Source: a bacterium | Lineage (GTDB): Bacteria; Patescibacteriota; Minisyncoccia; Moranbacterales; GWC2-37-73 | Direction of reading: 5' to 3' | DNA length: 64,000 nt | Assembly: GCA_037140955.1 (NCBI GenBank) | Contig: JBAXDL010000001.1 | Span: forward strand, 114,319 to 178,318 | In this document: positions 1 through 64,000 of the stretch, piece by piece | Layout of the letters: each line of letters starts with the position of its first letter | Position numbering within the stretch: the stretch's first letter is position 1 | The notes under the pieces: generated by a model | What the model saw: the letters and a program-made list of their open reading frames with translations, nothing else | Told to the model about the DNA's origin: nothing | Databases searched by the model: none | Translations under genes and position numbers: made by a program

Positions 1-101
1 AAGTCCTCAAAGTTTCCTAAAAAAATCTCGTCTTCTTTTTGCTCTGGATGTTTTTCTGCTGGCTTTTCTTGGGTAGGCATTTTTTGTTCTTCAAATTTCA
101 T
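1..101 (-). CDS. partial hypothetical ORF running off the window start (MKFEEQKMPTQEKPAEKHPEQKEDEIF...)
   Basis: ATG at 99-101 on the minus strand, open to position 1; weak RBS; K/E-rich. Confidence 0.2.
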   Translation of the reverse strand, partial: MKFEEQKMPTQEKPAEKHPEQKEDEIFLGNFED

Positions 102-402
102 GGTTTTATTTTTAAATTATTTAAGTTGGTTACTTGCTTTATAAAAAATCTAAACAAAAACGGACACCCGACCTGCGAAACAACAATTGGTATCAATGAA
201 GATCCGTTTGCGTTTTGGTCGGAGTGCCCGATTCCAGTTCGCAAACAGAACTAATAACGCCAAGCGTTAAAAGTTGAGATTCTTCACAAATAATAAATTG
301 TTGTTTCGCACATTAAATATACCATGAGATTGATTTTTCATCAATAAAATCACCTAAAACACTACAAAAACTAACTCGCTATTATGCAATAAATCACTAG
401 TT

Positions 403-1767
403 TTGCATAGTCTTAGCAAAACAAGTGATCTGTGTCATCAATGGTATATGGAAACATATACCACAGCTAGAATTGGCAATGAAGCAACCCAGCCTATCCA
501 GAAGGTCAGGTATGTACTATATGCAAGGAAATCAACCGAATCAGAGGAACGGCAAGTGCTTTCCATTGATTCCCAGGTGAATGAAATGCTCCAATTGGCA
601 GAGCGAGATAGCCTTGATGTGGTTGAGATTAGGCGTGAATCCCACAGTGCAAAAGAGTCTGGCCAGCGACCAGTTTACAAGGAAATTTTGGAGGATATAC
701 GCCGAGGGAGATTCAATGGAATACTAACATGGGCACCTGATCGCCTTTCCCGCAATGCAGGCGATCTGGGTAGCGTTGTGGATCTCATGGATCAACAACT
801 CCTTATGGAGATTCGTACCTACGGGCAAACATTCAAAAACTCACCAAATGAAAAGTTCCTTTTGATGATTCTTTGTAGCCAAGCGAAACTTGAAAACGAC
901 AACAAGAGTATCAATGTAAAACGGGGGCTACGAACAAGAGTGGAAATGGGATTATGGCCTGGCCCTGCACCCACTGGTTACATGAAAGAAAAACGAATGG
1001 ATCGAAAATGCGAAACATTGATTGATCCAGAGCGAGCGCCAGTTATTAAGAAGATGTTTGAGAAAGTCGCCTATGAACATTACAGTGGTCGCAAGATTTA
1101 CAACTGGCTCAAGTTTGATCTCAATTTCAGAAGTGCCTGCGGGAAAAAACATTTGAGCCTCGGAAATATTTACAAACTTTTGGACAATACTTTCTACTAC
1201 GGAATTTTCGAATATCCAAAAAATTCAGGAAACTGGTACACGGGAAAACACGAACCAATAATTACCAAAGAACTTTTCGATCTCGTCAAAAGTCAGATAA
1301 AAAGCCAAGTGTTGCGAGTTGAAGGAAAAGAATTCGCCTTTACAAAAATGATGACTTGCAAACTTTGCGGATCAGGCATATGCGCCGATGAAAAATTCAA
1401 AAAACAGCAAAACGGAAATGTTCATCGTTATGTGTATTATGGTTGCACCAAAGCCAGAGGAGCTGACTGTAAATGTGGTTATACTGAAGAAAAAGAAATC
1501 TTGAAACAATTTGAAGAATTGATAGATAAAATCAGTCTCAATGAGATTGAGATAAAAGCAAGGATTAAAGAAGATATTGAACGGTTTTCCAAAATGCGAA
1601 AATTCTTTTTAGGAGCCAAGGATAAAATCAGTGTTCCAAACATAGATATTCGAGGATATGCAAAGTATGTTTTAAGAGAAGGCACGAACGAAGAAAAACG
1701 AGAAATACTAGGTTGCCTTAAAAGTAGGATCTATCTTGCACAGAAGAAAATTACTTTAGAAAAATAG
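403..1767 (+). CDS. large serine recombinase (resolvase/invertase N-terminal catalytic domain + recombinase domain + zinc ribbon)
   Basis: N-terminal YVLYARKSTESEERQVLSIDSQ catalytic-serine motif; central recombinase domain; C-terminal Cys cluster (CKLCGSGIC...CTKARGADCKC). Confidence 0.85.
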   Translation: MHSLSKTSDLCHQWYMETYTTARIGNEATQPIQKVRYVLYARKSTESEERQVLSIDSQVNEMLQLAERDSLDVVEIRRESHSAKESGQRPVYKEILEDIRRGRFNGILTWAPDRLSRNAGDLGSVVDLMDQQLLMEIRTYGQTFKNSPNEKFLLMILCSQAKLENDNKSINVKRGLRTRVEMGLWPGPAPTGYMKEKRMDRKCETLIDPERAPVIKKMFEKVAYEHYSGRKIYNWLKFDLNFRSACGKKHLSLGNIYKLLDNTFYYGIFEYPKNSGNWYTGKHEPIITKELFDLVKSQIKSQVLRVEGKEFAFTKMMTCKLCGSGICADEKFKKQQNGNVHRYVYYGCTKARGADCKCGYTEEKEILKQFEELIDKISLNEIEIKARIKEDIERFSKMRKFFLGAKDKISVPNIDIRGYAKYVLREGTNEEKREILGCLKSRIYLAQKKITLEK

Positions 1768-1790
1768 ACAAAGAAGAGAAGTTATATAAA

Positions 1791-1821
1791 GCACAAAACA
1801 CGGAAAATCCGTGTTTTGTGC
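1791..1821 (+). terminator. rho-independent terminator after the recombinase
   Basis: perfect hairpin GCACAAAACACGG-AAAAT-CCGTGTTTTGTGC followed by T-rich run. Confidence 0.6.
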
Positions 1822-1867
1822 TTTATATAAAACATTCTTGCAGGAAGCATGTCGTGCTACCTGCTGT

Positions 1868-1925
1868 TGGCGGAGAGGAGAGGATTCGAACCTCCGATAC
1901 CATTTCTAGTATGCCACCTTTCTCA
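1868..1925 (-). pseudogene. orphan 3' half of a type II tRNA (variable arm, T-arm GGAGGTTCGAATCCTCT, acceptor CCTCTCC-G-CCA with encoded CCA)
   Basis: read on the minus strand; lies 9 nt downstream of the intact tRNA-Ser; sequence resembles but differs from its 3' half. Confidence 0.5.
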
Positions 1926-1934
1926 GTTTCAAAG

Positions 1935-2019
1935 CGGAGAGAACAGGATTCGAACCTGCGTAGAGTTGCCCCTAACACGCTTTCCAAGCGTGCTCCTTCA
2001 ACCACTCGGACATCTCTCC
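1935..2019 (-). tRNA. tRNA-Ser (anticodon GGA), type II with long variable arm
   Basis: acceptor GGAGAGA/TCTCTCC with discriminator G; D-loop GAGTGGTTGAA; anticodon stem CACGC/GCGTG with loop TTGGAAA; T-arm GCAGG-TTCGAAT-CCTGT; CCA not encoded. Confidence 0.75.
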
Positions 2020-2267
2020 GCATTGAAACTGAATCAAATTGAATTGGTGCACTCAAAAATTCAACTTTATTTTAAATGAAAACTGTTTTGAATTTTTGCC
2101 TGGGTTGCTTTTGCAACCCGCCAGATGTTCATATTCTTCACATCCAACCCACACTGCAACCTCTCCGTAACTAGTATCATGTATATTGTATAATGTATTA
2201 TGCATAAATACATAATTGCAAAACTCCATACATTATAAACTCTACATGATACATTATACTCAGAATT

Positions 2268-3698
2268 CTAGACTTCTTTCACTCCTACTAATTGCATTTT
2301 TCCGCCGCCAGGAACCATTCCAAGCACCATAATCACTCGCTCTCCTGATTTTAAAAGTTCCTTGCCTTTCACCTCATCAATCATGCCATCAATTGCTTTT
2401 AGCAATTCTGCTTCTTCGGTGTAAAAAGCATTTGCTCCCCAAACCAAAGCTAATTGATTGTAAGTTTTTTTGTTGTTTGTCACAACATACAATTCTTGCT
2501 GCGGTCTGAAGTGCGACATCAATCTTGCAGTAAAACCTGAAACACTAGCAAGCACAATGGCTTTGGCGCTTGAATGCTTGGCCAAATCATAAGCACTTTT
2601 AATCAAGGCTTTAAAATCTCCATAACCATCGAGTGCAATTGCGTGTTTGACATCATCAAAAACTGAAGCTTCGGTGTTTTCAATAATATCCTTCATGGCG
2701 CGCACACTTTCTATTGGATATTTTCCAGAAGCACTTTCCCCTGAAAGCATCACGGCATCAGCATGATCAACCACTGCATTGGTCACATCTGAAACTTCAG
2801 CGCGAGTTGGACGAGGGTTCACAATCATCGAATCAAGCATTTGAGTTGCCACAATCACAGGCCTCATTGCTTGCAAACTTTTCTTCACAATTTGTTTTTG
2901 CAAAACTGCCACCATTGTTCCCTCAATTTCAATTCCAAGATCTCCACGAGCAACCATCACGGCATCAGTGTGTTCAAGAATGTCATCCAAATTTTTGATC
3001 GCCTCTTTTCTTTCAATTTTTGCAATAATCTGAGGAAGATTGTCCTCTCTGCCAAGAATGCTTTTCATCATGTCTCGCAAACTCTCGATGTTTGCACCAC
3101 TGCTAACAAAAGACATGGCCACAAAATCAACATCTTGCCCCAAAACAAATCTCAAATCTTTTTCGTCTTTGGTTGTAATTGGATCGATGTTCAATTTTGC
3201 ATCAGGCACATTCACACCTTTGTGATTTTTCACAGTTCCGCCGTCAACAACCTGACAAACCAAAATTCCCTCTTGTTTTTCTTTAACCACCACCTTCATC
3301 AAACCATCTTCAATCAAAATCTCATTGCCAATTTCAATATCATCAGTGATTTTTGGAACATCCAACAAAATAGCCTTGGGAGCAATTTCACTTGGCACCA
3401 ACTTGTCTTCATGCGCAACATCACCAAACAAGATTTGCTCACCAACCTTCATTTCAACTGGCTGATCAACCACTGTTCTGATTCTTGGTCCTTGCAAGTC
3501 AGCCAAAATTCCCACATTCACATTCAACTCAGCTGACAATTCGCGAATGGTCTTAATGATGCTTCCATGCCATTCATGAGAACCATGTGAAAAATTGAGT
3601 CGCGCAACATTCATTCCATTTTCAATCAATGCCTTCAAAACTTCCTTACTATCAGAAACAAGGCCCAATGTTGCAACTATTTTTGTTTTTTTAACCAT
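2268..3698 (-). CDS. pyk: pyruvate kinase
   Basis: 476 aa; N-terminal KIVATLGP...NVARLNFSHG motif; full barrel plus C-terminal domain. Confidence 0.9.
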   Translation of the reverse strand: MVKKTKIVATLGLVSDSKEVLKALIENGMNVARLNFSHGSHEWHGSIIKTIRELSAELNVNVGILADLQGPRIRTVVDQPVEMKVGEQILFGDVAHEDKLVPSEIAPKAILLDVPKITDDIEIGNEILIEDGLMKVVVKEKQEGILVCQVVDGGTVKNHKGVNVPDAKLNIDPITTKDEKDLRFVLGQDVDFVAMSFVSSGANIESLRDMMKSILGREDNLPQIIAKIERKEAIKNLDDILEHTDAVMVARGDLGIEIEGTMVAVLQKQIVKKSLQAMRPVIVATQMLDSMIVNPRPTRAEVSDVTNAVVDHADAVMLSGESASGKYPIESVRAMKDIIENTEASVFDDVKHAIALDGYGDFKALIKSAYDLAKHSSAKAIVLASVSGFTARLMSHFRPQQELYVVTNNKKTYNQLALVWGANAFYTEEAELLKAIDGMIDEVKGKELLKSGERVIMVLGMVPGGGKMQLVGVKEV

Positions 3699-3751
3699 AT
3701 TTTTAAATATTTTAGTGATTATTCAATACTAATATTGCCATAATAAAAGAA

Positions 3752-3786
3752 AACAAGCAACTCAACTTTGTTGCTTGTTTTTTTGA
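3752..3786. terminator. hairpin terminator downstream of the 3804-4319 gene
   Basis: AAACAAGCAAC-TCAACTT-GTTGCTTGTTT hairpin with flanking T-run. Confidence 0.4.
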
Positions 3787-3803
3787 TTTGGCATCCATCA
3801 ATA

Positions 3804-4319
3804 CTAGTTTTTATACAGCTCTTTAATTTGAAACAAAATATACCAACCAATAACTGCACCTATTATTGTGCCAACAATACCATGCATTGCAATGACATTT
3901 CCAGCAAAACTAATCAAACTAACATAAAAAAGTAAACGCCAAGCAGCCTTTTCTCGCTTAAATAGTCCAGGGACGGCCATTGCCTCAAGAACAATTGAAA
4001 CAACTGCCACAACCAAGGAAATAACACCAGAAAATCCCCAAACATAACCAAGACCAGCACCCATCATTGCAAAGGGAGCAAACACAGCACTAATGCCAAG
4101 TGCCAAGAAGATCAAAGGCAAGGCCATGATTGCAAAGATAATAATCAAATATGGAGAAACTGTCGCGATGAAATCTTTTCCTCCTTGTGGAATCGCAAAT
4201 GGAGCCTTTTTGACCATATATTCATCCAGAAATCCCTCAAACTTCAAAACAAAACCACTTACAGATTCTTTTGATCCATTGTTTTGACCAGCTGATTGCT
4301 GCTTGATGTCTTCTTCCAT
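3804..4319 (-). CDS. small integral membrane protein, function unknown
   Basis: 171 aa, 4-5 hydrophobic helices. Confidence 0.5.
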   Translation of the reverse strand: MEEDIKQQSAGQNNGSKESVSGFVLKFEGFLDEYMVKKAPFAIPQGGKDFIATVSPYLIIIFAIMALPLIFLALGISAVFAPFAMMGAGLGYVWGFSGVISLVVAVVSIVLEAMAVPGLFKREKAAWRLLFYVSLISFAGNVIAMHGIVGTIIGAVIGWYILFQIKELYKN

Positions 4320-4434
4320 AGGACTATTTTATTTTAAATATTAAAAAAACTTTACACAAATTACTACAATCAACTTTCAAACATATTCTATCACCTTTTC
4401 AATAAATAGCTATTATCTGCTAATTCTAAAAAAA

Positions 4435-4890
4435 TCAAAGTATTGAAATGCCCTCAATTTCGTGCAAAATGTCTTCAGGAATTGGATTGTTTTTTGGACT
4501 CACGCCGGGATATCTCCAGGCGGAAATGATTGTAATTTGTTTTTTAGAATTAATAAGCCTTTGCAACTTAGCAATCTTATCATCCTTTTTTTCTCCCAAG
4601 GTTTTGTCTTTGAATTTTTTTTCTTGCGATTTTGTTTGATATAGCACCCATATTTCCTGATTCCAATTTTCTTGCGAAACTTTGGCAAGTGATGAGTCTT
4701 CAACATTTTTGCCAAAAGAAAAAGATGGCTTCCCCCATTTTGATTTTGCAGCTTCCTTGGAAATATTTCCCACCGGAACCATCACCGCCACTGTATTTTC
4801 CACAATGCTAGTTTCAATTCTTTTTGGATTTCTGATCACACCCAAAACTTTTTGCTCGGAAAGCCCATAAAAATGCATCTTTTCTGTCAC
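4435..4890 (-). CDS. hypothetical protein
   Basis: 151 aa ORF, no recognisable motif. Confidence 0.4.
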   Translation of the reverse strand: MTEKMHFYGLSEQKVLGVIRNPKRIETSIVENTVAVMVPVGNISKEAAKSKWGKPSFSFGKNVEDSSLAKVSQENWNQEIWVLYQTKSQEKKFKDKTLGEKKDDKIAKLQRLINSKKQITIISAWRYPGVSPKNNPIPEDILHEIEGISIL

Positions 4891-4945
4891 ATGCGCCGTC
4901 CATCAATATTTCTCATTGTCTTTTGGTTGCTTCCATTGCATAGAG

Positions 4946-5707
4946 TTATTTAATATCATTCCAAATCTTTTTAAAAACTTCTCGCATATTATGCGCCAGC
5001 ACGGCATCATGAATTTCCACCAGATAAAACGGTTTCTGACGAGTGACTATAACAACAAAATAATCCCCGATAGCCCAAGTTGTTGCCGAAAAATCCAAAT
5101 CCTTACCCCAGAATTTAATATTGCGCTCTTTAGGAAATTCTTCTTTGATTTTTTCTTCAATTTCTGATTGATTGCTTAACAGTTTTACATGCATATCAGG
5201 ATATTTTTTCCAAAACCAATCAATCCATTTTATATTATGCTCAACAAAACTTGGATCTTGAAATCCCCAAAATGTTTTGTCCGATCTTCGCATACTTTCA
5301 TACCAACAACGCTCTGTTTGCTTGAAAAGAAAATCCTCTAATTCATCCTCCTCAATAAAGCGTATTTTTGGCACAGAAAAACTTTGACTTTTTGGCATTT
5401 TTTCCAACTCTTCTGCCAACTTATTCGCAATTTTCTTCTTCTCTTTCAATTCTTCTTGCTCGCGATAAAACATTTCTTCTACATCTTCAGGCGATGAAGG
5501 AGAAACATACATGATCCTTGTTGTAATATCCTCAATAACAAGTCCTTTGTCCTTCAATTTTTCCAACAACACATATACCGTTGAACGATTGATATTAGTA
5601 GCTTTGGCAAGCCTTGCTGGCGTTGTTTTGCCTTGTTCAAAAAGGGCGAGATACACCTCGATTTCTTTTTCAGACAAGCCTAATTTTTGCAGTAATTCTT
5701 GTATCAT
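4946..5707 (-). CDS. TrmB-family HTH transcriptional regulator (paralog 1; divergent C-terminal domain)
   Basis: N-terminal LGLSEKEIEVYLALFEQG...RLAKATNINRSTVYVLLEKLKDKGLV winged-HTH typical of TrmB. Confidence 0.6.
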   Translation of the reverse strand: MIQELLQKLGLSEKEIEVYLALFEQGKTTPARLAKATNINRSTVYVLLEKLKDKGLVIEDITTRIMYVSPSSPEDVEEMFYREQEELKEKKKIANKLAEELEKMPKSQSFSVPKIRFIEEDELEDFLFKQTERCWYESMRRSDKTFWGFQDPSFVEHNIKWIDWFWKKYPDMHVKLLSNQSEIEEKIKEEFPKERNIKFWGKDLDFSATTWAIGDYFVVIVTRQKPFYLVEIHDAVLAHNMREVFKKIWNDIK

Positions 5708-5715
5708 ATTACTCT

Positions 5716-5744
5716 ATTTTAGCAGTTTATTAACTTTTTGTCAA
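5716..5744 (-). promoter_or_regulatory. promoter of TrmB paralog 1 (TTGACA-N17-TAAAAT) with duplicated TTGTCAACA direct repeat
   Basis: minus-strand reading TTGACAaagtgTTGACA-17nt-TAAAAT then 8 nt to the ATG; near-leaderless. Confidence 0.4.
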
Positions 5745-5819
5745 CACTTTGTCAACAGTTTTATTTGGCTTATTTAAAGGATTATTTAACAATATTTCTC
5801 TTAATTTGTTTACATACTA

Positions 5820-5848
5820 TTGACTATGTTGATAACTTACTATATACT
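5820..5848 (+). promoter_or_regulatory. sigma70-like promoter TTGACT-N17-TATACT driving the divergent small-ORF operon
   Basis: matches the spacing and -10 TATACT recurring at loci B and C; followed by a conserved ACG..GATGAAT +1 hairpin. Confidence 0.45.
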
Positions 5849-5918
5849 ACGTAGTCATGATGAATTAGCAATAATGATTCATGACCTCACAGTTCATTTT
5901 CAAATAATTAACAATACT

Positions 5919-5930
5919 AGTCGACGGACT
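5919..5930 (+). promoter_or_regulatory. leader hairpin AGTC-GACG-GACT immediately upstream of SD (copy A1)
   Basis: three copies in the window with compensatory stem changes; followed by TAAAACG..AGGAG and an ATG. Confidence 0.4.
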
Positions 5931-5949
5931 TAAAACGAGGAGGTGCGCC

Positions 5950-6168
5950 ATGGCAACACCATACGGGCAAATTACTACTGTAGTGCCGAGACGGGGCGGT
6001 CTCTCCATAGTTACAGAAAACTATGGAGATTCCGAGGACCACTGGGTTTTTGGAGATCGACGATCCAGACAAATTGCCAAAAGGCACTGGGTGCGTCAAT
6101 CAAACAAAGGCTCAGACTCGGGTGGAAACTATTGGCACACTTTCAAAAAATCTCCCATTGGAGGATGA
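5950..6168 (+). CDS. small hypothetical protein (72 aa, G/R-rich)
   Basis: strong SD GAGGAGG 6 nt before the ATG; lies in an unusually GC-rich segment. Confidence 0.4.
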   Translation: MATPYGQITTVVPRRGGLSIVTENYGDSEDHWVFGDRRSRQIAKRHWVRQSNKGSDSGGNYWHTFKKSPIGG

Positions 6169-6591
6169 GGAGATTAATAAACTTGAACTTTGACGGCGCT
6201 TCTGAATTCTCAGATCGCAATGGCTAGCCACCGTTATTGGGCTGCGGGGTGTGAAAGATCCTCGAAAACATAGACCAAGTTCATATATTGGCAAAGTTTA
6301 TGCCTCCATAATGAACCCAGTGGCAACGCATTTGCATAAGACTAATCAATATGTTGATTAGCAGCAGCGTTCTTTTAGTTGCCGAGTCTGTGTAATTCTT
6401 CAATCATTTAATATCTCGTCAATATTTTTTGATTGCGTAGTTTCTCCTGGCTATGTGAGGCCGAACGTTTTCGGTCAACAGGAAAAAAACAAAGGCAAGG
6501 AAAAATCCTTGTCTCTCTAATTGAAATAATTTCTTGAAAATTATTTCATAGGAGATAAAAGTTTTTCACAAACACTCAAAGGAGATGTGCC

Positions 6592-6834
6592 ATGGAAGCA
6601 ATCGTTACACTGTTTGAGTTAACCACGGAGCTGGAACTCTCATTAGCATTGATCAAGCTGGACAAAAAAGTAGAAGCTATATTGTCTGATGACAAACTTC
6701 GCTTTGAGCAATATCCTCATGATGAAAATCCATTTTACACAAACAATGCCAATTTACGTTGTAATGTTAGAGTAGAAGATGTTGTGACAATATTACAGAA
6801 CAAAATATTGATCATCAGAAAAATTTCAGTTTAA
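6592..6834 (+). CDS. small hypothetical protein (80 aa)
   Basis: SD AAAGGAG; acidic N-terminus. Confidence 0.4.
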   Translation: MEAIVTLFELTTELELSLALIKLDKKVEAILSDDKLRFEQYPHDENPFYTNNANLRCNVRVEDVVTILQNKILIIRKISV

Positions 6835-6843
6835 AAAAACTAA

Positions 6844-6855
6844 AGCCGACGGGCT
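6844..6855 (+). promoter_or_regulatory. leader hairpin AGCC-GACG-GGCT upstream of SD (copy A2)
   Basis: covaries with copies A1 and C. Confidence 0.4.
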
Positions 6856-6877
6856 AAAAACGCAAAGGAGTTGCACG

Positions 6878-7045
6878 ATGAATATTTTTGTAATTTTAGT
6901 TATGTGTTGGGCTGCTTGGTTACTATTGGCGCTTATCGTCTTGGTGACACTATACATTTTCCAGATTATTTACTACCTAGCTCTTTTTGGAGCAGGGCTA
7001 GGAATGATAATCGAAAAAGCGACAAGAAAGGAGACTATAAAATGA
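6878..7045 (+). CDS. 55-aa hydrophobic two-helix membrane peptide (MNIFVILVMCWAAWLLLALIVLVTLYIFQIIYYLALFGAGLGMIIEKATRKETIK)
   Basis: ATG 7 nt after AAAGGAG; strongly hydrophobic; preferred over the overlapping TTG-start frame 6871-7053. Confidence 0.4.
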   Translation: MNIFVILVMCWAAWLLLALIVLVTLYIFQIIYYLALFGAGLGMIIEKATRKETIK

Positions 7046-7078
7046 GGCGTTAGTCTATCATGACTATCGCCTTTTTTC
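7046..7078 (+). terminator. rho-independent terminator
   Basis: AGGCG..CGCCT stem followed by TTTTTT. Confidence 0.4.
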
Positions 7079-7121
7079 TTTTCTGCATTTTTACATTATA
7101 CATTATACAAAATACATTATA

Positions 7122-8015
7122 CTATCGTATTTCAATCCCCCTTAATGCCGCCACTCTCTCCTCAATCGGAGGATGTGTGGAAAAAAGTTTTGAAATGTTG
7201 CTACCCTTAAGCGGATTTGAAATGTATAGATGAGCTGTGGCGCGGTTTGCTGCTTCAAGTGGTTCTGGGTCAGCTGAAATTTTTTCCAAAGCCTTGGCAA
7301 GCCCTTCTGGATATCGTGTGAGGAGCGCAGCGGAAGCATCTGCCAAAAATTCTCTTTTGCGTGAGATGGCCACCTGAATCAACATGGCAGCAATTGGAGC
7401 CAAGATTGAAAGCACGATTGCCAAAATGAAAAAAATCATTTGCAATTGCCCGCCACCTTCATTGTCTGAACTTCTTTTACTGAAAATTCCATAGCGAAAC
7501 CAATCTGCCATCAAAGCAATAAATCCAACCAAAACGACAACAACTGTTGAAAGCAAAATGTCACGATTGCCAATGTGTGAAAGTTCATGCGCAATCACGC
7601 CTTCCAATTCGATTTTTTCAAGCTTGTCCAAGAGTCCGGTTGTCACACAAATCACTCCATGTTCAGGATCTCTTCCTGTTGCAAAAGCATTGGGTGCAGA
7701 GTCTTCAATGATATATATTTTTGGCGCCGGAAGACCAGCAGTTATGCACAGGTTTTCCACAAGGTGGTATAACTCCCTATTTTCCTCATGTGTAACCTCT
7801 TTTGCGCTACTCATAGAAAGCACAATTTTGTCACTCCACCAATATGAACCAAAACTCATGGCAATTGAAAACAAAACTGCACCATATAAAATCGAGCTGT
7901 TACCCATTGCTCCTGCAAAAACATAGCCCACGCCAATCACAAAAACAAGAAAACCTGAGATATATAACCAGGTTAATCTTGTGTTTTTGTCTGCTTGATC
8001 GTATAAAGTCGCCAT
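7122..8015 (-). CDS. htpX: zinc metalloprotease HtpX
   Basis: HELSHIGNRD (HEXXH) motif; 4 TM segments; C-terminal STHPPIEERV. Confidence 0.85.
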   Translation of the reverse strand: MATLYDQADKNTRLTWLYISGFLVFVIGVGYVFAGAMGNSSILYGAVLFSIAMSFGSYWWSDKIVLSMSSAKEVTHEENRELYHLVENLCITAGLPAPKIYIIEDSAPNAFATGRDPEHGVICVTTGLLDKLEKIELEGVIAHELSHIGNRDILLSTVVVVLVGFIALMADWFRYGIFSKRSSDNEGGGQLQMIFFILAIVLSILAPIAAMLIQVAISRKREFLADASAALLTRYPEGLAKALEKISADPEPLEAANRATAHLYISNPLKGSNISKLFSTHPPIEERVAALRGIEIR

Positions 8016-8017
8016 AA

Positions 8018-8569
8018 CTAAAATTGTACTTTTACATTTTCTTTTTCTGCCTCATCCGCTGCGAAAAATTCGCGAGCTACAAATCCAAGCATTCCTGCAA
8101 GCAAATTGGTTGGAAAAACTTGAAGCTTGGTGTTGAAGTCTCGCACGTTGCCATTATAAAACCTGCGAGAGGCTTGAATTTTGTCTTCAGTGTCGGCAAG
8201 TTCACGTTGAAGTTCCAAAAAGTTTTGATTAGCTTTCAAGTCTGGATAATTCTCAGAGACTGCAAACAAGGATTTCAATGTTCCAGAAAGCATGTTCTCG
8301 GCTTCCTGTTTTTCGCCTGTTGTTCCTGCGCTCATTGCTGCAGTTCTGGCTTTGGTCACATTTTCCAGCAATTCTTTTTCATGAGTGGCATATCCCTTCA
8401 CAGTGCTAATCAAATTCGGAATCAAATCATAACGACGTTTCAATTGCACATCAATATCACTCCAGGCCTCATCAACACGATTTTTGAGTGTAATTAGTCC
8501 GTTGTACATTCCTACCAAAACAAGTCCCAAAACAACTACCACTGCGACAATGATTAATCCAATTGACAT
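8018..8569 (-). CDS. lemA: LemA family protein
   Basis: N-terminal TM then the LemA signature NRVDEAWSDIDVQLKRRYDLIPNL. Confidence 0.8.
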   Translation of the reverse strand: MSIGLIIVAVVVVLGLVLVGMYNGLITLKNRVDEAWSDIDVQLKRRYDLIPNLISTVKGYATHEKELLENVTKARTAAMSAGTTGEKQEAENMLSGTLKSLFAVSENYPDLKANQNFLELQRELADTEDKIQASRRFYNGNVRDFNTKLQVFPTNLLAGMLGFVAREFFAADEAEKENVKVQF

Positions 8570-8773
8570 AAGAATTTTATGCCTACTGTTGTTGTAGACA
8601 TTGCTACCACAAAAGAGGCAAAATTAATTTATATTTATTATACAGCATATCTAATTATCAACAAACATCCACATCAAAAATACCTTTAAAACATAATACG
8701 CCCAGTGTCGTGCTAAAATTTCAATCTCTTTAATGTGACCACTAAACGTGCTATACTGAAAATGTAAGTACTT

Positions 8774-9244
8774 TTGTTTTTAAATAATTTTAATAAAAAT
8801 ATGCTAAAAGCAATTGCTCCCTATGCCGTGTTTCTCATTCCAATTATTGTTGGAATAATCATTCAGACAATCAAGTTCGCATTGTACAGCATTAAACATG
8901 GTTTCAATATTCGCTATGCCCTGACGCATGGTCACATGCCAAGCGCGCACACTGCCCTTGCTATTTCATTGGTAACTTCCGTTGGACACTATGAAGGATT
9001 TGGCGATGCCTCCTTTGCAATTGCTATGGTCGTGGCTTTCATCATCATTGATGATGCCACCAGACTTCGCATGCATCTTGGTGATCAAGGAAGATACTTG
9101 AACATGTTAATAGAACAGTTAAACATCAGTGAGGAGCAATACCCAAGACTCAAAGAACGCATGGGCCACAGAGTTAGCGAGGTCATCGTTGGTGGAATTG
9201 CAGGCTTCTTTCTGACAATACTCTTGATTCAAATTTTCATTTAA
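8774..9244 (+). CDS. divergent PAP2-like membrane protein (DUF212/YuiD-like)
   Basis: 156 aa; HGHMPSAHTAL motif; 3-4 TM. Confidence 0.5.
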   Translation: MFLNNFNKNMLKAIAPYAVFLIPIIVGIIIQTIKFALYSIKHGFNIRYALTHGHMPSAHTALAISLVTSVGHYEGFGDASFAIAMVVAFIIIDDATRLRMHLGDQGRYLNMLIEQLNISEEQYPRLKERMGHRVSEVIVGGIAGFFLTILLIQIFI

Positions 9245-9277
9245 GAAAAATAAAAGCCCCGGCAATGGGGCTTTTTA

Positions 9278-10606
9278 TTATATGGTTTTTTGCAATTCTT
9301 CTTGAATAACTTGCTTATCGTTCCATGGAATTTTTTTGTCACCCACAACCATGGACTCAAAATTCCCCATGCCAGTGACGCAAATAACGTCATTCTCTTT
9401 TGCAATTTCAAGTGCCTTTGCAATAGCAATGCGTCTGTCTGAAATTTTCCAAAGACTTTGGTTTTCAATCTTATCTTTTATCCCTACAGCAATTTCCTCA
9501 ATGATTTGCTCAGGATTTTCATGATATGGTTCGTCGTTGGTTAGCACAATAAAATCGGCATATTTTGAAACTACTTCACCCATAATCGGACGTTTTCCTT
9601 TGTCTCGATCGCCGCATGAACCGAAAACTGCAATAATTTTTGCGCCCTCTTTTTTCACATCAAAAAGCAGTTTGTACAATCTTTCAAGTGCATTTGGAGT
9701 TAAAGCAAAATCAACCAAAATATTGAGTCCCTTATTATTCTCCACGCTCTCCATGCGCCCTGCCACACCCTTTATTTTTCCAAGCGCCTCTTTGATCATT
9801 TCCAGCTCAATACCTTCACTCAGGGCCACGCAAGTTGCTGCAAGAGCATTCTCGATGTTAAATAAGCCAGGTAGATTAATTTTAAATTCTTCCCTAGGAT
9901 AAGCTTGAAGCAAAAAATTATAAATTTTAAATGTTGAACTAGAAATTCCAAGCTCAATATCCTTTGCAACAACCTTTTGGATTTTGTCATTTGGATTTTG
10001 TTTGGATTTTGTCGTTTGGATTTTGTCATTTGTCGAGTATCCATATGATTTTTCATTTGCATATTGCAGATAATCTTCAGACTTCTCCATATCCAGATTC
10101 ACAATAACCGTGCCCTTGTTTTTTGAGACCACCTCAAAAAGCATTTTTTTTGCTTGGCGATATTTCTCCATGGTTCCATGATAATCCAAATGTTCACGTG
10201 TCACATTGGTGATCACTGCAGTTTGAAATTCAATCCCCCACACGCGATGCTGATCGAGTGAATGTGAAGATGTTTCCAAAATCAAATACTCACAACCAGC
10301 CGAAGTAGCCTTGGAAATAAATTTCTGCAAGGCAAAAGCTGATTCTGTGGTGAAATGCGAAAGATTTTTTTCCTCCACACCATCAATCACAAAATTAATC
10401 GTTGAAGCCATGGCAACTTTCTTTCCAGATTCCTGAAAAATCTTTGTGATCATTTGCACTGTCGTTGTTTTTCCATCAGTGCCTGTCACACCAATCACCT
10501 TTATTTTTTTTGAAGGAAAACCAAAAACAACATTAGCCAGGATTGCCTGAGTTAAATGATAAATATTCTTGAGGGATTGAGGTATTGCCTGCTTAATTTT
10601 GTGCAT
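9278..10606 (-). CDS. Mur ligase family protein (MurE-like)
   Basis: VIGVTGTDGKTTT P-loop; Mur ligase middle and C-terminal domains; carries an in-frame tandem-repeat insertion. Confidence 0.7.
   Translation of the reverse strand: MHKIKQAIPQSLKNIYHLTQAILANVVFGFPSKKIKVIGVTGTDGKTTTVQMITKIFQESGKKVAMASTINFVIDGVEEKNLSHFTTESAFALQKFISKATSAGCEYLILETSSHSLDQHRVWGIEFQTAVITNVTREHLDYHGTMEKYRQAKKMLFEVVSKNKGTVIVNLDMEKSEDYLQYANEKSYGYSTNDKIQTTKSKQNPNDKIQKVVAKDIELGISSSTFKIYNFLLQAYPREEFKINLPGLFNIENALAATCVALSEGIELEMIKEALGKIKGVAGRMESVENNKGLNILVDFALTPNALERLYKLLFDVKKEGAKIIAVFGSCGDRDKGKRPIMGEVVSKYADFIVLTNDEPYHENPEQIIEEIAVGIKDKIENQSLWKISDRRIAIAKALEIAKENDVICVTGMGNFESMVVGDKKIPWNDKQVIQEELQKTI
9975..10040. repeat. imperfect ~12-13 bp tandem repeat (GGATTTTGTCATTT-like) inside the Mur ligase CDS
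   Basis: ttggattttgtcatttggattttgtttggattttgtcgtttggattttgtcatttg; encodes the low-complexity segment TNDKIQTTKSKQNPNDKIQ. Confidence 0.5.
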
Positions 10607-10709
10607 AATTTTTAATTTTTACAATTTTTAATTTTATAAATAAATTATAATGTTTTAATTTCCTTTTCAAAGGATAAGCTTGAAGCAAAAAACATTGAAA
10701 ATTCAAAAA

Positions 10710-11756
10710 TTATTTACGAAATTTCACTGCAAAAGCTTTTGCCGCCTGAAGCCCGCGATAGGCCCAATATTTTCGAGGATTTATGATGATATCATAACTT
10801 CCAGGAAAAACAACTGGTTTTGTTTTTGGTGAAAAACCAAGCTTGAAATCAGTAACACCTCTTAATGAAGAATTTTTATTCGTAATTGGTAAATTTGTGT
10901 TTAATTCGTAATTCGTAGAAATCCCACCGAAGTCATATTTCTTATACCCCAATACTTTAGCATCCAAAATCGCTTGCCATTGCAGCGAAAATGGTGCCAT
11001 CAAATTGCGATGCAAACTTCCAGAAGCTCCATGCAAATATGTCACCGTGTCACCAAAAAACAAAACTAGATTTGCCGCGATAATCTTGTCATCAACTTTT
11101 GCCACATAAATTCGCAGCATTTCACTTGGAAAAACTTCAATCATTTTTTGATAATATTCATCGGGATGTGCCGTGATCCCATGCCTCTGAGCCATTTCTT
11201 TGGTCAATCGCAAAAATGCATGCAAATATTTTTCTTGTTCTTTTTTTCCATTTTCTGATTGCGAGTGATCAATCAGCACACCCTTTTTGATAGCAATGCC
11301 AACGTTGTACCTTGTCTTGGTTTTCATTTCCGCCAAAAGCTGTTCTGATGGTTTTGAAACATCCAACACAAAAAGCTCTCTTGGTTGCATGTCATGCGGC
11401 GCTTTTACAACATTTTCTGAAACATTTTCTTTTATTAAATTTAGAAGCTCTTTATTTGCAGGCTCAATCCTGATCCAGCCAGCATTTTCCTTTTTTGCCA
11501 AATCAACCAGGTCCTGCATTTCATTTTTAATTTTGTCATTTTGATTTGAAAATTCATTGGAAATTGGAAATTGGAAATTGGAAATTGGACCACGAGGGAC
11601 GTATTCGTATTTCCCCACCATCGGAAGAACATGTTCAATAGTGCTCGCCAAAAAATCATCGTTTTCAATTCGATGTGTTTTTCTTCCAACTTTTTCTTGA
11701 AATTTTGCCCAAATCTCCGACTGCAAAAAATCAATATTTTGAATATTTTTTTCCAT
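10710..11756 (-). CDS. FemAB-family peptidyl transferase (FemX-like)
   Basis: 348 aa; FemAB acetyltransferase-fold motifs (LHGASGS...YDFGGI); contains the in-frame GAAATTG tandem repeat (FPISNFQFPISN). Confidence 0.7.
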   Translation of the reverse strand: MEKNIQNIDFLQSEIWAKFQEKVGRKTHRIENDDFLASTIEHVLPMVGKYEYVPRGPISNFQFPISNEFSNQNDKIKNEMQDLVDLAKKENAGWIRIEPANKELLNLIKENVSENVVKAPHDMQPRELFVLDVSKPSEQLLAEMKTKTRYNVGIAIKKGVLIDHSQSENGKKEQEKYLHAFLRLTKEMAQRHGITAHPDEYYQKMIEVFPSEMLRIYVAKVDDKIIAANLVLFFGDTVTYLHGASGSLHRNLMAPFSLQWQAILDAKVLGYKKYDFGGISTNYELNTNLPITNKNSSLRGVTDFKLGFSPKTKPVVFPGSYDIIINPRKYWAYRGLQAAKAFAVKFRK

Positions 11757-11810
11757 GAATAAAGTATACCAGGAAAAAGAAGAAAATAAAAAGATATTAT
11801 TAAGTAAATT

Positions 11811-12983
11811 TTAGTCAGCAATGCAACGAACAGACATGGCTGTTGCTTGAAGGTTGAGATTTGATGATATGATATCACCAGCAGCGTTGCTGCCAAAAAA
11901 CAAAGAAGTAAGAGTAACACTGCTTACGTTTTTTATAGCTGTTGATGAATAATAATGACCGTCAGTGTCCACATGATTTATTGTTCCATTGTAGGTACGA
12001 AATCCAGCAGGAACTAATTTTAGTTTTGAAGAATAAAGCTTACCCTTACAATCAAAGCCGAAGTAACAATTTTTAAATCCTATACCAGTAAGAAGAAAAT
12101 CCCATTCTGCAAATGTTGGAATATGAAATCCGTCAGGGCATGGATTACTGATACCAGGCGTGTTTGAATTTGTCAACCAAAGCTCAGTATTTACCTGCGT
12201 ATCAGGAAGCCAGCTAGAATAACTATAGCCAACCGGAGGTAGCCAAAACGGTGACTCTATAAAGCTTTCAGTATATGGTGCTACTACATTGTAAGATGAG
12301 TCTATTGTGACCTTATCATATTTTATAACACTACTTAATGCTAAAGGCGAAGGCTGCCCTCCCCAGGCTGTATATTGATGACCATCAGCTTTTCTGCCCC
12401 ATTGAAAATACCAACCATAGCCAGCATCATCAGTGGCTGAAGTTGGCAGGTCTTTTGCTCCCAAATTCCTATCCAACCAACATCTACCATCTTCAGCTAA
12501 AACTTTTCCGTAAGTAATTCCATCTTTAGAAACTGTTCCCGTGCAATCAACTCCAACCTTAACACTGACAGACCTGGCTGTTCCATTGTATGTTGCGACT
12601 GATTTAATAATTTTAACATCATTTCCCTTGCTGGTGTTGCAAATAATCGGAACCATTGCTGCTAGATCAGAATATAGATAAAGGTCATATCTTCCTGCTC
12701 CAGGAATTGATAAATTCTTAATCACACCATTATCGCAGGTGCTAAAAACAGGAATAGTATTTATTACTGAAGTTAAATTACTGCCAGCATTAATAGTTTT
12801 GATTGCAAGTTGAGCTCCACTATCAGCTGTTTGCAAAGATTGTACCGAGGAGGATGTTGCACTGGCTGATTTTTTTTCTATTATTGTTGATGAGGAAATA
12901 GCCACTGCAATAGATAGCATCATGCCAAGGACAATGAGAGAATATGCTAGGATGGAACCTTGTTTTTTGTTGCTTTTGAACAT
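11811..12983 (-). CDS. secreted/membrane-anchored protein with C-terminal Fib_succ_major-type domain (paralog A)
   Basis: N-terminal signal-anchor; C-terminus CPDGFHIPT..EWDFL...SVRCIAD resembles the Fibrobacter major paralogous domain. Confidence 0.55.
   Translation of the reverse strand: MFKSNKKQGSILAYSLIVLGMMLSIAVAISSSTIIEKKSASATSSSVQSLQTADSGAQLAIKTINAGSNLTSVINTIPVFSTCDNGVIKNLSIPGAGRYDLYLYSDLAAMVPIICNTSKGNDVKIIKSVATYNGTARSVSVKVGVDCTGTVSKDGITYGKVLAEDGRCWLDRNLGAKDLPTSATDDAGYGWYFQWGRKADGHQYTAWGGQPSPLALSSVIKYDKVTIDSSYNVVAPYTESFIESPFWLPPVGYSYSSWLPDTQVNTELWLTNSNTPGISNPCPDGFHIPTFAEWDFLLTGIGFKNCYFGFDCKGKLYSSKLKLVPAGFRTYNGTINHVDTDGHYYSSTAIKNVSSVTLTSLFFGSNAAGDIISSNLNLQATAMSVRCIAD
12346..12972. repeat. 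627-bp perfect direct repeat, copy 1 (identical to 13517-14143)
   Basis: identity read base-by-base; covers the N-terminal ~209 codons of paralog A. Confidence 0.9.
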
Positions 12984-13023
12984 ATTAGGAAATGAATACT
13001 TAAATTTTTATTGCTTGGAAAAA

Positions 13024-14172
13024 TTAGTCAGCAATGCAACGAAGCGACAATCCAAAATAGCGCCAAAGTGGACCAGCACCAATTTGATTATTATCAATAA
13101 TCGTCCAAAACATTTGATATTCATGACTAAATGGAGGACTAACCGTCCAAAAATAACCAACCTCACCCTTTCTCTCAATGCTCGCATAAGCATTTCCTCG
13201 ATAACCAGCGGATACAAATTTTAATTTTGAATTAAATGCTGGTACTATGCAGTTAGTGTTACAACCATACAGCCCAGCACTATTCAAAAGCTGCGCAAAT
13301 TCTTGCTGAGTTGGAACACGAAAGCCTGATGGACAAGGGTTATTACTACTTGTAAGATCCCAAAGACTATTGTCCTGTAATGTATCAGGAAGCCAATCAA
13401 ATTTACTAAATAGTGCTGGATTTCCATCTGCACCCAAAAAATATGTATTATACGGCGGCTGAACCTCATGATTAACTATGATTGCAAGATTATTCATCAC
13501 AGAGCTACTCAATGCCGGCGAAGGCTGCCCTCCCCAGGCTGTATATTGATGACCATCAGCTTTTCTGCCCCATTGAAAATACCAACCATAGCCAGCATCA
13601 TCAGTGGCTGAAGTTGGCAGGTCTTTTGCTCCCAAATTCCTATCCAACCAACATCTACCATCTTCAGCTAAAACTTTTCCGTAAGTAATTCCATCTTTAG
13701 AAACTGTTCCCGTGCAATCAACTCCAACCTTAACACTGACAGACCTGGCTGTTCCATTGTATGTTGCGACTGATTTAATAATTTTAACATCATTTCCCTT
13801 GCTGGTGTTGCAAATAATCGGAACCATTGCTGCTAGATCAGAATATAGATAAAGGTCATATCTTCCTGCTCCAGGAATTGATAAATTCTTAATCACACCA
13901 TTATCGCAGGTGCTAAAAACAGGAATAGTATTTATTACTGAAGTTAAATTACTGCCAGCATTAATAGTTTTGATTGCAAGTTGAGCTCCACTATCAGCTG
14001 TTTGCAAAGATTGTACCGAGGAGGATGTTGCACTGGCTGATTTTTTTTCTATTATTGTTGATGAGGAAATAGCCACTGCAATAGATAGCATCATGCCAAG
14101 GACAATGAGAGAATATGCTAGGATGGAACCTTGTTTTTTGTTGTTAAAAAAGGTTTTATTTTTTTTGAACAT
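13024..14172 (-). CDS. secreted/membrane-anchored protein with C-terminal Fib_succ_major-type domain (paralog B)
   Basis: N-terminus identical to paralog A; divergent C-terminus NPCPSGFRVPTQQEFAQL...SLRCIAD. Confidence 0.55.
   Translation of the reverse strand: MFKKNKTFFNNKKQGSILAYSLIVLGMMLSIAVAISSSTIIEKKSASATSSSVQSLQTADSGAQLAIKTINAGSNLTSVINTIPVFSTCDNGVIKNLSIPGAGRYDLYLYSDLAAMVPIICNTSKGNDVKIIKSVATYNGTARSVSVKVGVDCTGTVSKDGITYGKVLAEDGRCWLDRNLGAKDLPTSATDDAGYGWYFQWGRKADGHQYTAWGGQPSPALSSSVMNNLAIIVNHEVQPPYNTYFLGADGNPALFSKFDWLPDTLQDNSLWDLTSSNNPCPSGFRVPTQQEFAQLLNSAGLYGCNTNCIVPAFNSKLKFVSAGYRGNAYASIERKGEVGYFWTVSPPFSHEYQMFWTIIDNNQIGAGPLWRYFGLSLRCIAD
13517..14143. repeat. 627-bp perfect direct repeat, copy 2
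   Basis: identical to 12346-12972. Confidence 0.9.
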
Positions 14173-14227
14173 CTTTTTATTTTAGCAGTTACCCAAACTA
14201 AGTGATTGTTTTTCATTATACCACAAA

Positions 14228-14800
14228 CTACTTCCTACCAAGGCTCTTAAGCGCAAGTTTCACTCTCTCTCCAACGTCTTTAATCTCAACAGGAATTAGT
14301 TTGAGCGCTTCGCGTGACTCTGAAACAGAATATCCCATAGCAACAAGTGCCTCAAAGGCATCTGAGTCACTTTCAAGTTGTGCTTTTTCATAAATTGGCA
14401 TTTCTTTGATTTTATTTTTGAGTTCCAAAATAACCCTCTGAGCGATTTTCTTTCCAACACCTGAAACCCTAGTCAAAATTGATGGATCCTCATTCAAAAC
14501 GGCCATACCAATCGTTTTTGGATCAGCAATTGCCAAGATTCCCATCGCAGCTTTTGGTCCAATTCCTGAAATTGAAATCAAAAGCTCAAACATTTCCAAT
14601 TCAGCAATTTCCACAAATCCATACAATGCCAAAGTGTCTTCTCGCACATATGTATGAGTGTATAATTGCACAGATTGAGCGCCGGCAATCATCCCAAAGG
14701 TGTGCACAGTAACAAACACTTTATACCCAACCCCATTCACATCAATAATAGCATAGTTGTCATGCAACAAATCTATCTTGCCTGTTAATTTTGCAATCAT
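14228..14800 (-). CDS. ruvA: Holliday junction DNA helicase RuvA
   Basis: MIAKLTGKI...GVGYKVFV N-terminus; HhH motifs. Confidence 0.9.
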   Translation of the reverse strand: MIAKLTGKIDLLHDNYAIIDVNGVGYKVFVTVHTFGMIAGAQSVQLYTHTYVREDTLALYGFVEIAELEMFELLISISGIGPKAAMGILAIADPKTIGMAVLNEDPSILTRVSGVGKKIAQRVILELKNKIKEMPIYEKAQLESDSDAFEALVAMGYSVSESREALKLIPVEIKDVGERVKLALKSLGRK

Positions 14801-14824
14801 ATCTTTATTTTTTCATTTTTATAT

Positions 14825-17134
14825 TTAAACAGCAGGAACAACAGGTGGAATAACTGGATCCGGAACAACAACAGGATCAGGCTCTGGAATCTTAAAATAT
14901 TCTGATTTACAATCAATAGTTGGCAACGGATCAAGACTTTTATTTTTCTTTTTATTGTCCTTTAGCCAACCTTGTACGCCCTTTTCCCAATTTTTATACT
15001 GCAAATCAGCAGTAGGATCTTTTGGCGCATCGCCACGTGGATTTTCTTTGTTTATGTAATACAAAATATCATGCACATCACCAAATGTTTTTTTCTCGGT
15101 GGTGTCTGATGGGCAAGAATCATTTTGCAAGCAATAATCTCCCTTGTAACCTCTAGCAGTCATTAAGCAAACCTTCACATCTTTTTGAATATTTTCTTCT
15201 CCGTTTAGTACTGGCTTTCCAGTATCCTCTTTTTCATATTTTGGGAATTGCTCAACCATACTGTTTCCCAATGCTTGATTCATGAAAGATCTCCAAATTG
15301 GAGCTGCAACAACAATACCATCAGATCCAACCTTCATTGATGAATTATTGTTGTTTCCAGCCCAAACACCAACAGCAATTGAAGGAGTGAATCCCATTGC
15401 CCAACCATCACGAAATTCATTGGTTGTTCCAGTTTTGGCAGCAACTGGACGATCTGTAAATTTGAATGGATTGTTGTCTCCAAACACCGGAGCGCGATAT
15501 TCATTAGTGGACATGATGTGATCAAGCATGGCAACATATTTTTCTTCCACAACTCTTTGACCAGGATTGTCTTTATATTGTTCAAGCACGGTTCCATCTT
15601 TGTCTTGAATTTTCATGATCGCCACACTATCACGATGCACACCACCAGCAGCCAAAGCGCCATAAGCATTAACATGATCAAGCAAAGTAACCTCTCCTCC
15701 ACCCAACACTAAAGACAAACCGTAACGATCGGGCTCATTCAATCCCTTGATGCCAAGACCTTTTGCAAGAAAAATTGAATCCTTAACTCCTGCCAAATAT
15801 AGGGTCTTAACTGCTGGAATGTTTAGTGACATTGCCAAAGCATTTTTCATTTGCAGTGGACCATGAAATTTTCCATCATAATTTTGCGGAGAATAGTCTT
15901 TTCCAGTATCAGTAGAAAAATTGGTTGGCACGTCATACAGTAATGTTTCTGGAGTATACCCTTTAGTAAAAGCAGTCAAATAAACATACGGCTTGAAAGA
16001 TGAGCCTGGTTGACGATTAGCAAGAGCAACATTAACCTGACCATCAATAGATTTGTCAAAATAATTTTTACTACCAACCATGGCCAAAATTTGACCAGTT
16101 CTTGGATCCTCAGCAACCAAGGCAGCATTTGCTGCTTTGTTAGGAGCATTTTTTGCAGCACCCTCTGAAACAGCCTTTTCTGCAGCTTGCTGCTTGTCCC
16201 AATCAATTGTTGTATAAACTTTCAATCCTCCTTGTTCAACGGCTTGTTCACCATATTTGTTCACCAAATAATCTTTCACATACATCACAAAATGAGGAGC
16301 AGAAATATTGTCTTGCTTTGGATTAACTTCTGCCAAAATATCAACACCCTTAGCATCATCAGCTTGCTGCTGTGTGATATATCCCTGATCAGCCATTTTT
16401 TGCAAAGCAGAACTTTTTCTTCCAACCAATGCATCAAGATGAGAACCAAAAGGAGAATAGTACGTTGGCGCATTTGGCAAAGAAGCAAGCAATGCTGCTT
16501 CCGGCAAAGTCAAATCTTTAGCATTTTTTCCAAAAAAAGTTTGTGCAGCAGCCTCGATTCCATAAGCACTAGAGCCATATGGAATCTGATTCAAATACAT
16601 CGCCAAAATTTCATCTTTTGAATATTTTTGTTCAAGCTCAATTGCTAAGATCAATTCTTTGATTTTTCTGATAATTGTTTTTTCACTAGTAAGCATGGAC
16701 ACCTTAATGAACTGCTGGGTGATTGTGCTTCCTCCCTGCGCCGCTCCACCCTTAATGATATCTTTAAGGGCACTACGCAAAATAGATTTTGGATCAACGC
16801 CATGGTGAGTATAAAACCCCTGATCCTCCAATGCTATGGTGGCATATTTAACATTGTCAGGAATTTCATTGAAAGGAACAATTGTTCTTTTCTCTTCTCC
16901 ATGCACATCATATAGCAAGTGCTCACCTGTTCTGTCGTATATTTTAGTGGATTGAATAATCAACTTTGCATCAAGCGAACTTGCACTTGGCAAATCTTTT
17001 GCAAAATACAAAAAAATACCAACAACAGAAATCACACCCAGAGCAAAAAGTGCTCCCAGAATTTTTGCAGCAAGTTTTAGCTTGCTCTTGTGTGTGCTAT
17101 TTCTAAAATTTTTTGAAATAAAAACTGGTTCCAT
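14825..17134 (-). CDS. penicillin-binding protein 1A (bifunctional transglycosylase/transpeptidase)
   Basis: GT51 motifs (EDQGFYTHHG); SXXK (SSFKP); KTG; Pro-rich C-terminal tail. Confidence 0.9.
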   Translation of the reverse strand: MEPVFISKNFRNSTHKSKLKLAAKILGALFALGVISVVGIFLYFAKDLPSASSLDAKLIIQSTKIYDRTGEHLLYDVHGEEKRTIVPFNEIPDNVKYATIALEDQGFYTHHGVDPKSILRSALKDIIKGGAAQGGSTITQQFIKVSMLTSEKTIIRKIKELILAIELEQKYSKDEILAMYLNQIPYGSSAYGIEAAAQTFFGKNAKDLTLPEAALLASLPNAPTYYSPFGSHLDALVGRKSSALQKMADQGYITQQQADDAKGVDILAEVNPKQDNISAPHFVMYVKDYLVNKYGEQAVEQGGLKVYTTIDWDKQQAAEKAVSEGAAKNAPNKAANAALVAEDPRTGQILAMVGSKNYFDKSIDGQVNVALANRQPGSSFKPYVYLTAFTKGYTPETLLYDVPTNFSTDTGKDYSPQNYDGKFHGPLQMKNALAMSLNIPAVKTLYLAGVKDSIFLAKGLGIKGLNEPDRYGLSLVLGGGEVTLLDHVNAYGALAAGGVHRDSVAIMKIQDKDGTVLEQYKDNPGQRVVEEKYVAMLDHIMSTNEYRAPVFGDNNPFKFTDRPVAAKTGTTNEFRDGWAMGFTPSIAVGVWAGNNNNSSMKVGSDGIVVAAPIWRSFMNQALGNSMVEQFPKYEKEDTGKPVLNGEENIQKDVKVCLMTARGYKGDYCLQNDSCPSDTTEKKTFGDVHDILYYINKENPRGDAPKDPTADLQYKNWEKGVQGWLKDNKKKNKSLDPLPTIDCKSEYFKIPEPDPVVVPDPVIPPVVPAV

Positions 17135-17265
17135 AGTAAAAAATAATAATAGATAAAACGTATATTCATTATAAGCCGATAATGCTTTTTTTCAAAGCTG
17201 CTTTACTATACACTAATTATTAATTTTATCAAGATATCCAACATATATCTTTCTTGATCAATATA

Positions 17266-17290
17266 AAAAATCTGTAACTCACTTGTTACA
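17266..17290. terminator. bidirectional hairpin terminator
   Basis: AATCTGTAAC-TCACTT-GTTACAGATT flanked by A/T runs. Confidence 0.45.
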
Positions 17291-18310
17291 GATTTTTTCA
17301 TACAATTCTAAATAATTTTTTGCCATAACAAGGCTATCAAAATTATCCTTAGCGTATTTCCTACATTCTTTCCTGTCAAATTTGTCAGTGTTCTTCACTG
17401 CGGTAACTAACTCAGCAAAATCATCAGAAAGAAAGGCTATTTTTTCATTTTGTAGCATTTCCGGCAAGGGCCCGATAGTTGTGCCAATAATAGGAGTTCC
17501 GCAAGCCAGGGCCTCTCCCACCACCATAGGGCAAACTTCCGGCCTCCTGATTGGCAAAAGCAAAGCTGATGCACTTTTTAAGTATTCATAAATTTCCACA
17601 TGCGAAACTTCTCCCATATAGATTATATTTATCCCATCCAAAAATGGTTCTATTTTTTCTGCAAAAAATGCTTTTCTCTCCTTGGTGTTTCCGATTCTGC
17701 CAAAAATTAGTAATTTAACACCTGACTTTATTGCAATTTCAATAGCAGTATCTATCCCTTTTTGATCATTCAATCTTCCAACAAACATCAAATACTCCCC
17801 TTTTTCAAAAGAATAGCTTATTTTTTTTGTTGGCACTCCGTTATAAATAATCGCATCTGTTTTTAAAGTTCCTGATTGAGATTGACTGAGTGCATTAGTA
17901 TATAATTTGGTTTTTTCTATAATCTCAAAGGCAGCATCATCAATTCTGTTGTGAAAAGAAAGTAGACATGGAATTGAAACTTTTTCGCACAATGCGCTAG
18001 CATATCGCTGGGAGTGCAAGTGAATGATGTCAAAATCGCTTTCAAATTCTAAAACTTTTTCCTGACTGGCGATTTTTATATCCCTAAAGTCTCTTGGACT
18101 GAGCTTGGAAATGCTTGGCATGTTCCAAATACTTTTTTCTAATGAAACAATGTGTTTTGCTTTTGTGTGCCAATCACCTGGAGCAAACAAAGTCACATCA
18201 ATACCAAGCTCCAAAAAAGCATCTGTTAGATTCTGCGTAACAATCTCAGGACCACCCGTATCACCAAAAGGCGGGGCAACCATAGCAACACGCAGTTTTT
18301 TATTTGTCAT
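17279..18310 (-). CDS. glycosyltransferase family 4
   Basis: GT4 N-terminal and C-terminal Rossmann motifs. Confidence 0.7.
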   Translation of the reverse strand: MTNKKLRVAMVAPPFGDTGGPEIVTQNLTDAFLELGIDVTLFAPGDWHTKAKHIVSLEKSIWNMPSISKLSPRDFRDIKIASQEKVLEFESDFDIIHLHSQRYASALCEKVSIPCLLSFHNRIDDAAFEIIEKTKLYTNALSQSQSGTLKTDAIIYNGVPTKKISYSFEKGEYLMFVGRLNDQKGIDTAIEIAIKSGVKLLIFGRIGNTKERKAFFAEKIEPFLDGINIIYMGEVSHVEIYEYLKSASALLLPIRRPEVCPMVVGEALACGTPIIGTTIGPLPEMLQNEKIAFLSDDFAELVTAVKNTDKFDRKECRKYAKDNFDSLVMAKNYLELYEKICNK

Positions 18311-19260
18311 TATAATAACTCACTTATAGATTCAAAGTTTTCTTGTTTTGTTTTTTCATCTGCAAGCATTGTGACAAGATCAATGCCTGGAGTGGTGTTC
18401 ATTTCAATGAAATATGGTTTTCCGAAGTTATCAAAAATAAAATCCAGTGAATATTGAGGATTGTGAAAAACATTAATTTTCTTGTTTATTCTTTTCAGTA
18501 TTTCTTCTAAGTTTTTTGGAATAAGATCAAGTGAAATCATTTTTCCACTAGCACCTTGATGCAAGTTAGTGAAAAGTGATTTTGGTGCAGCAATACGAGA
18601 AAGAGCATAGGCCAATTTTCCTCCTTGATATACAAGCCTCAAATCTGCAATTTCAGTTTCTTTTGAAATTCCAGGAATTCCTTTTTCGCTCAAAACAAAT
18701 TCCTGCACCAAAACGGGAAAAGAATAATTTTCAGACAATGCTTTTTTTCTTTCTCCAATAAAAATACCAAAACCACCAGAACCATACAGTGGCTTAATTA
18801 CAATTTTTTCAGCTGAAAATTTTCCTATTGCCGCAATAAGTTCAGCTTTATTGTTTGCGACTTTTGACATTGGCATAAACTCACCAAACATCACGTATTG
18901 AGACAACTTATTGTTAAAAGTTGCTCGAAAAAGTGGAGAATTAAAAAGAATAGTTTTTTGTGCCATTTGAAGCTTGAATTCTAGCATTGGATAGTCATAT
19001 TTGCTCAAAATTTTATCATACACCAAATCAGGTGAAATTTCTTTTTCTATTTTTTCCCAAACATTATTTCGATAAGCCCAAGCTTTAGTGAAAACATTTT
19101 TTTCAAGATCATACCATTTAATACTTGCTCTATACAATTCAATATTAGCTTTCTCAGCTCTTTTCATCCAATCTTGCACAGCCAACCTGGTTCCCTCGTT
19201 TGTAATAGGAATTTCTTTTTTCCAATCATCACCTGCATATGCAATAACAATATTTTTCAT
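18310..19260 (-). CDS. ATP-grasp domain protein
   Basis: VIKPLYGSGGFGIFI...LVQEFV ATP-grasp motifs. Confidence 0.6.
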   Translation of the reverse strand: MKNIVIAYAGDDWKKEIPITNEGTRLAVQDWMKRAEKANIELYRASIKWYDLEKNVFTKAWAYRNNVWEKIEKEISPDLVYDKILSKYDYPMLEFKLQMAQKTILFNSPLFRATFNNKLSQYVMFGEFMPMSKVANNKAELIAAIGKFSAEKIVIKPLYGSGGFGIFIGERKKALSENYSFPVLVQEFVLSEKGIPGISKETEIADLRLVYQGGKLAYALSRIAAPKSLFTNLHQGASGKMISLDLIPKNLEEILKRINKKINVFHNPQYSLDFIFDNFGKPYFIEMNTTPGIDLVTMLADEKTKQENFESISELL

Positions 19261-19293
19261 ACTTTTTAGCTAACATTTATTCAATCAAACTAA

Positions 19294-20730
19294 CTATTTA
19301 TTAACATCAATCAAAAATTTTCTCAGATTTCTTTTGCCAACTATTATGGGATATTTTAGATGTGAGCGATTTATCAAGGTCACTCTAGTTGGAATAATAA
19401 GATTATCCATGACTAATGTTATTTTAATGGTTGGTCGATAAGTTGCGCCACTAGCAGACTTGATCACAATGGTGCTTTCAAGATGAGGAATGTGTTTATA
19501 GATATCCCAGCGCTCTTTTTTACTAAGATGAGCAATGTCTGCATATGAAGTTTGAATTTCGCGAAAAGCTTTCACAGTGTCTTCGAAGCCTAGCTGCTCA
19601 GCCAAGTCCATGTCTATTGAAGTAAAGCCAGCCCCCGTGTCAATTTTCGCTTCAACCTCAACAAATTTTCCATTGAGGCCAATCAGCTTCACTTTTTCAA
19701 TTGCAGCAATAACTTTTCTTCCTGAAATTTCCTCCAACTCTTCTTCAATTTCACCACCAAACAAATCTTGACCCACACGAACTCCACGCTGAGCTGTTTT
19801 TATCTTCAAACCCTTGATGCGTTCCAGCCTTTCGCGCAAGCCACTCAAATTGGCAACCTGAATTGAGAGACCTGGACGCGCATTGATTTCCAAAAAAACA
19901 GGACCACGCTCACGATCAATGGCAACATCAGCACCCAAAAATCCCATGCCAGAAATTTCTTGAGCCTTAACAGCCAAAAGCAACATTTCTTTCCAATATG
20001 GAATTTTGATTCCAGAAAGCAACATACGAGTGCCTGGGACATAGTCTATAATCTTTCCCTTTCCAAGCACAGCTGTTGTTGTCACACCAGTTGCCAAATC
20101 AATTCCAATGCCAATTCCACCTTGTTGCAAGTTGGCCTTTCCGCCAGATTCCTTTGTTGGAAGACGAAGCATGGCCATCACCGGAATACGATTAAAAACA
20201 ATCACGCGAATATCAGGAATTCCCTTATAAGCATAGGGCTTGAACAATTTCAAAAGCGTTAGGCGCTCTTCAAAAAATGCAATGTCTGGCATGTTGGCCA
20301 AAGAAAATGCACCATCCAAAATATTTAAAATATGACTTTTTAAGTCTTGCACTGTGACCTTGCTTCCATCTGACTTTATCCAAACAGGCAATGGAAATTC
20401 GGTTTCCCCATTTTCATTGATCAATCCTTTCCCATTGTTTTTCTTTCTTCCATATACAACTAAAATTCCTCCACCACCATATCCACGATTTGGCTTGAGA
20501 GCAAAACTTGCAGGCAAAGAAAACCAATCGAAATTTTCCAATTCATCTGCTGTTCTTATTTTTGCAAGCAATTTTGGCACTGGAATTCCAGCCTTTTTGA
20601 GCATCCTTTTGCTCAAAATTTTGTCATCAGCCAATTTCTTTGCTTTTTTTCTATTGTATGGACGAATATAATCAAGATTGCGAGCATTCATGCCGAGCAA
20701 TTTGTTTCCATTTTTGATAAATTCAAACAT
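19294..20730 (-). CDS. RimK-like alpha-L-glutamate-ligase-type ATP-grasp fused to a retropepsin-like (DUF785) C-terminal domain
   Basis: N-terminal LKPNRGYGGGGILVV ATP-grasp; C-terminal AKIDTGAGFTSID aspartyl-protease-like motif. Confidence 0.6.
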   Translation of the reverse strand: MFEFIKNGNKLLGMNARNLDYIRPYNRKKAKKLADDKILSKRMLKKAGIPVPKLLAKIRTADELENFDWFSLPASFALKPNRGYGGGGILVVYGRKKNNGKGLINENGETEFPLPVWIKSDGSKVTVQDLKSHILNILDGAFSLANMPDIAFFEERLTLLKLFKPYAYKGIPDIRVIVFNRIPVMAMLRLPTKESGGKANLQQGGIGIGIDLATGVTTTAVLGKGKIIDYVPGTRMLLSGIKIPYWKEMLLLAVKAQEISGMGFLGADVAIDRERGPVFLEINARPGLSIQVANLSGLRERLERIKGLKIKTAQRGVRVGQDLFGGEIEEELEEISGRKVIAAIEKVKLIGLNGKFVEVEAKIDTGAGFTSIDMDLAEQLGFEDTVKAFREIQTSYADIAHLSKKERWDIYKHIPHLESTIVIKSASGATYRPTIKITLVMDNLIIPTRVTLINRSHLKYPIIVGKRNLRKFLIDVNK

Positions 20731-20758
20731 AGTTGGAATAATTAAAAAGACAAAAAAA

Positions 20759-21415
20759 CTATTTTAAGTTTTTCAAAACTTCATTGAAGCGAATATATTC
20801 ATTCAAGCGCAACCCATCCCATTTTCCCAAGAAAATATTAATTGGAATAGTGATCAAAATCAACCAGGGAAATGCGACAATGCCAGCAATCAAGAGCGAC
20901 CAACTAGCAAGATAATATCCAACCAAAGAAATGACCAGGGTTTCTATTGCCAAAATCATAGCCGCGCGATTTCCCTTTTCAATTTGCGTTGCCACAAATT
21001 TTTCCACAATTGTGATCATAATCAAAATTGGAAAAATTGAAACAGCAGCCAAGCCTGTCCTGTGCATTGAACCACCAAGACCAAGCAAAATCAAAATTGA
21101 AAATGCAATAATACTAAGAGTAATTGCCACACGTGGAAGATACAAAATGCGCAAACCCTTCAGTGCAAAGCGCAAAAGCATTCCAACCAAGATAACCACA
21201 ATAAAAATAACAACTCCGTAGCGAAGTTGTGGCACTGCCAAAAATGCAAAGGTTACAATAGCAGGAGTGTAGATTCCAAAAGCCTTGATCCCAATCACCT
21301 GACGAAAAAAAGCAATCAAAGTTACAATAATTGGTAACATTAAAAGAAGCACCACTGTGTCAAAAGGCACGCCTTGAGCAATAAAATATTTAATAAGTGG
21401 GCTTACGTTTTCCAT
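20759..21415 (-). CDS. 7-TM membrane protein (7TM_transglut-like, no transglutaminase domain)
   Basis: 218 aa, ~7 helices; gene neighbourhood with the RimK-like ligase and retropepsin-like protease. Confidence 0.4.
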   Translation of the reverse strand: MENVSPLIKYFIAQGVPFDTVVLLLMLPIIVTLIAFFRQVIGIKAFGIYTPAIVTFAFLAVPQLRYGVVIFIVVILVGMLLRFALKGLRILYLPRVAITLSIIAFSILILLGLGGSMHRTGLAAVSIFPILIMITIVEKFVATQIEKGNRAAMILAIETLVISLVGYYLASWSLLIAGIVAFPWLILITIPINIFLGKWDGLRLNEYIRFNEVLKNLK

Positions 21416-21420
21416 AGCTA

Positions 21421-21570
21421 TGCTCAGAATTTTAAATTATAAATTTGAAATTTTAAATAAATGATAAAATTTTCAAATTTAAGAATTAAAACATTTAAAA
21501 TTCAATTAAAATTTAAAATTTGTAATTTAAAATTATAGTCCCTAATTAAAACCAACAACAATAATCATCC
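21421..21570. repeat. AT-rich low-complexity array (AATTTTAAATTT-type) flanking ruvC
   Basis: a similar array lies at 22066-22185 and 10606-10660. Confidence 0.4.
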
Positions 21571-21574
21571 ACCA

Positions 21575-22063
21575 TCAGCCTTTAATCTCCCTCATCTTTC
21601 TACTATTAATATGGCATAGCGCGATTGCAATGGCATCGGCGGTGTCGTCTGGTTTTGGAATTTCCTTGAGTTTCAAAATATTCTTTACCATGAGCTGTAT
21701 TTGCTTCTTCTCTGCCCTGCCATATCCCGTCAAAGCCTGCTTGACTTGGAGCGGTGTATATTCAAATATGCTAACACAAAATCTCTCAAGTGTCAAGAGT
21801 ATTGACCCCCTTGCTTGGCTAACTTTCATGACAGTTTTCACATTTTTAAAGAAAAATAAATCCTCCACTGCAGCCTCCTGGGGCCTATATTTCTCAATTA
21901 TTTGCTCCAGGTCCCTGACAACCTCAAAAAGTCTTTCTGCGGTGGTATTTTTTGGTGAAGTTGTAATATGACCATATGCAACAGCACTAACTTGTCCCTT
22001 GATTTCATCTAAAATAGCCCAACCAACAATAGCAGTTCCAGGATCGATACCCAAAACCCTCAT
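21575..22063 (-). CDS. ruvC: crossover junction endodeoxyribonuclease RuvC
   Basis: MRVLGIDPGTAIVGWAIL N-terminus. Confidence 0.9.
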   Translation of the reverse strand: MRVLGIDPGTAIVGWAILDEIKGQVSAVAYGHITTSPKNTTAERLFEVVRDLEQIIEKYRPQEAAVEDLFFFKNVKTVMKVSQARGSILLTLERFCVSIFEYTPLQVKQALTGYGRAEKKQIQLMVKNILKLKEIPKPDDTADAIAIALCHINSRKMREIKG

Positions 22064-22065
22064 GG

Positions 22066-22185
22066 TTTCAGGTGAATTTTTAATTTTTAATTTTAAATTT
22101 TTAATAAATTTTTAATTTTTAATTTCAAATGTTTCAGACATTTAATCATTGAGGCTTCATTCGAAATTCAAAATTTTTAATTCAA
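22066..22185. repeat. AT-rich low-complexity array (TTTTTAATTTT-type)
   Basis: degenerate tandem AATTTTTAATTTT units. Confidence 0.4.
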
Positions 22186-22215
22186 AATTACAATTTGTAA
22201 TCAGCAGATTACAAA
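22186..22215. terminator. perfect palindrome ACAATTTGTAAT-CAGCAG-ATTACAAATTGT overlapping the yebC stop
   Basis: 30-bp hairpin. Confidence 0.45.
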
Positions 22216-22925
22216 TTGTCGTATATTTCCTGCACATCATCATTTTCATCCAATTTTTCCAGAAGTTTTTCATATTCCAATTGCGTTTTTTCATCAAGCT
22301 CAGTTTTTTGTGTTGGAAAATATACCAACTCAGCACCCTGAACCTTAAGTCCAGCCTTATCAATATTTTCCTTAACATTTTGCAATTGATCCATTTTAGT
22401 ATAAACAATCACAACATCATCTTCAAAAGCAATGTCTTCTGCTCCGGCTTCAATGGCAATCATTTCGAGATCGTCCTGTTTGCTTTCCCCAATTGAAACA
22501 ACAATACTTCCAATCAATTTGAACATAAACTTCACACCACCTTCTGCTGCTGGCTTTCCACCGCCCTTGGTCAAAATGCTTCGCACTTCACTTCCTGTTC
22601 TGTTTCGATTGTCAGTGGCGGTTTTGATTAACATCGCCACATTTCCTGGACCATATCCTTCATAGATAAGCTCTTCAATTTCAGCGCCATCTTTAAGTTC
22701 GCCAGTTCCTTTCTTGATGGCTCTTTCAATGGTATCCTTAGGCATGTTTTCAAATCTTGCCCGATCAATAGCCATCTGCAATTTGAAGTTCATTTCAGGT
22801 TTTCCGCCGCCCTCCTTGGCCGCAATTGTGATCAATCGTCCATACTTAGTAAAAACATTTGCCCTCTTTGCATCATTAACACCTTTTCTTTGCTTTATTC
22901 CAGCCCAATGTGAATGTCCTGACAT
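22209..22925 (-). CDS. yebC: YebC/PmpR family DNA-binding regulator
   Basis: MSGHSHWAGIKQRKG N-terminus. Confidence 0.9.
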   Translation of the reverse strand: MSGHSHWAGIKQRKGVNDAKRANVFTKYGRLITIAAKEGGGKPEMNFKLQMAIDRARFENMPKDTIERAIKKGTGELKDGAEIEELIYEGYGPGNVAMLIKTATDNRNRTGSEVRSILTKGGGKPAAEGGVKFMFKLIGSIVVSIGESKQDDLEMIAIEAGAEDIAFEDDVVIVYTKMDQLQNVKENIDKAGLKVQGAELVYFPTQKTELDEKTQLEYEKLLEKLDENDDVQEIYDNL

Positions 22926-23071
22926 AATTTATATCGCGTATCTTGTATTTTGTATTTTGCATGAAATATCTTCAAACCCAATACCACCTACTGATAACTT
23001 ATTAAATTCTTTATAAGTTTTATACCTATTTAAAGTCTAGCACCATAAACCGCTTATTTCAAGCTATATTA

Positions 23072-23100
23072 TTGACAATAATATTTTTTTCAATTATCAT
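23072..23100 (+). promoter_or_regulatory. promoter TTGACA-N17-TATCAT
   Basis: canonical spacing; upstream of the zinc-ribbon ORF. Confidence 0.45.
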
Positions 23101-23121
23101 AAATCTTCAATATTAATAATA

Positions 23122-23331
23122 TTGAAACACCACTTAAAAAGGAGGCTTGCCATGTTTGAAAAATTGAAAGACTTGCTAGAGGGATTCAAGCCTGAGAAGC
23201 GTTATGATTGTCTCAAATGTGACACGCTGATCAAATCAAGAACCAGACCAACGGAATGCCCCAATTGTGGCGCAACTGCAAAAAGCATTGCTATCAGAAG
23301 AAAGGTTCATCCAATTCAAAAAATTAGATGA
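23122..23331 (+). CDS. small zinc-ribbon protein
   Basis: SD AAAAGGAGG; CLKCD...CPNCG paired CxxC. Confidence 0.5.
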   Translation: MKHHLKRRLAMFEKLKDLLEGFKPEKRYDCLKCDTLIKSRTRPTECPNCGATAKSIAIRRKVHPIQKIR

Positions 23332-23359
23332 GAGTCAAAAAGTGAAATGTCAAAAGGCG

Positions 23360-23395
23360 ATGGGATCCTCCAACGCCTTTTTTATTTGGAAAAAT
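23360..23395. terminator. bidirectional terminator AAAAGGCG...CGCCTTTTTT
   Basis: hairpin with A and T tails. Confidence 0.45.
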
Positions 23396-25379
23396 AATTC
23401 AAAAGCATGTTCAGCTTTAGATTAAATGCGGCAGGAATATTCCTAAGAAAGGTCACTGTATAATGTTCATGCTCTTCATTTTGTGGGGTGAAAAAATAGA
23501 CTCCATCGATTTCATGCATATTTTCCATTTCAAGAGTGCCTGGCTCAACTTTCAATAATTTAATTTTAACACTCTGATTATAAAGCAAAGCAAATTTATT
23601 TTTTTTCTTGATCTCATTTTGAGAAACAACCACTTCTTCTGCTTTATTTTCTACAATCTCCTCATCATTTTGATTATTAAATTGTGCTTCTTGTTGCAAG
23701 GATTGATCTGGGACAAAAATTTCTATTGTTGAATTTTGCATTTTGGGTTTTGGATTTTGTAATATCCATTTCCAGCCCACCCCTTTTACTTTCACATATC
23801 TTTCTCCTTCGGCAATTGAGCCTTCAGCGGCCTTGTATTTAACCTCATGTGCAACTTTTCCGTCAGGATAACGCAATTGTATTTTTGCTTTGGTGTTGTT
23901 GAGCGAAAATCTTGCCACCTCATTGTTGAGTTGTTTTTCTTTTTTCCCTTTGATAATAACGTCTTGTCTGATTGGATGATTCACAAATTTTTTCCAACCC
24001 GTTGCCACACTCCAACCATTTAGATTTATTTTTTTCTTAGTTTTATTTTCCACAGTTATCGATTCGCTGCCTCCATCAGAACCAGCCGGATTAGCATCAA
24101 TGGCCACAATCTTAATTTTTGGATGCGAACATTCTTTCACTTCAACAATAAAATTTTTCACAACATCCTCATTTCCATCAGTGATTTTTACCATTACTTG
24201 ATACTTACCAGTGTTTGAATACTTATGGGTTGTTTTTGCAAGATAACTTTTGTGTCCATCGCCAAAATCCCAAACAACTTTAATGCTTTCACCATCAATG
24301 TCGCCAGTGGAAATAAAAAAACTAGCATAGACATCCACAAAAACATCGTCATCAATTTCAAGCTCACCAAAAGGAAGATTGTTGAAAATATTTTCCAGAC
24401 CTTTTGTTAGAAATTTTGTCCAACGCCAAACAAGTCCATCAAAGCTGAATGATTTTCCCTCTTTGGCGCTTGGATATGTTGCCATTGAGACAGTTTCTCC
24501 ATTTGGATTTTTAAGCTCTACTGTTTCAGTTCCACTATCATTAAGTTCAAGTGTGCAATTTTTTTCAGGTTCATCTTCCACAACCAAAAATTTTTTGTTC
24601 TCAATACTTTTTCCATCAAGCAAACAAACATTTTTTCCATAGTCAACAATTTTCCAACCATCAAGCACAATTTTTTCACCAGAAGAATTGAAAAGTTCCA
24701 CATATTCTCTTTCATTTGTATTTTTGTTTGGATGTGGGTAGAGCTCATTTAGAAAAATTCCATTGGGATATTTTATTTTTTCTTTTTCAGTGAATTTTTT
24801 GTTTTCTTTTCCTGGAGAAGGATTTTCCAAAAGCACAAAATCCTCAGAATTATTGCCGGTGTCTTTTCCATCAAGTCGACCATAACTCTCACCATCCAGT
24901 GGCTGGGTGAAGGGCTTTTCTTTGAAGCTTTTTGCATCTCCCCAACCAACCAAATCAAGCAAGACTCCACTTTTATCAAGAAGACCAACTGTATTGTTTG
25001 CAGCAATTGAATATGACGAACTTGAATAATCCAAATCAGCTTTTATTTCTTGTTTGTATTGAGGATGAGCAATAACAAAAAAATTATGTGCGCCAATTGT
25101 TCCTAAAAAATGAGTTGCACTTACCAAAGAAGAAAAATCATTTCCACTTTCTGTTTTTTTCATTAATTTGTATCCACCTAAAGAAACATCTTCACTGCCA
25201 TCATTATATAGCTCAACAAATTCATTTTTGGTTGATTTTTGGTCGCCTATCAAAATCTCATTGATAACTATTTTCGCCTCGGCAACTCGAAAAACAAAAA
25301 ACACCGCCAAAAGCAGTGTCAGAAAAATTTGATGACAAAAAAATAAGCTGGTTATTTTTTTTCTTCTTTTCTTTTTCAT
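23382..25379 (-). CDS. large secreted lamin-tail-domain (LTD) repeat protein
   Basis: signal peptide; VINEILIGDQ...FVELYNDGSEDVSL and a second LNELYPHP...YVELFNSSGE LTD motif; PKD-like segment. Confidence 0.6.
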   Translation of the reverse strand: MKKKRRKKITSLFFCHQIFLTLLLAVFFVFRVAEAKIVINEILIGDQKSTKNEFVELYNDGSEDVSLGGYKLMKKTESGNDFSSLVSATHFLGTIGAHNFFVIAHPQYKQEIKADLDYSSSSYSIAANNTVGLLDKSGVLLDLVGWGDAKSFKEKPFTQPLDGESYGRLDGKDTGNNSEDFVLLENPSPGKENKKFTEKEKIKYPNGIFLNELYPHPNKNTNEREYVELFNSSGEKIVLDGWKIVDYGKNVCLLDGKSIENKKFLVVEDEPEKNCTLELNDSGTETVELKNPNGETVSMATYPSAKEGKSFSFDGLVWRWTKFLTKGLENIFNNLPFGELEIDDDVFVDVYASFFISTGDIDGESIKVVWDFGDGHKSYLAKTTHKYSNTGKYQVMVKITDGNEDVVKNFIVEVKECSHPKIKIVAIDANPAGSDGGSESITVENKTKKKINLNGWSVATGWKKFVNHPIRQDVIIKGKKEKQLNNEVARFSLNNTKAKIQLRYPDGKVAHEVKYKAAEGSIAEGERYVKVKGVGWKWILQNPKPKMQNSTIEIFVPDQSLQQEAQFNNQNDEEIVENKAEEVVVSQNEIKKKNKFALLYNQSVKIKLLKVEPGTLEMENMHEIDGVYFFTPQNEEHEHYTVTFLRNIPAAFNLKLNMLLNYFSK

Positions 25380-25405
25380 GTTGTCATGAACCCCATTCGA
25401 TAATG

Positions 25406-25993
25406 TTAGTCATCTGCTCCTTGAATTTTTTCCTTTATCATTTCTCCAATTTCTGCCGTGTCATTGTCTTGCTGCTTTCTTTGCAGCTCCAAAATAATAT
25501 TTTTAACATGATATGGATCAGAAACTGTTCTAAAGATGAACTCACCTTCTTCTGCTGCTGTTTGAATTTTCACATCGCCAAAATTTAGCATAGTGGGAAT
25601 TATACCCTCAACTTGAGTGGTCACATCTTGAATTTTTTCATAACGCAGCTCGCTAACCTTTCGCATGAACAGCCCTTTTTGTTCAATATTAACAATGCGC
25701 TGAGCAGTGATCACCCAAACATCAAAATAATAATCAACCCAAATCAAAAAACCAAACAACCACAAAGCAAGCAAAACAACATTTTCAAAAAACAATGTCG
25801 CTGCCCTATAATTGTCCGCCAGCATGTCAGGAAAAAGCAGCGGAAAATACAAAACAGCGCCAACAAAAACAACCAACATCAAAATCAAAAAGAAATATTG
25901 CTGCAAAAGATAAAACCAATTGCGATGATAGACATACAAAATTTCATCGCTTTCATCCAAATCCTTGAAGTGATAATTTTCAAATTCTTTCAT
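25406..25993 (-). CDS. membrane protein with bacterial PH-like domain (YdbS/DUF304-like)
   Basis: two N-terminal TM helices then a PH-like region. Confidence 0.45.
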   Translation of the reverse strand: MKEFENYHFKDLDESDEILYVYHRNWFYLLQQYFFLILMLVVFVGAVLYFPLLFPDMLADNYRAATLFFENVVLLALWLFGFLIWVDYYFDVWVITAQRIVNIEQKGLFMRKVSELRYEKIQDVTTQVEGIIPTMLNFGDVKIQTAAEEGEFIFRTVSDPYHVKNIILELQRKQQDNDTAEIGEMIKEKIQGADD

Positions 25994-26281
25994 ATTTTTT
26001 ATAAAACACCCGAAAACAAGCTCAACAAATTAATCTGAGAAAAAAGAATAAAATTAGTGAAAAGCAAAACGCCCACAACCGGAATAAAAATCCCTAGTGT
26101 TATCAATTTTGAAGATGAGCAATAAGAAAAAGCCGTTATGTGATAAACAATAAAAGCACTCATCACGAACATGGTGAGGAAAAAAAGATAATACAAAATT
26201 TGAAGAATCAAGATCAGCATGCAAAAAATAAATGATATTTATTTTTATATTATAGCACATCTTTTTCAGACAAAAACAAAA

Positions 26282-27292
26282 CTATGACAATTTTTGCAAG
26301 TTTGCTTCTGGCATGTCAATTCCCATGTGCAAATATCCATGCTCGGTGACCATGCGCCCTCTTGGGGTGCGCACAAGAAAACCAAGTTGAATCAAAAACG
26401 GCTCATACACATCTTCAATGGTTTCAATCTCTTCTGATGTTGCAGCTGCTATTGTTGAAATTCCCACTGGTCCACCATTGAATTTTTTGATAATAGTTTC
26501 CAAAATGTAGCGATCAGTTGGTTCAAGACCAAGATGATCGACGTCCATCATTTCAAGTGCTTTTCTGGCAATCACACTGTCAATCAGTGGATGATCATTG
26601 ATTTGAGCAAAATCACGAACTCTTTTGATGATTCTGTTTCCAACACGTGGAGTTTTGCGACTAGAAATTGCAATTTCGCGAGCACCAGTTTCATCTAATT
26701 CTATTCCCAAAATTTTTCCGGAGCGATGAATGATGTTTTTCATCTCATCTTCATTGTAAAATTCAAGTCGATGAATCGCACCAAAACGATTGCGCAGCGG
26801 ATTGGAAAGCGCGCCAAGTCGAGTTGTGGCACCAATCAAAGTGAATTTTGGCAGATCAAGTTGCAATGTTCGCGCTGATGGACCTTTTCCAATAATCACA
26901 TCCAATTTGTAATCTTCCATAGCAGGATATAAAACTTCTTCAATCAATTTGTTCAATCGATGAATTTCATCAATAAAAAGAACATCACCATCTTGCAAAT
27001 TGGTCAAAATCGAGCCAAGGTCGCCAACTCTTTCAATGGCAGGACCAGATGTCACCTTGATGTTAACACCCATCTCTTTGGCGATAATATGAGCCAGGGT
27101 TGTCTTTCCAAGTCCAGCCGGCCCATACAAAAGCACATGTTCAATTGATTCACCTCTTTTCTTGGCAGCATCAATAAACATCTGCAAATTTTTGCGAATT
27201 TTTTGTTGTCCAACATATTCACTCAAGCGCTGTGGACGAAGCGTGTTGTCCAAAATGACATCATCCTCTTGCTCTTCTGAAGTAGTAATCAT
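26282..27292 (-). CDS. ruvB: Holliday junction DNA helicase RuvB
   Basis: [12 protein letters not shown]...[14 protein letters not shown] Walker A; AAA+ RuvB. Confidence 0.92.
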
Positions 27293-27533
27293 ATTTTAAT
27301 CATCTAGTGCTTAATTTTTCTAAAACATACTTTTTTCTAACAATTGCCACCGTCTATTGTATTTATCTTATGTTATCTCAAACAAAAAAGATAGTGATAT
27401 TATTCAAAAATTACATATTTTGAAACAAAAAAAGATTAAGCACGTATTAAAAAATATGAGCAGCCAGCATGCTGGGTTTTTAGCGCAAGAATAAGGATTT
27501 TATGACTTTTACTAAACATAAATCTCAAATATC

Positions 27534-27562
27534 TTGACAAAATTCTAAAGACGTGCTAATCT
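27534..27562 (+). promoter_or_regulatory. promoter TTGACA-N17-TAATCT
   Basis: canonical spacing; precedes a GC-rich ORF-free segment. Confidence 0.45.
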
Positions 27563-27569
27563 CAACAAT

Positions 27570-27780
27570 CAAGTGAAAAAGCTCTTAGACAATATTTGTT
27601 TTCATTAACCTGTAGACAGTTGGGGACTTCTATCTTTTGTCCTCAATATCGGTTGCTTTTTTGTCCAGACATGGGTATGGCGGTTTCGGCGGCTCTACAC
27701 CTCGACACTGCAACTTCCCGGCGGGATCAATCTTGCCGGACATGTCTACAGATTAATGAACACAAGTTGCACTTGTTACC
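27570..27780 (+). ncRNA. candidate structured ncRNA of unknown family (possibly 6S-like)
   Basis: GC-rich island with no credible ORF; closing helix CTGTAGACAG/CTGTCTACAG; internal hairpins (UUGGGGAC/GUCCUCAA, CCGGC/GCCGG); own promoter and terminator. Confidence 0.35.
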
Positions 27781-27782
27781 GA

Positions 27783-27822
27783 AAAAAACCTTCAAGCTTA
27801 GCGCGAGAAGGTTTTTTATTTT
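27783..27822. terminator. bidirectional terminator AAAAAACCTTC...GAAGGTTTTTT
   Basis: 11-bp stem with A and T tails; closes both the ncRNA and the convergent TrmB gene. Confidence 0.55.
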
Positions 27823-27824
27823 GT

Positions 27825-28589
27825 CTAATTCTTTGGCAAGGTGTTCCAAAGAAGATCGAATGTCAGCTTTTGCAAGTCAGCAAGTTCTTTTGACTCAATT
27901 AAGGTCGCCATTTTTTCCTTCCAAGAAACAATAAGTATTTTGTTGTTATAGATGTTTACCTCAGGAGAAAAGCTCATTTTCTCATCAGGCAAAAAACGTG
28001 TATCGCGCATTTCTTCTTGATTAAATGGCACTCTTTCCATTGATAACTTATTTCTTGGAATAATAGCTTTAATAAAAATCTTACTTCCCGCGCGACGTTT
28101 GTAATATTCTGGAAAAAAGTTTGGCAAAGCTGCATGCATTGTTTCAGCATTAGCATATGCCAAAATAATTTCCTTAGATGTCAGCGTGTCTTCATAGGCC
28201 TCGCGCATCCCCTTTTCACCCTCAAAAAACTGCACTTTTGGTTTGCTTGCACTAAAAATATTCTGCATGGATATTAGTTGTGGCAATAGCTGTGAAACTT
28301 TGTTTTTTTGTTTTTCAATTTCTTTTTGTTTTTCTTCTTTTTCCCTCTCAAGGTATTGCAAAAGATTTTTAGGATCAAGTGCATTAAAAAAGGTGCCTGC
28401 TCCCTTTTTATACTTACTTACAAGGCCTTTTTGCATCAAAAGTTCACAAATGTCATATACAGTCGTTCTGTTTAGTCTTGTCTTTTTGGCCAAATCGCCA
28501 GGCTTTTTCGAGCCAACTTCCAAAAGCGCCAAATAAACTTGGGATTCTTTTTCAGAAAAATTCAGCTCTTTTAACAAGTTTTTTATCAT
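27825..28589 (-). CDS. TrmB-family HTH transcriptional regulator (paralog 2)
   Basis: ELNFSEKESQVYLALLEVG...RLNRTTVYDICELLMQKGLV; own promoter TTGACA-17-TATAAT upstream. Confidence 0.6.
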   Translation of the reverse strand: MIKNLLKELNFSEKESQVYLALLEVGSKKPGDLAKKTRLNRTTVYDICELLMQKGLVSKYKKGAGTFFNALDPKNLLQYLEREKEEKQKEIEKQKNKVSQLLPQLISMQNIFSASKPKVQFFEGEKGMREAYEDTLTSKEIILAYANAETMHAALPNFFPEYYKRRAGSKIFIKAIIPRNKLSMERVPFNQEEMRDTRFLPDEKMSFSPEVNIYNNKILIVSWKEKMATLIESKELADLQKLTFDLLWNTLPKN

Positions 28590-28773
28590 ATTTTTTATAT
28601 TGTTGTGGAAAATATTTCAACATTTTTATTATATCAAACAAGCCACTATTTGTCAATATCTATATTTTAAAAACAATATGCTTCCACATAAATTGACAAA
28701 ATAATATATACTACGTTGTTAAGATGAATCAGCAAAAACATCCTAACAACATTTAACCACTAACTTCAAATAT

Positions 28774-28983
28774 ATGAATAATCTACAAAAGCTTGTTGCA
28801 AAATATGAAGATTACAAACTTAGCATCCTAATCAAAGAGATTGAAGATACTGAGAAAGAGAATTTAAGTAAAAGTAAAGAAAAAACAAAATATATAAGCC
28901 CTCGTTCACTTTTTCTTGGAACCCAAACGAATACTGAGAAGATATTTATCATTCTTGAACAAAAAGAGTATTCCCCTGTATAA
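28774..28983 (+). CDS. small K/E-rich hypothetical protein (69 aa)
   Basis: ORF downstream of the divergent promoter and +1 hairpin; weak SD. Confidence 0.3.
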   Translation: MNNLQKLVAKYEDYKLSILIKEIEDTEKENLSKSKEKTKYISPRSLFLGTQTNTEKIFIILEQKEYSPV

Positions 28984-29143
28984 TCGGCAAGAAAAAAATC
29001 ACCTTCTTGCCTCTCCTGTTGAGTTAGTCAAATTTTGATTGATTCATAAGAGAAAAGTTCTTTAAAATTTTTACAACCCATAACGACACGGAGCTCTCAC
29101 TTAGTGAGGCACGATTACGGAATATGGGGAGAGGGAGAACAAA

Positions 29144-29320
29144 ATGAGTGAAGAGTGTAATTGTGATTGGTGTTTGGGATATTCATCCAGTGACGATTTG
29201 TCATTAGCAGCAAAAGAAGTGCGCATAGTTGAAGAGCGTCGCAGGCGGGAAAGCAATATAAGCGACGATGACAGGGTGCGAGTAGGTCGCATCCTTCGAG
29301 ACTTAGGTATTGTGAGGTAG
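29144..29320 (+). CDS. 58-aa Cys-containing small protein (MSEECNCDWCLGY...)
   Basis: SD GGGGAGAGGGAG 7 nt before the ATG; ends at the shared terminator; overlaps the implausible minus ORF 29101-29364. Confidence 0.35.
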   Translation: MSEECNCDWCLGYSSSDDLSLAAKEVRIVEERRRRESNISDDDRVRVGRILRDLGIVR

Positions 29321-29323
29321 CTT

Positions 29324-29357
29324 AAAGGCGGAACGTAAAACGTTCCGCCTCTTTTTT
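29324..29357 (+). terminator. terminator AAAGGCGGAACG-TAAAA-CGTTCCGCCTCTTTTTT (copy 1 of an identical 34-bp element)
   Basis: same sequence at 31446-31480. Confidence 0.6.
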
Positions 29358-29397
29358 GTTTCAATTTCGTATTTTACTAAAAACTAATAATTATAAA

Positions 29398-30174
29398 CTA
29401 TTTAACGCTATTCCAAACAATCTCAAACATTGATTTGTATGTCTGCGCAACATCACTGCTTTCAATTACCACAGCCATAGGCTCATCTTTAAAAGAAAAG
29501 ATGGCCAATTTGTTTCCAAAAATAATATTATCGGTTGGGAAAAGACACTCTTTTGGTGCAAATTTGATCTGATGAATGCCTTGCTCTCTTCTGTTTGTAT
29601 ATTCAATAGATTCCTTGTCTGATTGTAAAAGTTCGCGCACCCTTGTTTGATTTTTGGCAATATCGGCAAAATGTTTTTCTGCTTTTGCCAAAAGCTCTTT
29701 TGGAATTGCACCCAATGAGGCAAAGATGTCGATTTCTTTTTCTTTAAATATTTCATCATACAATTTCACTACGCTTTCACCACCTTGATAATATGTCACC
29801 TTTGGCTTTTCTTTCTTAGTATTGAACATTGCCATAAGCTCTGGCATATTGGCTTTTATAAGTTGCTGTTTCTCTCTCTGCTCTTCCAAAAGTTGTTCAG
29901 GGGAATTGGCAGTATAGAGAACTTTTGCCTTGCGTGGCAAAAGCATTACCAATCCTTTCATGCGAAGTTCTTCCAAGAGCAGATAGGTTGTTGGTCTTTT
30001 TGTCCCAGCTTTGACCGAAATTGCAGGAACTGAGCCTTTTCCCATCTGCAAAACAGCCAAGTATACTTTGGCTTGTTTTTCATTGAGTCCTAAATTCATC
30101 AGCACTTCTTCGAGTTGCATATTCTTTTCTTTGTCATTCCGGGCTTGACCCGGAATCCAGGCCCGCATTTTCAA
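29398..30174 (-). CDS. TrmB-family HTH transcriptional regulator (paralog 3); true start probably at 30120 (MQLEEVL...)
   Basis: LGLNEKQAKVYLAVLQMG...TKRPTTYLLLEELRMKGLV; the first 18 codons of the ORF are read through the MITE-like repeat. Confidence 0.6.
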   Translation of the reverse strand: MKMRAWIPGQARNDKEKNMQLEEVLMNLGLNEKQAKVYLAVLQMGKGSVPAISVKAGTKRPTTYLLLEELRMKGLVMLLPRKAKVLYTANSPEQLLEEQREKQQLIKANMPELMAMFNTKKEKPKVTYYQGGESVVKLYDEIFKEKEIDIFASLGAIPKELLAKAEKHFADIAKNQTRVRELLQSDKESIEYTNRREQGIHQIKFAPKECLFPTDNIIFGNKLAIFSFKDEPMAVVIESSDVAQTYKSMFEIVWNSVK

Positions 30175-30221
30175 TTTTTATCTCAACTTAGAACCTGGAT
30201 TCCCGCCTTCGCGGGAATGAC
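30133..30221. mobile_element. MITE-like palindromic element, copy 1 (GTCATTCCGGGCTTGACCCGGAATCCAGG ... CCTGGATTCCCGCCTTCGCGGGAATGAC)
   Basis: two hairpin arms as terminal inverted repeats around a 32-nt spacer; second copy at 36826-36905. Confidence 0.55.
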
Positions 30222-30342
30222 ATGATTATTACCTATATTTTCATTATATCTCATATCAAATAAAATGTCAATATTACTGACTACATATTCATATTATACT
30301 TTATTATAGCTATATTTTAGCTATTTAATTAGGCACTATAAT

Positions 30343-30371
30343 TGACACTTTTGCTATTTAGCTGTATACTA
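30343..30371 (+). promoter_or_regulatory. promoter TTGACA-N17-TATACT with conserved ACACTGTTAAGATGAATTAACA +1 hairpin
   Basis: same architecture as 5820-5848. Confidence 0.45.
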
Positions 30372-30453
30372 CACTGTTAAGATGAATTAACAAATCTCAA
30401 TAAAAGTTCTTTCAAAATTTAATCACCTAAACCCAAATGAAAGGAGAGCTACC

Positions 30454-30699
30454 ATGAAAGAATTCTCAACTAGTTGCCTAGATTACATTGCTTTCTTAGC
30501 GATTATACCTACAACTGCAATGTCTTTCGTTATTACTGGCGCATTAATTATGGGAGGAAAAAATCACGATACACTCTCATTTATTCAGGCTGTTATTGGA
30601 GCAGCTATAGGATGGATTATTTGGTTTATAATTCAGAGGCTTTTTAAAAAATACTACATTCACTGGGATGAAATACTAAAACTTAATAATGGAAGGTGA
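30454..30699 (+). CDS. 81-aa two-helix membrane protein
   Basis: SD AAAGGAGAG; hydrophobic helices with small-residue (GxxxA/G) motifs. Confidence 0.45.
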   Translation: MKEFSTSCLDYIAFLAIIPTTAMSFVITGALIMGGKNHDTLSFIQAVIGAAIGWIIWFIIQRLFKKYYIHWDEILKLNNGR

Positions 30700-30804
30700 T
30701 TAAATTTCAGGCGAGAAAGTTTAACAAAACTTCTCTCGCCTCTCTCATTGAGTTCATACTAAGGGTGAATTCACAGGAGAATAGTTCATTAAAAACTACA
30801 CAAT

Positions 30805-30816
30805 GGCCGACGGGCC
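30805..30816 (+). promoter_or_regulatory. leader hairpin GGCC-GACG-GGCC upstream of SD (copy C)
   Basis: covaries with copies A1 and A2; followed by TTAAACGAAAAGGAG and an ATG. Confidence 0.4.
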
Positions 30817-30837
30817 TTAAACGAAAAGGAGATTATC

Positions 30838-31413
30838 ATGCGAAATTATCAAATTAACAATTGTGCTGAATGCAAAAAAACTTTGGAAAAAAATGAGAAC
30901 GTAAATATCCGTCATGTATACGGAATGCCAGAAGCTATATGTGATTCATGCTGGAATAAAAGAAAAGTTTTACGGTCTTACATTATTTCCGATCTTCCTC
31001 AGGAAATTTATCACGAAGAAGATGTATACCTAGGTTACTTCCCTGCAGTCATACTAAGTGAAGTTTGTGAAATAGAAGAATTTCAGGGATTAAACAGTGA
31101 TGGTAGAATAAAGAGGGATAATAGTGGCTGTTATTTGGACTGTTATTATCCATCGTGCTCAGAAGACATTCAGAGTGATTTATTTGAAGAAATTTGGAAA
31201 AATAAAAACACTAAAAGTTGGAAGAAAGAGGTTTGGCATTTTGCGGGAGATTCTTCCTGGAGCATTAATGTTTACAGTCAATATTATTCATCGCAAAATA
31301 TTAAAATTGCACGGATTTACCAAGAAGCTAATATGGAAGTAATTTTTCCAGAAAGCTTACGACCTTTCATTTGCAGAGAAGCAATTGAAAAAGATATGTT
31401 CTTTCGAGACTAG
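30838..31413 (+). CDS. Cys-rich hypothetical protein with N-terminal zinc-ribbon-like motif (191 aa)
   Basis: NNCAECKK...CDSCWNK; later CYLDCYYPSC. Confidence 0.5.
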   Translation: MRNYQINNCAECKKTLEKNENVNIRHVYGMPEAICDSCWNKRKVLRSYIISDLPQEIYHEEDVYLGYFPAVILSEVCEIEEFQGLNSDGRIKRDNSGCYLDCYYPSCSEDIQSDLFEEIWKNKNTKSWKKEVWHFAGDSSWSINVYSQYYSSQNIKIARIYQEANMEVIFPESLRPFICREAIEKDMFFRD

Positions 31414-31445
31414 CTTATAAAAAAAATAAAAGGAGGTGATAAAGC

Positions 31446-31480
31446 AAAGGCGGAACGTAAAACGTTCCGCCTCTTTTTTT
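31446..31480 (+). terminator. terminator, copy 2 of the identical 34-bp element
   Basis: AAAGGCGGAACGTAAAACGTTCCGCCTCTTTTTTT. Confidence 0.6.
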
Positions 31481-31529
31481 ATTCTGCTTTTATACAAGAT
31501 ACTTTATACAATATACATTCTACATTTTT

Positions 31530-34500
31530 CTACACCACCCTCTCCACCTCCTCCAAACTCGTCTCCCCTTCCAAAACTTTCAATAATCCATCTTGCTCCA
31601 TGGTGATCATGCCATTTTCAACTGCCTTGTCACGAATTTGTGAAGATGATGATCCTTGCGTGATCAATTCTTCAATGTCGCGATCAACCACCAAAACTTC
31701 GCTGATTGTTGTGCGTCCTTTATATCCAATATTATTGCATTTTTCGCAACCATTAGGTTCAAAAACTTTTTCTATTGCCGGAACGATGATACCTGATTTT
31801 TCTGAAATACTTTCCAAGATTTTTTTCATGCTAGCAACCTCATCTTGATTTAATGCTCTTTCCTTTTTGCAATTACAAAGTTTTCGCACCAATCGCTGAG
31901 CCATCAAAGCATTGACCGCTGTGGCCAAATCATCAGAGCGAACACCCATGTTGATCAAGCGCTGAATTGAGCCAGCAGCATCATTTGTGTGCAGTGTAGA
32001 GAGAATTGAATGACCAGTCAGCGCTGCCTGAATTGCAATGTTGGCAGTTTCCTCATCACGAATTTCACCAATCATCATGATATCAGGATTTTGACGAAGC
32101 AATGCTCGCAAAGCTGTTGAAAAAGAATATCCCTCTTTGTCATTAACAGATGTTTGCAAAATTCCATCCAGCTGATATTCAATCGGGTCTTCAACTGTGA
32201 TGATCTTTACTTCTGGATTGTTCAAAACTTTAAGTGCACTATACAACGTGGTTGTTTTTCCAGACCCAGTTGGTCCAGTGGTCAAGAAAACTCCATTTGG
32301 TTTTTTCGTTTCAGTCAAAATCTTTTCCAAATTTTGTTTCCTGATTCCCAATTTTTCAAGATCAAGCGCAACTGATGATTTGTTGAGAAGTCGCATCACC
32401 ACCGTTTCCCCATATCCTCCCAAAATTATTGAAACACGAACATCAACTTTTGTGTCAGTGATGTGTTTGTATGGCTTTTCCAGGGCAATTGAAAAACGAG
32501 AATCCATCACGCCACCACGCACTTCAGTGGAAAAGCCACTCAAAAACTTGATGCTTCCAAGCAGGCTAGGATATTCATTCAAAGGTATTTCCGCAATTGT
32601 TTGCAAGATTCCATCCATGCGATAACGAACTTTCACACTCTTTTCTTCTGGTTCAATGTGAATGTCACCAACATTCAACAGCAAACTGCTGGCAAAGATA
32701 TATTTAGCACTACTTTTTTGATTTGATTTTTCAATCAATTCCTTGAGATTTTCTCTGGGTGAAATTTTCTCTTCCACAAGCACCATGTCTTCTTCTGAAA
32801 TATCAATTGAGCGAGACATTGATTGTGCCATCAATTTTTCATAAATCTCTTCCAAAAATTCTGTCTGTCCTGTTGCGCGCCAAACTTCATCCATTGATGT
32901 AAGCCCTTCAATGGCTTTCAAAATTCCGTCTTGTGCCATGGTGATCATTCCATCTTCCAAGGCTGTTTGTGCAATTTCTCGTTCTCCACCCATTTCCAAA
33001 ATCAATTTTTCAATGTTCTCTGAAATTGTCAGCACCTCAAAAATTCCAATGCGCCCCTTGAATCCAAGTCCATGACATTTGTCACAACCAACTGGACGAT
33101 AAAGTTTTTCAATATTTTTTGGTATTTCAATTTTTGCTTTGGGAGAAATGATGGCAAGAATTTTCTTGATACTATCAGTAGTTTCCTTGGCTGGAACATA
33201 TTCCTCCATGCAATTTGAGCACAATTTTCGCACCAAGCGTTGTGCAATAAAAGCATTCACAGAAGGAGCAATAATGTTTGGCTTCACTCCAAGTTCAATA
33301 AAGCGAGGAATTGAAGCTGGCGCATTGTTGGTGTGCAAAGTTGAAAGCACAAGATGACCCGTAAGGGCAGCGTTCACTGAAATATCAGCTGTTTCCTCAT
33401 CACGAATTTCACCAACCAAAATAACATCAGGATCTTGACGCACAATCGCGCGAAGACCTTCCGCAAAAGTATAGTTTCGATCTTTGGCAATTTGTGTTTG
33501 TGAAATATTTTTCACTTCATATTCAATCGGATCTTCAATTGTGATTATTTTTACACCGGCTGTGTTTAACTTGTTAACAAGTGCATAAAGTGTGGTCGTT
33601 TTCCCGCTGCCAGTTGGTCCTGTTGTCAAAATCATACCATGCGGTTTTGCAACTTCTCTTTGCACGCTTTCATAGGCCAAGCCTCGCAATCCCAAATCTT
33701 CCACGGAAAGCATAATATCAGCCTGACTCAAAAGCCTCATAACAACTGACTCTCCATGATTTCCTGGAATAATATTTGTTCTCACATTTATCTTACCTTC
33801 ATCCATCTCAACCGAAAAATGACCATCTTGCGCAATGTCGCGAATGTTGATTTTCATCTTTCCCATCATCTTGATGCGGGACAAAATGAAACGATAGGTT
33901 TCGTTTGGAAATTTTCCAACATCCTGCAAAACACCATCGATGCGAAAACGCATTCTGACATCTTCCTCTTGTGGTTCAAAATGAACATCACTGGCCTTCA
34001 TTTTCACAGCGCCAGCCATGATAATTGAAATGATTTGAGTTGTTGGAATTTCCTGAATTCTTTTTTTCAGATCCAGCATGTTTCCAAAGTCTTTTTCAAA
34101 TTTTTCCAAATCTTCACCACTCAAAGTGATTTGCATTGCTTCCAGATTTTCCAACATTGGAATTTCAGCATATCTTTTCCAGATTTTTTCCAGAGAAGAT
34201 TTTGAAATTACATACAAATAAACAACCCAGCCTTTTTCAGACTTGAGCGCTTCAACATATTCGATTGTTTTTTTATTTGTCGGATCAACAACTCCAATTC
34301 TGGCTTCCTTACCTGCTTTTTGAAAAACACAAAGACCAAATTCTCTTGATTCTTTTTCGTCAATAACTCTCAAATCATCCGCGGCAACTGGAAAAATATT
34401 CAAATCAACATAGGAAAGATTGTTAGCATTGGCAACTTGAGCAGCTTGCTCCTCTTCTGATTGCCCTCGCATGCGCTGCATAATCTTTTCAGATTGTTCG

Positions 34501-34556
34501 TCTTTTTCGGTAGAATGTATTAATTTTTTATTTGAAATTTTTACCATATACCTCAA
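31530..34556 (-). CDS. tandem-duplicated GspE/PilB-type secretion/pilus ATPase (two complete ATPase modules in one 1008-aa polypeptide)
   Basis: two sets of N2 domain + Walker A GPTGSGKTTTLY + Asp box + Walker B (DPDVILVGEIRD / NPDIMMIGEIRD) + His box (GHLVLSTLHTN / GHSILSTLHTN) + tetracysteine (CSNC..CDKC / CNCK..CEKC). Confidence 0.8.
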   Translation of the reverse strand: MRYMVKISNKKLIHSTEKDEQSEKIMQRMRGQSEEEQAAQVANANNLSYVDLNIFPVAADDLRVIDEKESREFGLCVFQKAGKEARIGVVDPTNKKTIEYVEALKSEKGWVVYLYVISKSSLEKIWKRYAEIPMLENLEAMQITLSGEDLEKFEKDFGNMLDLKKRIQEIPTTQIISIIMAGAVKMKASDVHFEPQEEDVRMRFRIDGVLQDVGKFPNETYRFILSRIKMMGKMKINIRDIAQDGHFSVEMDEGKINVRTNIIPGNHGESVVMRLLSQADIMLSVEDLGLRGLAYESVQREVAKPHGMILTTGPTGSGKTTTLYALVNKLNTAGVKIITIEDPIEYEVKNISQTQIAKDRNYTFAEGLRAIVRQDPDVILVGEIRDEETADISVNAALTGHLVLSTLHTNNAPASIPRFIELGVKPNIIAPSVNAFIAQRLVRKLCSNCMEEYVPAKETTDSIKKILAIISPKAKIEIPKNIEKLYRPVGCDKCHGLGFKGRIGIFEVLTISENIEKLILEMGGEREIAQTALEDGMITMAQDGILKAIEGLTSMDEVWRATGQTEFLEEIYEKLMAQSMSRSIDISEEDMVLVEEKISPRENLKELIEKSNQKSSAKYIFASSLLLNVGDIHIEPEEKSVKVRYRMDGILQTIAEIPLNEYPSLLGSIKFLSGFSTEVRGGVMDSRFSIALEKPYKHITDTKVDVRVSIILGGYGETVVMRLLNKSSVALDLEKLGIRKQNLEKILTETKKPNGVFLTTGPTGSGKTTTLYSALKVLNNPEVKIITVEDPIEYQLDGILQTSVNDKEGYSFSTALRALLRQNPDIMMIGEIRDEETANIAIQAALTGHSILSTLHTNDAAGSIQRLINMGVRSDDLATAVNALMAQRLVRKLCNCKKERALNQDEVASMKKILESISEKSGIIVPAIEKVFEPNGCEKCNNIGYKGRTTISEVLVVDRDIEELITQGSSSSQIRDKAVENGMITMEQDGLLKVLEGETSLEEVERVV

Positions 34557-34695
34557 GTACTAATTTTTTATTTTTATTTTAGCAAGCATTGTTTCTATAA
34601 AAACATTATACCGCAAATCAACCTTCTCGGCAAAACAAAAAACAACCAAGCAATAAGATTGGTTGTCGAAAAACAATATTCACATGAATTAAGAT

Positions 34696-35874
34696 TTATA
34701 TGACTAGCAATGCTGCTTTTATTTTTTCCACAATGCGTTGTCCCGATTCTTTTGTGTCAGTTGATTGCTCTGAAAATTCGCACATGTCACCCACAATTCG
34801 AACTTCCAAAATTTCACTAATTTTTTTCAACTGTTCATTATTGATGCATTTGACCACGCCATGCACTTGCCCAACTTCTTTGTTGTATAGCACCATAAAA
34901 ATCTTACCAGCAGAGTAATTTTCTTTAATTTTGTCCAAAATAAAAGGCACATCGCTTGGCTTGCTGCGACTTTGCACAAAATCCTCCAAAAAAACAGGTG
35001 CCCAGGCCAAAGCAATTTCATCTTCCCAAAAAAGTCTCGCCATCACACGACCCCAAAGTTTCAAAAGATGTAATGGTTGCGTTTTATACAAATATCGAAT
35101 TATTTTTTGTTGATCAGCGCCTTTTGACATCAGCATTGATGCTATTTGCAATGATTTTGGAGTAGTGTTCTTCTTTTGAAAACTATTTGTTGCATCAATA
35201 ATCCCAGTCAGCAAACTTTCTGCCATGTTTTCATCCAAGTCTTTTTGATTTATTTTGAAAATCAAATCAGCAACAACTTCTGATGTGCAAGATGCTGTGA
35301 TGTCAACAATATTTATCTGTCCAAAATTATCATTTGATCCATGATTATCAATGTTCACCACTGGCACTTCATAAAAAATATCAGGATTTTCCTCATACAC
35401 TTTTCCAAGTGACTCTTTGTCTGGAGATCCAAGCACAATCACCAAGTCATATTTGAACTTCGCAGGAATAAAAGAAAAATCACGAGGATCAATTGATCCT
35501 TTTTCTGGCGTAATGAAAATCCGCAATTCCTCATCAACTCTCTCAGTTCGCACATTAGTGATTTTGTTGAATTTTGTGTTAAAAGCCAACACAAAGTCAC
35601 GCGCACCAGCCAATGAATCAATGATTTCTTCAGGTTTAGTTAAAAACAAAAATCTTTCCAGATATTCCTCGCCGGTGGGAACAACAACTGTCACTTCAAT
35701 ATTATTTTTTTTCAAGAAAAAATAAGTTGCCCAAGCAGCCCCAACAGCATCACCAGAAAAATCTTGCGCCATAAAAACAAGCGCGTGCTTGGAATTTTTC
35801 AAGACATTATTAAATTGTTGAGCATAATCCAAACTCATGAAAAAAATCTCATCTAAAAAGTAATTTTTTGCCAA
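34696..35874 (-). CDS. DHH/DHHA1-family phosphoesterase-like protein (NrnA-like, motif III degenerate DNH)
   Basis: QDFSGDAVGA motif I-like; NIDNHGSN in place of DHH; C-terminal DHHA1-like region. Confidence 0.45.
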   Translation of the reverse strand: MAKNYFLDEIFFMSLDYAQQFNNVLKNSKHALVFMAQDFSGDAVGAAWATYFFLKKNNIEVTVVVPTGEEYLERFLFLTKPEEIIDSLAGARDFVLAFNTKFNKITNVRTERVDEELRIFITPEKGSIDPRDFSFIPAKFKYDLVIVLGSPDKESLGKVYEENPDIFYEVPVVNIDNHGSNDNFGQINIVDITASCTSEVVADLIFKINQKDLDENMAESLLTGIIDATNSFQKKNTTPKSLQIASMLMSKGADQQKIIRYLYKTQPLHLLKLWGRVMARLFWEDEIALAWAPVFLEDFVQSRSKPSDVPFILDKIKENYSAGKIFMVLYNKEVGQVHGVVKCINNEQLKKISEILEVRIVGDMCEFSEQSTDTKESGQRIVEKIKAALLVI

Positions 35875-36026
35875 TCAACTAAGTAATATAAAGTAACAGT
35901 CATTTTGACCTATGTCAACCAAACGCTTGACAATAAGCCACTTTGGGTGTATAATTGCAAGTCAAATTAGTTGTTTTAAATGACAAAAAACCACACCGTG
36001 ACGCCAAGCGTCCAAAGGAGAAGGTT

Positions 36027-36278
36027 ATGAAAAAGTTCGTTTTGTTGGTTTTTGGATCATTGTTGCTGTCTGGCTGCATGGTTAGGATAATTCCGAATGG
36101 ATACGTGGACACGGGAGCTGTGTACTACCAGCAACCACAGGTGTATTATCAGCCACCTCCCGTAGTCTATTACTCACCTCCACCAATAGACTATGGTAGG
36201 CCCACGGGAGTATGGTTTCCGTGGGGAAACTTCAGAGATGATTGTCGAAAAGATGACCGTCACCGAAGGAGGAGATAA
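36027..36278 (+). CDS. small lipoprotein with Y/P/Q-rich repeat region
   Basis: SD AAAGGAGAAGG; lipobox LLLSGC; YYQQPQVYYQPPPVVYYSPPP. Confidence 0.5.
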   Translation: MKKFVLLVFGSLLLSGCMVRIIPNGYVDTGAVYYQQPQVYYQPPPVVYYSPPPIDYGRPTGVWFPWGNFRDDCRKDDRHRRRR

Positions 36279-36339
36279 AAAAATATTGAGGCAGTTTGAT
36301 AAAAATCAAGCTGCCTCCTTTCTTTACTAATTCATCTTT

Positions 36340-36873
36340 TTGAGCTATGTTTTATCCTATATGGAAAACAATCACATTTCACCATCAGCAGCAACAACGA
36401 AAAAACTTGGACAACTTCTTGGCCAAGAACTTTGTGGTGGCGAAATAATTTGCTTGTCTGGGGATCTTGGTGCCGGCAAAACAACCTTCACGCAAGGACT
36501 TTTGAGTGGATTGAAAATAAAAGGACCCTACACGAGCCCAACCTTTGCAATTCTCAAGCAGTATAATGTATTAAGTAAAAAGTATAATGCAAAATCCATT
36601 ATACATGATGTATATCATATTGATGCATATCGCATTACATCAAAAGATTTACTAGAACTTGGCTTTAAGGATTTTGCAAATAAAGAAGATTCCATAGTCA
36701 TCATTGAATGGCCTGAGAATGTCAAAAAAATAATCCCCACCACCGCACTATGGATTAACTTCGAGTGGCTGAGCGAAAAAGAAAGAAAAATTACACTATC
36801 AACAAAAAAAGAGCAGCATGGCAATGTCATTCCGGGCTTGACCCGGAATCCAGAGAGTTTCACTAAAAAATAA
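36340..36873 (+). CDS. tsaE: tRNA threonylcarbamoyladenosine biosynthesis ATPase TsaE
   Basis: LSGDLGAGKTTFTQGLL P-loop; the C-terminal 12 codons are read out of the MITE-like element. Confidence 0.8.
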   Translation: MSYVLSYMENNHISPSAATTKKLGQLLGQELCGGEIICLSGDLGAGKTTFTQGLLSGLKIKGPYTSPTFAILKQYNVLSKKYNAKSIIHDVYHIDAYRITSKDLLELGFKDFANKEDSIVIIEWPENVKKIIPTTALWINFEWLSEKERKITLSTKKEQHGNVIPGLTRNPESFTKK

Positions 36874-36905
36874 AAAACCTGGATTCCCGCCTTCGCGGGA
36901 ATGAC
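36826..36905. mobile_element. MITE-like palindromic element, copy 2
   Basis: same terminal hairpins as 30133-30221, 24-nt spacer. Confidence 0.55.
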
Positions 36906-36998
36906 AAAATTTTAAAACAAAAAAAGAGTACCCAACTCTTTTTTTGTTATGCATTTTCTTGATGAACTTTATGAACTTGAAAAACTTGATGAACTTTT

Positions 36999-38048
36999 TT
37001 AATTGACCTCAATATCAATATGTCTGACTTCTGGAATTTCATCTTTAATTTTCTTTTCAACATCGTCTATTCTTGTACCGATCATACGCGGAACCCTGTC
37101 TGCATAGTCCACACAAAAGCGCAAAAATTCATCATAATCACCATCAATCTCCTCAAATTCCCTTTTGAGAGCATCTTTGCGATACATCTTTCTCATCAGT
37201 GCACTGCCATTTATCTCCACCTCGCACTTTATGTGATATTTTCCAATATCAATAACAACTGATTTAAAATCAATAACTTTTTCAATAGCAGGATCACCCT
37301 CCAAGATTTCAATCACTTTTTCTTCGATCTCCTCAGGAATTGATTTGCGCATCAAAAAACCACGATTGATGTTGATAAGGACAATTGCCATCGCCCCCAA
37401 AAGAACACCAATAACAATAGAACCCATAGCATCCCAAATAGGATTTCCAGTGTACCTAGATAGCAGAATGCTAAAAAAAGCCACGCTCACACCAAGCACT
37501 GCCACTGCATCTTCCAAAAGAACTGCGATCGTGGTGGGATCGCCATAAGAAAAAATGTCTTTCCATTTTCTTTTTTTGTTGTTTGCTCTAAGTTCGCGCA
37601 GTGCAATAAAAAAGGTTCCCAATTCAATCACAAAAGATGTAGCCAAAATGAAAAGCGCAATTGATCCAACATGCACATCTTCTTTGTGCAAAAGCCCAAC
37701 AACTCCATGATAAATCGTTATGCCCGCACCCAAAAAGAAAATACTACAAGCAGAAATAAGTGCCCAAAAAAATCTTTCATTGGAATATCCATAATGAAAA
37801 TCACCATCCGACGGTCTTTGTGATTTCTTGATTCCCACCATCAAGAGAATTTGATTGAAAACATCAGCCACGCTGTGCACAGCCTCAGAAAAAAGAGCTC
37901 CGCTGCCAGTAGAGAAAAAACCAAACCATTTTATGATCATAATAAAAACATTTCCAGCCAAAGCTGCAAAAACAGGCAAGAACCCATGAGAATTTTTTGT
38001 ATTCATGTTTGCATTATAGCAGCATTTGTCTGCATTGACAAAAAACAA
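36999..38048 (-). CDS. cation diffusion facilitator family transporter
   Basis: 6 TM; HSVADVFN motif; C-terminal cytoplasmic domain. Confidence 0.8.
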   Translation of the reverse strand: MFFVNADKCCYNANMNTKNSHGFLPVFAALAGNVFIMIIKWFGFFSTGSGALFSEAVHSVADVFNQILLMVGIKKSQRPSDGDFHYGYSNERFFWALISACSIFFLGAGITIYHGVVGLLHKEDVHVGSIALFILATSFVIELGTFFIALRELRANNKKRKWKDIFSYGDPTTIAVLLEDAVAVLGVSVAFFSILLSRYTGNPIWDAMGSIVIGVLLGAMAIVLININRGFLMRKSIPEEIEEKVIEILEGDPAIEKVIDFKSVVIDIGKYHIKCEVEINGSALMRKMYRKDALKREFEEIDGDYDEFLRFCVDYADRVPRMIGTRIDDVEKKIKDEIPEVRHIDIEVN

Positions 38049-38063
38049 AATATATTATATTCT
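38035..38063 (+). promoter_or_regulatory. promoter TTGACA-N17-TATTCT
   Basis: upstream of the 38105 ORF. Confidence 0.4.
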
Positions 38064-38104
38064 ATTTATTCAATATAAAAATACCATCCCAAAGGAGGAT
38101 TGTC

Positions 38105-38368
38105 ATGGAAGAAATGGCATGCTTGGCAAAAAGAATCTCATCACAAGAAGAGCTTAATGATGCTTATTGTATGTGCGTAGAGCTATTTAATATTTTTTTT
38201 AAAAAAAATACACAAAATAGCGATACAGAGAACACGAATTTATTTGAAGAAGCTTGCGACGCACTCAGAGCAGAATTAAAAAGAAATTATATTGAAAATG
38301 ATTTCAGCAACGTAGAACTGTGTAAACTTACACATGAAGTACTTAGAATACGATTGCAAAAATTATGA
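38105..38368 (+). CDS. small acidic hypothetical protein (87 aa)
   Basis: SD AAAGGAGG; terminator follows. Confidence 0.4.
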   Translation: MEEMACLAKRISSQEELNDAYCMCVELFNIFFKKNTQNSDTENTNLFEEACDALRAELKRNYIENDFSNVELCKLTHEVLRIRLQKL

Positions 38369-38382
38369 CCAAGACGCTTATA

Positions 38383-38414
38383 GGCTTTCGCGAATCTGCG
38401 AAAGCCTCTTTTTT
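38383..38414 (+). terminator. terminator GGCTTTCG-CGAATCTG-CGAAAGCC + T-run
   Basis: 8-bp stem. Confidence 0.55.
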
Positions 38415-38538
38415 ATATATTAAAAAAGCGGATCACAATAATATGTGTCCGCCTTGTTTTGAATCTTCGTTGACCTCCACGATGATTAGTAAAGGAGCGC
38501 TCTATTGAGGTTAAGCGCATGAAACCCTGGTCCAGATT

Positions 38539-38869
38539 TTAGAGTGGTTCAAAAACAACCTTTATCTCTTTAATCTGAAACCATCCGGCATGTGAAAATG
38601 TTACCTTCGTATTGTCAGCCGGATCGACAATGCGGTCATTCTTGCAAAAAATAACAGGTTTGCCCTTTGCGAGGTGCAAGAATTCCTGCTGCAAAGGAAG
38701 TGGCGCCACAATTGCGATAACATCGGCCACTTCGATGTCATCGAGGATTTCGGTAGCTCTGGTGATAGTCTTATTGATCTGACCAACCTCAACCTCTCCA
38801 AAAATCCGCTTCAAGTCAGACAACTGCTCAACAGACAACGGATGACGCGAAAACCAAAGAACTTTTTTC
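38539..38869 (-). CDS. hypothetical alpha/beta (flavodoxin-like?) small protein; likely start MKKVLWFSRHPLS
   Basis: SD AAGGAGG before the internal ATG at 38869; the listed ORF extends to 38955. Confidence 0.4.
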
Positions 38870-39071
38870 ATAACAAACCTCCTTGCTGCCTTTTTCACTG
38901 AGTGAAATAAGGACTTACAACAATAGCAACTTACGCTGCCTCGAGAACAGCGCAAATCACTCGAGATGTTTTTTGAAAAACTTTCACTCTGAATTTACAT
39001 TTTTGAAAAAAATATAAACTCGGAAAAAAGTGGGAATCGTCTTTATTAAGAGATTCCCAATTTATATCGCA

Positions 39072-39278
39072 CTATGTCCGTGGTGATTTTTCACCCAAGA
39101 TTAATACGATAAATCCTACTGATGCTGTAGCACACAAATACAATGCGACAACAGCAAACAAGAAACTATACTGCTTGAGAGCATAGACTTTCATCATTGC
39201 TACACCGAAAATACCAGTGCAGGAAATGAAAGCCACAACAAGCAATGCAAAGATCATTGCGTTTCTGTGTATGGTCAT
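39072..39278 (-). CDS. 68-aa two-helix membrane protein
   Basis: SD GGGAGGTGG before MTIHRN; hydrophobic. Confidence 0.4.
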   Translation of the reverse strand: MTIHRNAMIFALLVVAFISCTGIFGVAMMKVYALKQYSFLFAVVALYLCATASVGFIVLILGEKSPRT

Positions 39279-39392
39279 TTTGACCACCTCCCTTATTTTT
39301 AATTTTGTTTTTAAAAAAGGATTGACCGCCACCCCAAGGAAATTTCTTTTTGAGATTTCTCTCAGGCAAAAATTAAAAAGCCTAGTATGGAG

Positions 39393-39839
39393 CTATCTCG
39401 TTATTGACTTGAGAGCCGCGCTCCAATCCTTGCTACCATCATTGGTTAGACGTGCATGCAAATAAAAAACATTTGCGCCGTTTGCAATGAGTGGCTCACA
39501 TAGAAAGTCCATGATCGCACTTGCTGGATGGTCATGATGACCAGTGTCGGTCACAACTCCAACAAGTTTGACACCAGACATTGCCAGGAAAATTGAAAGT
39601 GGATATCCGACCATTATTTCTTGGCCGAAAAATTCCATTCCCCTTTCTCCGAGCGTCATCGATTCTGCCGGCATCAGCAGATCAATCAAGGCAACATCGA
39701 ACGAGTTGTCTTTCAGGATATGCCCACGAAAAACATCCGTATACCCACCAGTGATCACAACCTCGTGCCCAAGTGTTTCCAATTGCTTGCGAGCTGCCTC
39801 ACGATGCTTCTTTGAGTCATCCACGATCAGAATTTTCAT
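39393..39839 (-). CDS. receiver (REC)-like single-domain protein, atypical C-terminal half
   Basis: MKILIVDDS...FDVALIDLLMP matches the CheY-like acidic pocket and phospho-Asp position; remainder diverged. Confidence 0.45.
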   Translation of the reverse strand: MKILIVDDSKKHREAARKQLETLGHEVVITGGYTDVFRGHILKDNSFDVALIDLLMPAESMTLGERGMEFFGQEIMVGYPLSIFLAMSGVKLVGVVTDTGHHDHPASAIMDFLCEPLIANGANVFYLHARLTNDGSKDWSAALKSITR

Positions 39840-40176
39840 CTCTCATTCCTCCTTTTTCAATAAGATAAATATTAATTTCTTTGTCTTCTGGAGAAAAAGC
39901 AATCGCGTGACATTCATCAACGCGCCCAGGAAAACTCCTCGAAAGTGCTTTAGCAGCTAATTTTGCCTGACGTTCGCCAGGAAAAATAAGCATCGCCACA
40001 ATAACACCTTCTTCGTCCTTGAGCGCACTAAGTGCAAACTCAGGAGAATTTGTCATCACAATCTCAGCATCATCAGTGCTTTCAGTGAGCACATGCCCAT
40101 AAGCAACAATAATTAGCTTGATCGTTTTTTCCAGCACGTCTTTTTCTCCATATTTCATTTGAAGAAATATTTTCAT
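39817..40176 (-). CDS. hypothetical protein (119 aa), first gene of a two-gene operon with the REC-like protein
   Basis: SD GGAGGTG; overlaps the downstream gene by 23 nt. Confidence 0.45.
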   Translation of the reverse strand: MKIFLQMKYGEKDVLEKTIKLIIVAYGHVLTESTDDAEIVMTNSPEFALSALKDEEGVIVAMLIFPGERQAKLAAKALSRSFPGRVDECHAIAFSPEDKEINIYLIEKGGMRDENSDRG

Positions 40177-40207
40177 CTTACACCTCCGTTTTTTTTGATT
40201 TTTATTT

Positions 40208-40252
40208 CCCTCTCAAAACCAACTTTAAAAAAAATTAATTTTGAGAGAGAGG
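40208..40252. promoter_or_regulatory. 45-bp inverted-repeat leader element, copy 1 (CCCTCTCAAAACCAACTTT...TTTTGAGAGAGAGG)
   Basis: copies at 41436-41480 and 42616-42660; each is followed on the minus strand by an A-run, CGGAGGTG SD and an ATG. Confidence 0.55.
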
Positions 40253-40985
40253 CAAGAAATTTTTCTTACCCTTATATCAACAGTTCATTTGAACTGAAAA
40301 ATTCGCGGGCAGATGAGAGTGTGCAACTCTCTTTTGAACTTAGCATTCTCGATGGACATAGTGTCGATCAATAAGTGCGTGCGTTCTAAGTAGTCTGTCA
40401 TCTACTTATTATGAATTGGAGTCTTAAACCCCTTCCATCTTAAGATGAGGGCGCATCATAAGTAGCCCTGCATGATTGAAAAGCGCGCTAGTCAACCAGC
40501 CCGATGTGCACATTCACCAGGACTCGATACTAAAAATAAAATTACTCCGCCAATAAACAGCGACAAAGATTCCCTATTGAAATCACGCAATTTAACTTTT
40601 AGCTTTTAAAATTACAAGGATGTCTTTCACCCTTATCCCTTCCTGTTTAATTTCGCCACCAAGACGAAATTAGCAAACCAGGATTCCATCTCTCGGGATC
40701 AAGAACAAATTAAACACTATCTTAATTTTTTATTCACTTCACTCAAGCCTCACCACCCATTAATAGTTATGTTCGCAACAAGAGCGAAAATTCCGGGTCG
40801 CACGGAAATCATAAAAATCTTTAGATGTTAAGTTTCCATGAGCGTTCGCACAATTCCTTGTGCAAGGGGAGTGAATGTTCTCCCTTATCCCTTCCTATCC
40901 ATCCAAATATTTTTTAAAAAAGCACAATTGCTTTTAGAAAATTTATTTGGTTATAGGAAAAATCACCCGGGATCAGGACTCTGAC

Positions 40986-41413
40986 TTAGCCTAGCAATGC
41001 TTCGGCATTTTGCGGTAAGCGTCTTATTGGAACAACCCAAAAGCGCTCCCACCTTGTATCACTACCCTCAATATGTTTTTCAGCATTTTCTTTACTGATA
41101 AATGCATCATGAGCATACCAAGAACTTCCACCATAACTATCCCTTCCATTGTAATAGTAGCCATTCAAAAAAATAATGACATACATAATCTCGGGAATCA
41201 TTTGTCCATCAAAATCAAGCACAGCAACCGACTGACTAAATTGCCAACTAGGCCAATTTTTTTTGTCATCAGCGCTATCAGGATCTAGAAAACCACACAC
41301 GCTAATGCGTGGACAGTATTCCTTTTCCTTGTTCCAGTCGATTTGGTAATCGATCCGTCCATTGCGACTAAGTGACATAAAAACTGTTACCCTCTTCTTT
41401 GATTCTGCCATGG
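40986..41413 (-). CDS. hypothetical protein (142 aa from MAESKK)
   Basis: SD CCGGAGGTG before the ATG at 41413; the listed ORF extends upstream through the leader element. Confidence 0.45.
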
Positions 41414-41435
41414 TGACACCTCCGGTTTTTTGTTT

Positions 41436-41480
41436 CCCTCTCAAAACCAACTTTTTGAAAAAATTAATTTTGAGAGAGAG
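41436..41480. promoter_or_regulatory. 45-bp inverted-repeat leader element, copy 2
   Basis: near-identical to copy 1. Confidence 0.55.
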
Positions 41481-41673
41481 ACGCAGAAAGAGAAGTGTTG
41501 TCTCCCCTACGACATTTGTCACGTTTTGACGCGCTGGACTTACACAAGATTGTGTCGTTCGCGCAACTTGAGACTGACATCACATTGGTTATTCGTTTTC
41601 ACCAAGTGGCTCAAGATTATTCCAGGATTATTTTTCGTCGCCTTTGACCTGGGCGCGACTAGCCACGAATGTG

Positions 41674-41992
41674 CTATCGGCTCGCAGAAACTTTCAGTTT
41701 CAGTTTGAACTTATTCAGTTCAGACTTAACTTCCGGTTTTGCGAAATCCGACAGAAACACACGAAGAGACTGAATCTCAGCGTTCCGCTTTTCAGCTTCA
41801 CGCTTTGAACCATCGATTCCGAAAAATCGAAGTGTCTTTCCTTGTGTCCGCATTTCTCTTTCCAGAGATTTGCGGCATCCGCTGCATACAAGTGGTGCTG
41901 ACCAAAGCTTGGTCACCTTGTCTCTTTTCAGAGCCAATGTGAACTTTGGCAGTCCCTTGCAGCCTGGCAGGATGTTGCAGGAATCGGTCATG
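41674..41992 (-). CDS. hypothetical Cys-containing protein (106 aa from MTDSCN)
   Basis: SD AAAGGAGGTG before the ATG at 41992; CNILPGC...CSGC. Confidence 0.4.
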
Positions 41993-41995
41993 CTA

Positions 41996-42349
41996 TCACC
42001 TCCTTTCTTGGACCTGGTTAGGGTGAACTTCAACAGTCGATATGGGTTCGGAATCTTCTTCCTCATCCCACACGAACACGGACGTTATGAAATAATACTG
42101 TGGTTTTTCTTCGAAATTCAGTCCCACGCGTACTATCCATATCAGATCTTCAAATTCCTCGCATCCTTCACCAGCATAAAGCTCTGGTGTACTCAGAATG
42201 AAAAATGGTCCACTTATGCGACCAGCATCATCAAATACATAGACTTCCGATCCAAGTGGATACTTGTGCGTGAAGTCAACATATTGATTCTGCATTTCCA
42301 GGCTCAAAAGTTGAAACTGGTGATCTTCCATTGGAATCACATGATTCAT
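41996..42349 (-). CDS. hypothetical acidic protein (117 aa from MNHVIP)
   Basis: SD AAGGAGG before the ATG at 42349. Confidence 0.45.
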   Translation of the reverse strand: MNHVIPMEDHQFQLLSLEMQNQYVDFTHKYPLGSEVYVFDDAGRISGPFFILSTPELYAGEGCEEFEDLIWIVRVGLNFEEKPQYYFITSVFVWDEEEDSEPISTVEVHPNQVQERR

Positions 42350-42514
42350 GGCATCCTCCTTGGATGGTTTGAAATTTTTCTCATAGAAAATCATTACCCA
42401 ATGTAACAATCTTCATAAGAGAGGCGAAAGATTCTTCGCCAAGATTGATCAGTTCTGTTGACAGGTTGATCAAACCCCGCTTGCCACCTTTCGGCGCAGC
42501 AGATGAAGGAGTAG

Positions 42515-42589
42515 TTACTTTCCCTGCTTAGCTGCATTTGCAGCTTCGCGCGAAAAGTATACTACGCCATTAACGACGTAATAACTCAT
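42515..42589 (-). CDS. 24-aa peptide MSYYVVNGVVYFSREAANAAKQGK directly downstream of leader element copy 3
   Basis: SD CGGAGGTGA plus ATG in the same arrangement as the other two leader copies; very short, so uncertain. Confidence 0.25.
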   Translation of the reverse strand: MSYYVVNGVVYFSREAANAAKQGK

Positions 42590-42615
42590 GCGGTCACCTC
42601 CGTTTTTTATGAAAT

Positions 42616-42660
42616 CCCTCATATATACCAACTTTAAATCAAAACGAGCATATATGAGGG
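42616..42660. promoter_or_regulatory. 45-bp inverted-repeat leader element, copy 3 (CCCTCATATATACCAACTTTAAATC...ATATATGAGGG)
   Basis: arms differ from copies 1-2 but remain mutually complementary; ACCAACTTTAAA core conserved. Confidence 0.5.
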
Positions 42661-43212
42661 AAAAATTGTTAAAGTCCAGTCGTGAGTGAACAGCGAATCA
42701 AAAACCATAGAAGTGCACAAGGCACAACTTGGGAAAAAATAGTCAAAAAAAACCTTTGCTTATATACAGATCTTTTTTACTCAGATATGTGGCCAATATA
42801 TATATGTGCCAATATGGTAATGAAATCTGAAAGCGCTCCAAGATGCCGACTGTGCTTTGTTTCTCCATATTCTGTGATATTCTCCTTCAAAGCTGCGCAC
42901 ATCTCAGTACTCTTAACTACCTATCTTTTTGAGGAACTCGCTGTCCGCTTTTCTTAGCATGACTCCGTAGTATAGCGCATGATAAACGTTTTGTCAAGTG
43001 TCTTTGACAAAATAAAGTAAATTACTTTATTTCAGCTCTAATTAAAGCCTTTTAATCTTAACATTTTGATATATTTTACTAACATATTTCAGCAGAAAAG
43101 ACTCATAATTTTGTGAAAAAATAGTGTTTAAGCTATAAAACAGTTTTAATTTGAATATAAGCCAATAAAAAGGCACTCCTTATATAGCAATGAAAAAATA
43201 AGTTTATATCTA

Positions 43213-43241
43213 TTGACAAATTTCCCACAATCTGCTAGACT
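43213..43241 (+). promoter_or_regulatory. promoter TTGACA-N17-TAGACT
   Basis: canonical spacing; no long ORF downstream. Confidence 0.4.
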
Positions 43242-43249
43242 GTTTTGTA

Positions 43250-43527
43250 ACGTTAGTTATTTGAAAAAAGTATTTTGGGTTTTGAAGTTAACCCCTAACC
43301 GCCAGTACGGACCCACGAAAGGGGGTGAGATCATGGACGATTAACTTTCCTCATTAAAAGCAATTTATTTGTGAGAGGAAAAAATCGTTCAATGAGAAGT
43401 ACAAGAAAAAATAAAAAGGAGGAAAGGATCATGAATGACTAGACTAGTGAAGATTATTATTGTATTTGCAAGGCTCGAACTCAACGACACATAATGTGAG
43501 TCGTGCCAAAAAATTTCTACTCAGACA
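43250..43527 (+). ncRNA. candidate small RNA / leader transcript containing minimal ORFs with strong SD
   Basis: between the promoter and terminator; AAAAGGAGGAAAGGATCATGAATGACTAG (MND-stop) and AGGGGGTGAGATCATGGACGATTAA (MDD-stop). Confidence 0.3.
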
Positions 43528-43567
43528 AAAGCCCCGAACGAAATCGTTCGGGGCTCATTTTTTTATA
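43528..43567. terminator. bidirectional terminator GCCCCGAACG-AAAT-CGTTCGGGGC with A/T tails
   Basis: 10-bp GC-rich stem. Confidence 0.6.
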
Positions 43568-43577
43568 AAAGCATATT

Positions 43578-44324
43578 TTATTGATATTTTTCAGCGCCCT
43601 CCCATGCAAGCTTCATTATTGCCTGAAGTGAGTTTGCAATTTCAACATCCTCAATGACAATTCCAGCTAACCTGTCCTTCAGAGAAGCAATTCTCAATTT
43701 ATTATCATAAATAGCTATATCTATACTGATTGGAAATTTATCAAATGGAACCTTTCTTCTTTCTCCATCTGGCGTATTTTCAAGTTTTCCATTTTTATAA
43801 GTATATATTACCTGCGTTGTTATCTTATTATTAATCCTTCTTGCGCGTGCTCTTTCGCGATCCCTTGGAGTAAAAACCGAATTTACTTCATCAACTGAAT
43901 AAGCCATGTAAACTTTTCCTTTTGCACTTTTTGTAAACTCCTCAACTGTTGCTAAAATTCCCTCTTTTCCCTCATAATATTTCACAACAGGCTTATCAGC
44001 GTTTTTATTGTTCAAGCTTTGCAATTGTGGCAACAATTTTTTCAAATTTTCCTTCTTTTTTTCAATACTTTCTTTTTCTTGTTCCAAAATTTCCAGCAAA
44101 CGCTCCGGATCAGCAGCAATGAAATATTGCTTTTTGCCTTTATAAAAACTTGAAACCAAACCTCTTTGCATCAAAGCATCAATAATAAAATATGCTGTGG
44201 CCCGATTCACCGCTGCTTTTTGCGCAACCTGTTGAACAGTTGATTGTCCCAATTCAAGTGTGGCCAAATATATTTTGGCCTCTTTTTCATTGATTCCAAT
44301 ATTAATAAGCTCTTGTTCTAGCAT
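43578..44324 (-). CDS. TrmB-family HTH transcriptional regulator (paralog 4)
   Basis: IGINEKEAKIYLATLELG...AVNRATAYFIIDALMQRGLV. Confidence 0.6.
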   Translation of the reverse strand: MLEQELINIGINEKEAKIYLATLELGQSTVQQVAQKAAVNRATAYFIIDALMQRGLVSSFYKGKKQYFIAADPERLLEILEQEKESIEKKKENLKKLLPQLQSLNNKNADKPVVKYYEGKEGILATVEEFTKSAKGKVYMAYSVDEVNSVFTPRDRERARARRINNKITTQVIYTYKNGKLENTPDGERRKVPFDKFPISIDIAIYDNKLRIASLKDRLAGIVIEDVEIANSLQAIMKLAWEGAEKYQ

Positions 44325-44380
44325 ATTTTTTCTATTTAAGTTTAAAAAGTGTCAACCTCTTTAAACATTTTAGCACGTTT

Positions 44381-44959
44381 TTAAGAAAAAATCAAATATT
44401 TTTCTTCTTCAATCTTATAAATCGGTAATTTTTCTTTATAGTTATCCAGTTGCTCAAAAACCTCGCCATATTCATCTAAATAATGACAGATAAGCTTTAT
44501 TGGCAAAATTCCAACACCTTCCCTGATTTCATTGAATGTGTTTGCATAATAATATCTGGAAAGAATGTTGGCACCCGCGCTGATTCCAACAACAACCTTG
44601 CCATCAATGAGCTCAGAAAAATTTTCCAAATTTTGAAGTGTTTCTTTGAGGCAGCCTCTTCTGCCACCATTAACAAAAACAACATCAGCATTTTTTATTT
44701 GCTCAACCAATTCCTCCTTTTCCAGAACTGCCATTTTTATCTCCAGATCTTTTTTTGTTGCAAGGTTCAAAAAAATTGCTTGATCTTCATCGAATGAATC
44801 TTCCCATCTGTCCTCGAGCCTCGCGAAATAGACGCACAAAATCTTGACTGTTTCTGAACTTACGCTGTTTATAATTTCATGAAAAAACTTTTCATTGTCA
44901 TCACTTTTTTTGCTTGAATTTCCCCCTTGCAAAATAAATTTTGTTTTCATGTTTTTCAA
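44381..44959 (-). CDS. type-1 glutamine amidotransferase-like / peptidase S51 (PepE-like) protein
   Basis: 192 aa; FILQGGNS...VVGISAGANIL pattern. Confidence 0.45.
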   Translation of the reverse strand: MKNMKTKFILQGGNSSKKSDDNEKFFHEIINSVSSETVKILCVYFARLEDRWEDSFDEDQAIFLNLATKKDLEIKMAVLEKEELVEQIKNADVVFVNGGRRGCLKETLQNLENFSELIDGKVVVGISAGANILSRYYYANTFNEIREGVGILPIKLICHYLDEYGEVFEQLDNYKEKLPIYKIEEEKYLIFS

Positions 44960-45039
44960 GATAATATAACAAATTATTATTTCTCAATAAAAAATTCTCA
45001 ACCTCCTTTTCATCTCTTAAGAAATAAACTTATCCTTTT

Positions 45040-45651
45040 TTAAATGCTTCTTATTGTACCAACAACTTCATCAAAGCTGGAAACAATTTTAAATGGACTA
45101 CCCTTTTCTAGCCTATCTCTTTCATGGAAACCAAAATCAACAGCAATGGTTTTGACACCAACCTTATTGCCCTCCAAGATATCACCCAGTGTATCTGTGA
45201 CAAAAACGCAATCATTCACATTCAAATTATATTTCTCAAACAAAAGCTTAAATTTTTCAACCTTCGATCGATGAGTTTCTGCACCCAACACCTCCTTAAA
45301 AATATGAGTGAAATTATTATTTTGAAAATATGTGTTCAGTGTTTCTTCCCAATTAGAAGAAACGACAAACAAAATATGGTCCTTAGATAGTTGTTCTAAA
45401 TTATTTTTAATGTTTTCATCTATTTTCAAATATTTAAATGCTTCTTTTTGTAACTCATAAAATTTATCAATTTGGGTTTTTGCTTTTTCCTCATCAACCA
45501 CAACTCTTTCAAAAATATTTCCACTAAAAAAATCCCTATGTTGCTCTCGAGTCAAATCTCCACCTGAAGACTCACGGTCGATTTGATATGCCATTTCATA
45601 TGTGTCATGAATCACTCCATCAAAATCAAAAATAATTGCTTTCATGATCAT
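45040..45651 (-). CDS. HAD-superfamily hydrolase (subfamily IA)
   Basis: AIIFDFDGVIHDT motif I; later HAD motifs. Confidence 0.8.
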   Translation of the reverse strand: MIMKAIIFDFDGVIHDTYEMAYQIDRESSGGDLTREQHRDFFSGNIFERVVVDEEKAKTQIDKFYELQKEAFKYLKIDENIKNNLEQLSKDHILFVVSSNWEETLNTYFQNNNFTHIFKEVLGAETHRSKVEKFKLLFEKYNLNVNDCVFVTDTLGDILEGNKVGVKTIAVDFGFHERDRLEKGSPFKIVSSFDEVVGTIRSI

Positions 45652-46202
45652 TATTTTGAATAACTTAATCTTTCCATTTCTAATATATTCTTTCTTTGCT
45701 GAAATTCTTGTATTTTTTGTTTATTTTCATCACTCAAACTTTTCTCCTCAAGTAATGATTCGATATAATCTGAAATAAATTCAAGCTCACTATCGATATT
45801 TTCAAGCCGTTCTACTGATTCCTTCTTGCGATTCACATCCATCGCATGAATAAAATACTGTTGCCATCGTTGCGTTTCTCGTTGCTCAATGTCATTACAA
45901 ATAATTTCACCATCAATAATAAGCATCTCATTTTCAAGAGATTCAACCTCATACAATAAGGCACTTTGTTTGTCACCTTGCTCAAGAGCAATCTTTTTCC
46001 ACTCTTCATATTGTTCTTTCGTTTCTTGCAGAGAGATAATCCCTTTTTGTATCTGATCAATTTCTCGTTGCTCTTTTTTCTCTTTTAGTTCTAGACCCTT
46101 GCTGATTCCCACGACATTTGGTTTTTCAAATTGATTTTTCATATTTTTAACTATTAATATTTTACATGCATCAATCTTAACAAAATAAAACAATGCCTGC
46201 AA
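45651..46202 (-). CDS. coiled-coil hypothetical protein
   Basis: 183 aa, E/K/Q-rich heptads. Confidence 0.4.
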   Translation of the reverse strand: MQALFYFVKIDACKILIVKNMKNQFEKPNVVGISKGLELKEKKEQREIDQIQKGIISLQETKEQYEEWKKIALEQGDKQSALLYEVESLENEMLIIDGEIICNDIEQRETQRWQQYFIHAMDVNRKKESVERLENIDSELEFISDYIESLLEEKSLSDENKQKIQEFQQRKNILEMERLSYSK

Positions 46203-46275
46203 TTTTTTATTATTTGCTTTTAAAAAGTAGTCTTACATAGTTAAATGGCCACCGCAAGTTTGCGATGGCCATTTT

Positions 46276-46536
46276 TTAGATAATCTCAAATATGCATTCA
46301 TATTTGAGGTGCTCAGGAACGTCATGTCGCTTAAGGATTACCCCAAACATACGACTAATCATAAACAAAAAATGAAATACTTCTGACAAATCACGCACCG
46401 GAAGAATCATCTTATTATCCCCGTGCGGCCAATGCTGAATGCAACTATCTGTTTGCCATAAAATCAGATAATCTCCACCAAGCTTCTCGACCAGCAAAAT
46501 TTGTCCCCTTTTCATTTGAAACTTTTCTTTTTTCAT
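46276..46536 (-). CDS. hypothetical protein (86 aa)
   Basis: SD AAGGAGGAAG before the ATG. Confidence 0.4.
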   Translation of the reverse strand: MKKEKFQMKRGQILLVEKLGGDYLILWQTDSCIQHWPHGDNKMILPVRDLSEVFHFLFMISRMFGVILKRHDVPEHLKYECIFEII

Positions 46537-46651
46537 AACTTCCTCCTTTTTTAAAATACGAGAGCATTTTTCTCCTATGAAACCACCACAATGATGAACT
46601 CGATAAGAGAGGCAATAGAAATAGATTCATTTCCCTTGCTCAAGAAATTTC

Positions 46652-46930
46652 TCAACCTAGCTTTAAAATATCAGCATCATCAGGTACATAAGCAGGCTCT
46701 CCGGTCGTTGTGATTGCGGTATATGGTTTATTTCTGCCACACACCACAATTAAGCATGCCGCCTTTTCATTGTCTGACTTAGATGACTCGTTCATTTGAG
46801 TTAAGGAATTGTAGCAGGTTACTGGCTTTTGCAATTTTATATAACACGAAATTCCATATCTCATTTCTCCATCTGCAATTGCACATTCATAAATAAACTT
46901 ATCCCCTGGTTTCAAATTTTTAAATAACAT
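46652..46930 (-). CDS. hypothetical Cys-containing protein (92 aa), divergent from TrmB paralog 5
   Basis: SD AAAGGAGAG; promoter TTGACA-17-TATTAT and a GTTAAC..GTTAAC +1 hairpin on the minus strand. Confidence 0.4.
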   Translation of the reverse strand: MLFKNLKPGDKFIYECAIADGEMRYGISCYIKLQKPVTCYNSLTQMNESSKSDNEKAACLIVVCGRNKPYTAITTTGEPAYVPDDADILKLG

Positions 46931-47138
46931 AGCAGCTCTCCTTTTTGTTTTTATTGCATTTGTTAACTCATGTTAACGGTCAATAATAACACCTATTTTA
47001 AATATTGTCAATAATAAACGTCAAGTATCACAGCAATATAAAAAGTATAATAATAATATATTGCCTAAATTAAGCATAATATTGACAAAAAAGCTGATTA
47101 TGCTATACTGATAATGTTGACGATAAACATCGACATAT

Positions 47139-47885
47139 ATGGAAATAAAGCAAATATTGGAACAACTTGGACTTTCCGGCAAAAAAGCTGATGTATATTT
47201 GGCTGCTTTGGAATTAGGAAGTTCAACCGCAATTGAAATTTCAAAAAAGGCCGGAATCAAAAGAACCACCTGCTATGACATCATTCAAGATTTGATTAAC
47301 TATGGATTGATTTCGCAAACCCACAAGGGCAAAAAACATTTGTTCGTAGGAGAAGATCCGGAAAAAATTCAAAGGAATCTCAAAAACAAAGAAAGATTGT
47401 TTTCTGAAATCCTTCCCCAACTGCAATCTATTCACAATGCAAACGACTCAAAACCAAAAATCAGATTCTATGAAGGCAAAGAAGGGATCAAGGAGGTTTA
47501 TGCTGACACACTGAAATATGGCGGAGAAATCTTGGGCTTTGCATCATATGATGTGATTGGAATTCTTGGAAAAACTTGGGCTGATGAATATTTGCAAAAG
47601 CGCATCAGAGCTGGAATATATGCCAAGGGAATAATTCCTGGCAGTGAACTGATGATGAAAGAATTTATTTCCAAAGATCAAGAGCAACGACGCTCAACCA
47701 AAGTCATTGATACTAAAAAATATCCATTCACGATTGAAATAAATGTTTATGGTCACAATCGTGTGGCTCTCATGTCAGCCAAGGAAGAAATGGGCCTCAT
47801 TATTGAAGGAACAGAAATTCATAGCACCATGAAACTTATTTTTCAATTGATTTGGGATTTATTACCAGAGATTAAGGTGAAATAA
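47139..47885 (+). CDS. TrmB-family HTH transcriptional regulator (paralog 5)
   Basis: LGLSGKKADVYLAALELG...GIKRTTCYDIIQDLINYGLI; promoter TTGACA-N17-TATACT upstream. Confidence 0.6.
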   Translation: MEIKQILEQLGLSGKKADVYLAALELGSSTAIEISKKAGIKRTTCYDIIQDLINYGLISQTHKGKKHLFVGEDPEKIQRNLKNKERLFSEILPQLQSIHNANDSKPKIRFYEGKEGIKEVYADTLKYGGEILGFASYDVIGILGKTWADEYLQKRIRAGIYAKGIIPGSELMMKEFISKDQEQRRSTKVIDTKKYPFTIEINVYGHNRVALMSAKEEMGLIIEGTEIHSTMKLIFQLIWDLLPEIKVK

Positions 47886-47943
47886 AAAACAGGAATTAAG
47901 CACTGCAGTTGTATTATTTATCCAAAGCTATATACTAAATTAC

Positions 47944-50691
47944 ATGAAAAATACTAAGAAAAAACTGATCCTCATCGATGGAAATGCCATCATTCATCGG
48001 GCATATCATGCGCTTCCACCGTTTACCACCAAAAAGGGAGAATTGGTCAATGCGGTCTATGGTTTTGCTTCAACGCTGCTCAGCGTGATTGCTGAATTTT
48101 CACCGGACTATGTCGTGGCATCTTTCGACTTGGCTGGCAAAACTTTTCGTCATGAAAAATTCGAGGAATATAAGGCAACGCGAGTCAAAGGTGACGATGA
48201 GCTCTATGCTCAAATCCCCCGCGTGAAAGAAGTGGTCACAGCTTTCAACATTCCAATTTTTGAGGTGGCTGGGTTTGAAGCTGACGATGTGATTGGAACA
48301 ATTGCCACTCAAGTCAAAAAACTTGGTGAGGAAATTGAAACCATCATTGTCACTGGTGATATGGACACCCTGCAGCTTGTGAATGACTCAACAAGCGTCT
48401 ACACCATGCGCAGAGGTCTTTCTGATTCAATCATGTATGACAGCGAAAAAGTTTTTGCGCGCTATGGACTTTCGCCTGATCAGATTATTGACTACAAGGC
48501 ACTGCGAGGAGATCCATCTGACAACATTCCAGGAGTCAAAGGAATTGGAGAAAAAACAGCTGTGACCTTGCTTCAAAAATATCTCACACTTGATGGTGTC
48601 TATGAAAATATTGAGGAAATTAAAGGTGCCGTGAAGGACAAATTGGTTCGTGACAAAGCTCAAGCCTATCTCAGCAAGGATTTGGCGACCATTGCACTTG
48701 ATGCTCCAGTTGAACTTGAGTTGGAAAAAGCAGTGCTCAAAGATTTTGATCGCGACACAATTGTGAAACTTTTTTCTGAACTCAATTTTTTCAGTCTCAT
48801 CAAGAGACTGCCTGGCTCAAATGAGCAAATTGATTCTTCAGAAAAAAAAGAAGTTGCTGGAGTGAAAGATTTCAAATATACCATTGCGGATGAAAAAAAT
48901 TCAACTGAATTGATTGCTGAATTTGAAAATGCAACTGAAATCTCAATTGCAACAGAAGAAAGCGAAGAAAAATTGAGTGGAGTTGCAATTTCCTGGAAGA
49001 TTGGTCGCGCTGCTTTTTTTCCAGTTTCAGCAAATTCTTTTGGTGAGATAAAAAGAATCTTGGAAAATGCTGAAATCAAAAAAATTGGTCACGATTTGAA
49101 AACAATTTTCAAGCAACTTCATACTGCAGGAATAAAACTTAATCTTGGAGATTTTTCCGCCAAAGGCGCCGTGTCCGCCTCTGGCGTGAGACCAGCCTCT
49201 GGCTGGGACACCATGATTGCTGCCTATGTTTTGAGTCCTGGAGAAAAAATTGATTTTGAAAAAATGATTTTTTCAGAGCTTGGAGAAGAAATTGTTTTTG
49301 AAAAAAAATCCAAAGGACAACTCTCCTTGGTTGCAGATCCAGAAGATGAAAAACTTGCTTTGAATTTGGTTTGCCAAAAAGCTGACTATACCCTGAAATT
49401 GAAACTTGCCTTGGAAAAAAGAATTTCAGAAATTAGCGCCGAGCAAAAACAAGCAAATCTCACTGATGGGACACTGCAAACTCTTTTTGCCCAAATGGAA
49501 ATGCCCATGGTAGAAATTTTGGCCAAAATGGAACTGACTGGCATTGAACTCAACACCGTTATTTTCAAGGGAATCTCTGAAAAAATCACAACAACATTAA
49601 AAAACTTGGAAATATCAATTCACCAAATGGCCGGCAAAGATTTCAACATCAATTCACCTTCGCAGCTTTCAGAGATTTTGTTTGTAACCATAGGCTTGTC
49701 AACAGCTGACATCAAAAAAACCAAGAAAGGACTTTCAACTGCGGCAGCAGAACTTGCAAAACTTCGCGACTCTCACAAAATCATCGCAAAAATCGAAGAA
49801 TATCGCGAGCTTTTCAAATTAAAAACAACTTATTTGGATGCAATTCCAAAACTTGTCGATTCCAATTCTCGCATTCACACAACATTCAATCAAGCTGTGG
49901 CATCAACTGGCAGACTTTCTTCAACAGAACCGAATTTGCAAAACATTCCTATCAAAACTGAATTGGGACAATTTCTCAGAACTGCATTTGTTGCCAAAGA
50001 AGGATACAAGTTGGTCAGTGCTGACTATTCCCAAATTGATTTACGCTGTGTGGCACATGTTTCCGGTGACAAGAAACTCATTGAAGCCTTTCATCGCGGC
50101 GATGACATTCACAAAATCACAGCGGCTCAAATAAATGGAGTCACAATCTCACAGGTCACTGAAAAAATGCGTTCAAGCGCCAAGGCTCTTAATTTTGGAA
50201 TTATTTATGGCATGAGCTCTTTTGGATTTTCACAGTCAGCTGGAATTTCCAGACAGGATGCTCAAAAATTCATTGATGCTTACATGGAAAAATTTTCAGG
50301 TGTGGCCAATTACATGAAAGAAACTCGCGAATTTGCGCGCACTAATGGATATGTAGAAACATTGCTTGGCAGGAGAAGAAATCTTCATGAAATCAACTCA
50401 CCGAACTTTCAGGTGGCTGCTGGTGCAGAGCGCATGGCGATCAACATGCCTATTCAAGGCCTTGCAGCCGACATCATGAAGCTTGCCATGATTGCGACAC
50501 AGAAAACTTTTTCTGATGACGACGATGTGCGCATGATTTTGCAAGTACATGATGAAATTATTCTTGAAGTAAAAAATGAAAAAGCTGACATGGCTGCAAA
50601 AAAATTGAAAGAGGCTATGGAACAAGTTCACCCTCTTGCTGTGCCACTTATTGTAGATGTTAAAATTGGAGATAATTGGGGAGAAATCTAG
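47944..50691 (+). CDS. polA: DNA polymerase I
   Basis: 915 aa; 5'-3' exonuclease, 3'-5' exo-like and family A polymerase motifs (RRxxKxxNFGxxYG, QVHDE). Confidence 0.95.
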   Translation: MKNTKKKLILIDGNAIIHRAYHALPPFTTKKGELVNAVYGFASTLLSVIAEFSPDYVVASFDLAGKTFRHEKFEEYKATRVKGDDELYAQIPRVKEVVTAFNIPIFEVAGFEADDVIGTIATQVKKLGEEIETIIVTGDMDTLQLVNDSTSVYTMRRGLSDSIMYDSEKVFARYGLSPDQIIDYKALRGDPSDNIPGVKGIGEKTAVTLLQKYLTLDGVYENIEEIKGAVKDKLVRDKAQAYLSKDLATIALDAPVELELEKAVLKDFDRDTIVKLFSELNFFSLIKRLPGSNEQIDSSEKKEVAGVKDFKYTIADEKNSTELIAEFENATEISIATEESEEKLSGVAISWKIGRAAFFPVSANSFGEIKRILENAEIKKIGHDLKTIFKQLHTAGIKLNLGDFSAKGAVSASGVRPASGWDTMIAAYVLSPGEKIDFEKMIFSELGEEIVFEKKSKGQLSLVADPEDEKLALNLVCQKADYTLKLKLALEKRISEISAEQKQANLTDGTLQTLFAQMEMPMVEILAKMELTGIELNTVIFKGISEKITTTLKNLEISIHQMAGKDFNINSPSQLSEILFVTIGLSTADIKKTKKGLSTAAAELAKLRDSHKIIAKIEEYRELFKLKTTYLDAIPKLVDSNSRIHTTFNQAVASTGRLSSTEPNLQNIPIKTELGQFLRTAFVAKEGYKLVSADYSQIDLRCVAHVSGDKKLIEAFHRGDDIHKITAAQINGVTISQVTEKMRSSAKALNFGIIYGMSSFGFSQSAGISRQDAQKFIDAYMEKFSGVANYMKETREFARTNGYVETLLGRRRNLHEINSPNFQVAAGAERMAINMPIQGLAADIMKLAMIATQKTFSDDDDVRMILQVHDEIILEVKNEKADMAAKKLKEAMEQVHPLAVPLIVDVKIGDNWGEI

Positions 50692-50779
50692 AGAGTGAAA
50701 AACTCAAAGTGTAAAACGCAAAACACTCCCACTTTTTACACTAAATTATTATTTTTAGCTTTTAGCTTAAAACTTTCCT

Positions 50780-51598
50780 ATGCCTGAATTGCCTGAAGTT
50801 CAAACTGTCGTAAACGATTTACAAATAATTCTGGGTGACACCATCATCTCTTTTTGGAGTGACTTTGAAAAGGCCATAAAATCAAAAGATTTTGAAAAAA
50901 ATATTCTGGGCAAAAAAATAATAGACATAAAAAGAATCAGCAAAAATATTGTTCTTGAACTTGAAAATAACAGTCACCTCATGATTCACCTGAAGATGAC
51001 GGGGAAAATTCTCACTAACAAAAATTTCAAACCAGCAAGAACGTCAGAAAAGCACCTGCACCATGTTTTTTATTTGAAAAAAAATGGCGTGCTTGAATTT
51101 CATGACATACGCAAATTTGCAACACTAGAACTACTCACCAACGAAAAACTGCTAGAAATAGTGGCCAGCAAAGGAATGGACCCATTTTCTGCTGATTTTG
51201 ATTTGGCAAATTTTGAAAAAATTGTAGCCAGCAGAAAAAACAAAAATGTCAAAAGCCTGCTCATGGATCAAAAGGCTATTTCCGGCATTGGCAATATTTA
51301 TGCTAGTGAAATTCCCTTTTCTGCAAAAATTAACCCGCTGCGAAAAAATAGCACTCTAACCAAAAAAGAAATTGCGGCTCTGTACAATTCAACCATCAAG
51401 ATTCTGACCAAAGCGATCTTGCTTCGTGGCACATCGATTAGTGATTATCGCGATGCAAATGGCAAAAGAGGCAGCTTTCAAAATGAATTAATGGTTTATG
51501 GAAAAGTTGGCGACAAATGCAAAAAATGTGATACAATAATTCAAAAGGCTATTGTTGAACAAAGAAGCACTTTTTATTGTCCAACTTGTCAACACTAA
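50780..51598 (+). CDS. mutM: formamidopyrimidine-DNA glycosylase (Fpg/MutM)
   Basis: MPELPEV N-terminus; C-terminal zinc finger CxxC...CxxC. Confidence 0.9.
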   Translation: MPELPEVQTVVNDLQIILGDTIISFWSDFEKAIKSKDFEKNILGKKIIDIKRISKNIVLELENNSHLMIHLKMTGKILTNKNFKPARTSEKHLHHVFYLKKNGVLEFHDIRKFATLELLTNEKLLEIVASKGMDPFSADFDLANFEKIVASRKNKNVKSLLMDQKAISGIGNIYASEIPFSAKINPLRKNSTLTKKEIAALYNSTIKILTKAILLRGTSISDYRDANGKRGSFQNELMVYGKVGDKCKKCDTIIQKAIVEQRSTFYCPTCQH

Positions 51599-51682
51599 AA
51601 TTGTTAAATGAAAAAATTGCTAAATCCCTAGATTTTTCTATGTTTTAACAATTTAACAGCTTAACAATGTAAAAAAAATCAA

Positions 51683-52786
51683 ATGAACAGAAAACAAATA
51701 GGTCTGATTGTTCTTGCATCTGCCATAATCGTTGGCATTGGTTTCTACCTAACAAGAGGCAAGAAAAATGTAACAGTAAAACAAATTCAGGTTAATGGAA
51801 CACCAGAAAGCACAGTGCCCGCTAATGCTGAAAATGTTAGTCCAATCTCCGGAATTGCTTGCGACAATTGGAACAAGCGCACTTTCTCCGTGATGCAACC
51901 AGCAGATGTTGCTGCAAGACCATTGGCAGGACTTTCTCAGTCAGACATGACTTTTGAAATGGTTGCAGTATATGGCAGCATCACACGTTTGATGGGCGTG
52001 TATGGCTGCACATTACCAGAGGAAGTTGGTTCTCTTCGCAGTGCTCGTCATGATTTTGTGCACCTTGCAAAAAGTCTTGATTCAATTTATGTTCACTGGG
52101 GACGAGCCGACATTGAACAATTCAAAGAAGTTCTTAACAGTGGAATTATTGATGACATGAATTGCAATGATGATGCTGGAAAATCTTCTGGCAAATATTG
52201 TTTCAGAAAAACAGCCGAGGGAAACATGCGTGGAGTTGACACTGGTTATGCAAAATTTGCCAGCCTTATTGATGGAGCAAAAGCTTTTGGCTATAAACTA
52301 GATAGTAACAAGTTTTTAGGATACCCTCATCAAGCGGACGCAGCTATTGATCAGCGCCCAACAGGAGGACATCTTCGCGTGGCCTATGCCAAGCCATTTG
52401 ATGTTGAATATGACTATGACAAAGCTAGCAACTCATATTTTCGAACATGGGGTGGAACAGCAGACACTGACAGAAACAACAAGCAACGCATCGCACCAAA
52501 AAACATTGTTGTCATGATTGCAGATGCTGCTCCAATCAAAGTTGGAGAACAATATGCAAACGTTCAAATTGGTGATCCATGGTTTGATGAAAAAGATTCT
52601 GGTAGCGCTTTTTATTACCTAAATGGACAACAATACAAAGGTACCTGGAAAAAAGACAGAACAAAAATTGATAGCAAGCTTTTGTTTTTAGATGAAACTG
52701 GGCAAGAAATAAAATTCGTTCCTGGACAAATATGGGTTGAAATTATTGATCCAGGTCAAGCTCTTCGCTGGACACCAAGTGCATAA
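51683..52786 (+). CDS. membrane-anchored DUF3048-like protein
   Basis: N-terminal TM; ARPLAGLSQSDMTFEMVAVYGSITRLMGVY resembles the DUF3048 core. Confidence 0.5.
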   Translation: MNRKQIGLIVLASAIIVGIGFYLTRGKKNVTVKQIQVNGTPESTVPANAENVSPISGIACDNWNKRTFSVMQPADVAARPLAGLSQSDMTFEMVAVYGSITRLMGVYGCTLPEEVGSLRSARHDFVHLAKSLDSIYVHWGRADIEQFKEVLNSGIIDDMNCNDDAGKSSGKYCFRKTAEGNMRGVDTGYAKFASLIDGAKAFGYKLDSNKFLGYPHQADAAIDQRPTGGHLRVAYAKPFDVEYDYDKASNSYFRTWGGTADTDRNNKQRIAPKNIVVMIADAAPIKVGEQYANVQIGDPWFDEKDSGSAFYYLNGQQYKGTWKKDRTKIDSKLLFLDETGQEIKFVPGQIWVEIIDPGQALRWTPSA

Positions 52787-52800
52787 TCTAGATTGAAAAT

Positions 52801-53766
52801 ATGTATATTTTTCTTTATGGTGCTGACAATTTTCGCTCATTAGAAAAACTCAGCACCATCAAAAATGAATATTTGCAAAAGAATAGCTCAGGCACAGACC
52901 TGAGCATTCTTGATTATGGAGATGGTGCCTCCTCAGAATCATTTGCAACTGCAATCTCTGCGCAAGGACTGTTCTCAACCAAACAGCTAATCATAGCAAA
53001 GGGTTGCATGCTAAATGGCTCATTGGAAACGCAAAAACAAATACTCACGCTGCTCAAGTCAAACACTGACCTAGAAAAAAACCCAGATACTATTGTCATT
53101 TTTTATGAAAATAATACTCCCAAAAAAAATGGAGCACTTTATAAGTTTCTATTCAAAACTGCAAAAAAACAAGAATTCACACCATTAGAAGGATCTACAC
53201 TATCAACATGGGTAATGGAAACCACAACAAAACTTTCCAGTGATATCTCGTTTTCAAGAAGCGCACTAAACATGCTCACAGCTGCCACCGGTAATGATCT
53301 CTCACTGCTGAGTAATGAAATCATCAAATTAGTCAATTACAAGAATATAGGAGAAATAACAGATGAAGACATTGTGCTTTTGGTTAAATCAAAAATCGAT
53401 TCAACTATGTTTGAAACCATTGAAGCTTTGACGAGCGGCAACAAAGCCAGAGCCATAACGCTCTTTCATCAGCAACTAGCAAAAGGAGAAGACATTTTTT
53501 ATATCCTCTCCATGTATACATATCAAATTCGCACCCTACTCAAAATTGGAGACTTTTATTGGCAAGGTATAACAAATGCGCCCCAAATAGCGCAATCATC
53601 TGGTCTGCACCCCTATGTTGTGCAAAAATCACTTGGTCAAATCAGAAATCTTTCACAAGAGAAAACAAAAAAAATGCTACGCGATCTGGCTGAAATAGAC
53701 CTGCAATCCAAAACAACAAAATTTGATCCAGTTCTAGCTATCGACACCTTCATTGTTTCAATCTAA
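52801..53766 (+). CDS. holA: DNA polymerase III delta subunit
   Basis: MYIFLYGADNF...; the size and location are consistent with holA. Confidence 0.6.
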   Translation: MYIFLYGADNFRSLEKLSTIKNEYLQKNSSGTDLSILDYGDGASSESFATAISAQGLFSTKQLIIAKGCMLNGSLETQKQILTLLKSNTDLEKNPDTIVIFYENNTPKKNGALYKFLFKTAKKQEFTPLEGSTLSTWVMETTTKLSSDISFSRSALNMLTAATGNDLSLLSNEIIKLVNYKNIGEITDEDIVLLVKSKIDSTMFETIEALTSGNKARAITLFHQQLAKGEDIFYILSMYTYQIRTLLKIGDFYWQGITNAPQIAQSSGLHPYVVQKSLGQIRNLSQEKTKKMLRDLAEIDLQSKTTKFDPVLAIDTFIVSI

Positions 53767-53776
53767 AAAGCCCACA

Positions 53777-53809
53777 AAAAAAACCAACAAAGTACTTTGT
53801 TGGTTTTTA
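53777..53809. terminator. bidirectional terminator AAAACCAACAAAG-TAC-TTTGTTGGTTTTT
   Basis: 13-bp stem. Confidence 0.6.
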
Positions 53810-53822
53810 ATAAGCTTTGAAA

Positions 53823-54095
53823 CTATTTTTTCAATGCAAGCTTTTTAACTGCAGCATTCAATCTTGATTTCTTTCTGGCAGCAGTATTTTTCTTAATAAC
53901 TTTCTTTTGAGCAGCTTTGTCTAGGGCCTTGATAGCTCTTTTAAGCAATTCTTGTGCTTCAGCTACTTTTCCGGCTGCAACATTTTCCTTTGTCTCCTTG
54001 ATAGCATTTCGGAAAGTTCCTTTCACTATTTTATTGCGAACTGTCTTGCGATCAGTAACTCGCATGTATTTTTTTGCAGATTTTTTGATTGGCAC
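53823..54095 (-). CDS. rpsT: 30S ribosomal protein S20
   Basis: IKKSAKKYMRVTDRKTVRNK...; likely GTG start, so it is shorter than the listed 102-aa ORF. Confidence 0.8.
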   Translation of the reverse strand: MPIKKSAKKYMRVTDRKTVRNKIVKGTFRNAIKETKENVAAGKVAEAQELLKRAIKALDKAAQKKVIKKNTAARKKSRLNAAVKKLALKK

Positions 54096-54220
54096 GTCAG
54101 TATTTGTGATTTCACTTTCTCCTGAGAGCATTAGGAAAAGGCAAATTCAATAAAATTAATTGTTTATACTTATTTACTTCTATATATTATTAACACGCTT
54201 TAAGTCTTTTGACAAGAGTC

Positions 54221-54505
54221 TTATTGACTCATTGCCAAATCAACAATTTCCTCGCCACCCAATTCTCTGTTGACCCTTGCAACTATTTGTCCTCTTCTAA
54301 GCCAAATTTCGCTTGCCCAGGTTGAACTTGAAGCCTTAATAAAAATCTTTTTTTCTTTGAAAAACACTGGTGTTATGTTCTCAATACCCTGTTTTCCATA
54401 CTCTTCCTTTATTATGAGTTGAAAAACATAAAAAACACTTTGCTGATCAATAATGGTGCGCTTAACCAAGCTTTTCTTGTTTATAAAAGATCCTAATGTT
54501 TGCAT
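54221..54505 (-). CDS. DUF721/DciA-like protein
   Basis: 94 aa; SSSTWASEIWLRRGQIVARVNRELG motif; sits immediately downstream of dnaN, as DciA typically does. Confidence 0.5.
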   Translation of the reverse strand: MQTLGSFINKKSLVKRTIIDQQSVFYVFQLIIKEEYGKQGIENITPVFFKEKKIFIKASSSTWASEIWLRRGQIVARVNRELGGEEIVDLAMSQ

Positions 54506-54519
54506 GATATGAAAACAGG

Positions 54520-55668
54520 TTAGTTTTTAATTGGCATGATGATGTAGGTATAATTCAAAAGTTCCTCCCTTTTCTCTCCTTGCACCATGCGCAAAACAGC
54601 TGGTGAAGAACCTGAGTTCATCAACAAGACCAAATGTTGTGTTGAAATTGCAGTAAGACCATCAGCCATATAGCGAGGATTGAAAAGCGCCTCTTGAGAT
54701 GGACCTTCAATATCTGCGCTTAAAATAGTTTTGTTTTCACCAACCTCTTCAGCCTTGGATTGAACAAAAACTTCCTTGGTTTCACCACTAACAATAAATT
54801 TAACCTCGCCAGATTTGCTATGTGTAAAAATTCCAGCAATTTTAACCGCACGCAAAACATCATCCTTGGAAAGAAAGACCTTAGTAGTAAATTCCTGAGG
54901 AATTATTTGTTGATATGGTGGATATTTACCATTAATCAAGCGTGAAACAATTCTAACATTATCAATTTGGAAAAAGATTTGACTTTCCTCGATGCCAATT
55001 TTAATTTCTTGTGTTTCTGGATTTATGACACGAAAAACTTCTGAAATTGTGTTTAGTGGTACAATCACAGATTGTGTTTTTTCAACAAACAAGTCATAGG
55101 CCTGCGAATTGTCTCTTATAAGAGTCACAACAGCCTCTGCCAAACGAAAACTGTCAGTTGCTGCCAAGCGCACTTCTAATTTGTTTAGCACAAAGTTAAG
55201 ACCTGTAAGTTCTGGTCTGGTGCTATCAAGAGAAACACAAATTGCCAAGCGCGGAATTGCCTCTTTCATTTCCTGAGCTGGCAAAGAAAACAAGAACTCG
55301 CCTTCCATTTCGGGAATAATTGGAAAATCAGTTGCTTGCAATCCATTTATTTGAGCCTTTGATGATCCGCTTTCAATATAAAGTGTTTGCCCAATGACAC
55401 TAAGCGAAACAGTTCCAACATTAGGCAAATTGTTCACAAAATTACTAAGCAAACGAGCAGGAACAGTTATTCTTCCTTCTTCTTCTATCTTGGCTCCTAT
55501 TTTCAAAAAAACTCCAATTTCAAGATTTGTTGCTGAGATTTTCAGCATTCCATTGTCTGTTTCAAGTAAAATATTTTCCAAAATTGGCAAAGTTATTTGT
55601 TTTCCAACAACTCTTTCGGTGCTATAAATAGCCTTTTTAAAGTTTTCCTGTGTACATGTTAATTTCAT
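54520..55668 (-). CDS. dnaN: DNA polymerase III beta sliding clamp
   Basis: 382 aa; three-domain clamp; N-terminus MKLTCTQENFKKAI. Confidence 0.9.
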   Translation of the reverse strand: MKLTCTQENFKKAIYSTERVVGKQITLPILENILLETDNGMLKISATNLEIGVFLKIGAKIEEEGRITVPARLLSNFVNNLPNVGTVSLSVIGQTLYIESGSSKAQINGLQATDFPIIPEMEGEFLFSLPAQEMKEAIPRLAICVSLDSTRPELTGLNFVLNKLEVRLAATDSFRLAEAVVTLIRDNSQAYDLFVEKTQSVIVPLNTISEVFRVINPETQEIKIGIEESQIFFQIDNVRIVSRLINGKYPPYQQIIPQEFTTKVFLSKDDVLRAVKIAGIFTHSKSGEVKFIVSGETKEVFVQSKAEEVGENKTILSADIEGPSQEALFNPRYMADGLTAISTQHLVLLMNSGSSPAVLRMVQGEKREELLNYTYIIMPIKN

Positions 55669-55734
55669 AAATATAATTGGCTAAAGGTTTTCTTAGTTAA
55701 GGTTTGACAACATCCTTGTCCCGATTAAACATTC

Positions 55735-57156
55735 TTACACTGCATAGATGCGTTCTCGCAAAATTGCAACATCTTCTCTGACTTTTTCATCTGTCTCTAT
55801 TTCCCTATTAATTTTCTCATATGCATGCAGTGCTGTTGTGTGGTCCCTGCCACCAAATTGAGTGCCAATGCTTGGATAAGAAACGTTGAGCTCGCTGCGC
55901 ATCAAATACATTGCAATATGACGCGCATAGGCTATTTCCTTTTTTCGTCCTTTTTCAATTAATTCTTTAGTAGAAATATTAAAATATTGCGAAATAGCTT
56001 CAATCACATTTTGTGGCTGCACTCCCTTCTTTTTTCCACTTGAAATTATCTCAGAAAGCGCTCCTTGAACAAATTTCAGCGTTGGCAATTTTTTGTTAAA
56101 CTCGCAGGCAGCTATGATGCGATTCAAAGCGCCTTCCAATTCGCGAATATTATTTTTTACATTCTCAGCAATAAATCTGATCGCCTCCTCGTCCATGTAG
56201 AAATTATTTTCCACTGACTTTGTTTTCAAAATTGCAATTCTTGTTTCTATGTCAGGCTTTCCAATATCTGCAATCATGCCGCCTTCAAAGCGCGATCTCA
56301 AGCGATCCTCCAGGGTTGCAATTGCTTTTGGAGGGCGATCTGAGCTTATTACTATCTGCTTATTGATTTGATATAGGGCATTAAAAATATGAAAAAATTC
56401 ATTTTGTGTTTTTTCTTTTCCTGCCAAAAACTGAACATCATCAATAATCAACAAGTCTATAGCCTGATATGCTGATTTAAAGTCATTTACCGTCTGATTT
56501 CGGATAGAATCAATAAGCTCATTAGCAAAACGCTCAGAGGTGATGTATTTAATCCTTCTGGTTGGGTCATTTGCTAGCACCTCATTGCCAATTGACTGCA
56601 GCAAATGGGTTTTTCCAAGGCCAACACCACCATAAATAAAAAGTGGATTATATATTTTTCCTAGATTCTGAGAAACGGCATAGCAAGCAGCTCTAGCCAG
56701 CTCATTGTTTTCGCCAATAATAAAATTTTCAAAAGTATATCGTGCATTGATATTATTTTCAAAAGCAGCACTTGCATGCTGTGGGCTAACATTGTGCTGA
56801 ACTTGCTGCACTGAGTTATTTGCCCCCTGATATGCTTGCGGTGAGGATTGATTTTCCTGATTAAAATTAGGCTGATTAACCTTTTTAATCTCATTTAAAG
56901 GCGCTTGTTCATTACTATAAATAACACAACTAATTTCCTTGATATCATCCTGCGAATTCCTGAGTGCCTTAAAAATATACGTATTATATTTGTTTTCTAG
57001 CCACTCCTTAGCAAATCCATTTGGCACACCAATAACAACCTTGCCACCCTCGTTGGAAAGAATTTTTGTATTTTTAAACCAGGTGCTAAAATTTGCCTTT
57101 GAAATAGAAAGCTCTATTTCTCCCAGCGCAGCCTGCCAAAGTTCCGCATTATTCAT
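55735..57156 (-). CDS. dnaA: chromosomal replication initiator DnaA
   Basis: AAA+ Walker A GGVGLGKTHLL; C-terminal DNA-binding domain. Confidence 0.95.
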   Translation of the reverse strand: MNNAELWQAALGEIELSISKANFSTWFKNTKILSNEGGKVVIGVPNGFAKEWLENKYNTYIFKALRNSQDDIKEISCVIYSNEQAPLNEIKKVNQPNFNQENQSSPQAYQGANNSVQQVQHNVSPQHASAAFENNINARYTFENFIIGENNELARAACYAVSQNLGKIYNPLFIYGGVGLGKTHLLQSIGNEVLANDPTRRIKYITSERFANELIDSIRNQTVNDFKSAYQAIDLLIIDDVQFLAGKEKTQNEFFHIFNALYQINKQIVISSDRPPKAIATLEDRLRSRFEGGMIADIGKPDIETRIAILKTKSVENNFYMDEEAIRFIAENVKNNIRELEGALNRIIAACEFNKKLPTLKFVQGALSEIISSGKKKGVQPQNVIEAISQYFNISTKELIEKGRKKEIAYARHIAMYLMRSELNVSYPSIGTQFGGRDHTTALHAYEKINREIETDEKVREDVAILRERIYAV

Positions 57157-57571
57157 ATGACTTAGCCTGTTAATAGTGCAAAAAAATTATATCATGTCTT
57201 CCCTTCTTCTACTAATTGTTACTAATAACAACTGTTGATAACATGTGGATAAGTGCATAAGTATCTTTTTTAGCTTTTATAAGCCATAATTTGTATTTTT
57301 TTGAAGGAAAAGAAGCTTGCTTACCGCACTTAAACTTAGAATATCCTCTCTTATCCCCTCTTGTCAATCATTTTTAATGAATTTTTAAAAAATTGACCGC
57401 TATTGCGCCTTTTTTCAGTTAGATGCGGGTTGACTTTTCTGCACGTGCTGCTACACTTATCTATAGTATTACCTAATGTCCTACCTATTTTAAATAAATA
57501 AGTTTTTTTATTTAAACGGCGATCGAAGGAAAATGCCTATTTCATATTAATAATTTAATCAAAAACATATT
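57157..57571. promoter_or_regulatory. oriC region with DnaA boxes
   Basis: consensus TGTGGATAA at 57244-57252; variants TTATCCCCT at 57351-57359, TTATCTATA at 57458-57466 and TTGATAACA at 57231-57239; AT-rich; lies between dnaA and rpmH. Confidence 0.6.
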
Positions 57572-57706
57572 ATGAAACGTACATATCAACCAAAAAAAGG
57601 ACGTCGAAAAAGCCGTCATGGATTCCTTGAGCGCATGAGCACAAAAAATGGTATCGCTGTTATCAAAAGACGCAGACAAAATGGTCGCAAAAAACTTTCA
57701 GTTTAA
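57572..57706 (+). CDS. rpmH: 50S ribosomal protein L34
   Basis: [18 protein letters not shown]... Confidence 0.85.
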
Positions 57707-57730
57707 AAACATCACGAGAAAAATGCCAGC

Positions 57731-58072
57731 ATGCTTTCAAAAAAATACAGACTAACAAGACGCGAGGACTTTTCAAAAGTATTTTCCAAGGGTGCATATG
57801 CCAGGCAAGATGAACTTTCCATTAAGTATGCGAAAAATTCATTACCATTAACCAGAATTGGATTTCCGATTGGGAAAAATTATTCAAAGAAGGCGGTGGT
57901 CAGAAACAGAACACGAAGAGTACTGCAAGCTGCTTTTGATGAAATTACCAGCAAAATAACACCAGGTTTTGATATCGTCGTCATAATAAGCCCAGGCTAT
58001 CAAAAAATAGAACTTAAAAAAATCTCCGGTCAGTTACAGAAAATTTTGTATAAAGCTAATTTATTCATGTAA
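57731..58072 (+). CDS. rnpA: RNase P protein component
   Basis: 113 aa; RnpA basic motif; position after rpmH. Confidence 0.85.
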   Translation: MLSKKYRLTRREDFSKVFSKGAYARQDELSIKYAKNSLPLTRIGFPIGKNYSKKAVVRNRTRRVLQAAFDEITSKITPGFDIVVIISPGYQKIELKKISGQLQKILYKANLFM

Positions 58073-58110
58073 CATTTCCTTGATAATTAAGGAAATAATA
58101 AAAAAACAAA

Positions 58111-58845
58111 ATGCTAGCTCTCTTTCACACAATCATATATCAACCATTATATAACATACTTATTCTTCTTTATAACATTGTTCCCGGGAAGGATTTCGGT
58201 ATTTCAATTATCCTAATCACCATCCTCCTTCGAACAATTTTAATCCCGCTTTACAAAAAGCAAATCGAATCGCAGAAAAAACTTCAAGCATTGCAACCCA
58301 AAATAAAAGAGTTGCAAGAAAAAACAAAAGGAGACAAGGAAAAACAAACCAAGCAATTAATGGAACTTTACAAGGAACACAAGACGAATCCATTTTCTGG
58401 TTGCTTGCCACTGATTGTGCAATTAATATTTTTAATTGCTATTTATCGCGTTCTGATAAACATTTCCGACTCTGGTTTAATTGCTGATCAGGCACAGCTA
58501 TATTCCTTTGTTTCCGATCCTGGAAAAATAAATCAATTTTTTCTTTTTATTGTTGATTTAACAAAGCCAAGCATTGTCATAGCTGCTCTTGCCGCTATTG
58601 CTCAATATTTTCAAACAAAAATGCTTATGGCTAGTCAGCCAGCACCAACAAAAGAAACTGAATCAGACAAGCCTGATATGGCACAAATAATGAGCAAACA
58701 AATGCTATACCTTGGACCATTTTTAACGTTTTTCATTGGTGTAAAATTTCCAGCAGGATTATCCCTTTACTGGCTGGCTGGAACATTATTCATGTTAGTG
58801 CAACAAATTTCAATTGAAAAAAAATCAGGGGTCGCAAAGCAATAA
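58111..58845 (+). CDS. yidC: membrane protein insertase YidC (short form)
   Basis: conserved PLY..Q...K...LQP.IKELQEK and GCLP motifs. Confidence 0.85.
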   Translation: MLALFHTIIYQPLYNILILLYNIVPGKDFGISIILITILLRTILIPLYKKQIESQKKLQALQPKIKELQEKTKGDKEKQTKQLMELYKEHKTNPFSGCLPLIVQLIFLIAIYRVLINISDSGLIADQAQLYSFVSDPGKINQFFLFIVDLTKPSIVIAALAAIAQYFQTKMLMASQPAPTKETESDKPDMAQIMSKQMLYLGPFLTFFIGVKFPAGLSLYWLAGTLFMLVQQISIEKKSGVAKQ

Positions 58846-58908
58846 AAAAATAATCATTTTCAATAAGAACTTTCTGGGCAAATTGCCTTTAAATTTCTAT
58901 CATAGAAT

Positions 58909-59385
58909 ATGGATAAGAAAACAACAGACATCATAAAGCAAACGATAGAAGAACTGATAACCAAAATGGGCTTCGATGGTCAAGTTACCATTTCTGCTTC
59001 AGTAGATGGTGACGATAGCATTAATTGTGATATTACAACAAGCACTGATTCTAATTTTTTGATTGGACAACGCGGAATCAATCTGCAAGCACTGCAACAT
59101 CTTTCAAGATTAATTGTCAGAAAACATGTACCAGAAAAAATTCGCTTCACTTTGGACATAAACAACTACAGACAACAAAAAAATCAATCAATAGTTGAGC
59201 AAGCGCATAGTGCTGCAGATGAAGCAATCACTCAAAATTGCAGTATTTTCATGCAACCAATGTCAACATATGAGCGGAGAATAGTGCACTTAGAGCTTTC
59301 TGGCAATGAAAAAGTAACAACTGACAGTGTTGGAGAGGGAGAATCAAGAAAAATAGTTATTAAGCCCATAGGACTTGTTGAATAG
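58909..59385 (+). CDS. Jag/KhpB-type KH + R3H RNA-binding protein
   Basis: position after yidC; C-terminal R3H region YERRIVH. Confidence 0.7.
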   Translation: MDKKTTDIIKQTIEELITKMGFDGQVTISASVDGDDSINCDITTSTDSNFLIGQRGINLQALQHLSRLIVRKHVPEKIRFTLDINNYRQQKNQSIVEQAHSAADEAITQNCSIFMQPMSTYERRIVHLELSGNEKVTTDSVGEGESRKIVIKPIGLVE

Positions 59386-59416
59386 TTTTGGCTTAGCTTT
59401 TTAATAAGACAACTAA

Positions 59417-60832
59417 ATGGCCATCGCAAGAAAAATTGCTTATAATGTGGTTTTTAATGCAATCACAAAAATACTCTCAACAATTCTAGCATTAGTTGGG
59501 ATAGGTTTTATTACGCGATATTTAGGGAAAGAAGGTTTTGGTGATTATTCAACTGTATTGGCTTTCTTTGCTTTTTTCGGATCAGTTGCTGATCTTGGAT
59601 TATATGCGATCACGGCGCGTGACATCTCAAGACAAGGAGCTGATGAGGGGAAAATTCTTGGAAATGCTTTTTCACTAAGACTACTTTCCTCTCTTTTTGT
59701 TTTTATTCTAACGCCTGCATTGGTTTTTTTCTTACCATATTCTCAAAATGTTAAAACTGGCATTCTCATTGCTGCAGCTTCATTTGTTTTCTCCTCAACC
59801 TACATGGTCCTAAATGGCGTTTTTCAAAAAAATCTTGCCATGGACAAGGTTGCAACAGCAGAAGTTCTTGGAAAAATAATTCAGATTGGTATAATTGTTT
59901 TTGCAGTCAAAAACGATCTTGGATTCATAACCATCATCCTTTCAATCTTAGCTGCAATGATTTTCAATTTCAGTGTTGTCTTTGTTTTAGTGCAAAAATA
60001 CATACCAGTGAAATTGCAATTTGATTTTGTCTATTGGAAAAAATTCCTCAAAGAGTCTTCCCCACTTGGTTTCTCTGCTATTGTTATTTTTATTTATTTC
60101 AAAATCGACACAATCATTCTTTCAATACTCAAGACAAACACTGAGGTTGGAATTTATAATGCAGCCTACAAGGTAATTGAAAATGTTTCTTTTTTTCCAG
60201 CCATGATCACTGGCCTCATGTTTCCCATGTTTTCAAGGCATATTTTTTCAGACAAAAAACACTTCTCCCATCTTGCTAATGAAACATTGAAAGTTTTTAT
60301 GTTAATAATAATTCCAATTATAATTGGAACATTATTTCTTGCAGAAGGAATTATACATCTTATTGGTGGAGCAGCTTTTATCGAGGCTGCCAACACTTTG
60401 CGCATACTAATCTTCGCACTTGCTTTTATTTTCTTTGGAGGATTTTTCAACAACATCTTGATTGCAGCTAATCAACAAAAGAAGATGCTCTGGATGCTTA
60501 TAGTGTGTGCAATCTTTAATGTCACCGCTAATATAATTTTTATTCCAGCCTTTTCATATACTGCAGCGGCAATAATCTCAACCGCAACTGAATTTATGGT
60601 TGCAACAATAGGACTACTTTTAACACTTAAATACACCGGGTATAGACCACGATTAAAGCATGTCTTTCGTATTCTTGCGGCAGGATTGATCATGACAGCC
60701 TTTCTCTTTATTTTTGCCAAGACTAGCTTTATCATACTTGCAATTGGAAGTTCTTTGATTTATATAATATCACTTTGGCTAACAAGGGCTATTACAATCA
60801 AAGATTTACGCAGCATCATCACAAACAAATAG
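59417..60832 (+). CDS. MOP-superfamily oligosaccharide flippase (Wzx/MurJ-like)
   Basis: 471 aa, 12-14 TM, polysaccharide-biosynthesis protein N-terminal motif. Confidence 0.65.
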   Translation: MAIARKIAYNVVFNAITKILSTILALVGIGFITRYLGKEGFGDYSTVLAFFAFFGSVADLGLYAITARDISRQGADEGKILGNAFSLRLLSSLFVFILTPALVFFLPYSQNVKTGILIAAASFVFSSTYMVLNGVFQKNLAMDKVATAEVLGKIIQIGIIVFAVKNDLGFITIILSILAAMIFNFSVVFVLVQKYIPVKLQFDFVYWKKFLKESSPLGFSAIVIFIYFKIDTIILSILKTNTEVGIYNAAYKVIENVSFFPAMITGLMFPMFSRHIFSDKKHFSHLANETLKVFMLIIIPIIIGTLFLAEGIIHLIGGAAFIEAANTLRILIFALAFIFFGGFFNNILIAANQQKKMLWMLIVCAIFNVTANIIFIPAFSYTAAAIISTATEFMVATIGLLLTLKYTGYRPRLKHVFRILAAGLIMTAFLFIFAKTSFIILAIGSSLIYIISLWLTRAITIKDLRSIITNK

Positions 60833-60860
60833 CATTTATAAAAAATAAATATTTTTCAAT

Positions 60861-61727
60861 ATGGCAAATAATAATTTTCCAAAGGTTTTTATCATAGTAT
60901 TAAACTTTAATGGATCATCTGTCTTAAGCAACTGTCTAAAGTCAATAATGCAATCGGATTATCCAAACTTTGAAGTGGTGCTTGTTGATAACAACTCCAC
61001 AGATAGTTCGTTTGAACAAGCAAAAAATGATTTTTCTCGCTTTCATTTTATAAAAAATTCTGAAAATATTGGTTTTTCAAGGGGAAATAATATTGGTATT
61101 CGTTTTGCACTTGAAAAATTTGCCGATCTTGTTTTTATATTAAACAATGACACCATCATCGACAAAAATACCATCTCAACTTTAGCCAAAACAAGTAAGC
61201 AATACAAGAAGTCTGGAATAATAACCCCACTAATATTAGAGGGAGACAATAAAAAAGTTTGGTTTGCTGGTGGAAAAATCAATTGGTGCACCATGAAAAC
61301 ATCCCATGTGACAAAAGTATCTTCAAAAAAACCATACAAATCAGAGTATCTAAGTGGTTGTGCGATGCTAATCAAAAAAGATGTATTCAAAAAGATAGGT
61401 TTATTTGATGAAAGGTTTTTCCTGTATTATGAGGACACTGATTTTTCCATGCGCGCAAAAAAGGCAGGATTTGATCTCTTAATAGACCCAAGTGCGACAA
61501 TACAGCACCTTGAACAAAGCGAATTAAATGCCGAAAAAATATATTATTTAGTAATTTCAGGACTTCTTTTTTTCAAAACACATGCTTCTTTTTTACAAAA
61601 AATATGGCTCTACTTTTACATACTGCTGAGAAAAATTAAAAATACCATTGATGTTCTTGCATTCCACAAGCCTATTGCAACTGAAGTTAGAAGAGCATAT
61701 GGGGATTACAAAAAATTGTTAAACTAA
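60861..61727 (+). CDS. glycosyltransferase family 2
   Basis: VLNFNGS...VLVDNNSTD motifs. Confidence 0.75.
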   Translation: MANNNFPKVFIIVLNFNGSSVLSNCLKSIMQSDYPNFEVVLVDNNSTDSSFEQAKNDFSRFHFIKNSENIGFSRGNNIGIRFALEKFADLVFILNNDTIIDKNTISTLAKTSKQYKKSGIITPLILEGDNKKVWFAGGKINWCTMKTSHVTKVSSKKPYKSEYLSGCAMLIKKDVFKKIGLFDERFFLYYEDTDFSMRAKKAGFDLLIDPSATIQHLEQSELNAEKIYYLVISGLLFFKTHASFLQKIWLYFYILLRKIKNTIDVLAFHKPIATEVRRAYGDYKKLLN

Positions 61728-61731
61728 AAAA

Positions 61732-63795
61732 ATGGATATTTCTGTTATTATTTTGAACTATAAAAGCCAGCGATATCTTCCTGCTTGTTTGAAGTCATTA
61801 GAAAAATTTCTACAAGAAATTTCTCATGAAATAATAATCATAAACAATGATCAAAGCCAAATAACAAGCATTGCAACCAACAATAAAATAAAAATAGTAC
61901 AAAACGATATTAATTTTGGTTTTGCAAAAGCCTGCAATATAGGGGCAAAAATTGCAAATGGCAACACACTTCTATTTCTAAATCCTGACACCAAAATATT
62001 ACAAGGGAAAGCAAAATCAATCATCGATACTTTAAACAATACACAAATTGGAGCAGCGTCTCCCACTATTTTATCTACTGATGGTAAGATTCAGAAATGG
62101 AGTAATGGCTTTGTCATAAACCTATGGACAATTGCGCGCAATAATCTTGGACTTTCAAAAGACAAGAAACTATGGAGCAATTCCTCAAAAAGTAATCCTG
62201 ATTGGATTAGTGGGGTTGCAATGTTTATTAAAAAAAATACCTTTGACAAGCTTTGCGGCTTTGATGAAAATTTTTTTATGTATTTTGAAGATGTTGATTT
62301 ATGCAAAAGAATCAAAGATATGAACTTGTTCATTGTTATGATCCCAAACGTTAAGGTGCTACATCTTGGGGGTAAAAGTTCAACGAACAAGAGCCTACAA
62401 AAAAAGATTTATTATGAATCTCAGGATTATTATTTCAAAAAACACTTTTCCCGTCTTTCCCTGCTTGCACTTAAAACATTAAGAATTATGGCAAGAAAAT
62501 TTACAAAAAAACCAACACGGGAGAATATTGCATATTATTGTCTTATTTTTATTTGCGCATTTCTGCCTTTTCAGTTTGCACTCAACCCAGTGGAAGGATC
62601 TGATTTAGCAATAATAAGAATACTTATTCCACTTGTTTTTATTGGATGGTCATTTGTTCAAGTTAAAAACAAAAAACCACTTTGGAAAAATGACCGCACA
62701 ACACACTTGTTGATGGCTTTTTTATTCATTTCTGTTGTGTCTTTGATTTTTTCACAAAACATTTCTTGGTCAATCAGGAAATTATTATTTTTCTTTTCAA
62801 TAATTCCAATTTATTTTATTGGAGCTTCCATGTTAAACACAGAAAAAAGAAAAAAAACAGCAATAAAGATGCTTCTACTTGGATCATTTTTTCTTTCACT
62901 TATTTCCATGATTCAATTTTTAGCCCAATTTGTTTTTGGCATAGATATTGTGTATGCCTTTATAGGTAAAAATATTGCACCATTTTTTCTGGGAAATTCT
63001 TTTTCCAAAGCCGTATTGGCCTACCCTAGCTGGCTTGTTAATGTTGGAGGGACAACTTACTTTCGAGTTATTGGAACATTTCCAGACCCTCACATGTTGT
63101 CATATTATTTTGGAATGCTACTTCCCTTTGCAATTGCAATGTGGCAACTTTCCAAAAGACATTCCTGGTTTTATTTACTAATAACTACTCTCCTACTGAT
63201 AGCCGACATCTATACCTTTGCGCGCAGTGGGTATGTCGCACTTATTGCTGGCATATTAATAACGCTACCACTTGTTTCAAAAGCTGGAATAAAAAAAATA
63301 ATCATGTCCGTACTATTTCTTTTTTGCATACTAATGCTAACACCAAGTAGTCCAGCCACTGGAAGACTTACCTCATCTTTTGATATTAAAGAAGGTTCAA
63401 ATCAAGGAAGAATTTCTAATTGGAAGCAGGCACTTATAATTGTTAAAGAAAATCCACTGGGTGTTGGCATTGGAATGTATCCTCTTGCGATTGATCCAGA
63501 TGCTGATTATCGCAAGCCTATTTATGCGCATAATTTGTATCTAGACATTGCAGCGGAATTAGGAATTCCGGCATTGCTTGTTTTTGTATCAATATTACTA
63601 CTGGTTTTTATTTCTTTTTGGAAAATGGCAAAAATAAATGCCTTTTTTATTGCAGGCGTTTCAAGTATAACAATTTTTGCCACCCAATCATTAGTCGAAA
63701 CACCTATCTACTCCGTTCATATACTCACACTACTGATGCTGCTTATTGTTATTAGTTTGCCAATAAAAAACAATGAAGAAAATATTATCCACTAA
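61732..63795 (+). CDS. GT2 glycosyltransferase fused to an O-antigen-ligase-like polytopic membrane domain
   Basis: N-terminal ISVIILNYKS GT2; C-terminal ~400 aa multi-TM with a Wzy_C-like loop. Confidence 0.6.
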   Translation: MDISVIILNYKSQRYLPACLKSLEKFLQEISHEIIIINNDQSQITSIATNNKIKIVQNDINFGFAKACNIGAKIANGNTLLFLNPDTKILQGKAKSIIDTLNNTQIGAASPTILSTDGKIQKWSNGFVINLWTIARNNLGLSKDKKLWSNSSKSNPDWISGVAMFIKKNTFDKLCGFDENFFMYFEDVDLCKRIKDMNLFIVMIPNVKVLHLGGKSSTNKSLQKKIYYESQDYYFKKHFSRLSLLALKTLRIMARKFTKKPTRENIAYYCLIFICAFLPFQFALNPVEGSDLAIIRILIPLVFIGWSFVQVKNKKPLWKNDRTTHLLMAFLFISVVSLIFSQNISWSIRKLLFFFSIIPIYFIGASMLNTEKRKKTAIKMLLLGSFFLSLISMIQFLAQFVFGIDIVYAFIGKNIAPFFLGNSFSKAVLAYPSWLVNVGGTTYFRVIGTFPDPHMLSYYFGMLLPFAIAMWQLSKRHSWFYLLITTLLLIADIYTFARSGYVALIAGILITLPLVSKAGIKKIIMSVLFLFCILMLTPSSPATGRLTSSFDIKEGSNQGRISNWKQALIIVKENPLGVGIGMYPLAIDPDADYRKPIYAHNLYLDIAAELGIPALLVFVSILLLVFISFWKMAKINAFFIAGVSSITIFATQSLVETPIYSVHILTLLMLLIVISLPIKNNEENIIH

Positions 63796-64000
63796 TAATC
63801 TATCATTATTAACTATTTTCTGTGCTCCACTTTATCTTATAAAGTTAAGCCTTTTTGGTGTGCCATTTAATATTCTAGAATTACTAATCATAATAACAAC
63901 CTTAACTATTTCTTGGAAAGAAAAAGGTACCATATTAACAAAGTTACAAAAATTACCAAAAATGTTATTTCTAGGCATGTTACTTATTCTTTTTGGTTTA
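63774..64000 (+). CDS. partial membrane protein (runs off the window end)
   Basis: ATG overlapping the upstream stop; hydrophobic. Confidence 0.3.

What the first reader, a model, noticed from the sequence alone, without database searches (positions are those of the whole stretch)
11811..14172. 627-bp perfectly identical direct repeat spanning the 5' two-thirds of two adjacent secreted-protein paralogs with divergent C-terminal domains
Positions 12346-12972 and 13517-14143 are identical base for base. The two encoded proteins share their signal-anchor and N-terminal ~209 residues. They diverge completely in their C-terminal Fib_succ-type domains (ending SVRCIAD and SLRCIAD). A constant N-terminus with swappable C-terminal domains, kept homogeneous by gene conversion, resembles a cassette-variation surface-protein system. 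It is also a hotspot for deletion and duplication.
Basis: seen in the sequence. Interest (0 to 1): 0.55.

Follow-up and report, generated by a model that had tools for sequence, protein, structure and literature searches.

The report
Tandem pilin-like adhesin paralogs, shared stalk
Two neighbouring genes in an uncultured Moranbacteria-like (CPR) genome appear to encode pilin-like surface proteins with a nearly identical stalk and very different lectin-like binding heads; this is a real but fairly ordinary product of gene duplication and recombination, not a programmed cassette-switching system.

Summary
The 627-bp repeat (12346-12972 = 13517-14143) is exact in this window. The tandem arrangement is real: three independent assemblies of the same population break exactly k-1 bases into the repeat, and one 961-bp contig spans the junction between the genes. 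The perfect identity is not reproduced. An ENA assembly and a JGI protein both show 7 differences in a 76-bp patch (12405-12480) of the downstream copy, so true identity may be 98.9%.

Each gene encodes two modules. The first is a type-IV-pilin-like N-terminal module of the PilX_N type, with an invariant Tyr where canonical pilins have Glu5. The second is a FISUMP head with a C-type-lectin/FGE-like fold. The repeat ends inside the FISUMP domain, not between domains.

The 3' parts are homologous but saturated (48% nt identity, dS about 2). Both ends of the identical tract abut indels. The best reading is old tandem paralogs whose 5' part is homogenised by gene conversion.

The genes sit in a conserved slot between ruvA and a femAB gene. 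In related genomes this slot holds 1-3 genes with the same N-module and different heads (FISUMP, GLUG, Cys-rich tails). I found no silent cassettes, inverted repeats, adjacent recombinase or DGR parts. It is a new member of the known "modular pilin" kind and of moderate interest.

The parts
13024..14172 (-). Gene B (upstream paralog, 382 aa; NCBI WCI36_00710 = P0002): pilin-like N-module plus FISUMP head
   Evidence: ORF. Identical to P0002. TIGR02145 hit over aa 159-382, E = 1.3e-5, below the curated cutoff.
11811..12983 (-). Gene A (downstream paralog, 390 aa; NCBI WCI36_00705 = P0001): pilin-like N-module plus FISUMP head
   Evidence: ORF. Identical to P0001. TIGR02145 hit over aa 153-390, E = 2.9e-7, below the curated cutoff. 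AF2 models.
13517..14143 (-). Upstream copy of the 627-bp repeat (gene B codons 10-219)
   Evidence: Exact match to 12346-12972. Independent contigs end 140 nt (k=141) and 30 nt (k=31) inside it.
12346..12972 (-). Downstream copy of the 627-bp repeat (gene A codons 4-213)
   Evidence: The ENA junction contig L171 runs 141 nt into it.
12405..12480 (-). 76-bp patch of gene A where independent assemblies (ENA contig, JGI protein P0121) differ from the window at 7 positions (3 synonymous changes; K177R, D178A, Y192L)
   Evidence: The B-copy equivalent, 13576-13651, matches the window in ENA contig L171.
12540..12983 (-). Gene A pilin-like N-module (aa 1-148): short basic leader ending in Gly9, a hydrophobic helix, then a 4-stranded sheet
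13711..14172 (-). Gene B pilin-like N-module (aa 1-154). It is identical to that of gene A from codon 10 and carries a 6-codon longer leader.
11814..12536 (-). Gene A FISUMP (C-type-lectin/FGE-like) head, aa 150-390. The first 64 or so residues lie inside the repeat.
13027..13707 (-). Gene B FISUMP head, aa 156-382
   Evidence: It keeps all family-invariant residues.
11811..12345 (-). Divergent 3' part of gene A (the ligand-facing portion of the head)
   Evidence: Against the gene B 3' part: 48% nt and 33% aa identity, and 24 of 51 identical codons at conserved residues against 21.6 expected. NG86 gives dS 1.95 and dN 0.76.
13024..13516 (-). Divergent 3' part of gene B
   Evidence: It is no closer to gene A's 3' part (60 bits) than to orthologs in other genomes (51-68 bits).
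12984..13023 (-). 40-nt spacer between the gene B stop and the gene A start. It is unique sequence with no promoter-like match.
   Evidence: It is present in the independent ENA contig L171.
14215..14223 (-). TGGTATAAT (an extended -10-like motif) just after the ruvA stop codon and 43 nt upstream of the gene B ATG. It is a possible promoter for a B-A transcript.
   Evidence: Read directly from the sequence. It is not scored by the scan, which needs a -35 match. This is an inference only.
14228..14800 (-). ruvA, the upstream border of the conserved slot
   Evidence: Pfam RuvA_N/HHH_5. Synteny in L001-L003, L005, L081 and L164-L169.
10710..11756 (-). femAB-family gene, the downstream border of the conserved slot
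   Evidence: Pfam FemAB, E = 9e-39. Synteny as for ruvA. The GLUG-headed homolog P0098 is also followed directly by a FemAB gene.

Best explanation
The locus holds two tandem, co-oriented paralogs of a fast-evolving gene. That gene occupies a conserved slot between ruvA and a femAB-family gene in Moranbacteria-like Patescibacteria.

Each protein has two modules. The N-terminal roughly 148 residues form a type-IV-pilin-like 'lollipop': a short basic leader ending in Gly, a long hydrophobic helix and a four-stranded sheet. It is of the PilX_N/GspK-like kind, which lacks Glu5. The remaining 240 or so residues form a FISUMP head with a C-type-lectin/FGE-like fold.

Shown:
- The gene was duplicated in tandem.
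- The last roughly 530 bp, which encode the part of the lectin-like head that forms the binding face in related folds, are anciently diverged.
- The first 627 bp are identical or nearly identical.

Inferred for the DNA: RecA-type non-reciprocal recombination (gene conversion) between the two copies repeatedly homogenises the 5' region. The tracts stop where indels interrupt homology. The patch seen in other assemblies is either an island that escaped conversion or a separate short tract.

Inferred for the proteins: both are probably made from one transcript and inserted by the shared helix. They would be displayed on the cell surface, most likely at the tip of type IV pili, as two adhesins with the same stalk and different glycan or ligand specificity. 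This would widen the range of partner or host surfaces the cell can bind.

It is not a programmed switch. The repeat does make pop-out deletion or amplification by unequal crossover possible.
For: The repeat and tandem order are real.

DNA-level evidence:
- Rate heterogeneity: 0 of 627 differences in the 5' part. The 3' part shows 48% nt identity and synonymous saturation, with 24 of 51 identical codons against 21.6 expected and dS of 1.95. Fast positive selection after a recent duplication therefore cannot explain the 3' divergence.
- The 3' end of the identical tract abuts a 3-nt indel. The 5' end abuts an 18-nt indel downstream of a shared ATGTTCAAAA.
- In ENA and JGI data, 7 differences cluster in 76 bp, flanked by 492 and 59 identical bases. 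This is a mosaic, which independent point mutation is very unlikely to produce.
- Both copies keep every family-invariant residue.

Protein-level evidence:
- A T2SSE pilus-type ATPase lies in the window at 31530-34556.

Context and precedents:
- Related genomes carry 1 copy (L001-L003, L081, L164-L169) or 3 copies (L005) in the same slot. RuvA is 68-89% identical between genomes, but the N-module only 34-50% and the FISUMP 3' part only 24-38%.
- Modular pilins with grafted adhesin modules are widespread. IPR011871 is listed among the 15 most frequent architectures; I recall this entry as the FISUMP domain (PMC8179133).
- Saccharibacteria PilX1 and PilX2 are minor pilins with lectin-like C-terminal domains and no predicted PilD signal. 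PilX2 is needed for host binding (PMC11623550).
Against: - The N-terminus is not a canonical class III signal. There is no N_methyl (PF07963) hit, position +5 is an invariant Tyr rather than Glu, and the PilX_N match for the window proteins is only E = 0.24.
- The genes sit among cell-wall and recombination genes, not in a pilus operon.
- No close relative (above 41% identity) other than the same population is available, so conversion was not seen happening in a lineage comparison.
- The 3' parts are as far from each other as from orthologs elsewhere. Import of one 3' part by recombination with a foreign allele therefore cannot be excluded.
- The window's perfect identity may be an assembler effect.
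- Expression, processing and localisation are all untested.
Confidence: 0.6

Rival explanations
1. Recent duplication plus head import. The whole gene was duplicated recently, which explains the identical 5' part. The 3' part of one copy was then replaced by homologous or homology-facilitated recombination with a diverged allele from another lineage. On this reading the pair is a snapshot of head swapping rather than old paralogs under concerted evolution.
For: Heads at this slot do not track the phylogeny of the flanking genes. The genomes with the most similar RuvA (L164 at 89%, L169 at 88%, L167 at 85%) carry non-FISUMP heads, while more distant ones (L001 and L002 at 78-79%) carry FISUMP. 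Head replacement therefore does occur at this locus. The two 3' parts are no closer to each other than to orthologs in other genomes.
Against: The non-coding flanks of the two copies share no similarity. Identity starts only after an 18-nt indel inside the coding region and ends at a 3-nt indel. This fits conversion tracts bounded by heterology better than a fresh duplication junction. A donor with enough nucleotide identity to recombine inside the FISUMP 5' part would have to be a close relative, and none is seen among 5.8 billion proteins. The 76-bp patch needs an extra event in any case.
Confidence: 0.27
2. The perfect identity is an assembly effect. The tandem repeat is real, but the assembler that produced this contig collapsed the 7-difference bubble. 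It wrote the gene B version of the patch into gene A, so the true repeat is 98.9% identical with a 492-bp perfect core.
For: Two independent sources agree on the variant patch in gene A: the ENA MEGAHIT contig L163 and the JGI protein P0121. They show no other difference over 7.8 kb (L163), 6.8 kb (L161) and 0.96 kb (L171). Gene B has the window version in both. From general knowledge of de Bruijn assemblers, bubble removal followed by repeat resolution produces exactly this outcome.
Against: The window contig could come from another sample or subpopulation in which a short conversion tract really erased the patch. No reads are available to me. This rival concerns only 7 bases and is compatible with the main explanation.
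Confidence: 0.5
3. Programmed cassette or antigenic-variation system. On this reading, one expression site with a constant 5' region exchanges C-terminal cassettes. The exchange would occur by gene conversion from silent copies, site-specific inversion (a shufflon) or DGR mutagenesis.
For: The architecture has a constant 5' part and a variable 3' part. The head fold is the same as in DGR variable proteins. FISUMP domains are reported as DGR targets in freshwater MAGs (PMC11661182). A large serine recombinase gene lies at 403-1767.
Against: - There are only two copies, both full-length with their own start codons.
- No further copy or fragment exists in the 64 kb by tblastn or low-stringency blastn.
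- There are no inverted repeats at the locus.
- The recombinase is 10 kb away, with housekeeping genes in between.
- No reverse transcriptase was found among the ORFs scanned.
- There is no template-repeat-like match to either 3' end.
- The 3' parts are saturated at synonymous sites and show no shared tracts.
Confidence: 0.05
4. Not pilus subunits. The proteins are signal-anchored cell-surface or cell-wall-associated lectin-like proteins. Their pilin-like module serves only as a membrane stalk, possibly acting with the neighbouring peptidoglycan genes (PBP1A, FemAB, Mur ligase).
For: The neighbourhood is conserved with cell-wall genes in every related genome. There is no Glu5, no N_methyl motif and no pilus genes adjacent.
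Against: The fold matches are to minor pilins and pseudopilins. These include GspK, which also lacks Glu5 (the GspK point is from general knowledge). The heads found on this N-module (lectin-like, GLUG, tail-collar-like, small Cys-rich) are typical adhesin modules and change rapidly, unlike cell-wall enzymes. FISUMP heads fused to canonical N_methyl pilin N-termini exist among the homologs (P0034, P0047, P0062, P0065).
Confidence: 0.3

Closest known systems
Modular type IV pilins (S. sanguinis PilB/PilC; survey in Raynaud et al. 2021, PMC8179133)
   Same: A small pilin module carries a grafted C-terminal ligand-binding module. The architecture is frequent in CPR genomes. The survey lists IPR011871 among the most common grafted modules; I recall that entry as the FISUMP domain. 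Canonical N_methyl+FISUMP proteins appear among the homologs found here.
   Different: The N-terminus here is of the PilX_N type. It has no detectable IPR012902/PF07963 motif and carries Tyr instead of Glu5. The genes lie outside any pilus operon and are tandemly duplicated with a homogenised pilin module.
Saccharibacteria TM7x minor pilins PilX1/PilX2 (PMC11623550)
   Same: These are Patescibacteria proteins with a lollipop pilin fold plus a lectin-like C-terminal domain and no predicted PilD-type signal peptide. They are candidate tip adhesins for host binding.
   Different: The head folds differ (jelly-roll and beta-propeller there, C-type-lectin/FGE-like here). Sequence homology was not tested. 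Those genes lie in pilus loci. No tandem pair with a shared stalk is described there.
GspK/PilX-class tip minor (pseudo)pilins
   Different: In GspK the extra domain is inserted into the sheet rather than appended. No GspI/GspJ-like partners were identified here.
DGR variable proteins (TvpA, TaqVP, Mtd) and the Legionella Lcl C-terminal domain
   Different: The window contains no reverse transcriptase, template repeat or Avd gene. Divergence between the copies affects all bases and synonymous sites, not adenine-specific positions.
PilV shufflon of IncI plasmids (R64, TP114; PMC9045228) and Neisseria pilE/pilS antigenic variation
   Same: Both have a pilin with a constant N-terminal region and alternative C-terminal segments that change binding specificity. 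The Neisseria system works by gene conversion.
   Different: Those systems use invertible segments with an Rci recombinase, or promoterless silent cassettes that donate to one expression site. Here there are two complete co-oriented genes, no inverted repeats and no silent copies. The converted part is the constant region, not the variable one.
Partial concerted evolution of paralogous adhesin genes (e.g. Helicobacter pylori babA/babB; tufA/tufB as the classic bacterial case), cited from general knowledge
   Same: Paralogs keep identical segments through RecA-dependent gene conversion while a ligand-binding segment stays divergent. The identical segments also allow chimera formation and copy-number change.
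   Different: The protein family and organism differ. Here the copies are directly tandem, so unequal crossover and pop-out are also possible.

Membership tests
FISUMP / Fib_succ_major domain (TIGR02145, PF09603) | Significant match to the family HMM above the curated cutoff | tested here: inconclusive
   TIGR02145 scores: gene A E = 2.9e-7, 31.4 bits (cutoff 41.65); gene B E = 1.3e-5, 26 bits. PF09603 scores are 26.3 and 25.1 bits (cutoff 33.9). All 16 aligned family members match PF09603, best E = 3.9e-11. The motifs CWLDRNLGA, YFQWGR, NPCP.GF..PT and S.RCI.D are conserved. This is a divergent member.
FISUMP / Fib_succ_major domain (TIGR02145, PF09603) | C-type-lectin/FGE-like fold shared with the related Lcl_C/DUF1566 domain | tested here: met
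Type IV pilin / modular pilin | Class III signal peptide: short basic leader ending in Gly, followed by about 20 hydrophobic residues | tested here: met
   MFKSNKKQG|SILAYSLIVLGMMLSIAVAI in gene A. Gene B has a leader 6 residues longer. This is a sequence pattern only; cleavage was not tested.
Type IV pilin / modular pilin | N-methylation motif (PF07963/IPR012902) with Glu at +5 | tested here: not met
   No PF07963 hit at E <= 1. Position +5 is Tyr14, nearly invariant in the family.
Type IV pilin / modular pilin | Lollipop fold: long N-terminal helix packed on a 4-stranded antiparallel sheet | tested here: met
Type IV pilin / modular pilin | Processing by prepilin peptidase and incorporation into a filament built by a T4P machine | not testable with these tools
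   The only indication is a T2SSE-type ATPase in the window at 31530-34556. No peptidase, platform protein or major pilin was identified within the 64 kb.
PilX_N (PF14341) proteins | Match to PF14341 at the N-terminus above the curated cutoff | tested here: inconclusive
   Window protein: E = 0.24, 11.9 bits (cutoff 25.5), over residues 8-56. Fourteen of 16 family members match at E <= 1, best 1.9e-7. Precomputed PF14341 hits exist for P0008, P0011, P0013, P0071 and P0098/99.
Cassette-based antigenic variation (pilE/pilS type) | Silent, promoterless partial copies that donate variable sequence to an expression locus | tested here: not met
   No further copy or fragment in the 64 kb. Both copies are complete ORFs. 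The rest of the 211-kb contig is not visible.
Shufflon / invertible-segment pilin variation | Inverted recombination sites that flank alternative 3' segments, plus an adjacent site-specific recombinase | tested here: not met
   There are 0 inverted repeats in 10000-16500. The neighbours are ruvA and femAB. The nearest recombinase gene is at 403-1767.
DGR target (variable protein) | A template repeat about 75-90% identical to the 3' variable region with adenine-specific differences, plus a DGR reverse transcriptase nearby | tested here: not met
   Low-stringency blastn of both 3' parts against the window finds only the mutual 26-nt gene ends. No RT domain was found among the ORFs scanned. Only 64 of 211 kb were examined.

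The most novel reading that the evidence does not exclude
The ruvA-femAB slot may be a dedicated host-recognition locus of Moranbacteria. It would hold a pilus-tip (or surface-stalk) module that stays constant, while adhesin heads (C-type-lectin-like FISUMP, GLUG, tail-collar-like, small Cys-rich) are exchanged between lineages. The exchange would use recombination anchored in the conserved pilin module and in femAB. On this reading the tandem pair seen here is an intermediate of that exchange. Conversion tracts that reach into the first third of the lectin head would then create chimeric heads. That would be a recombination-based counterpart of DGR diversification of the same fold.
Probability: 0.25. 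Interest if true: 0.55.

Novelty: new member of a known kind. Interest (0 to 1): 0.35.

Why it matters
How ultrasmall CPR/Patescibacteria recognise and attach to partner cells is largely unknown outside a few cultivated Saccharibacteria. This locus offers a concrete and easily located candidate in Moranbacteria. It always sits between ruvA and femAB and encodes a pilin-like stalk with a rapidly changing, exchangeable lectin-type head, present in 1-3 copies. If the heads determine partner specificity, their variation could be used to predict or compare host ranges from metagenomes.

The case is also a useful caution for repeat calls in MAGs. The repeat is genuine, but its 'perfect' identity disappears in two independent assemblies of the same population.

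Tried and rejected
- Exact look-ups of the two full proteins and of the JGI variant found no contigs. The look-ups that worked were the flanking RuvA and FemAB proteins, and a partial gene B product predicted from the k-mer logic.
Its DNA was therefore never seen.
- I looked for a third paralog and for a DGR template repeat and found none.
- I looked for reverse transcriptase and pilus genes by Pfam scans of about 45 ORFs. There was no RT, and the only pilus-related gene was one T2SSE ATPase.
- The promoter/terminator scan was no better than shuffled sequence.
- I tried to decide which 3' part is the 'resident' one by similarity to syntenic orthologs. All distances are saturated at 51-68 bits, so this was uninformative.
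- The N-module-only protein search returned just 16 hits because of the word-index limit.
- Three ideas were rejected:
  - A strain-chimera assembly, because the junction contig exists independently.
  - Positive selection after a recent duplication, because synonymous sites are saturated.
  - A domain-boundary breakpoint, because the boundary lies inside the FISUMP domain.
Full report
**1. The observation**

Positions 12346-12972 and 13517-14143 are identical over exactly 627 bp. Ungapped identity at the same offset falls to about 30% just outside. It is the only long repeat in the window, so chance is excluded.

The repeat lies in two minus-strand ORFs, called here gene A (11811-12983, 390 aa) and gene B (13024-14172, 382 aa). 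Their products are identical from residue 4 (A) or 10 (B) through residue 213 or 219, and about 30% identical afterwards. Both are deposited as hypothetical proteins WCI36_00705 and WCI36_00710 of a 'MAG: bacterium' on a 211-kb contig.

**2. Is it an assembly artefact?**

Exact-protein look-ups with the flanking RuvA and FemAB proteins retrieved independent assemblies of what is evidently the same population.

| Source | Contig | Window span | Mismatches | Relation to the repeat |
|---|---|---|---|---|
| ENA ERZ27300110 (MEGAHIT, k=141) | k141_392761 | 20800..14003 | 0 | ends 140 nt (k-1) inside the upstream copy |
| Logan SRR7053542 (k=31) | SRR7053542_108755 | 17789..14114 | 0 | ends 30 nt (k-1) inside the upstream copy |
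| ENA ERZ27300110 | k141_35444 | 12621..4710 | 7, all at 12405-12480 | starts 141 nt beyond the outermost variant |

From the k-mer logic I predicted a roughly 960-bp middle contig whose partial gene B product would be residues 128-382. Looking that product up returned ENA contig k141_560243 (961 bp). It equals window 13792..12832 with no mismatch. It spans the gene B copy of the patch, all of the gene B 3' part, the 40-nt spacer, the gene A start and 141 nt of the gene A repeat copy.

The tandem order ruvA - B - A - femAB, and a graph branch at the repeat edges, are therefore present in independent data.

The seven variant bases change codons 168, 173 and 193 synonymously and give K177R, D178A and Y192L. 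The resulting protein is exactly the JGI/IMG protein P0121, from a 196-kb contig. Gene B is identical in JGI.

In two independent assemblies, then, the copies are 620/627 identical. The pattern is a 492-bp perfect core, a 76-bp patch at 9% divergence, and 59 further identical bases. The window's 100% is either a collapsed bubble or a real haplotype in which the patch has been converted. I cannot decide this without reads.

**3. What the genes encode**

Pfam and NCBIfam give sub-threshold but consistent FISUMP (Fib_succ_major, TIGR02145) matches. In the NCBIfam model these span aa 153-390 (A) and 159-382 (B). The repeat boundary at codon 213 therefore lies inside the FISUMP domain, not at a domain junction.

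An alignment of 16 full-length homologs (33-43% identical apart from the paralog) shows the family motifs and invariant cysteines. Both copies keep all of them.

Fourteen of the 16 members match PilX_N (PF14341) at the N-terminus, with best E = 1.9e-7. The window protein itself reaches only E = 0.24.

Structure predictions point the same way:
- An AlphaFold model of residues 1-153 has pLDDT 84.8. It shows a helix over 11-65 followed by four strands, the pilin 'lollipop'.
- Foldseek against the PDB and a sequence-profile search of the PDB were uninformative.

The N-terminus reads MFKSNKKQG|SILAYSLIVLGMML. It has a short basic leader ending in Gly, as in prepilins. It also has a family-invariant Tyr at +5 in place of Glu, and no N_methyl motif.

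The proteins are best described as bimodular, PilX/GspK-like minor-pilin-like proteins with a C-type-lectin-fold head.

Precedents:
- Modular pilins are a known and widespread class. One of the 15 most frequent grafted modules listed is IPR011871, which I recall as the FISUMP entry (PMC8179133).
- In the Patescibacterium TM7x, PilX1 and PilX2 are minor pilins with lectin-like C-terminal domains and no predicted PilD signal. PilX2 is needed for efficient host binding (PMC11623550).
- Among the homologs found here, several FISUMP proteins carry canonical N_methyl pilin N-termini.
- The window also encodes a 1008-aa T2SSE-type ATPase at 31530-34556.

**4. Genomic context: a conserved, hypervariable slot**

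All genes from 9278 to 22925 are on the minus strand. In transcription order they are:
- yebC (22209-22925) and ruvC (21575-22063);
- a 7TM_transglut gene, two ATP-grasp genes and a GT4 glycosyltransferase;
- PBP1A and ruvA;
- gene B and gene A;
- femAB and a Mur ligase.

The same order recurs in Moranbacteria and relatives. The occupants of the slot are:
- One FISUMP-headed gene sits between ruvA and femAB in L001, L002, L003 and L081.
- L005 has three N-module genes: 601 aa with a Cys-rich extension, 153 aa with the N-module alone, and at least 310 aa with FISUMP.
- One N-module gene with a short Cys-rich tail sits there in L164-166 (P0127, 206 aa), L167/168 (P0041, 243 aa) and L169 (P0059, 255 aa).
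- The GLUG/M26_N-headed P0098 is also followed directly by femAB.

The flanking genes are far more conserved than the slot gene. RuvA is 68-89% identical and PBP1A 64-84%. The N-module is 34-50% identical, the first third of the FISUMP head 49-71%, and the rest of the head 24-38%.

Head type does not follow flank similarity. The three genomes with the most similar RuvA (85-89%) lack FISUMP, while more distant ones have it.

At evolutionary scale, 'constant N-module, exchangeable head' is correct. Copy number at the slot varies from one to three.

**5. How the mosaic arose**

In the 3' part, 161 codons align. Nucleotide identity is 48% and amino-acid identity 33%. At conserved degenerate residues the codons are identical 24 times out of 51, against 21.6 expected from codon usage alone. 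NG86 gives dS = 1.95 and dN = 0.76.

Synonymous sites are saturated. The 3' divergence is therefore ancient and is not the product of rapid selection after a recent duplication. The 5' part has no differences.

The two 3' parts are as far from each other (60 bits) as from orthologs in other genomes (51-68 bits).

The identical tract is wholly intragenic. Its 3' end coincides with a 3-nt indel, after which identity is still about 75% for some 20 bases before decaying. Its 5' end lies just after an 18-nt indel, which follows a shared ATGTTCAAAA start. The upstream non-coding sequences are unrelated.

A short 31-nt similarity covers the last codons and the stop of both genes. The copies are therefore homologous from start to stop codon, which points to an old whole-gene tandem duplication.

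The bounded identical tract, together with the patch mosaic in other assemblies, is what repeated non-reciprocal recombination between tandem paralogs produces. By a rough estimate, seven independent mutations would fall within 76 of 627 bases with probability of order 1e-5.

The alternative is a recent duplication followed by import of a foreign 3' part. It cannot be excluded, because head replacement evidently occurs at this slot. It explains the tract boundaries and the unrelated flanks less well.

**6. What it is not**

- There is no third copy or fragment and no template-repeat-like match to either 3' end.
- There are no inverted repeats at the locus.
- No recombinase is adjacent. The only one is a serine recombinase at 403-1767.
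- No reverse transcriptase was found among about 45 ORFs scanned.
- Promoter and terminator scans are at background level.
- A TGGTATAAT motif at 14223-14215, 43 nt upstream of gene B, and the bare 40-nt spacer before gene A suggest co-transcription. This is an inference.

A programmed cassette, shufflon or DGR mechanism is therefore not supported within the visible 64 kb. FISUMP domains are nevertheless documented DGR targets in freshwater MAGs (PMC11661182), so the rest of the genome should be checked.

**7. Likely function**

Shown:
- a near-identical stalk and first third of the head;
- divergent but intact remainders of a lectin-like head;
- a pilin-like fold;
- rapid evolution and head turnover at a fixed locus.

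Inferred: both proteins are displayed on the surface, most likely as tip subunits of type IV pili. Subunits that sit at the tip, such as GspK, do without Glu5 (general knowledge). This would give the cell two binding specificities on one structural base.

The direct repeat also permits a 1171-bp pop-out that leaves a single gene with gene B's start and gene A's head, or amplification. This is consistent with the 1-3 copies seen in relatives.

A non-pilus, signal-anchored surface protein remains a serious alternative, at about 0.3.

**8. Wider pattern**

Tandem FISUMP paralogs whose 5' ends are much more similar than the rest occur in unrelated genomes:
- L017: 95% over 250 bp.
- L044: 93% over 427 bp.
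- L066: 93% over 320 bp.
- L125: 90-94%.
- L048: two identical 308-aa ORFs in a perfect 1077-bp tandem duplication.

Partial homogenisation of tandem copies therefore looks common in this 'major paralogous' family. I did not follow these cases further.

**9. Verdict**

It is partly wrong: there is no cassette system, and the breakpoint lies inside the domain.

The thing itself is a new member of the known class of modular pilin-like adhesins. Its features are ordinary concerted evolution of the shared part and a neat conserved hypervariable slot. Interest is moderate (0.35).

Noticed in passing
window 31530-34556 (-): A 1008-aa protein with two T2SSE (PilB/PilT-type ATPase) stretches fused in one ORF (Pfam E = 4e-227). 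It is the only pilus or secretion machinery gene recognised in the 64 kb.
   Followed up: partly
window 4946-5707, 27825-28589, 29398-30174, 43578-44324 (all -), 47139-47885 (+): Five paralogous TrmB-family regulator genes of about 250 aa are scattered through the window. This is an unusually high density for a small genome.
   Followed up: no
window 403-1767 (+): A large serine recombinase (Resolvase plus Recombinase domains) lies at the window edge. A weak 50-nt inverted repeat (76% complementary) pairs 2174-2223 with 31474-31523.
   Followed up: no
window 54520-57156 (-) and 57157-58110: dnaN and dnaA are adjacent, followed by a roughly 950-bp stretch with only one small ORF before yidC. 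This is probably the replication origin region.
   Followed up: no
window 38500-42500; repeats at 40199-40242 and 41427-41470: A block of small ORFs that I did not scan against Pfam carries a 44-nt intergenic sequence repeated at 84% identity, 1228 bp apart. It may be a small mobile or accessory island.
   Followed up: no
window 23382-25379 (-): A 665-aa protein with three Lamin Tail Domain stretches and a PKD domain. It is another likely surface protein, 9 kb from the finding.
   Followed up: no
window 14134-14169 (-), 5' end of gene B: The extra leader codons of gene B contain A8, T6 and A6 homopolymer runs directly after the start codon. This is a possible slippage-prone tract, but such runs are unremarkable in a 37% GC genome.
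   Followed up: no
L048 79-2232 (Saccharibacteria MAG); L057 7844-10588: L048 has a perfect 1077-bp head-to-tail duplication that gives two identical 308-aa FISUMP ORFs. L057 has a 914-aa ORF with a 100% identical internal repeat of 621-bp period. Each is either very recent duplication or an assembly effect.
   Followed up: no
L017 9520-10844; L044 8753-11193; L066 4511-7946; L125 7936-11092: Other tandem FISUMP paralog pairs, in Paceibacterota and Bacteroidota MAGs, also show 90-95% identity confined to the 5' 250-950 bp. Partial homogenisation of N-terminal regions may be general in this family.
   Followed up: partly
L167 12937-13314: In a related Moranbacteria contig an Avd-like gene (PF05635, weak PF22296 bAvd) is inserted between LemA and the M48 peptidase, 4 kb from the slot gene. 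No reverse transcriptase is visible in the fetched 16.7 kb.
   Followed up: no
L005 7439-10897: Moranbacteria UBA1362 carries three N-module genes in the slot. One has a FISUMP-like region followed by a long Cys-rich C-terminal extension (601 aa in all). Another consists of the pilin-like module alone (153 aa).
   Followed up: partly

Follow-up and report, generated by a model that had tools for sequence, protein, structure and literature searches.

The stretch of DNA analysed here (64,000 nucleotides, hereafter the window) derives from an uncultured ultra-small Moranbacteria (CPR/Patescibacteria) bacterium, and raises the question of what is made by an operon of ATP-grasp ligase, membrane protein and glycosyltransferase genes situated among ruv genes, and whether this operon was inserted there. 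The operon comprises four minus-strand genes (17279-21415), coding for a 7TM protein (20759-21415; 218 aa; PF14402), an ATP-grasp/retropepsin fusion (19294-20730; 478 aa; PF14397, TIGR02291 and PF05618), a second small ATP-grasp ligase (18310-19260; 316 aa; weak YheCD, GSH-S and RimK matches) and a GT4 glycosyltransferase (17279-18310; 343 aa; Glycos_transf_1 and Glyco_transf_4). The ORFs of the window and the gene calls on the identical public contig agree on this layout, and HMM searches for 7TM_transglut and DUF785/PF05618 recovered both families together with the ATP-grasps and the GT4, as had been read from the letters alone in a first-pass annotation. The block can therefore be placed, as that annotation proposed, among the ATP-grasp amidoligase systems of comparative-genomics predictions. 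Intergenic gaps of 28 and 33 nt separate the first three genes, while the second ligase and GT4 genes share nucleotide 18310, also as annotated, within a TAATG in which the stop TAA and start ATG overlap by one base; the GT4 is thus predicted to be translationally coupled to the second ligase.

The AT-rich spacer upstream of the 7TM gene (21416..21574, minus strand) is likely its promoter region, with a weak sigma-70-like match at 21457-21429 and a heptad array at 21428-21534 (AATTTAA x15.6, TRF). Among relatives the spacer between ruvC and the 7TM gene ranges from 8 to 360 nt (median 76% AT), and as its length varies the array is not conserved. A second heptad AT array lies between ruvC and yebC (22075-22125). 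The pattern is over-represented in the window, with 15 matches where 3.95 would be expected, and is also found elsewhere, for example at 10607-10635. The AT-rich arrays reported for the flanks thus exist on the ruvC side, but the other flank (17.1-17.3 kb) contains no heptad AT array and no repeat is common to both flanks of the block. At that other end, an intrinsic-terminator-like hairpin spans the GT4 stop codon (17265..17298, minus strand; RNA fold, -15.5 kcal/mol, z = -4.6), its stability being matched by 0 of 200 shuffled sequences, and this is the predicted end of the operon. Beyond it, at 17195-17168, an 11/12 sigma-70-like match represents a putative promoter for the gene encoding PBP1A. 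Preceded by the putative terminator and furnished with a promoter match of its own, PBP1A probably forms a separate transcription unit.

The neighbours of the block were correctly named by the first-pass annotation: ruvA (14228-14800), PBP1A on the same strand (14825-17134), ruvC (21575-22063), yebC (22209-22925) and ruvB (26282-27292), with genes for an LTD/PKD protein and a bPH_2 protein and a 73-aa ORF at 23.4-26.2 kb. In many bacteria ruvA, ruvB and ruvC lie closer together than in the window, and the block was accordingly described as an insertion between ruvA and ruvC, with a second insertion between yebC and ruvB. A recently acquired genomic island interrupting the ruv operon would account for this wide spacing, for the AT-rich, repetitive spacers flanking ruvC and for the variability between strains of the ligase-GT4 half of the block. 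Comparison with relatives makes such an origin very improbable, however. The order ruvB-(bPH, LTD)-yebC-ruvC-7TM-ligase-variable-PBP1A-ruvA is found in nearly all of about 80 related genomes (47-87% identity), and the supposed second insertion, with bPH next to ruvB followed by LTD, is conserved as well. In their rate of divergence the 7TM and fusion genes match RuvC and PBP1A, and so behave like housekeeping genes (median identity in the 55-75% band: 7TM 65, fusion 62, RuvC 64, PBP1A 63). Furthermore, no GC or skew anomaly occurs across the block, no mobility genes were seen in the Pfam scans of the neighbouring ORFs, flanking direct repeats were not seen, and the only tRNA in the window is located at 1934-2019. 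The block is thus an old, conserved part of the genome of this lineage, and not an insertion.

Two components with different histories can be distinguished within the block. The core, consisting of the 7TM gene followed by the ligase-protease gene, evolves slowly and is fixed across the lineage. In 76/76 genome loci and about 64/66 metagenome loci the 7TM gene directly precedes the ligase, and this adjacency persists at 38-48% identity, where the ruv and PBP1A neighbours are gone. The remainder is a cassette of one to three small ATP-grasp ligases with or without a GT4, MATCAP peptidase, GNAT, YdjC or cyanophycin-synthetase-like M-domain, of which 47 architectures occur in 58 loci. Additional cassette contents in relatives include a further glycosyltransferase and a Mur-ligase-fold gene; the stand-alone Mur-fold gene, present in four related loci, corresponds to the M-domain half of CphA1 (177 bits) and not to MurC-F. 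Many cassettes carry MATCAP peptidases rather than sugar enzymes, while that of the window is the recurrent ligase and GT4 version. The earlier treatment of the four genes as one unit therefore holds for the first two, which are the fixed core, but the ligase-GT4 pair is one of many alternative cassettes. Natural fusions in relatives, in which the ligase-retropepsin protein is extended by a MATCAP, YdjC or second ATP-grasp domain, suggest a functional link between the cassette families and the ligase.

The core fusion protein matches PF14397 (ATPgrasp_ST, 222 bits) and, at its C-terminus, PF05618 (RimB-like/Zn_protease, formerly DUF785; 42 bits). It scores 274 bits against TIGR02291 (RloC), below the NCBIfam cut-off of 314, and 38 bits against RloA3 (cut-off 210), which outscores RloA2, RloA1 and RimB. 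The fused architecture is kept in 120/120 of the homologues listed, and the AF2 model has two confident domains (mean pLDDT 77). As the protein contains no hydrophobic segment, it is taken to be cytoplasmic. Within the ATP-grasp ligase domain (19804..20700, minus strand; aa 11-309, the TIGR02291 match), K79, E154/E155, D268, E281, N283 and R285 do not vary among 36 sequences. The best Foldseek matches of this domain are RimK (7qys, 5zct), followed by cyanophycin synthetase, Ddl and ArgX, with PsnB-type ligases among the distant fold matches. An acidic linker (19702..19764, minus strand; aa 323-343; LFGGE[IV]EEE[LVI]E[ED][IL]SG[KR][KR]VIG), nearly invariant in an alignment of 81 orthologues, joins the two domains and is predicted to be disordered (AF2 pLDDT <50 at aa 326-342, no secondary structure). 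Its acidity co-varies with a kept D[TS]G among 76 cluster representatives, a correlation uncorrected for phylogeny.

The retropepsin-like domain (19297..19695, minus strand; aa 346-478) contains the catalytic DTG at 19633-19641, the DTGA being invariant in 81/81 orthologues. Its closest solved structures, 9G58/9G59 (E 9e-5), are crystal structures of the RloA family (PMC12239564). Assuming a 20-residue offset, K362, D364, R432 and R455 of the window protein correspond to RloA K46, D48, R114 and R137, of which K46, R114 and R137 bind polyglutamate (PMC12239564), and all four positions are invariant or K/R among orthologues. On these motifs the protease domain looks active and polyglutamate-directed. 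The DTG motif is lost in about half of the wider family, and proteolysis by the retropepsin domain is therefore not essential everywhere.

The 7TM protein matches PF14402 (7TM_transglut, 98 bits) and aligns with NF052267 (RloB; 85 bits, cut-off 900) over RloB positions 313-508 only; it is a homologue of the membrane half of RloB, without the transglutaminase ectodomain. It has approximately seven hydrophobic segments, whose charge distribution suggests an N-out/C-in topology. Homologues share 73-90% identity at constant length (120 matches listed). The structure search found no solved structural relative, and the AF2 model is poor (pLDDT 58). A transport role may be guessed at.

Matches of the second ligase to NCBIfam models are all below the cut-offs, and its closest solved structures by sequence are those of Pseudomonas RimK (7qyr/7qys, E ~1e-6). 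The family is highly diversified and often multi-copy, with 98 copies in 56/58 loci forming at least 19 subfamilies at 40% identity, and only the catalytic residues are invariant. With their ATP-grasp catalytic residues kept, both this enzyme and the fusion ligase look active. The GT4 (Pfam Glycos_transf_1, 77 bits; Glyco_transf_4, 39 bits) contains an E-x7-E motif at aa 258-266 and is closest over its full length to the glucosylsucrose synthase TeGSS (7FG9/7FGA, E 3e-37), followed by a BH4 glucosyltransferase and BshA. Only 13/58 loci have a GT4 gene, which almost always comes straight after a ligase of the window's subfamily and abuts or overlaps it.

It is rather probable that the block is the Moranbacteria form of the Rlo/Rim ATP-grasp and retropepsin systems, with a conserved core and a strain-variable cassette. 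All three Rlo components are recognisable (an RloC-type ligase, the 7TM half of RloB and an RloA-type protease), while scores below the curated NCBIfam cut-offs for the RloC, RloB and RloA3 models count against this reading. The amino acid specificity of ATP-grasp ligases is not readable from sequence. From the gene content, domain homologies, intact catalytic motifs, core and cassette structure, lineage-wide synteny and predicted operon boundaries, we infer a membrane-coupled system that would make and trim polyglutamate-like acidic peptides, decorated differently from strain to strain; which amino acid is used, what the product is and what the 7TM protein, second ligase and GT4 do belong to this inferred part. 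The 7TM protein would be an RloB minus its periplasmic inactive-transglutaminase domain, and a single cytoplasmic polypeptide would combine an RloC-type ligase, a flexible acidic linker and an RloA/RimB-type retropepsin. At the expense of ATP, the ligase domain would attach one L-glutamate or similar acidic residue after another, so that short α-linked acidic peptides arise, unattached or at the C-terminal end of a carrier. As a dimer, the protease domain would cut these acidic chains, so setting their length or releasing them, and the 7TM partner would tie the reaction to the membrane through outward passage of the product or coupling to an envelope signal. In the window, the same product may receive a different residue from the second ligase and a hexose from the GT4. 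The place of this pair is taken in other strains by further ligases, MATCAP-type carboxypeptidases, GNAT, YdjC or the cyanophycin-synthetase-like M-domain.

Alternatively, the ligases could amide-link amino acids to uronic acids or amino sugars of an envelope polysaccharide, which the GT4 would build and the 7TM protein handle at the membrane, leaving the retropepsin a side role or making it a relic. The Pfam name of PF14397, "sugar-transfer associated ATP-grasp", would fit such sugar-polymer amidation, as would the predicted coupling of the GT4 to the second ligase, the YdjC deacetylase, GNAT and further glycosyltransferase of some cassettes, and an extreme cassette variability resembling that of surface-antigen loci. 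However, the core is universal while the GT4 is restricted to the 13 loci, its closest solved relatives use small soluble acceptors, and no priming transferase, flippase or polymerase was seen in the block or the cassette families. In none of the 81 orthologues has the protease lost its catalytic or polyglutamate-binding residues, and it is MATCAP peptidases, not sugar enzymes, that many cassettes encode. Decoration of a surface glycopolymer is thus considered unlikely.

Modification of peptidoglycan stem peptides or cross-bridges in concert with PBP1A is distinctly improbable. PBP1A does lie on the same strand 1-6 kb downstream in most Moranbacteria loci, some cassettes contain the Mur-ligase-fold gene, and Pseudomonas Rlo mutants show cell-shape and β-lactam phenotypes (PMC12239564). 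However, PBP1A appears to be transcribed separately, is on the opposite strand in loci L018 and L022, and is adjacent in only one of 47 more distant loci, in which the 7TM gene stays; the Mur-fold gene, moreover, matches the cyanophycin synthetase M-domain rather than MurC-F. Modification of the tail of ribosomal protein S6 (RpsF), with the ligases adding glutamates and the retropepsin removing them to tune translation as in RimK/RimB, is highly improbable, even though the second ligase is entered in some databases as a "putative ribosomal protein S6 modification protein", no solved structure is closer to either ligase than RimK, the protease shares a cytoplasmic location with RimB, and a RimB-RimK hybrid is known (PMC11957791). 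The rimK_fam scores (52.8 and 34.4) are far below the cut-off of 143, the RloC-type model fits the fusion ligase much better, the domain order is the reverse of that in RimBK, and a dedicated 7TM partner is universal; one to three divergent ligase paralogues with GT4, MATCAP or M-domain cassettes also contrast with a single ribosomal target, and rpsF is absent from the window. A graspetide (RiPP) cluster, in which the ATP-grasps cyclise a ribosomal precursor and the protease removes its leader, is scarcely conceivable, since for all its common layout of ATP-grasp, protease and membrane protein and the distant PsnB-type fold matches, there is no small minus-strand ORF in or beside the operon, the intergenic gaps are 28, 33 and -1 nt, and it is RloC and RimK that match best, rather than graspetide maturases.

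The Rlo/Rim reading can be set against several known systems. Predicted systems combining ATP-grasp amidoligases, 7TM-transglutaminase proteins and DUF785 were reportedly described by Iyer, Abhiman, Burroughs and Aravind in 2009 (Mol Biosyst 5:1636), from which PF14397, PF14402 and PF14398 were presumably defined, and we take the block to fit the peptide-synthesis and peptide-tagging neighbourhoods predicted there. In the tubulin TTL/TTLL and MATCAP/carboxypeptidase cycle an acidic C-terminal tail is the target of both an ATP-grasp ligase and the opposing MATCAP-family metallopeptidase. Relatives in which a MATCAP is fused to the same ligase or encoded in the cassette resemble this cycle and bacterial QEGLA/DUF1704, unlike the window, whose cassette has no MATCAP gene. 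CphA1 builds a non-ribosomal poly(amino acid) with an ATP-grasp domain and a Mur-ligase-like M-domain. It is among the top fold matches, and its M-domain is encoded in the four related loci, but in these relatives the activities are split over separate genes and the N-domain is absent, while the window has no M-domain gene. The absence of a characterised function, as stated in the first-pass annotation, is outdated by two genetic and biochemical studies from 2025, one of RimB, RimK and a RimBK hybrid (Little et al. 2025; PMC11957791) and the other of the homologous rloABC operon of P. aeruginosa (Lormand et al. 2025; PMC12239564). RimK produces poly-α-L-glutamate, and RimB both cuts polyglutamate and stimulates poly-α-L-glutamate synthesis (PMC11957791). 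Like these systems, in which a cytoplasmic retropepsin accompanies or is joined to a glutamate-adding ATP-grasp, the window couples a cytoplasmic retropepsin to an ATP-grasp ligase. The Rim systems, however, act on ribosomal protein S6 and lack a membrane partner. The protease of RimBK is N-terminal to a true RimK and that of the window C-terminal to an RloC-type ligase, and the fusion is therefore independent. The rloABC genes encode a secreted polyglutamate-cleaving retropepsin, an inactive-transglutaminase-7TM protein and an ATP-grasp, and the defects of mutants lacking the proteases are suppressed when rloB or rloC is lost as well (PMC12239564). As in RloABC, one operon combines a TIGR02291 ATP-grasp, a PF14402 7TM module and an RloA-type retropepsin, the latter with the DTG, the basic polyglutamate-binding residues and 9G58/9G59 as nearest solved structures. 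In contrast to RloABC, which belongs to a proteobacterium, the operon has a CPR host, scores below cut-off against every curated model and encodes a 7TM protein devoid of the periplasmic inactive-transglutaminase domain. At least one extra RimK-like ligase is attached, with a GT4 in addition in the window. Furthermore, the protease forms the C-terminus of a cytoplasmic ligase without a signal peptide while RloA is secreted, and the components must therefore share the work differently from those of Pseudomonas. The operon of the window is thus related to the Rlo/Rim polyglutamate systems of Pseudomonas, but in a rearranged form.

Four open reading frames on the minus strand occupy positions 17279-21415 of the window, and identical gene calls are present on the public contig ENA ERZ27300110. 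In order of transcription, they encode a seven-transmembrane (7TM) protein of 218 aa (20759-21415), a 478-aa fusion of an ATP-grasp ligase to a retropepsin (19294-20730), a second ATP-grasp ligase of 316 aa (18310-19260) and a 343-aa GT4 glycosyltransferase (17279-18310). The co-directional ATP-grasp/retropepsin/7TM/GT4 block proposed in the first-pass annotation is borne out by profile matches to each of these families, including a match of the 218-aa protein to the 7TM_transglut family PF14402 (98 bits) and of fusion residues ~346-478 to the RimB-like retropepsin family PF05618 (DUF785). Nucleotide 18310 is shared, as had been claimed, by the second ligase and GT4 genes, which overlap by one base (TAATG), with gaps of 28 nt and 33 nt between the remaining operon genes. 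A strong hairpin is predicted by RNA folding across the GT4 stop codon (-15.5 kcal/mol, z = -4.6), and the PBP1A gene (14825-17134) has its own promoter match (11/12). On the basis of the short gaps, this hairpin and the separate PBP1A promoter match, the four genes are predicted to form a single transcription unit, with a predicted start in the AT-rich spacer at 21416-21574. The Rlo-type functions of ligase, protease and 7TM protein are thus encoded in one operon, adjacent, co-directional and upstream of a terminator, and the adjacency of the core genes (7TM and fusion) is kept in more than 140 loci. Elsewhere, a perfect palindrome with a 13-bp stem (ACAATTTGTAATC…GATTACAAATTGT) is found at the yebC stop (22190-22219), with a terminator score on both strands, and Rfam and tRNA scans of the window returned nothing besides one tRNA-Ser.

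The block had further been interpreted as an insertion between ruvA (14228-14800) and ruvC (21575-22063), with a second insertion separating yebC (22209-22925) from ruvB (26282-27292). When the proteins of the window were mapped onto 80 genome loci with fusion relatives at 47-87 % identity, the order ruvB–(small ORF, bPH, LTD)–yebC–ruvC–7TM–fusion–variable–PBP1A–(ruvA) was observed to recur through nearly the whole set. The 7TM gene lies directly upstream of the fusion gene in 76/76 loci having DNA there, and ruvC is upstream in 67/72. In the 55-75 % identity band, the median identities of the 7TM protein (65 %) and the fusion (62 %) are similar to those of RuvB (72 %), RuvC (64 %), PBP1A (63 %) and YebC (54 %), indicating that both evolve like the surrounding housekeeping genes. 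No discontinuity in GC content or skew occurs across the block. With gene order conserved, divergence in step and composition even, neither insertion is upheld, the second gap being likewise conserved in relatives, with bPH beside ruvB followed by LTD, and a genomic island is rejected. The AT-rich arrays reported on the flanks do exist, as tandem copies of a 7-nt AT unit (AATTTAA x15.6 at 21428-21534 and AATTTTT x7.7 at 22075-22125), but they occupy the spacers on either side of ruvC rather than those of the block, with none at the 17.2-kb end of the latter; a similar array is found at 10607-10635. With one mismatch allowed, the window has 15 occurrences of the 13-mer AATTTTTAATTTT, where 3.95 would be expected. 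The matching spacer measures 8-360 nt in relatives, with an AT-rich composition throughout. As the arrays flank ruvC and sit in spacers whose length differs widely from relative to relative, they are rejected as insertion scars, and could be promoter-associated or mere low-complexity spacer.

Several other features of the window were observed. The yebC–ruvB interval encodes a 665-aa protein with three lamin-tail domains (LTD) and a PKD domain (23382-25379), which adjoins a bPH_2 protein (25406-25993). The bPH protein is found beside ruvB in most relatives (37-69 % identity), and the LTD protein is far more divergent (27-51 %) and sometimes absent; LTD membrane proteins have been noted in patescibacterial operons in a recent preprint. 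Downstream of ruvA are two tandem paralogues of 390 aa (11811-12983) and 382 aa (13024-14172), which are 77 % identical; the sole match of each, to the Fibrobacter succinogenes major domain (PF09603), falls under the threshold. The 64-kb window also has TrmB-family regulators dispersed through it, comprising at least four full-length paralogues (27825-28589, 29404-30114, 43587-44324 and 47145-47870), with mutual identities of 26-35 %, and a short fragment (5537-5707), and copies of this family recur near yebC in many related loci.

The fusion homologues among the matches listed are full-length, 65-100 % identical and nearly all have both domains, and those named belong to metagenome-assembled genomes of Candidatus Moranbacteria, Parcubacteria or Patescibacteria, which places the window in a CPR bacterium. 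PF14397 ATPgrasp_ST is matched by residues 11-309 (222 bits), while by far the best family match is to the RloC-type model TIGR02291, alpha-L-glutamate ligase-like (274 bits, model positions 12-294/317; cut-off 314). The ligase domain retains K79, E154/E155, D268, E281, N283 and R285, and in the AlphaFold2 (AF2) model of the fusion (mean pLDDT 77) it is nearest to RimK, the poly-α-L-glutamate synthetase, followed by cyanophycin synthetase, Ddl and ArgX. The retropepsin region is also matched by the RloA3, RloA2, RloA1 and RimB models, with a score of 38 bits against the RloA3 model NF052264 (cut-off 210), and its DTGA motif (aa 364-367) is invariant in 81/81 orthologues. Its nearest solved structures, 9G58 and 9G59 (E 9e-5 and 0.0045), are crystal structures of the RloA family from Lormand et al. 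Using a constant 20-residue offset, assumed for signal-peptide numbering in the 9G58 chain, K362, D364, R432 and R455 align with RloA K46, D48, R114 and R137, and these positions are invariant, or K/R, in the orthologues. In RloA they represent the catalytic aspartate and the residues holding polyglutamate, with the substitutions R114A and R137A abolishing function (Lormand et al., PMC12239564). No hydrophobic segment occurs in the fusion, the second ligase or the GT4, and no signal peptide-led secretion of the protease is indicated, its domain starting at ~aa 346/478 behind a cytoplasmic ATP-grasp.

The two domains are joined by a linker, LFGGE[IV]EEE[LVI]E[ED][IL]SG[KR][KR]VIG, which is almost invariant across the 81 orthologues, the protease domain being 59 % conserved per column, and is predicted by AF2 to be disordered (pLDDT <50, aa 326-342). 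Acidity was compared over 16 linker residues in 76 cluster representatives with a long C-terminal tail. Those that keep the catalytic D[TS]G (n=39) have a median of 5 D/E residues, against 2 in those that have lost it (n=37), a difference with a Mann-Whitney p of ~1e-8, calculated without correction for shared ancestry. Considering that the relatives of the protease cut glutamate-rich sequences, the linker could serve as a cleavage site or pseudo-substrate.

The 218-aa membrane protein comprises about seven hydrophobic segments, and the charge distribution suggests a topology with the N-terminus outside and the C-terminus inside. Its match to the NCBIfam RloB model is confined to the C-terminal 196 residues of the latter (85 bits, positions 313-508/508; cut-off 900). 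The inactive transglutaminase ectodomain of RloB is absent, leaving the 7TM half alone, and no coding sequence lies in the 159 nt that precede the gene. In relatives the N-terminal part is absent (218-223-aa forms), consists of a ~90-aa extension without a Pfam match, or is a PKD domain. The last occurs in two distant relatives (L090:6395-7966 and L103:6441-7970), at the position taken by the transglutaminase domain in proteobacterial RloB, and its presence there implies that the outward-facing module of the 7TM partner is exchangeable. An AF2 model built from 30 homologues reached a mean pLDDT of 58, too low for use, and no match emerged when PDB sequences were searched with a profile of the 7TM alignment.

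The second ligase shows weak matches only, to YheCD, GSH-S and RimK, and is nearest to Pseudomonas RimK by sequence; against rimK_fam (TIGR00768; cut-off 143.4) it scores 34.4 bits and the fusion 52.8 bits. The glycosyltransferase matches PF13439 Glyco_transf_4 in its N-domain (39 bits) and PF00534 Glycos_transf_1 in its C-domain (77 bits), carries an E258-x7-E266 motif and can be assigned to the GT4 family. It is nearest to the glucosylsucrose synthase TeGSS (7FG9; E 3e-37, full-length), followed by tetrahydrobiopterin glucosyltransferase and BshA, all of which use small soluble acceptors.

These two genes form the cassette between the fusion and PBP1A genes, an interval of 1.1-5.9 kb with highly variable content in the 58 loci spanning both. 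Between one and three tandem small ATP-grasp genes of the second-ligase family are present in 56/58 loci, giving 98 copies in at least 19 subfamilies at 40 % identity, and 47 distinct gene arrangements could be distinguished. Only the ATP-grasp catalytic residues are invariant across 99 aligned small-ligase sequences, a pattern that would be expected if substrate specificity has diversified. GT4 genes occur in 13/58 loci, almost always right after a ligase of the window subfamily, whose gene they abut or overlap. Other cassette genes encode a MATCAP/QEGLA (DUF1704) metallopeptidase, a GNAT protein and a 490-aa carboxylase-type ATP-grasp (6 loci each), a YdjC deacetylase (4 loci), a DUF3541 protein (3 loci) and a RimK–DUF3541 fusion (2 loci). 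The cassette of the window, a ligase and a GT4, is one recurrent minimal version. In four loci (L061:3886-5157 and three others), a stand-alone gene corresponds to the half of cyanophycin synthetase that forms the Mur-ligase-like M-domain (TIGR02068 positions 481-860, 177 bits). It adjoins small ATP-grasp genes in 3/4 of these loci, so that these CPR genomes seem to have a cyanophycin-synthetase-like system in split form.

When 1.8 billion cluster representatives were searched exhaustively, 2150 clusters were recovered at E < 1e-3, the best 150 of which fall into three main classes: ligase–retropepsin fusions like that of the window, about 42 proteins in which the ligase domain is followed by >260 further residues (most ~750-930 aa in total), and stand-alone RloC-like ligases of ~300-330 aa. 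In the long proteins, the ligase and retropepsin are joined by a MATCAP domain, a YdjC domain or another ATP-grasp, and such natural fusions link the cassette families in function to the core ligase. The distant fusions appear to be CPR-wide, judging by record titles and one ACD-metagenome accession. The DTG motif has been lost from most ligase–retropepsin–MATCAP triple fusions of ~780-816 aa (P0379, P0386, P0400 and ~30 other representatives), with DTS or no aspartate in its place, which suggests that the metallopeptidase has taken over trimming, with the retropepsin fold kept as a scaffold. A metagenome scan seeded with the MATCAP fusions added 80 loci. A PF14402 gene lies immediately upstream of the ligase in ~64/66 of those with enough upstream DNA, including 19 triple-fusion loci, while among 47 loci of <48 % identity ruvC is adjacent in four and PBP1A in one. 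The link between 7TM protein and ligase is thus general, extending beyond the ruv and PBP1A neighbourhood, and is probably functional, and the neighbourhood itself is lineage-specific synteny. In the three distant loci checked (L149, L146 and L159), the gene after the ligase encodes a RimK-like small ATP-grasp.

The homology, intact catalytic motifs, operon structure, conservation and division into core and cassette are direct observations, and we infer the amino acid used, the product, its export and the order of steps as follows. By homology, the CPR core most likely makes short acidic α-peptides in the cytoplasm, which the attached protease would trim or release. The 7TM partner would link peptide making to the membrane, and the second ligase may add a further residue and the GT4 a sugar. 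The strongest rival is amidation of a glycopolymer by the ligases, prompted by the name of the Pfam family and by the presence of GT4, YdjC and GNAT genes. However, the GT4 is present in only 13 of the 58 loci, and a conserved, predicted-active protease and cassettes containing peptidases fit poorly with such a role. A more elaborate form of the peptide scheme would have the fusion act as a self-contained, self-primed polyglutamate machine. The retropepsin would cut its own polypeptide at the acidic linker (GGEIEEELEE), in the manner of a retroviral polyprotein, so releasing the protease and giving the ligase a Glu-rich C-terminus to extend. The protease would then clip acidic oligomers, the 7TM partner would pass these to the cell surface, and strain-specific ligases, peptidases and GT4 would give them a variable "signature" for use in an episymbiotic lifestyle. 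Linker conservation, predicted disorder, the co-variation of acidity with the catalytic motif and the modular 7TM ectodomains are compatible with this. However, the linker contains EEE and EE only, while RimB and RloA require at least 5-8 contiguous glutamates (at least 5-6 for RimB, PMC11957791; at least 8 for RloA, PMC12239564), and the co-variation ignores phylogeny; taken jointly, these steps are improbable. A link to peptidoglycan, as the neighbouring PBP1A might indicate, is weakened, since this adjacency is lost in distant loci and is lineage-specific, and the functional link is downgraded accordingly. Both the universal membrane partner and the family scores under the cut-off contradict S6 modification, and rpsF was not found within the 64 kb. 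The missing precursor gene contradicts a RiPP (graspetide) cluster, with no same-strand ORF of at least 20 aa in the spacers, and a defence system finds no support, no PADLOC model being matched.

Both the components and the general logic are already known. RimK makes poly-α-L-glutamate, and RimB both trims this polymer and stimulates its synthesis (Little et al., PMC11957791). The Rlo system has roles in hypo-osmotic stress tolerance, antibiotic tolerance, biofilm and cell shape in Pseudomonas; RloA cuts polyglutamate, and cells without RloA proteases are rescued by deleting rloB or rloC (PMC12239564), from which it follows that RloB and RloC make or handle something that the proteases must check. 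In the open-access literature no description was found of a C-terminal retropepsin fusion to an RloC-type ligase, a 7TM partner without a transglutaminase domain, housekeeping-like conservation of the 7TM–fusion pair in a CPR lineage or a hypervariable amidoligase cassette. Genomes of ~1 Mb, shorn of most dispensable genes, still keep the core, which evolves as slowly as RuvC, and this implies that the 7TM–ligase pair is the functional heart of the system, that the protease acts beside the ligase and that one ectodomain of the membrane partner can be exchanged for another. As a compact pair of genes, the core could be suited to heterologous expression for finding the product, and CPR bacteria may owe strain-specific molecules to the hypervariable amidoligase/peptidase/GT cassette. 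In RimBK the RimB domain is N-terminal on RimK, whereas the protease of the window is C-terminal. As in the window, the genes for all three Rlo functions lie in one operon, and the protease with DTG and basic substrate-channel residues is common to RloA and the fusion. However, RloA is secreted with a signal peptide while the window protease is fused behind a cytoplasmic ATP-grasp, and RloB combines an inactive transglutaminase ectodomain with seven TM helices, of which the window protein has the 7TM half alone. The CPR form can be described as an Rlo-like system cut down to one membrane protein and one ligase–protease polypeptide.

Follow-up and report, generated by a model that had tools for sequence, protein, structure and literature searches.

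Motors of the PilB/GspE type are thought to be homohexamers with a rotary cycle of C2 symmetry, so that subunits on opposite sides of the ring are equivalent. The gene studied here, located in a 64,000-nucleotide stretch of DNA (the window), encodes two such motor modules in one chain, and it raises the questions of whether a ring motor needs six identical sites, whether it needs exact C2 symmetry, and how many docking domains suffice. The product of the gene (31530..34547, minus strand; 1005 aa, with the stop codon at 31530-31532) belongs to the PilB/GspE clade of PilT/VirB11-like secretion ATPases, of which it is an additional, lineage-specific representative. The best explanation of the whole, favoured with modest confidence, is a tandem-duplicated extra PilB-type motor that would form an A-B ring with both kinds of site active and would drive a filament.

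Domain architecture

The reading frame stayed open in the 5' direction as far as a TTG at 34556 (31530..34556, minus strand), and the single 1008-aa ORF of the initial annotation is obtained if that TTG is used as the start. Orthologues in the databases begin at the ATG at 34547; this start yields the 1005-aa protein to which all residue numbers refer, and public collections already hold an identical 1005-aa protein (P0001). A GAGG ribosome-binding site (34551..34554, minus strand; upstream sequence …TTGAGGTATATG) lies 3 nt 5' of the ATG (34547-34545) and overlaps the upstream TTG.

The layout of the protein is N1 – [N2-CTD]A – 51-aa linker – [N2-CTD]B. Pfam returned two full T2SSE stretches (PF00437; 753 bits against a gathering cut-off of 24.9, the best stretch spanning profile positions 7-370 of 370), as well as a single weak MshEN/T2SSE_N domain at the N-terminus. 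In the self-alignment, modules A and B were 44% identical over 446 aa (E=2e-130), and each was ~41-42% identical to PilB. Two complete units of N2 and ATPase core in one chain, as first described, were thus borne out by the two T2SSE stretches and both motif sets.

The single N1 domain (T2SSE_N/MshEN-type fold; 34170..34421, minus strand; residues ~43-126) matched PF05157 weakly, with 21 bits, and scored above the cut-off in the proteins of relatives; its pLDDT was ~80-87 in the AF2 model of the target. No c-di-GMP-type MshEN motif, RLGxx(L/V/I), was seen at the N-terminus by eye. The N1-N2 linker (34038..34169, minus strand; residues 127-170; pLDDT 34-51) was homologous in the self-alignment to the inter-module linker (32715..32867, minus strand; residues 561-611; dN/dS ~0.17). 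The inter-module linker opens with a conserved TGQTEFLEEIYEKLM helix and, in the AF2 model, passes through a short low-confidence stretch (572-578) into ordered helices that lead to the N2 domain of module B. Since the duplicated unit is residues ~119-560, repeated as 561-1005, the junction lies at ~32715-32867 and not near 33050, where it had first been placed. The PilB/GspE clade has one N1 per motor module; here one N1 docking domain served two modules, module B being preceded by the linker alone.

Module A consists of an N2 domain (33678..34037, minus strand; residues 171-290; R200, R202, R256 and R271) and an ATPase core, or CTD (32868..33677, minus strand; residues 291-560). Module B consists of an N2 domain (32334..32714, minus strand; residues 612-738; R641, R643, R684, R704 and R719, all kept) and a CTD (31533..32333, minus strand; residues 739-1005). 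The Walker A motif GPTGSGKTTTLY contributed K316 in A and K764 in B, and the Asp box EDPIE contributed E338/D339/E342 and E786/D787/E790, respectively. The Walker B motif was DPDVILVGEIRD in A (E380) and NPDIMMIGEIRD in B (E828, in the context NPD…GE828IRD), with the pore-loop Glu at E385 and E833, and the His box TGH..STLHTN supplied H398/H405 and H846/H853. Both modules retained the phosphate-sensing arginines along with the pore-loop Glu and a set of four cysteines. Each unit had been credited with a tetracysteine motif; four cysteines were found in A (Cys443/446/488/491, CxxC…CxxC) and in B (Cys891/893/934/937), but the first pair of B (C-N-C...CEKC) is CxC and not CxxC, a CxC...CxxC variant that is the norm for module B across the family. 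A Zn-type cysteine subdomain is, on these motifs, present in both modules.

Residues were mapped to G. metallireducens PilB (GmPilB) from McCallum 2017 (PMC5424180) and an alignment to 5zfr. All known ATP-binding, hydrolysis and neighbour-coupling residues of GmPilB were kept in both modules, with equivalents of R271, R286, E357, E400, T411, H413, H420 and R455 conserved; the clade-specific inter-chain arginine R455 corresponds to R440 in A and R888 in B, both invariant. Both modules superposed on the PilB structures 5tsh and 5oiu (TM 0.87-0.89 on the target), and structure comparison found no two-module chain among PDB chains.

Family assignment

Taken per module, the scores fell below the family cut-offs with the PilB profile (TIGR02538; 474 bits for A with N1 and 413 for B, cut-off 675.65), the GspE profile (TIGR02533; 477 and 419, cut-off 630.25), the PilT/PilU profile (TIGR01420; 196 and 165, cut-off 319.1) and the ComGA profile (NF041000; 244 and 230, cut-off 300). 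The full-length protein passed TIGR02538 with 876 because the scores of two modules add up, an inflation of equivalog scores that concerns the annotation of tandem proteins. A canonical Moranbacteria PilB, from the contig L068, reached only 526 with TIGR02538 and was likewise under the cut-off.

Each module has the N2D + CTD fold of PilB (G. metallireducens and G. sulfurreducens PilB and T. thermophilus PilF; 5TSG/5TSH, 5ZFR, 5IT5, 5OIU), all of its motifs and the equivalents of R271, R286, R455 and E400, and the chain has the T2SSE_N domain. The differences from PilB are the two modules per one N1, the module-specific substitutions and the location outside the pil operon. GspE/EpsE (1P9R, 4KSR, 4PHT) belongs to the same clade with equally good scores, and has in common with the present protein the tetracysteine motif and an N1 domain of the type that binds GspL/PilM-type partners; the tandem architecture and the scores under the equivalog cut-off set the latter apart, and there was no T2SS context. 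CPR bacteria encode PilB, PilT, PilC and PilM/N/O and not PilQ, and because they are without an outer membrane and secretin (PMC6744442), a T2SS role for the tandem ATPase is unlikely. A fusion of PilB with PilT (extension-retraction) was rejected, as module B, like module A, keeps the cysteine subdomain, which PilT/PilU ATPases do not have; it reached only 165 bits with the PilT profile, and it clustered with PilB-type modules. No description of a tandem PilB/GspE ATPase was found in the open-access full-text literature or bioRxiv, and the architecture appears to be previously undescribed.

Probable assembly as a ring

A covalent dimer had been taken to imply a trimer-of-dimers ring, and three tandem protomers in one ring is the most likely arrangement. 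An ancient tandem duplication joined two complete motor modules (N2 + RecA-like CTD) behind a single N1. Three polypeptides would then close one six-module ring in strict A-B-A-B-A-B alternation that keeps the native N2D(n):CTD(n+1) packing units, the ~50-residue inter-module linker filling the place of the ancestral N1-N2 linker. Such a ring would offer only three N1 domains for docking to the membrane platform, and ATP would be hydrolysed at both kinds of site in a rotary cycle. The arithmetic of a six-module ring suits both the double fusions (3x2) and the lone triple fusion (2x3), each of which divides six. The AF2 monomer of the tandem protein had a pTM of 0.44, too low to fix the relative placement of the modules.

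The known PilB structures are homohexameric and all form C2-symmetric CCOCCO rings with equivalent opposite subunits (PMC6858323). An alternating ring would set A opposite B, and therefore exact C2 symmetry would be impossible and the match to PilB inexact, which counts against such a ring. An extended version of the reading proposes an obligate A-B pseudo-hexamer with a different cycle (e.g. C3-type alternating open/closed), division of labour between A and B, and a second motor sharing its platform with canonical PilB/PilT, possibly for a Ruv/DHH-coupled DNA-uptake fibre; taken as a whole, it is given rather little credence. If the A-B pseudo-hexamer is true, the protein would offer a naturally occurring, covalently ordered secretion ATPase from which one could learn what symmetry and how many identical sites the PilT/VirB11 family requires.

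Hexamers built from covalent or obligate dimers, with fixed order and specialised sites, are known from single-chain ClpX pseudohexamers (engineered), Pex1/Pex6 and Rvb1/Rvb2; these are of the AAA+ class, either engineered or on separate chains, and none is PilT/VirB11-like. A different outcome is seen in KaiC, the type II AAA+ proteins p97/ClpB and the T7SS protein EccC, in which two to three P-loop modules per chain are stacked as separate rings. The present protein resembles them in having multiple P-loop modules by internal duplication, and since tandem modules often stack in such chains, six chains could form a coaxial A6 ring on a B6 ring (12 modules, ~680 kDa), one of which would engage the platform. 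In an engineered EpsE-Hcp1 C-terminal fusion (PDB 4KSR/4KSS) a ring is placed coaxially under the CTD face, and a second stacked ring is geometrically possible because C-terminal fusion partners can sit beneath that face. A stacked particle would also carry six N1 domains and so keep docking at its usual 6:6 stoichiometry, and the AF2 model leaves the inter-module geometry undefined. Nevertheless, the modules were identical right after duplication, when a three-chain ring would have retained native interfaces and stacking would have required a new one, and the PilT-like N2D(n):CTD(n+1) packing units would favour incorporation within one ring. The pore-loop acidic residues E385 and E833, thought to contact PilC, were invariant in both modules, which would be left unexplained in a ring that is free of the platform. 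The N2 domain of B has diverged at canonical positions and the CTD of A is fully canonical, a pattern that fits heterotypic A/B contacts better. Stacked rings are thus unlikely, although they fare best among the alternatives to the single A-B ring.

Catalytic residues and divergence of the modules

Walker A, the Asp box, the Walker B Glu and the His box were invariant or nearly so in both modules of 236 orthologues. Neither half was without a core catalytic residue in that alignment, consistent with the initial annotation of both modules as apparently catalytically intact, and one dead module was rejected for the lineage of the window. The dN/dS ratio was ~0.04-0.06 in N2 and CTD, in A and B alike, and purifying selection is equally strong on both halves.

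The suggested asymmetric specialisation of the two sites was recovered in part, as module-specific fixed substitutions. In module A the equivalent of GmPilB R257 is gone (QDGR to QDGH/T/Q): position 243 is His in the present protein, where canonical PilB has QDG-Arg, and across sequences it was H in 75%, T in 11% and Q in 6%, and never R. In module B this arginine was kept in 100% of sequences. The fixed changes of module B were ASDIH to GDIH, PQDG to VxDS, IP to IL, RQDPD to RQNPD and CxxC to CxC, at N2/CTD positions otherwise ~85-99% conserved.

Complementary fixed differences of this kind (A without the R257 equivalent; B with RQNPD, GDIH, VxDS and CxC) would also suit a mixed ring in which one module type turns over ATP usefully and the other is a structural or allosteric nucleotide binder. 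Parallels are Pex1/Pex6 D1, the F1 alpha subunits and the inactive modules of other duplicated ATPases. Single proteins point the same way, with a Walker A K to T change in the first module of an unrelated independent fusion (P0144) and loss of the cysteine motif from module B of P0126. On the other side, the Walker A Lys, the Asp-box Glu, the Walker B Glu, both His and the R271 and R286 equivalents were invariant in the 236 sequences, and dN/dS was equally low in A and B. Moreover, the part played by GmPilB R257 is confined to a salt bridge at the open, ATP-bound interface, and it makes no phosphate contact (PMC5424180). A purely regulatory module of either type is accordingly held to be quite unlikely, and ATP turnover at both sites of the A-B ring is preferred.

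Genomic neighbourhood and proposed role

The upstream neighbour on the same strand encodes a DHH-family phosphoesterase (34696..35874, minus strand; Pfam DHH). In 65 related loci, and likewise at a 43%-identical locus (P0125), the gene directly upstream was a same-strand DHH gene, and the phosphoesterase may be co-transcribed or functionally linked with the tandem ATPase. The conserved order, a housekeeping neighbourhood, was tsaE<, DHH>, tandem gene>, ruvB/ruvC>, with ruvB downstream in 64 loci.

Pilus genes were not linked. In the 64-kb window, a scan for pilin motifs, Pfam annotation of 10 large ORFs and a search of every ORF with the module HMM found neither a second T2SSE gene nor a pilin motif, and in 85 of 86 related loci the 10 kb on either side were free of pilus genes. 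The PilB/GspE label therefore stood as clade membership and did not extend to a pilus-operon ATPase, and because of these 85 loci the pilus assignment rests on homology only. The Moranbacteria contig L068 carried the tandem gene together with a separate canonical pilB-pilT-pilC-pilin cluster, including a separate PilT-like gene of 362 aa.

Type IV pili play a central part in how CPR bacteria attach to hosts and scavenge DNA, and the motor most likely powers a type-IV-filament-like fibre whose platform (PilC/PilM) and pilins would be encoded elsewhere. The fibre could be another pilus or one for DNA uptake (competence-type), the latter considered because the ruvB/ruvC/DHH neighbourhood recurs. 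In Moranbacteria and related Parcubacteria (ultra-small, CPR) the gene provides a third motor unit of the PilB type, encoded apart from the pilus operon in a conserved DHH/Ruv neighbourhood. A partial precedent is the Saccharibacteria strain TM7x, which has two T4P systems with pilB2 adjoining recAX (PMC12206443). TM7x is likewise a member of the CPR with an extra PilB paralogue beside the main pilB/pilT and near recombination genes; its PilB2 is single-module and has its own pilC2 and pilM2N2O2, whereas the Moranbacteria gene is tandem and platform genes are absent.

The same neighbourhood could indicate that the ATPase was recruited to a cytoplasmic process other than a filament, e.g. nucleic-acid handling with DHH and RuvB/RuvC. 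The order tsaE-DHH-gene-ruvB persisted at 43% identity, ruvC began 5 bp past the stop codon of the tandem gene at one locus (P0130), and pilus genes were unlinked with a separate canonical PilB in existence. However, the protein keeps the features of PilB/GspE extension ATPases (N1, the Zn-type cysteines, the R455 equivalent and the pore-loop Glu), streamlined CPR genomes often conserve the order of unrelated housekeeping genes, and the DHH/ruv neighbourhood was absent at the P0461 locus. A non-filament role is very doubtful, and a filament motor remains the preferred reading.

Conservation and origin of the fusion

Over 200 protein clusters of independent metagenomic origin shared the architecture, and the junction was uninterrupted in at least 80 species-level genomes, nearly all of them Moraniibacteriota/Parcubacteria. 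A GTDB scan, for which the junction alignment was built from 6 close sequences, gave 323 confirmed matches, and the best 80 of the 323 all spanned the junction in a continuous frame (80/80). Both motif sets and an intact frame were present in 66 of 70 untruncated ORFs; the ORF was interrupted in 2 of 70 related genomes (L038 and L045), a level that sporadic MAG errors or pseudogenes would explain. The best protein matches (120/120) were ~1005-1030 aa with two Walker A motifs, barring a few exceptions, namely a few truncated proteins (823-980 aa) and a triple fusion (P0034, 1460 aa). Another 14 representatives of 50%-identity clusters, 38-54% identical, had the two-module architecture, and further clusters of ~1000 aa were found.

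The fusion is genuine and has been conserved by vertical descent throughout Moranbacteria and the wider Parcubacteria/Paceibacteria. A missed stop or frameshift that merged two adjacent pilB genes, a concern raised in the initial annotation, has next to no chance of being the explanation and was rejected, since the frame is continuous in the window, in the best 80 GTDB loci and in 66 of 70 ORFs, the architecture is uninterrupted in hundreds of separately assembled contigs (NCBI, JGI, ENA, Logan), the inter-module linker carries a conserved motif, the remaining two frames hold 4 and 8 stops across the junction, and no module B comes with an N1 domain or a start context of its own.

A tree of the modules placed the B modules in a single clade and grouped the A modules with single-module CPR PilBs. 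It indicates that duplication and fusion happened once, anciently, in Parcubacteria and independently at least three times elsewhere. P0034 was the single triple fusion known here, and a dedicated search found no others. Two diverged modules are thus hard-wired, with the subunit order fixed and the N1 docking domains halved, and have been kept by selection in hundreds of species, which makes the protein a natural test system for ring motors; the tandem chain makes it straightforward to mutate one type of site at a time.

Two features flank the gene. A promoter-like TTGCCG-17-TATAAT (34605..34633, minus strand), a consensus match only (10/12), lies in the 148 bp that separate the DHH gene from the tandem gene. 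Between the tandem gene and the convergent ORF 30838-31413 is a GC-rich hairpin with a perfect 11-bp stem (31448..31472; scored on the plus strand), 58 nt beyond the stop codon of the tandem gene; the hairpin is a likely terminator.

Reading Frame and Domain Architecture

The tandem gene lay in a single long ORF of the minus strand (31530..34556), with 1008 codons counted from TTG. A GAGG ribosome-binding site overlapped the TTG and an ATG came next, at 34547; because all database orthologues were called from the ATG, a product of 1005 aa (31530..34547) is most likely. Pfam returned two complete T2SSE (PF00437) stretches and one weak N-terminal T2SSE_N/MshEN domain, and modules A and B aligned to each other with 44% identity over 446 residues (E = 2e-130). 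The repeated unit spanned approximately residues 119-560 and then 561-1005, including the linker preceding N2 and leaving N1 out. The layout is therefore N1 – linker – [N2-CTD]A – 51-aa linker – [N2-CTD]B. The initial annotation was thus right in placing two complete modules in one ORF, with 1005 aa likelier than the 1008 aa that it gave; N1 was single and not duplicated, and the junction was at window positions ~32715-32867 and not near 33050.

The Walker A motif (GPTGSGKTTTLY; K316 in module A and K764 in module B), the Asp box EDPIE (E342 and E790), an atypical Walker B (DPDVILVGE380IRD and NPDIMMIGE828IRD), the His box (H398 and H405, and H846 and H853) and four cysteines were present in each module. 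All the motifs initially listed were found, except that the first cysteine pair of module B was CxC and not CxxC.

In the AF2 model (71-sequence alignment) the domains were well folded (mean pLDDT 76), and the arrangement between modules was undefined (pTM 0.44); the linker was of low confidence at residues 572-578, followed by ordered helices (585-607) running into N2 of module B. Each module matched PilB, PilF and EpsE chains in the PDB by Foldseek (TM on target 0.87-0.89), with no two-module chain among the solved structures. A perfect hairpin (31448-31472) separated the ATPase gene from a convergent ORF at 30838-31413(+), which encoded 191 aa, was cysteine-rich with CxxC pairs near the N-terminus, and had no Pfam match.

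Distribution of the Tandem Architecture

An identical protein was present in public collections, labeled "MAG: GspE/PulE family protein". The best 120 clusters (90% identity level) were 66-100% identical to the window protein and 1005-1032 aa long, except for a few truncated members (823-980 aa) and the 1460-aa P0034. All carried two Walker A motifs, P0034 having three; they came from NCBI, JGI, ENA and Logan assemblies and bore the names Moranbacteria, Parcubacteria or Patescibacteria. When 1.84 billion cluster representatives were scanned without a profile, 14 additional double-module representatives emerged (978-1018 aa, 38-54% identity), whose named members were of the Parcubacteria group or Paceibacterota, and searches seeded with two of these distant doubles returned many more clusters of ~1000 aa. 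A search of GTDB with the junction segment, taking a single genome for each species, confirmed 323 matches, so that the survey of related genomes called for initially found the fusion to be widespread. The records of the best 80 were nearly all Moraniibacteriota or Parcubacteria MAGs. Many records titled 'uncultured Bdellovibrionales bacterium' (loci L008, L011, L013, L015, L029, L030 and others) had a tandem gene of the Moranbacteria type in the same syntenic setting, and these MAG submissions seem to bear the wrong organism label.

The missed stop or frameshift that had been considered at the junction was not found. One tblastn segment covered the junction in all of the best 80 of the 323 GTDB matches, and 66 of the 70 loci whose ORF was not cut by a contig end had a frame of 1006-1089 codons, free of interruptions and encoding two copies each of Walker A and Walker B. 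With the same uninterrupted architecture in independent assemblies, and with the other two reading frames closed across the junction in the window, a merged-gene assembly artefact was excluded.

Conservation of the Two Modules

Across 113 aligned full-length orthologues, identity to the window protein was 81% (N2) and 84% (CTD) for module A and 81% and 77% for module B, and lower for the two faster-evolving regions, N1 at 52% and the linker between the modules at 59%. Against ten relatives, dN/dS was ~0.04-0.06 in all four motor domains and ~0.17 in N1 and the linker, both being rough values with dS saturated.

Functional residues of Geobacter metallireducens PilB (GmPilB; PMC5424180) were mapped through the 5zfr alignment, the chain numbering of which is offset by +14, as confirmed by the positions of T411, H413, H420 and E357. 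The equivalents in modules A and B, respectively, were R271 and R719 for the phosphate sensor R286, R256 and R704 for the Asp-box sensor R271, E342 and E790 for E357 of the Asp box, T396 and T844 for T411, H398 and H846 for H413, and H405 and H853 for H420 of the His box, R440 and R888 for the inter-chain contact R455, and E385 and E833 for the pore-loop E400. All eight showed no or almost no variation in either module (236 Moranbacteria-type doubles vs. 109 single-module representatives).

The only canonical functional residue lost was the module A equivalent of R257, which in GmPilB forms a salt bridge only in the open, ATP-bound interface (PMC5424180). Among the 236 doubles, QDGR of module A was replaced by QDG-H (75%), -T or -Q and was never R, and the corresponding Arg of module B was present in 100% of sequences. 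Module B had fixed departures of its own from positions ~85-99% conserved in single-module proteins: ASDIH to GDIH, loss of the SRxK Arg, PQDG to VxDS, IP to IL, RQDPD to RQNPD (N in 100%) and CxxC to CxC. Judged from the conserved catalytic residues and the fixed module signatures, both sites appear competent for catalysis, and the modules have clearly sub-specialised. The initial proposals of two intact modules and of possible asymmetric specialisation agree with this prediction, and the careful alignment that had been advised found the core catalytic residues in both halves. Outside the window's lineage, the distant double P0126 (1002 aa) had lost the cysteine motif of module B (…RTLCVETSSE… / …STEDCPSGYEG…) and kept its Walker motifs, a module-specific decay.

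Origin of the Fusion

In a rough neighbour-joining module tree without support values, all B modules from the main lineage (window family, P0121-P0130, P0133 and P0134) formed one clade and the A modules fell among single-module CPR PilBs, which implies that duplication and fusion took place once, long ago, and that the gene was then inherited vertically in Parcubacteria/Paceibacteria. In two other tandem fusions, P0132 (995 aa; modules 75% identical to each other) and P0131 (994 aa; 56%), the two modules of the protein paired with each other in the tree; both are tandem duplications of a PilB-like ATPase that arose independently and more recently, and the fusion has therefore arisen repeatedly. 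The linker, of ~45-55 residues, was retained in every independent fusion.

The triple protein P0034 (1460 aa; locus L003, 10001-14383 of JGI contig Ga0248662_100121) had one N1 and three N2-CTD modules, with Walker A occurring three times, and lay in the same tsaE-DHH neighbourhood as the tandem genes. Its middle module was a hybrid, B-type in the linker and N2 and A-type in the C-terminal part, the outcome expected if modules A and B of a double had crossed over unequally. It was a singleton in the protein collection; because its modules were only 51-58% identical to each other, it is an evolved gene and not a misassembly. An unrelated and clearly different independent fusion, P0144 (1047 aa; NCBI/Logan, 37.7-kb contig, composition not CPR-like), combined a PilC-type platform domain and a tandem ATPase in one chain: T2SSF domains, a T2SSE module with a K to T change in Walker A (GPTGSGTT), and an intact T2SSE module.

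Proposed Assembly of the Motor

In this family the hexamer consists of six rigid N2D(n):CTD(n+1) packing units. ATP is clamped where the Walker A face of one unit meets the N2D arginines of the following one, with PilC thought to sit in the pore (PMC5424180, PMC6858323). PilB structures are all C2 CCOCCO rings, and a C3-like alternating pattern has been seen in PilT, FlaI and DotB crystals (PMC6858323).

On balance, and with modest confidence, three tandem chains would form a single ring of six modules, because modules A and B would have been identical just after the tandem duplication and one three-chain ring would keep all native interfaces, the former N1-N2 linker tethering CTD of module A to N2 of module B. 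A ring of six modules could be made up from doubles (3 × 2) and equally from the triple (2 × 3). The pore-loop Glu and inter-chain Arg kept in both modules would fit with both lining the same functional pore; a stacked double ring of six A and six B modules is an unlikely arrangement. Somewhat less likely again is a mixed ring with one module mainly regulatory, given the sub-specialisation on one side and the predicted competence of both sites on the other.

In the three-chain ring, A and B would alternate strictly, with three N1 domains per ring. Unlike in PilB homohexamers, exact C2 equivalence would be impossible because an A module would always be opposite a B module, and the cycle would either tolerate the loss of C2 or take a C3-like alternating pattern. 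The tandem ATPase may thus serve as a useful natural experiment for motor mechanism.

Genomic Context and Putative Load

The 64-kb window was ordinary chromosome (dnaA/dnaN, Mur ligases, polA, ruvB, pyruvate kinase), with no T2SSE-type gene other than the tandem gene and no pilin-like ORF. A DHH-family phosphoesterase gene (34696-35874(-) in the window) directly preceded the tandem gene, in the same orientation, at 65 loci, with tsaE (36340-36873(+)) divergent and upstream of it; ruvB (26282-27292(-)) was downstream in 64 loci, followed by genes of a bPH_2 protein (25406-25993(-)) and an LTD/PKD protein (23382-25379(-)). The order tsaE< DHH> tandem-ATPase> ruvB> bPH_2> LTD/PKD> was strikingly well kept across dozens of species (loci L002-L084) and with the 43% identical P0125; this may be due to a shared function in DNA uptake or recombination, or to frozen synteny alone. 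At the P0130 locus (L085) ruvC started 5 bp past the ATPase stop codon, at the P0461 locus the neighbourhood differed, and in the window the ATPase gene was separated from ruvB by TrmB-family genes and small ORFs.

Pilus genes were absent within ±10 kb at 85 of 86 loci. The exception (L068, Ca. Moraniibacteriota MAG STB_169, JAQTRS010000008.1; tandem gene at 8435-11461(+)) had a canonical pilus cluster on the minus strand (14494-20377), ~7 kb from the tandem gene, with a single-module PilB (546 aa, MshEN and T2SSE), a PilT-like ATPase (362 aa), PilC (402 aa, T2SSF twice) and three N_methyl pilins. Identity between this PilB and each tandem module was only ~40%. The tandem ATPase therefore represents an extra paralogue distinct from the operon PilB, and the name PilB, taken as that of a pilus-operon ATPase, does not apply. 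Modules A and B scored 474 and 413 bits with the NCBIfam PilB model (cut-off 675), 477 and 419 bits with GspE (cut-off 630), and 244 and 230 bits with ComGA (cut-off 300). The protein belongs in the PilB/GspE clade and is not an equivalog of PilB, GspE or ComGA; at full length it passed the GspE and PilB cut-offs solely by summing two module scores, by which automated pipelines over-confidently name such tandem proteins.

Tandem sequences entered the databases with the first CPR genomes, under the plain annotation PilB or GspE/PulE family, and no description of a tandem PilB/GspE-type ATPase was found in the literature (open-access papers and bioRxiv). Fold, chemistry and family are familiar; what is new, as far as found, is that two modules are covalently joined in one chain, that this arrangement is widely conserved, and that the protein is an extra motor encoded away from the pilus operon.

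CPR bacteria have type IV pili with PilB, PilT, PilC and PilM/N/O and no secretin (PMC6744442), and Saccharibacteria have two such systems, the pilB2 of the second adjoining recAX (PMC12206443). Because this recAX-linked pilB2 resembles the ruvB/ruvC neighbourhood of the tandem gene, a second pilus or a DNA-uptake fibre is the most plausible load, the driven machine being assigned by homology only. A role outside filament assembly, linked to the DHH/Ruv neighbourhood and drawing on the same gene order, is very improbable.

Since dnaN adjoined dnaA (54520-57156(-)), the window is probably next to the replication origin. Cumulative GC skew fell steadily to ~48 kb of the window and was flat beyond.
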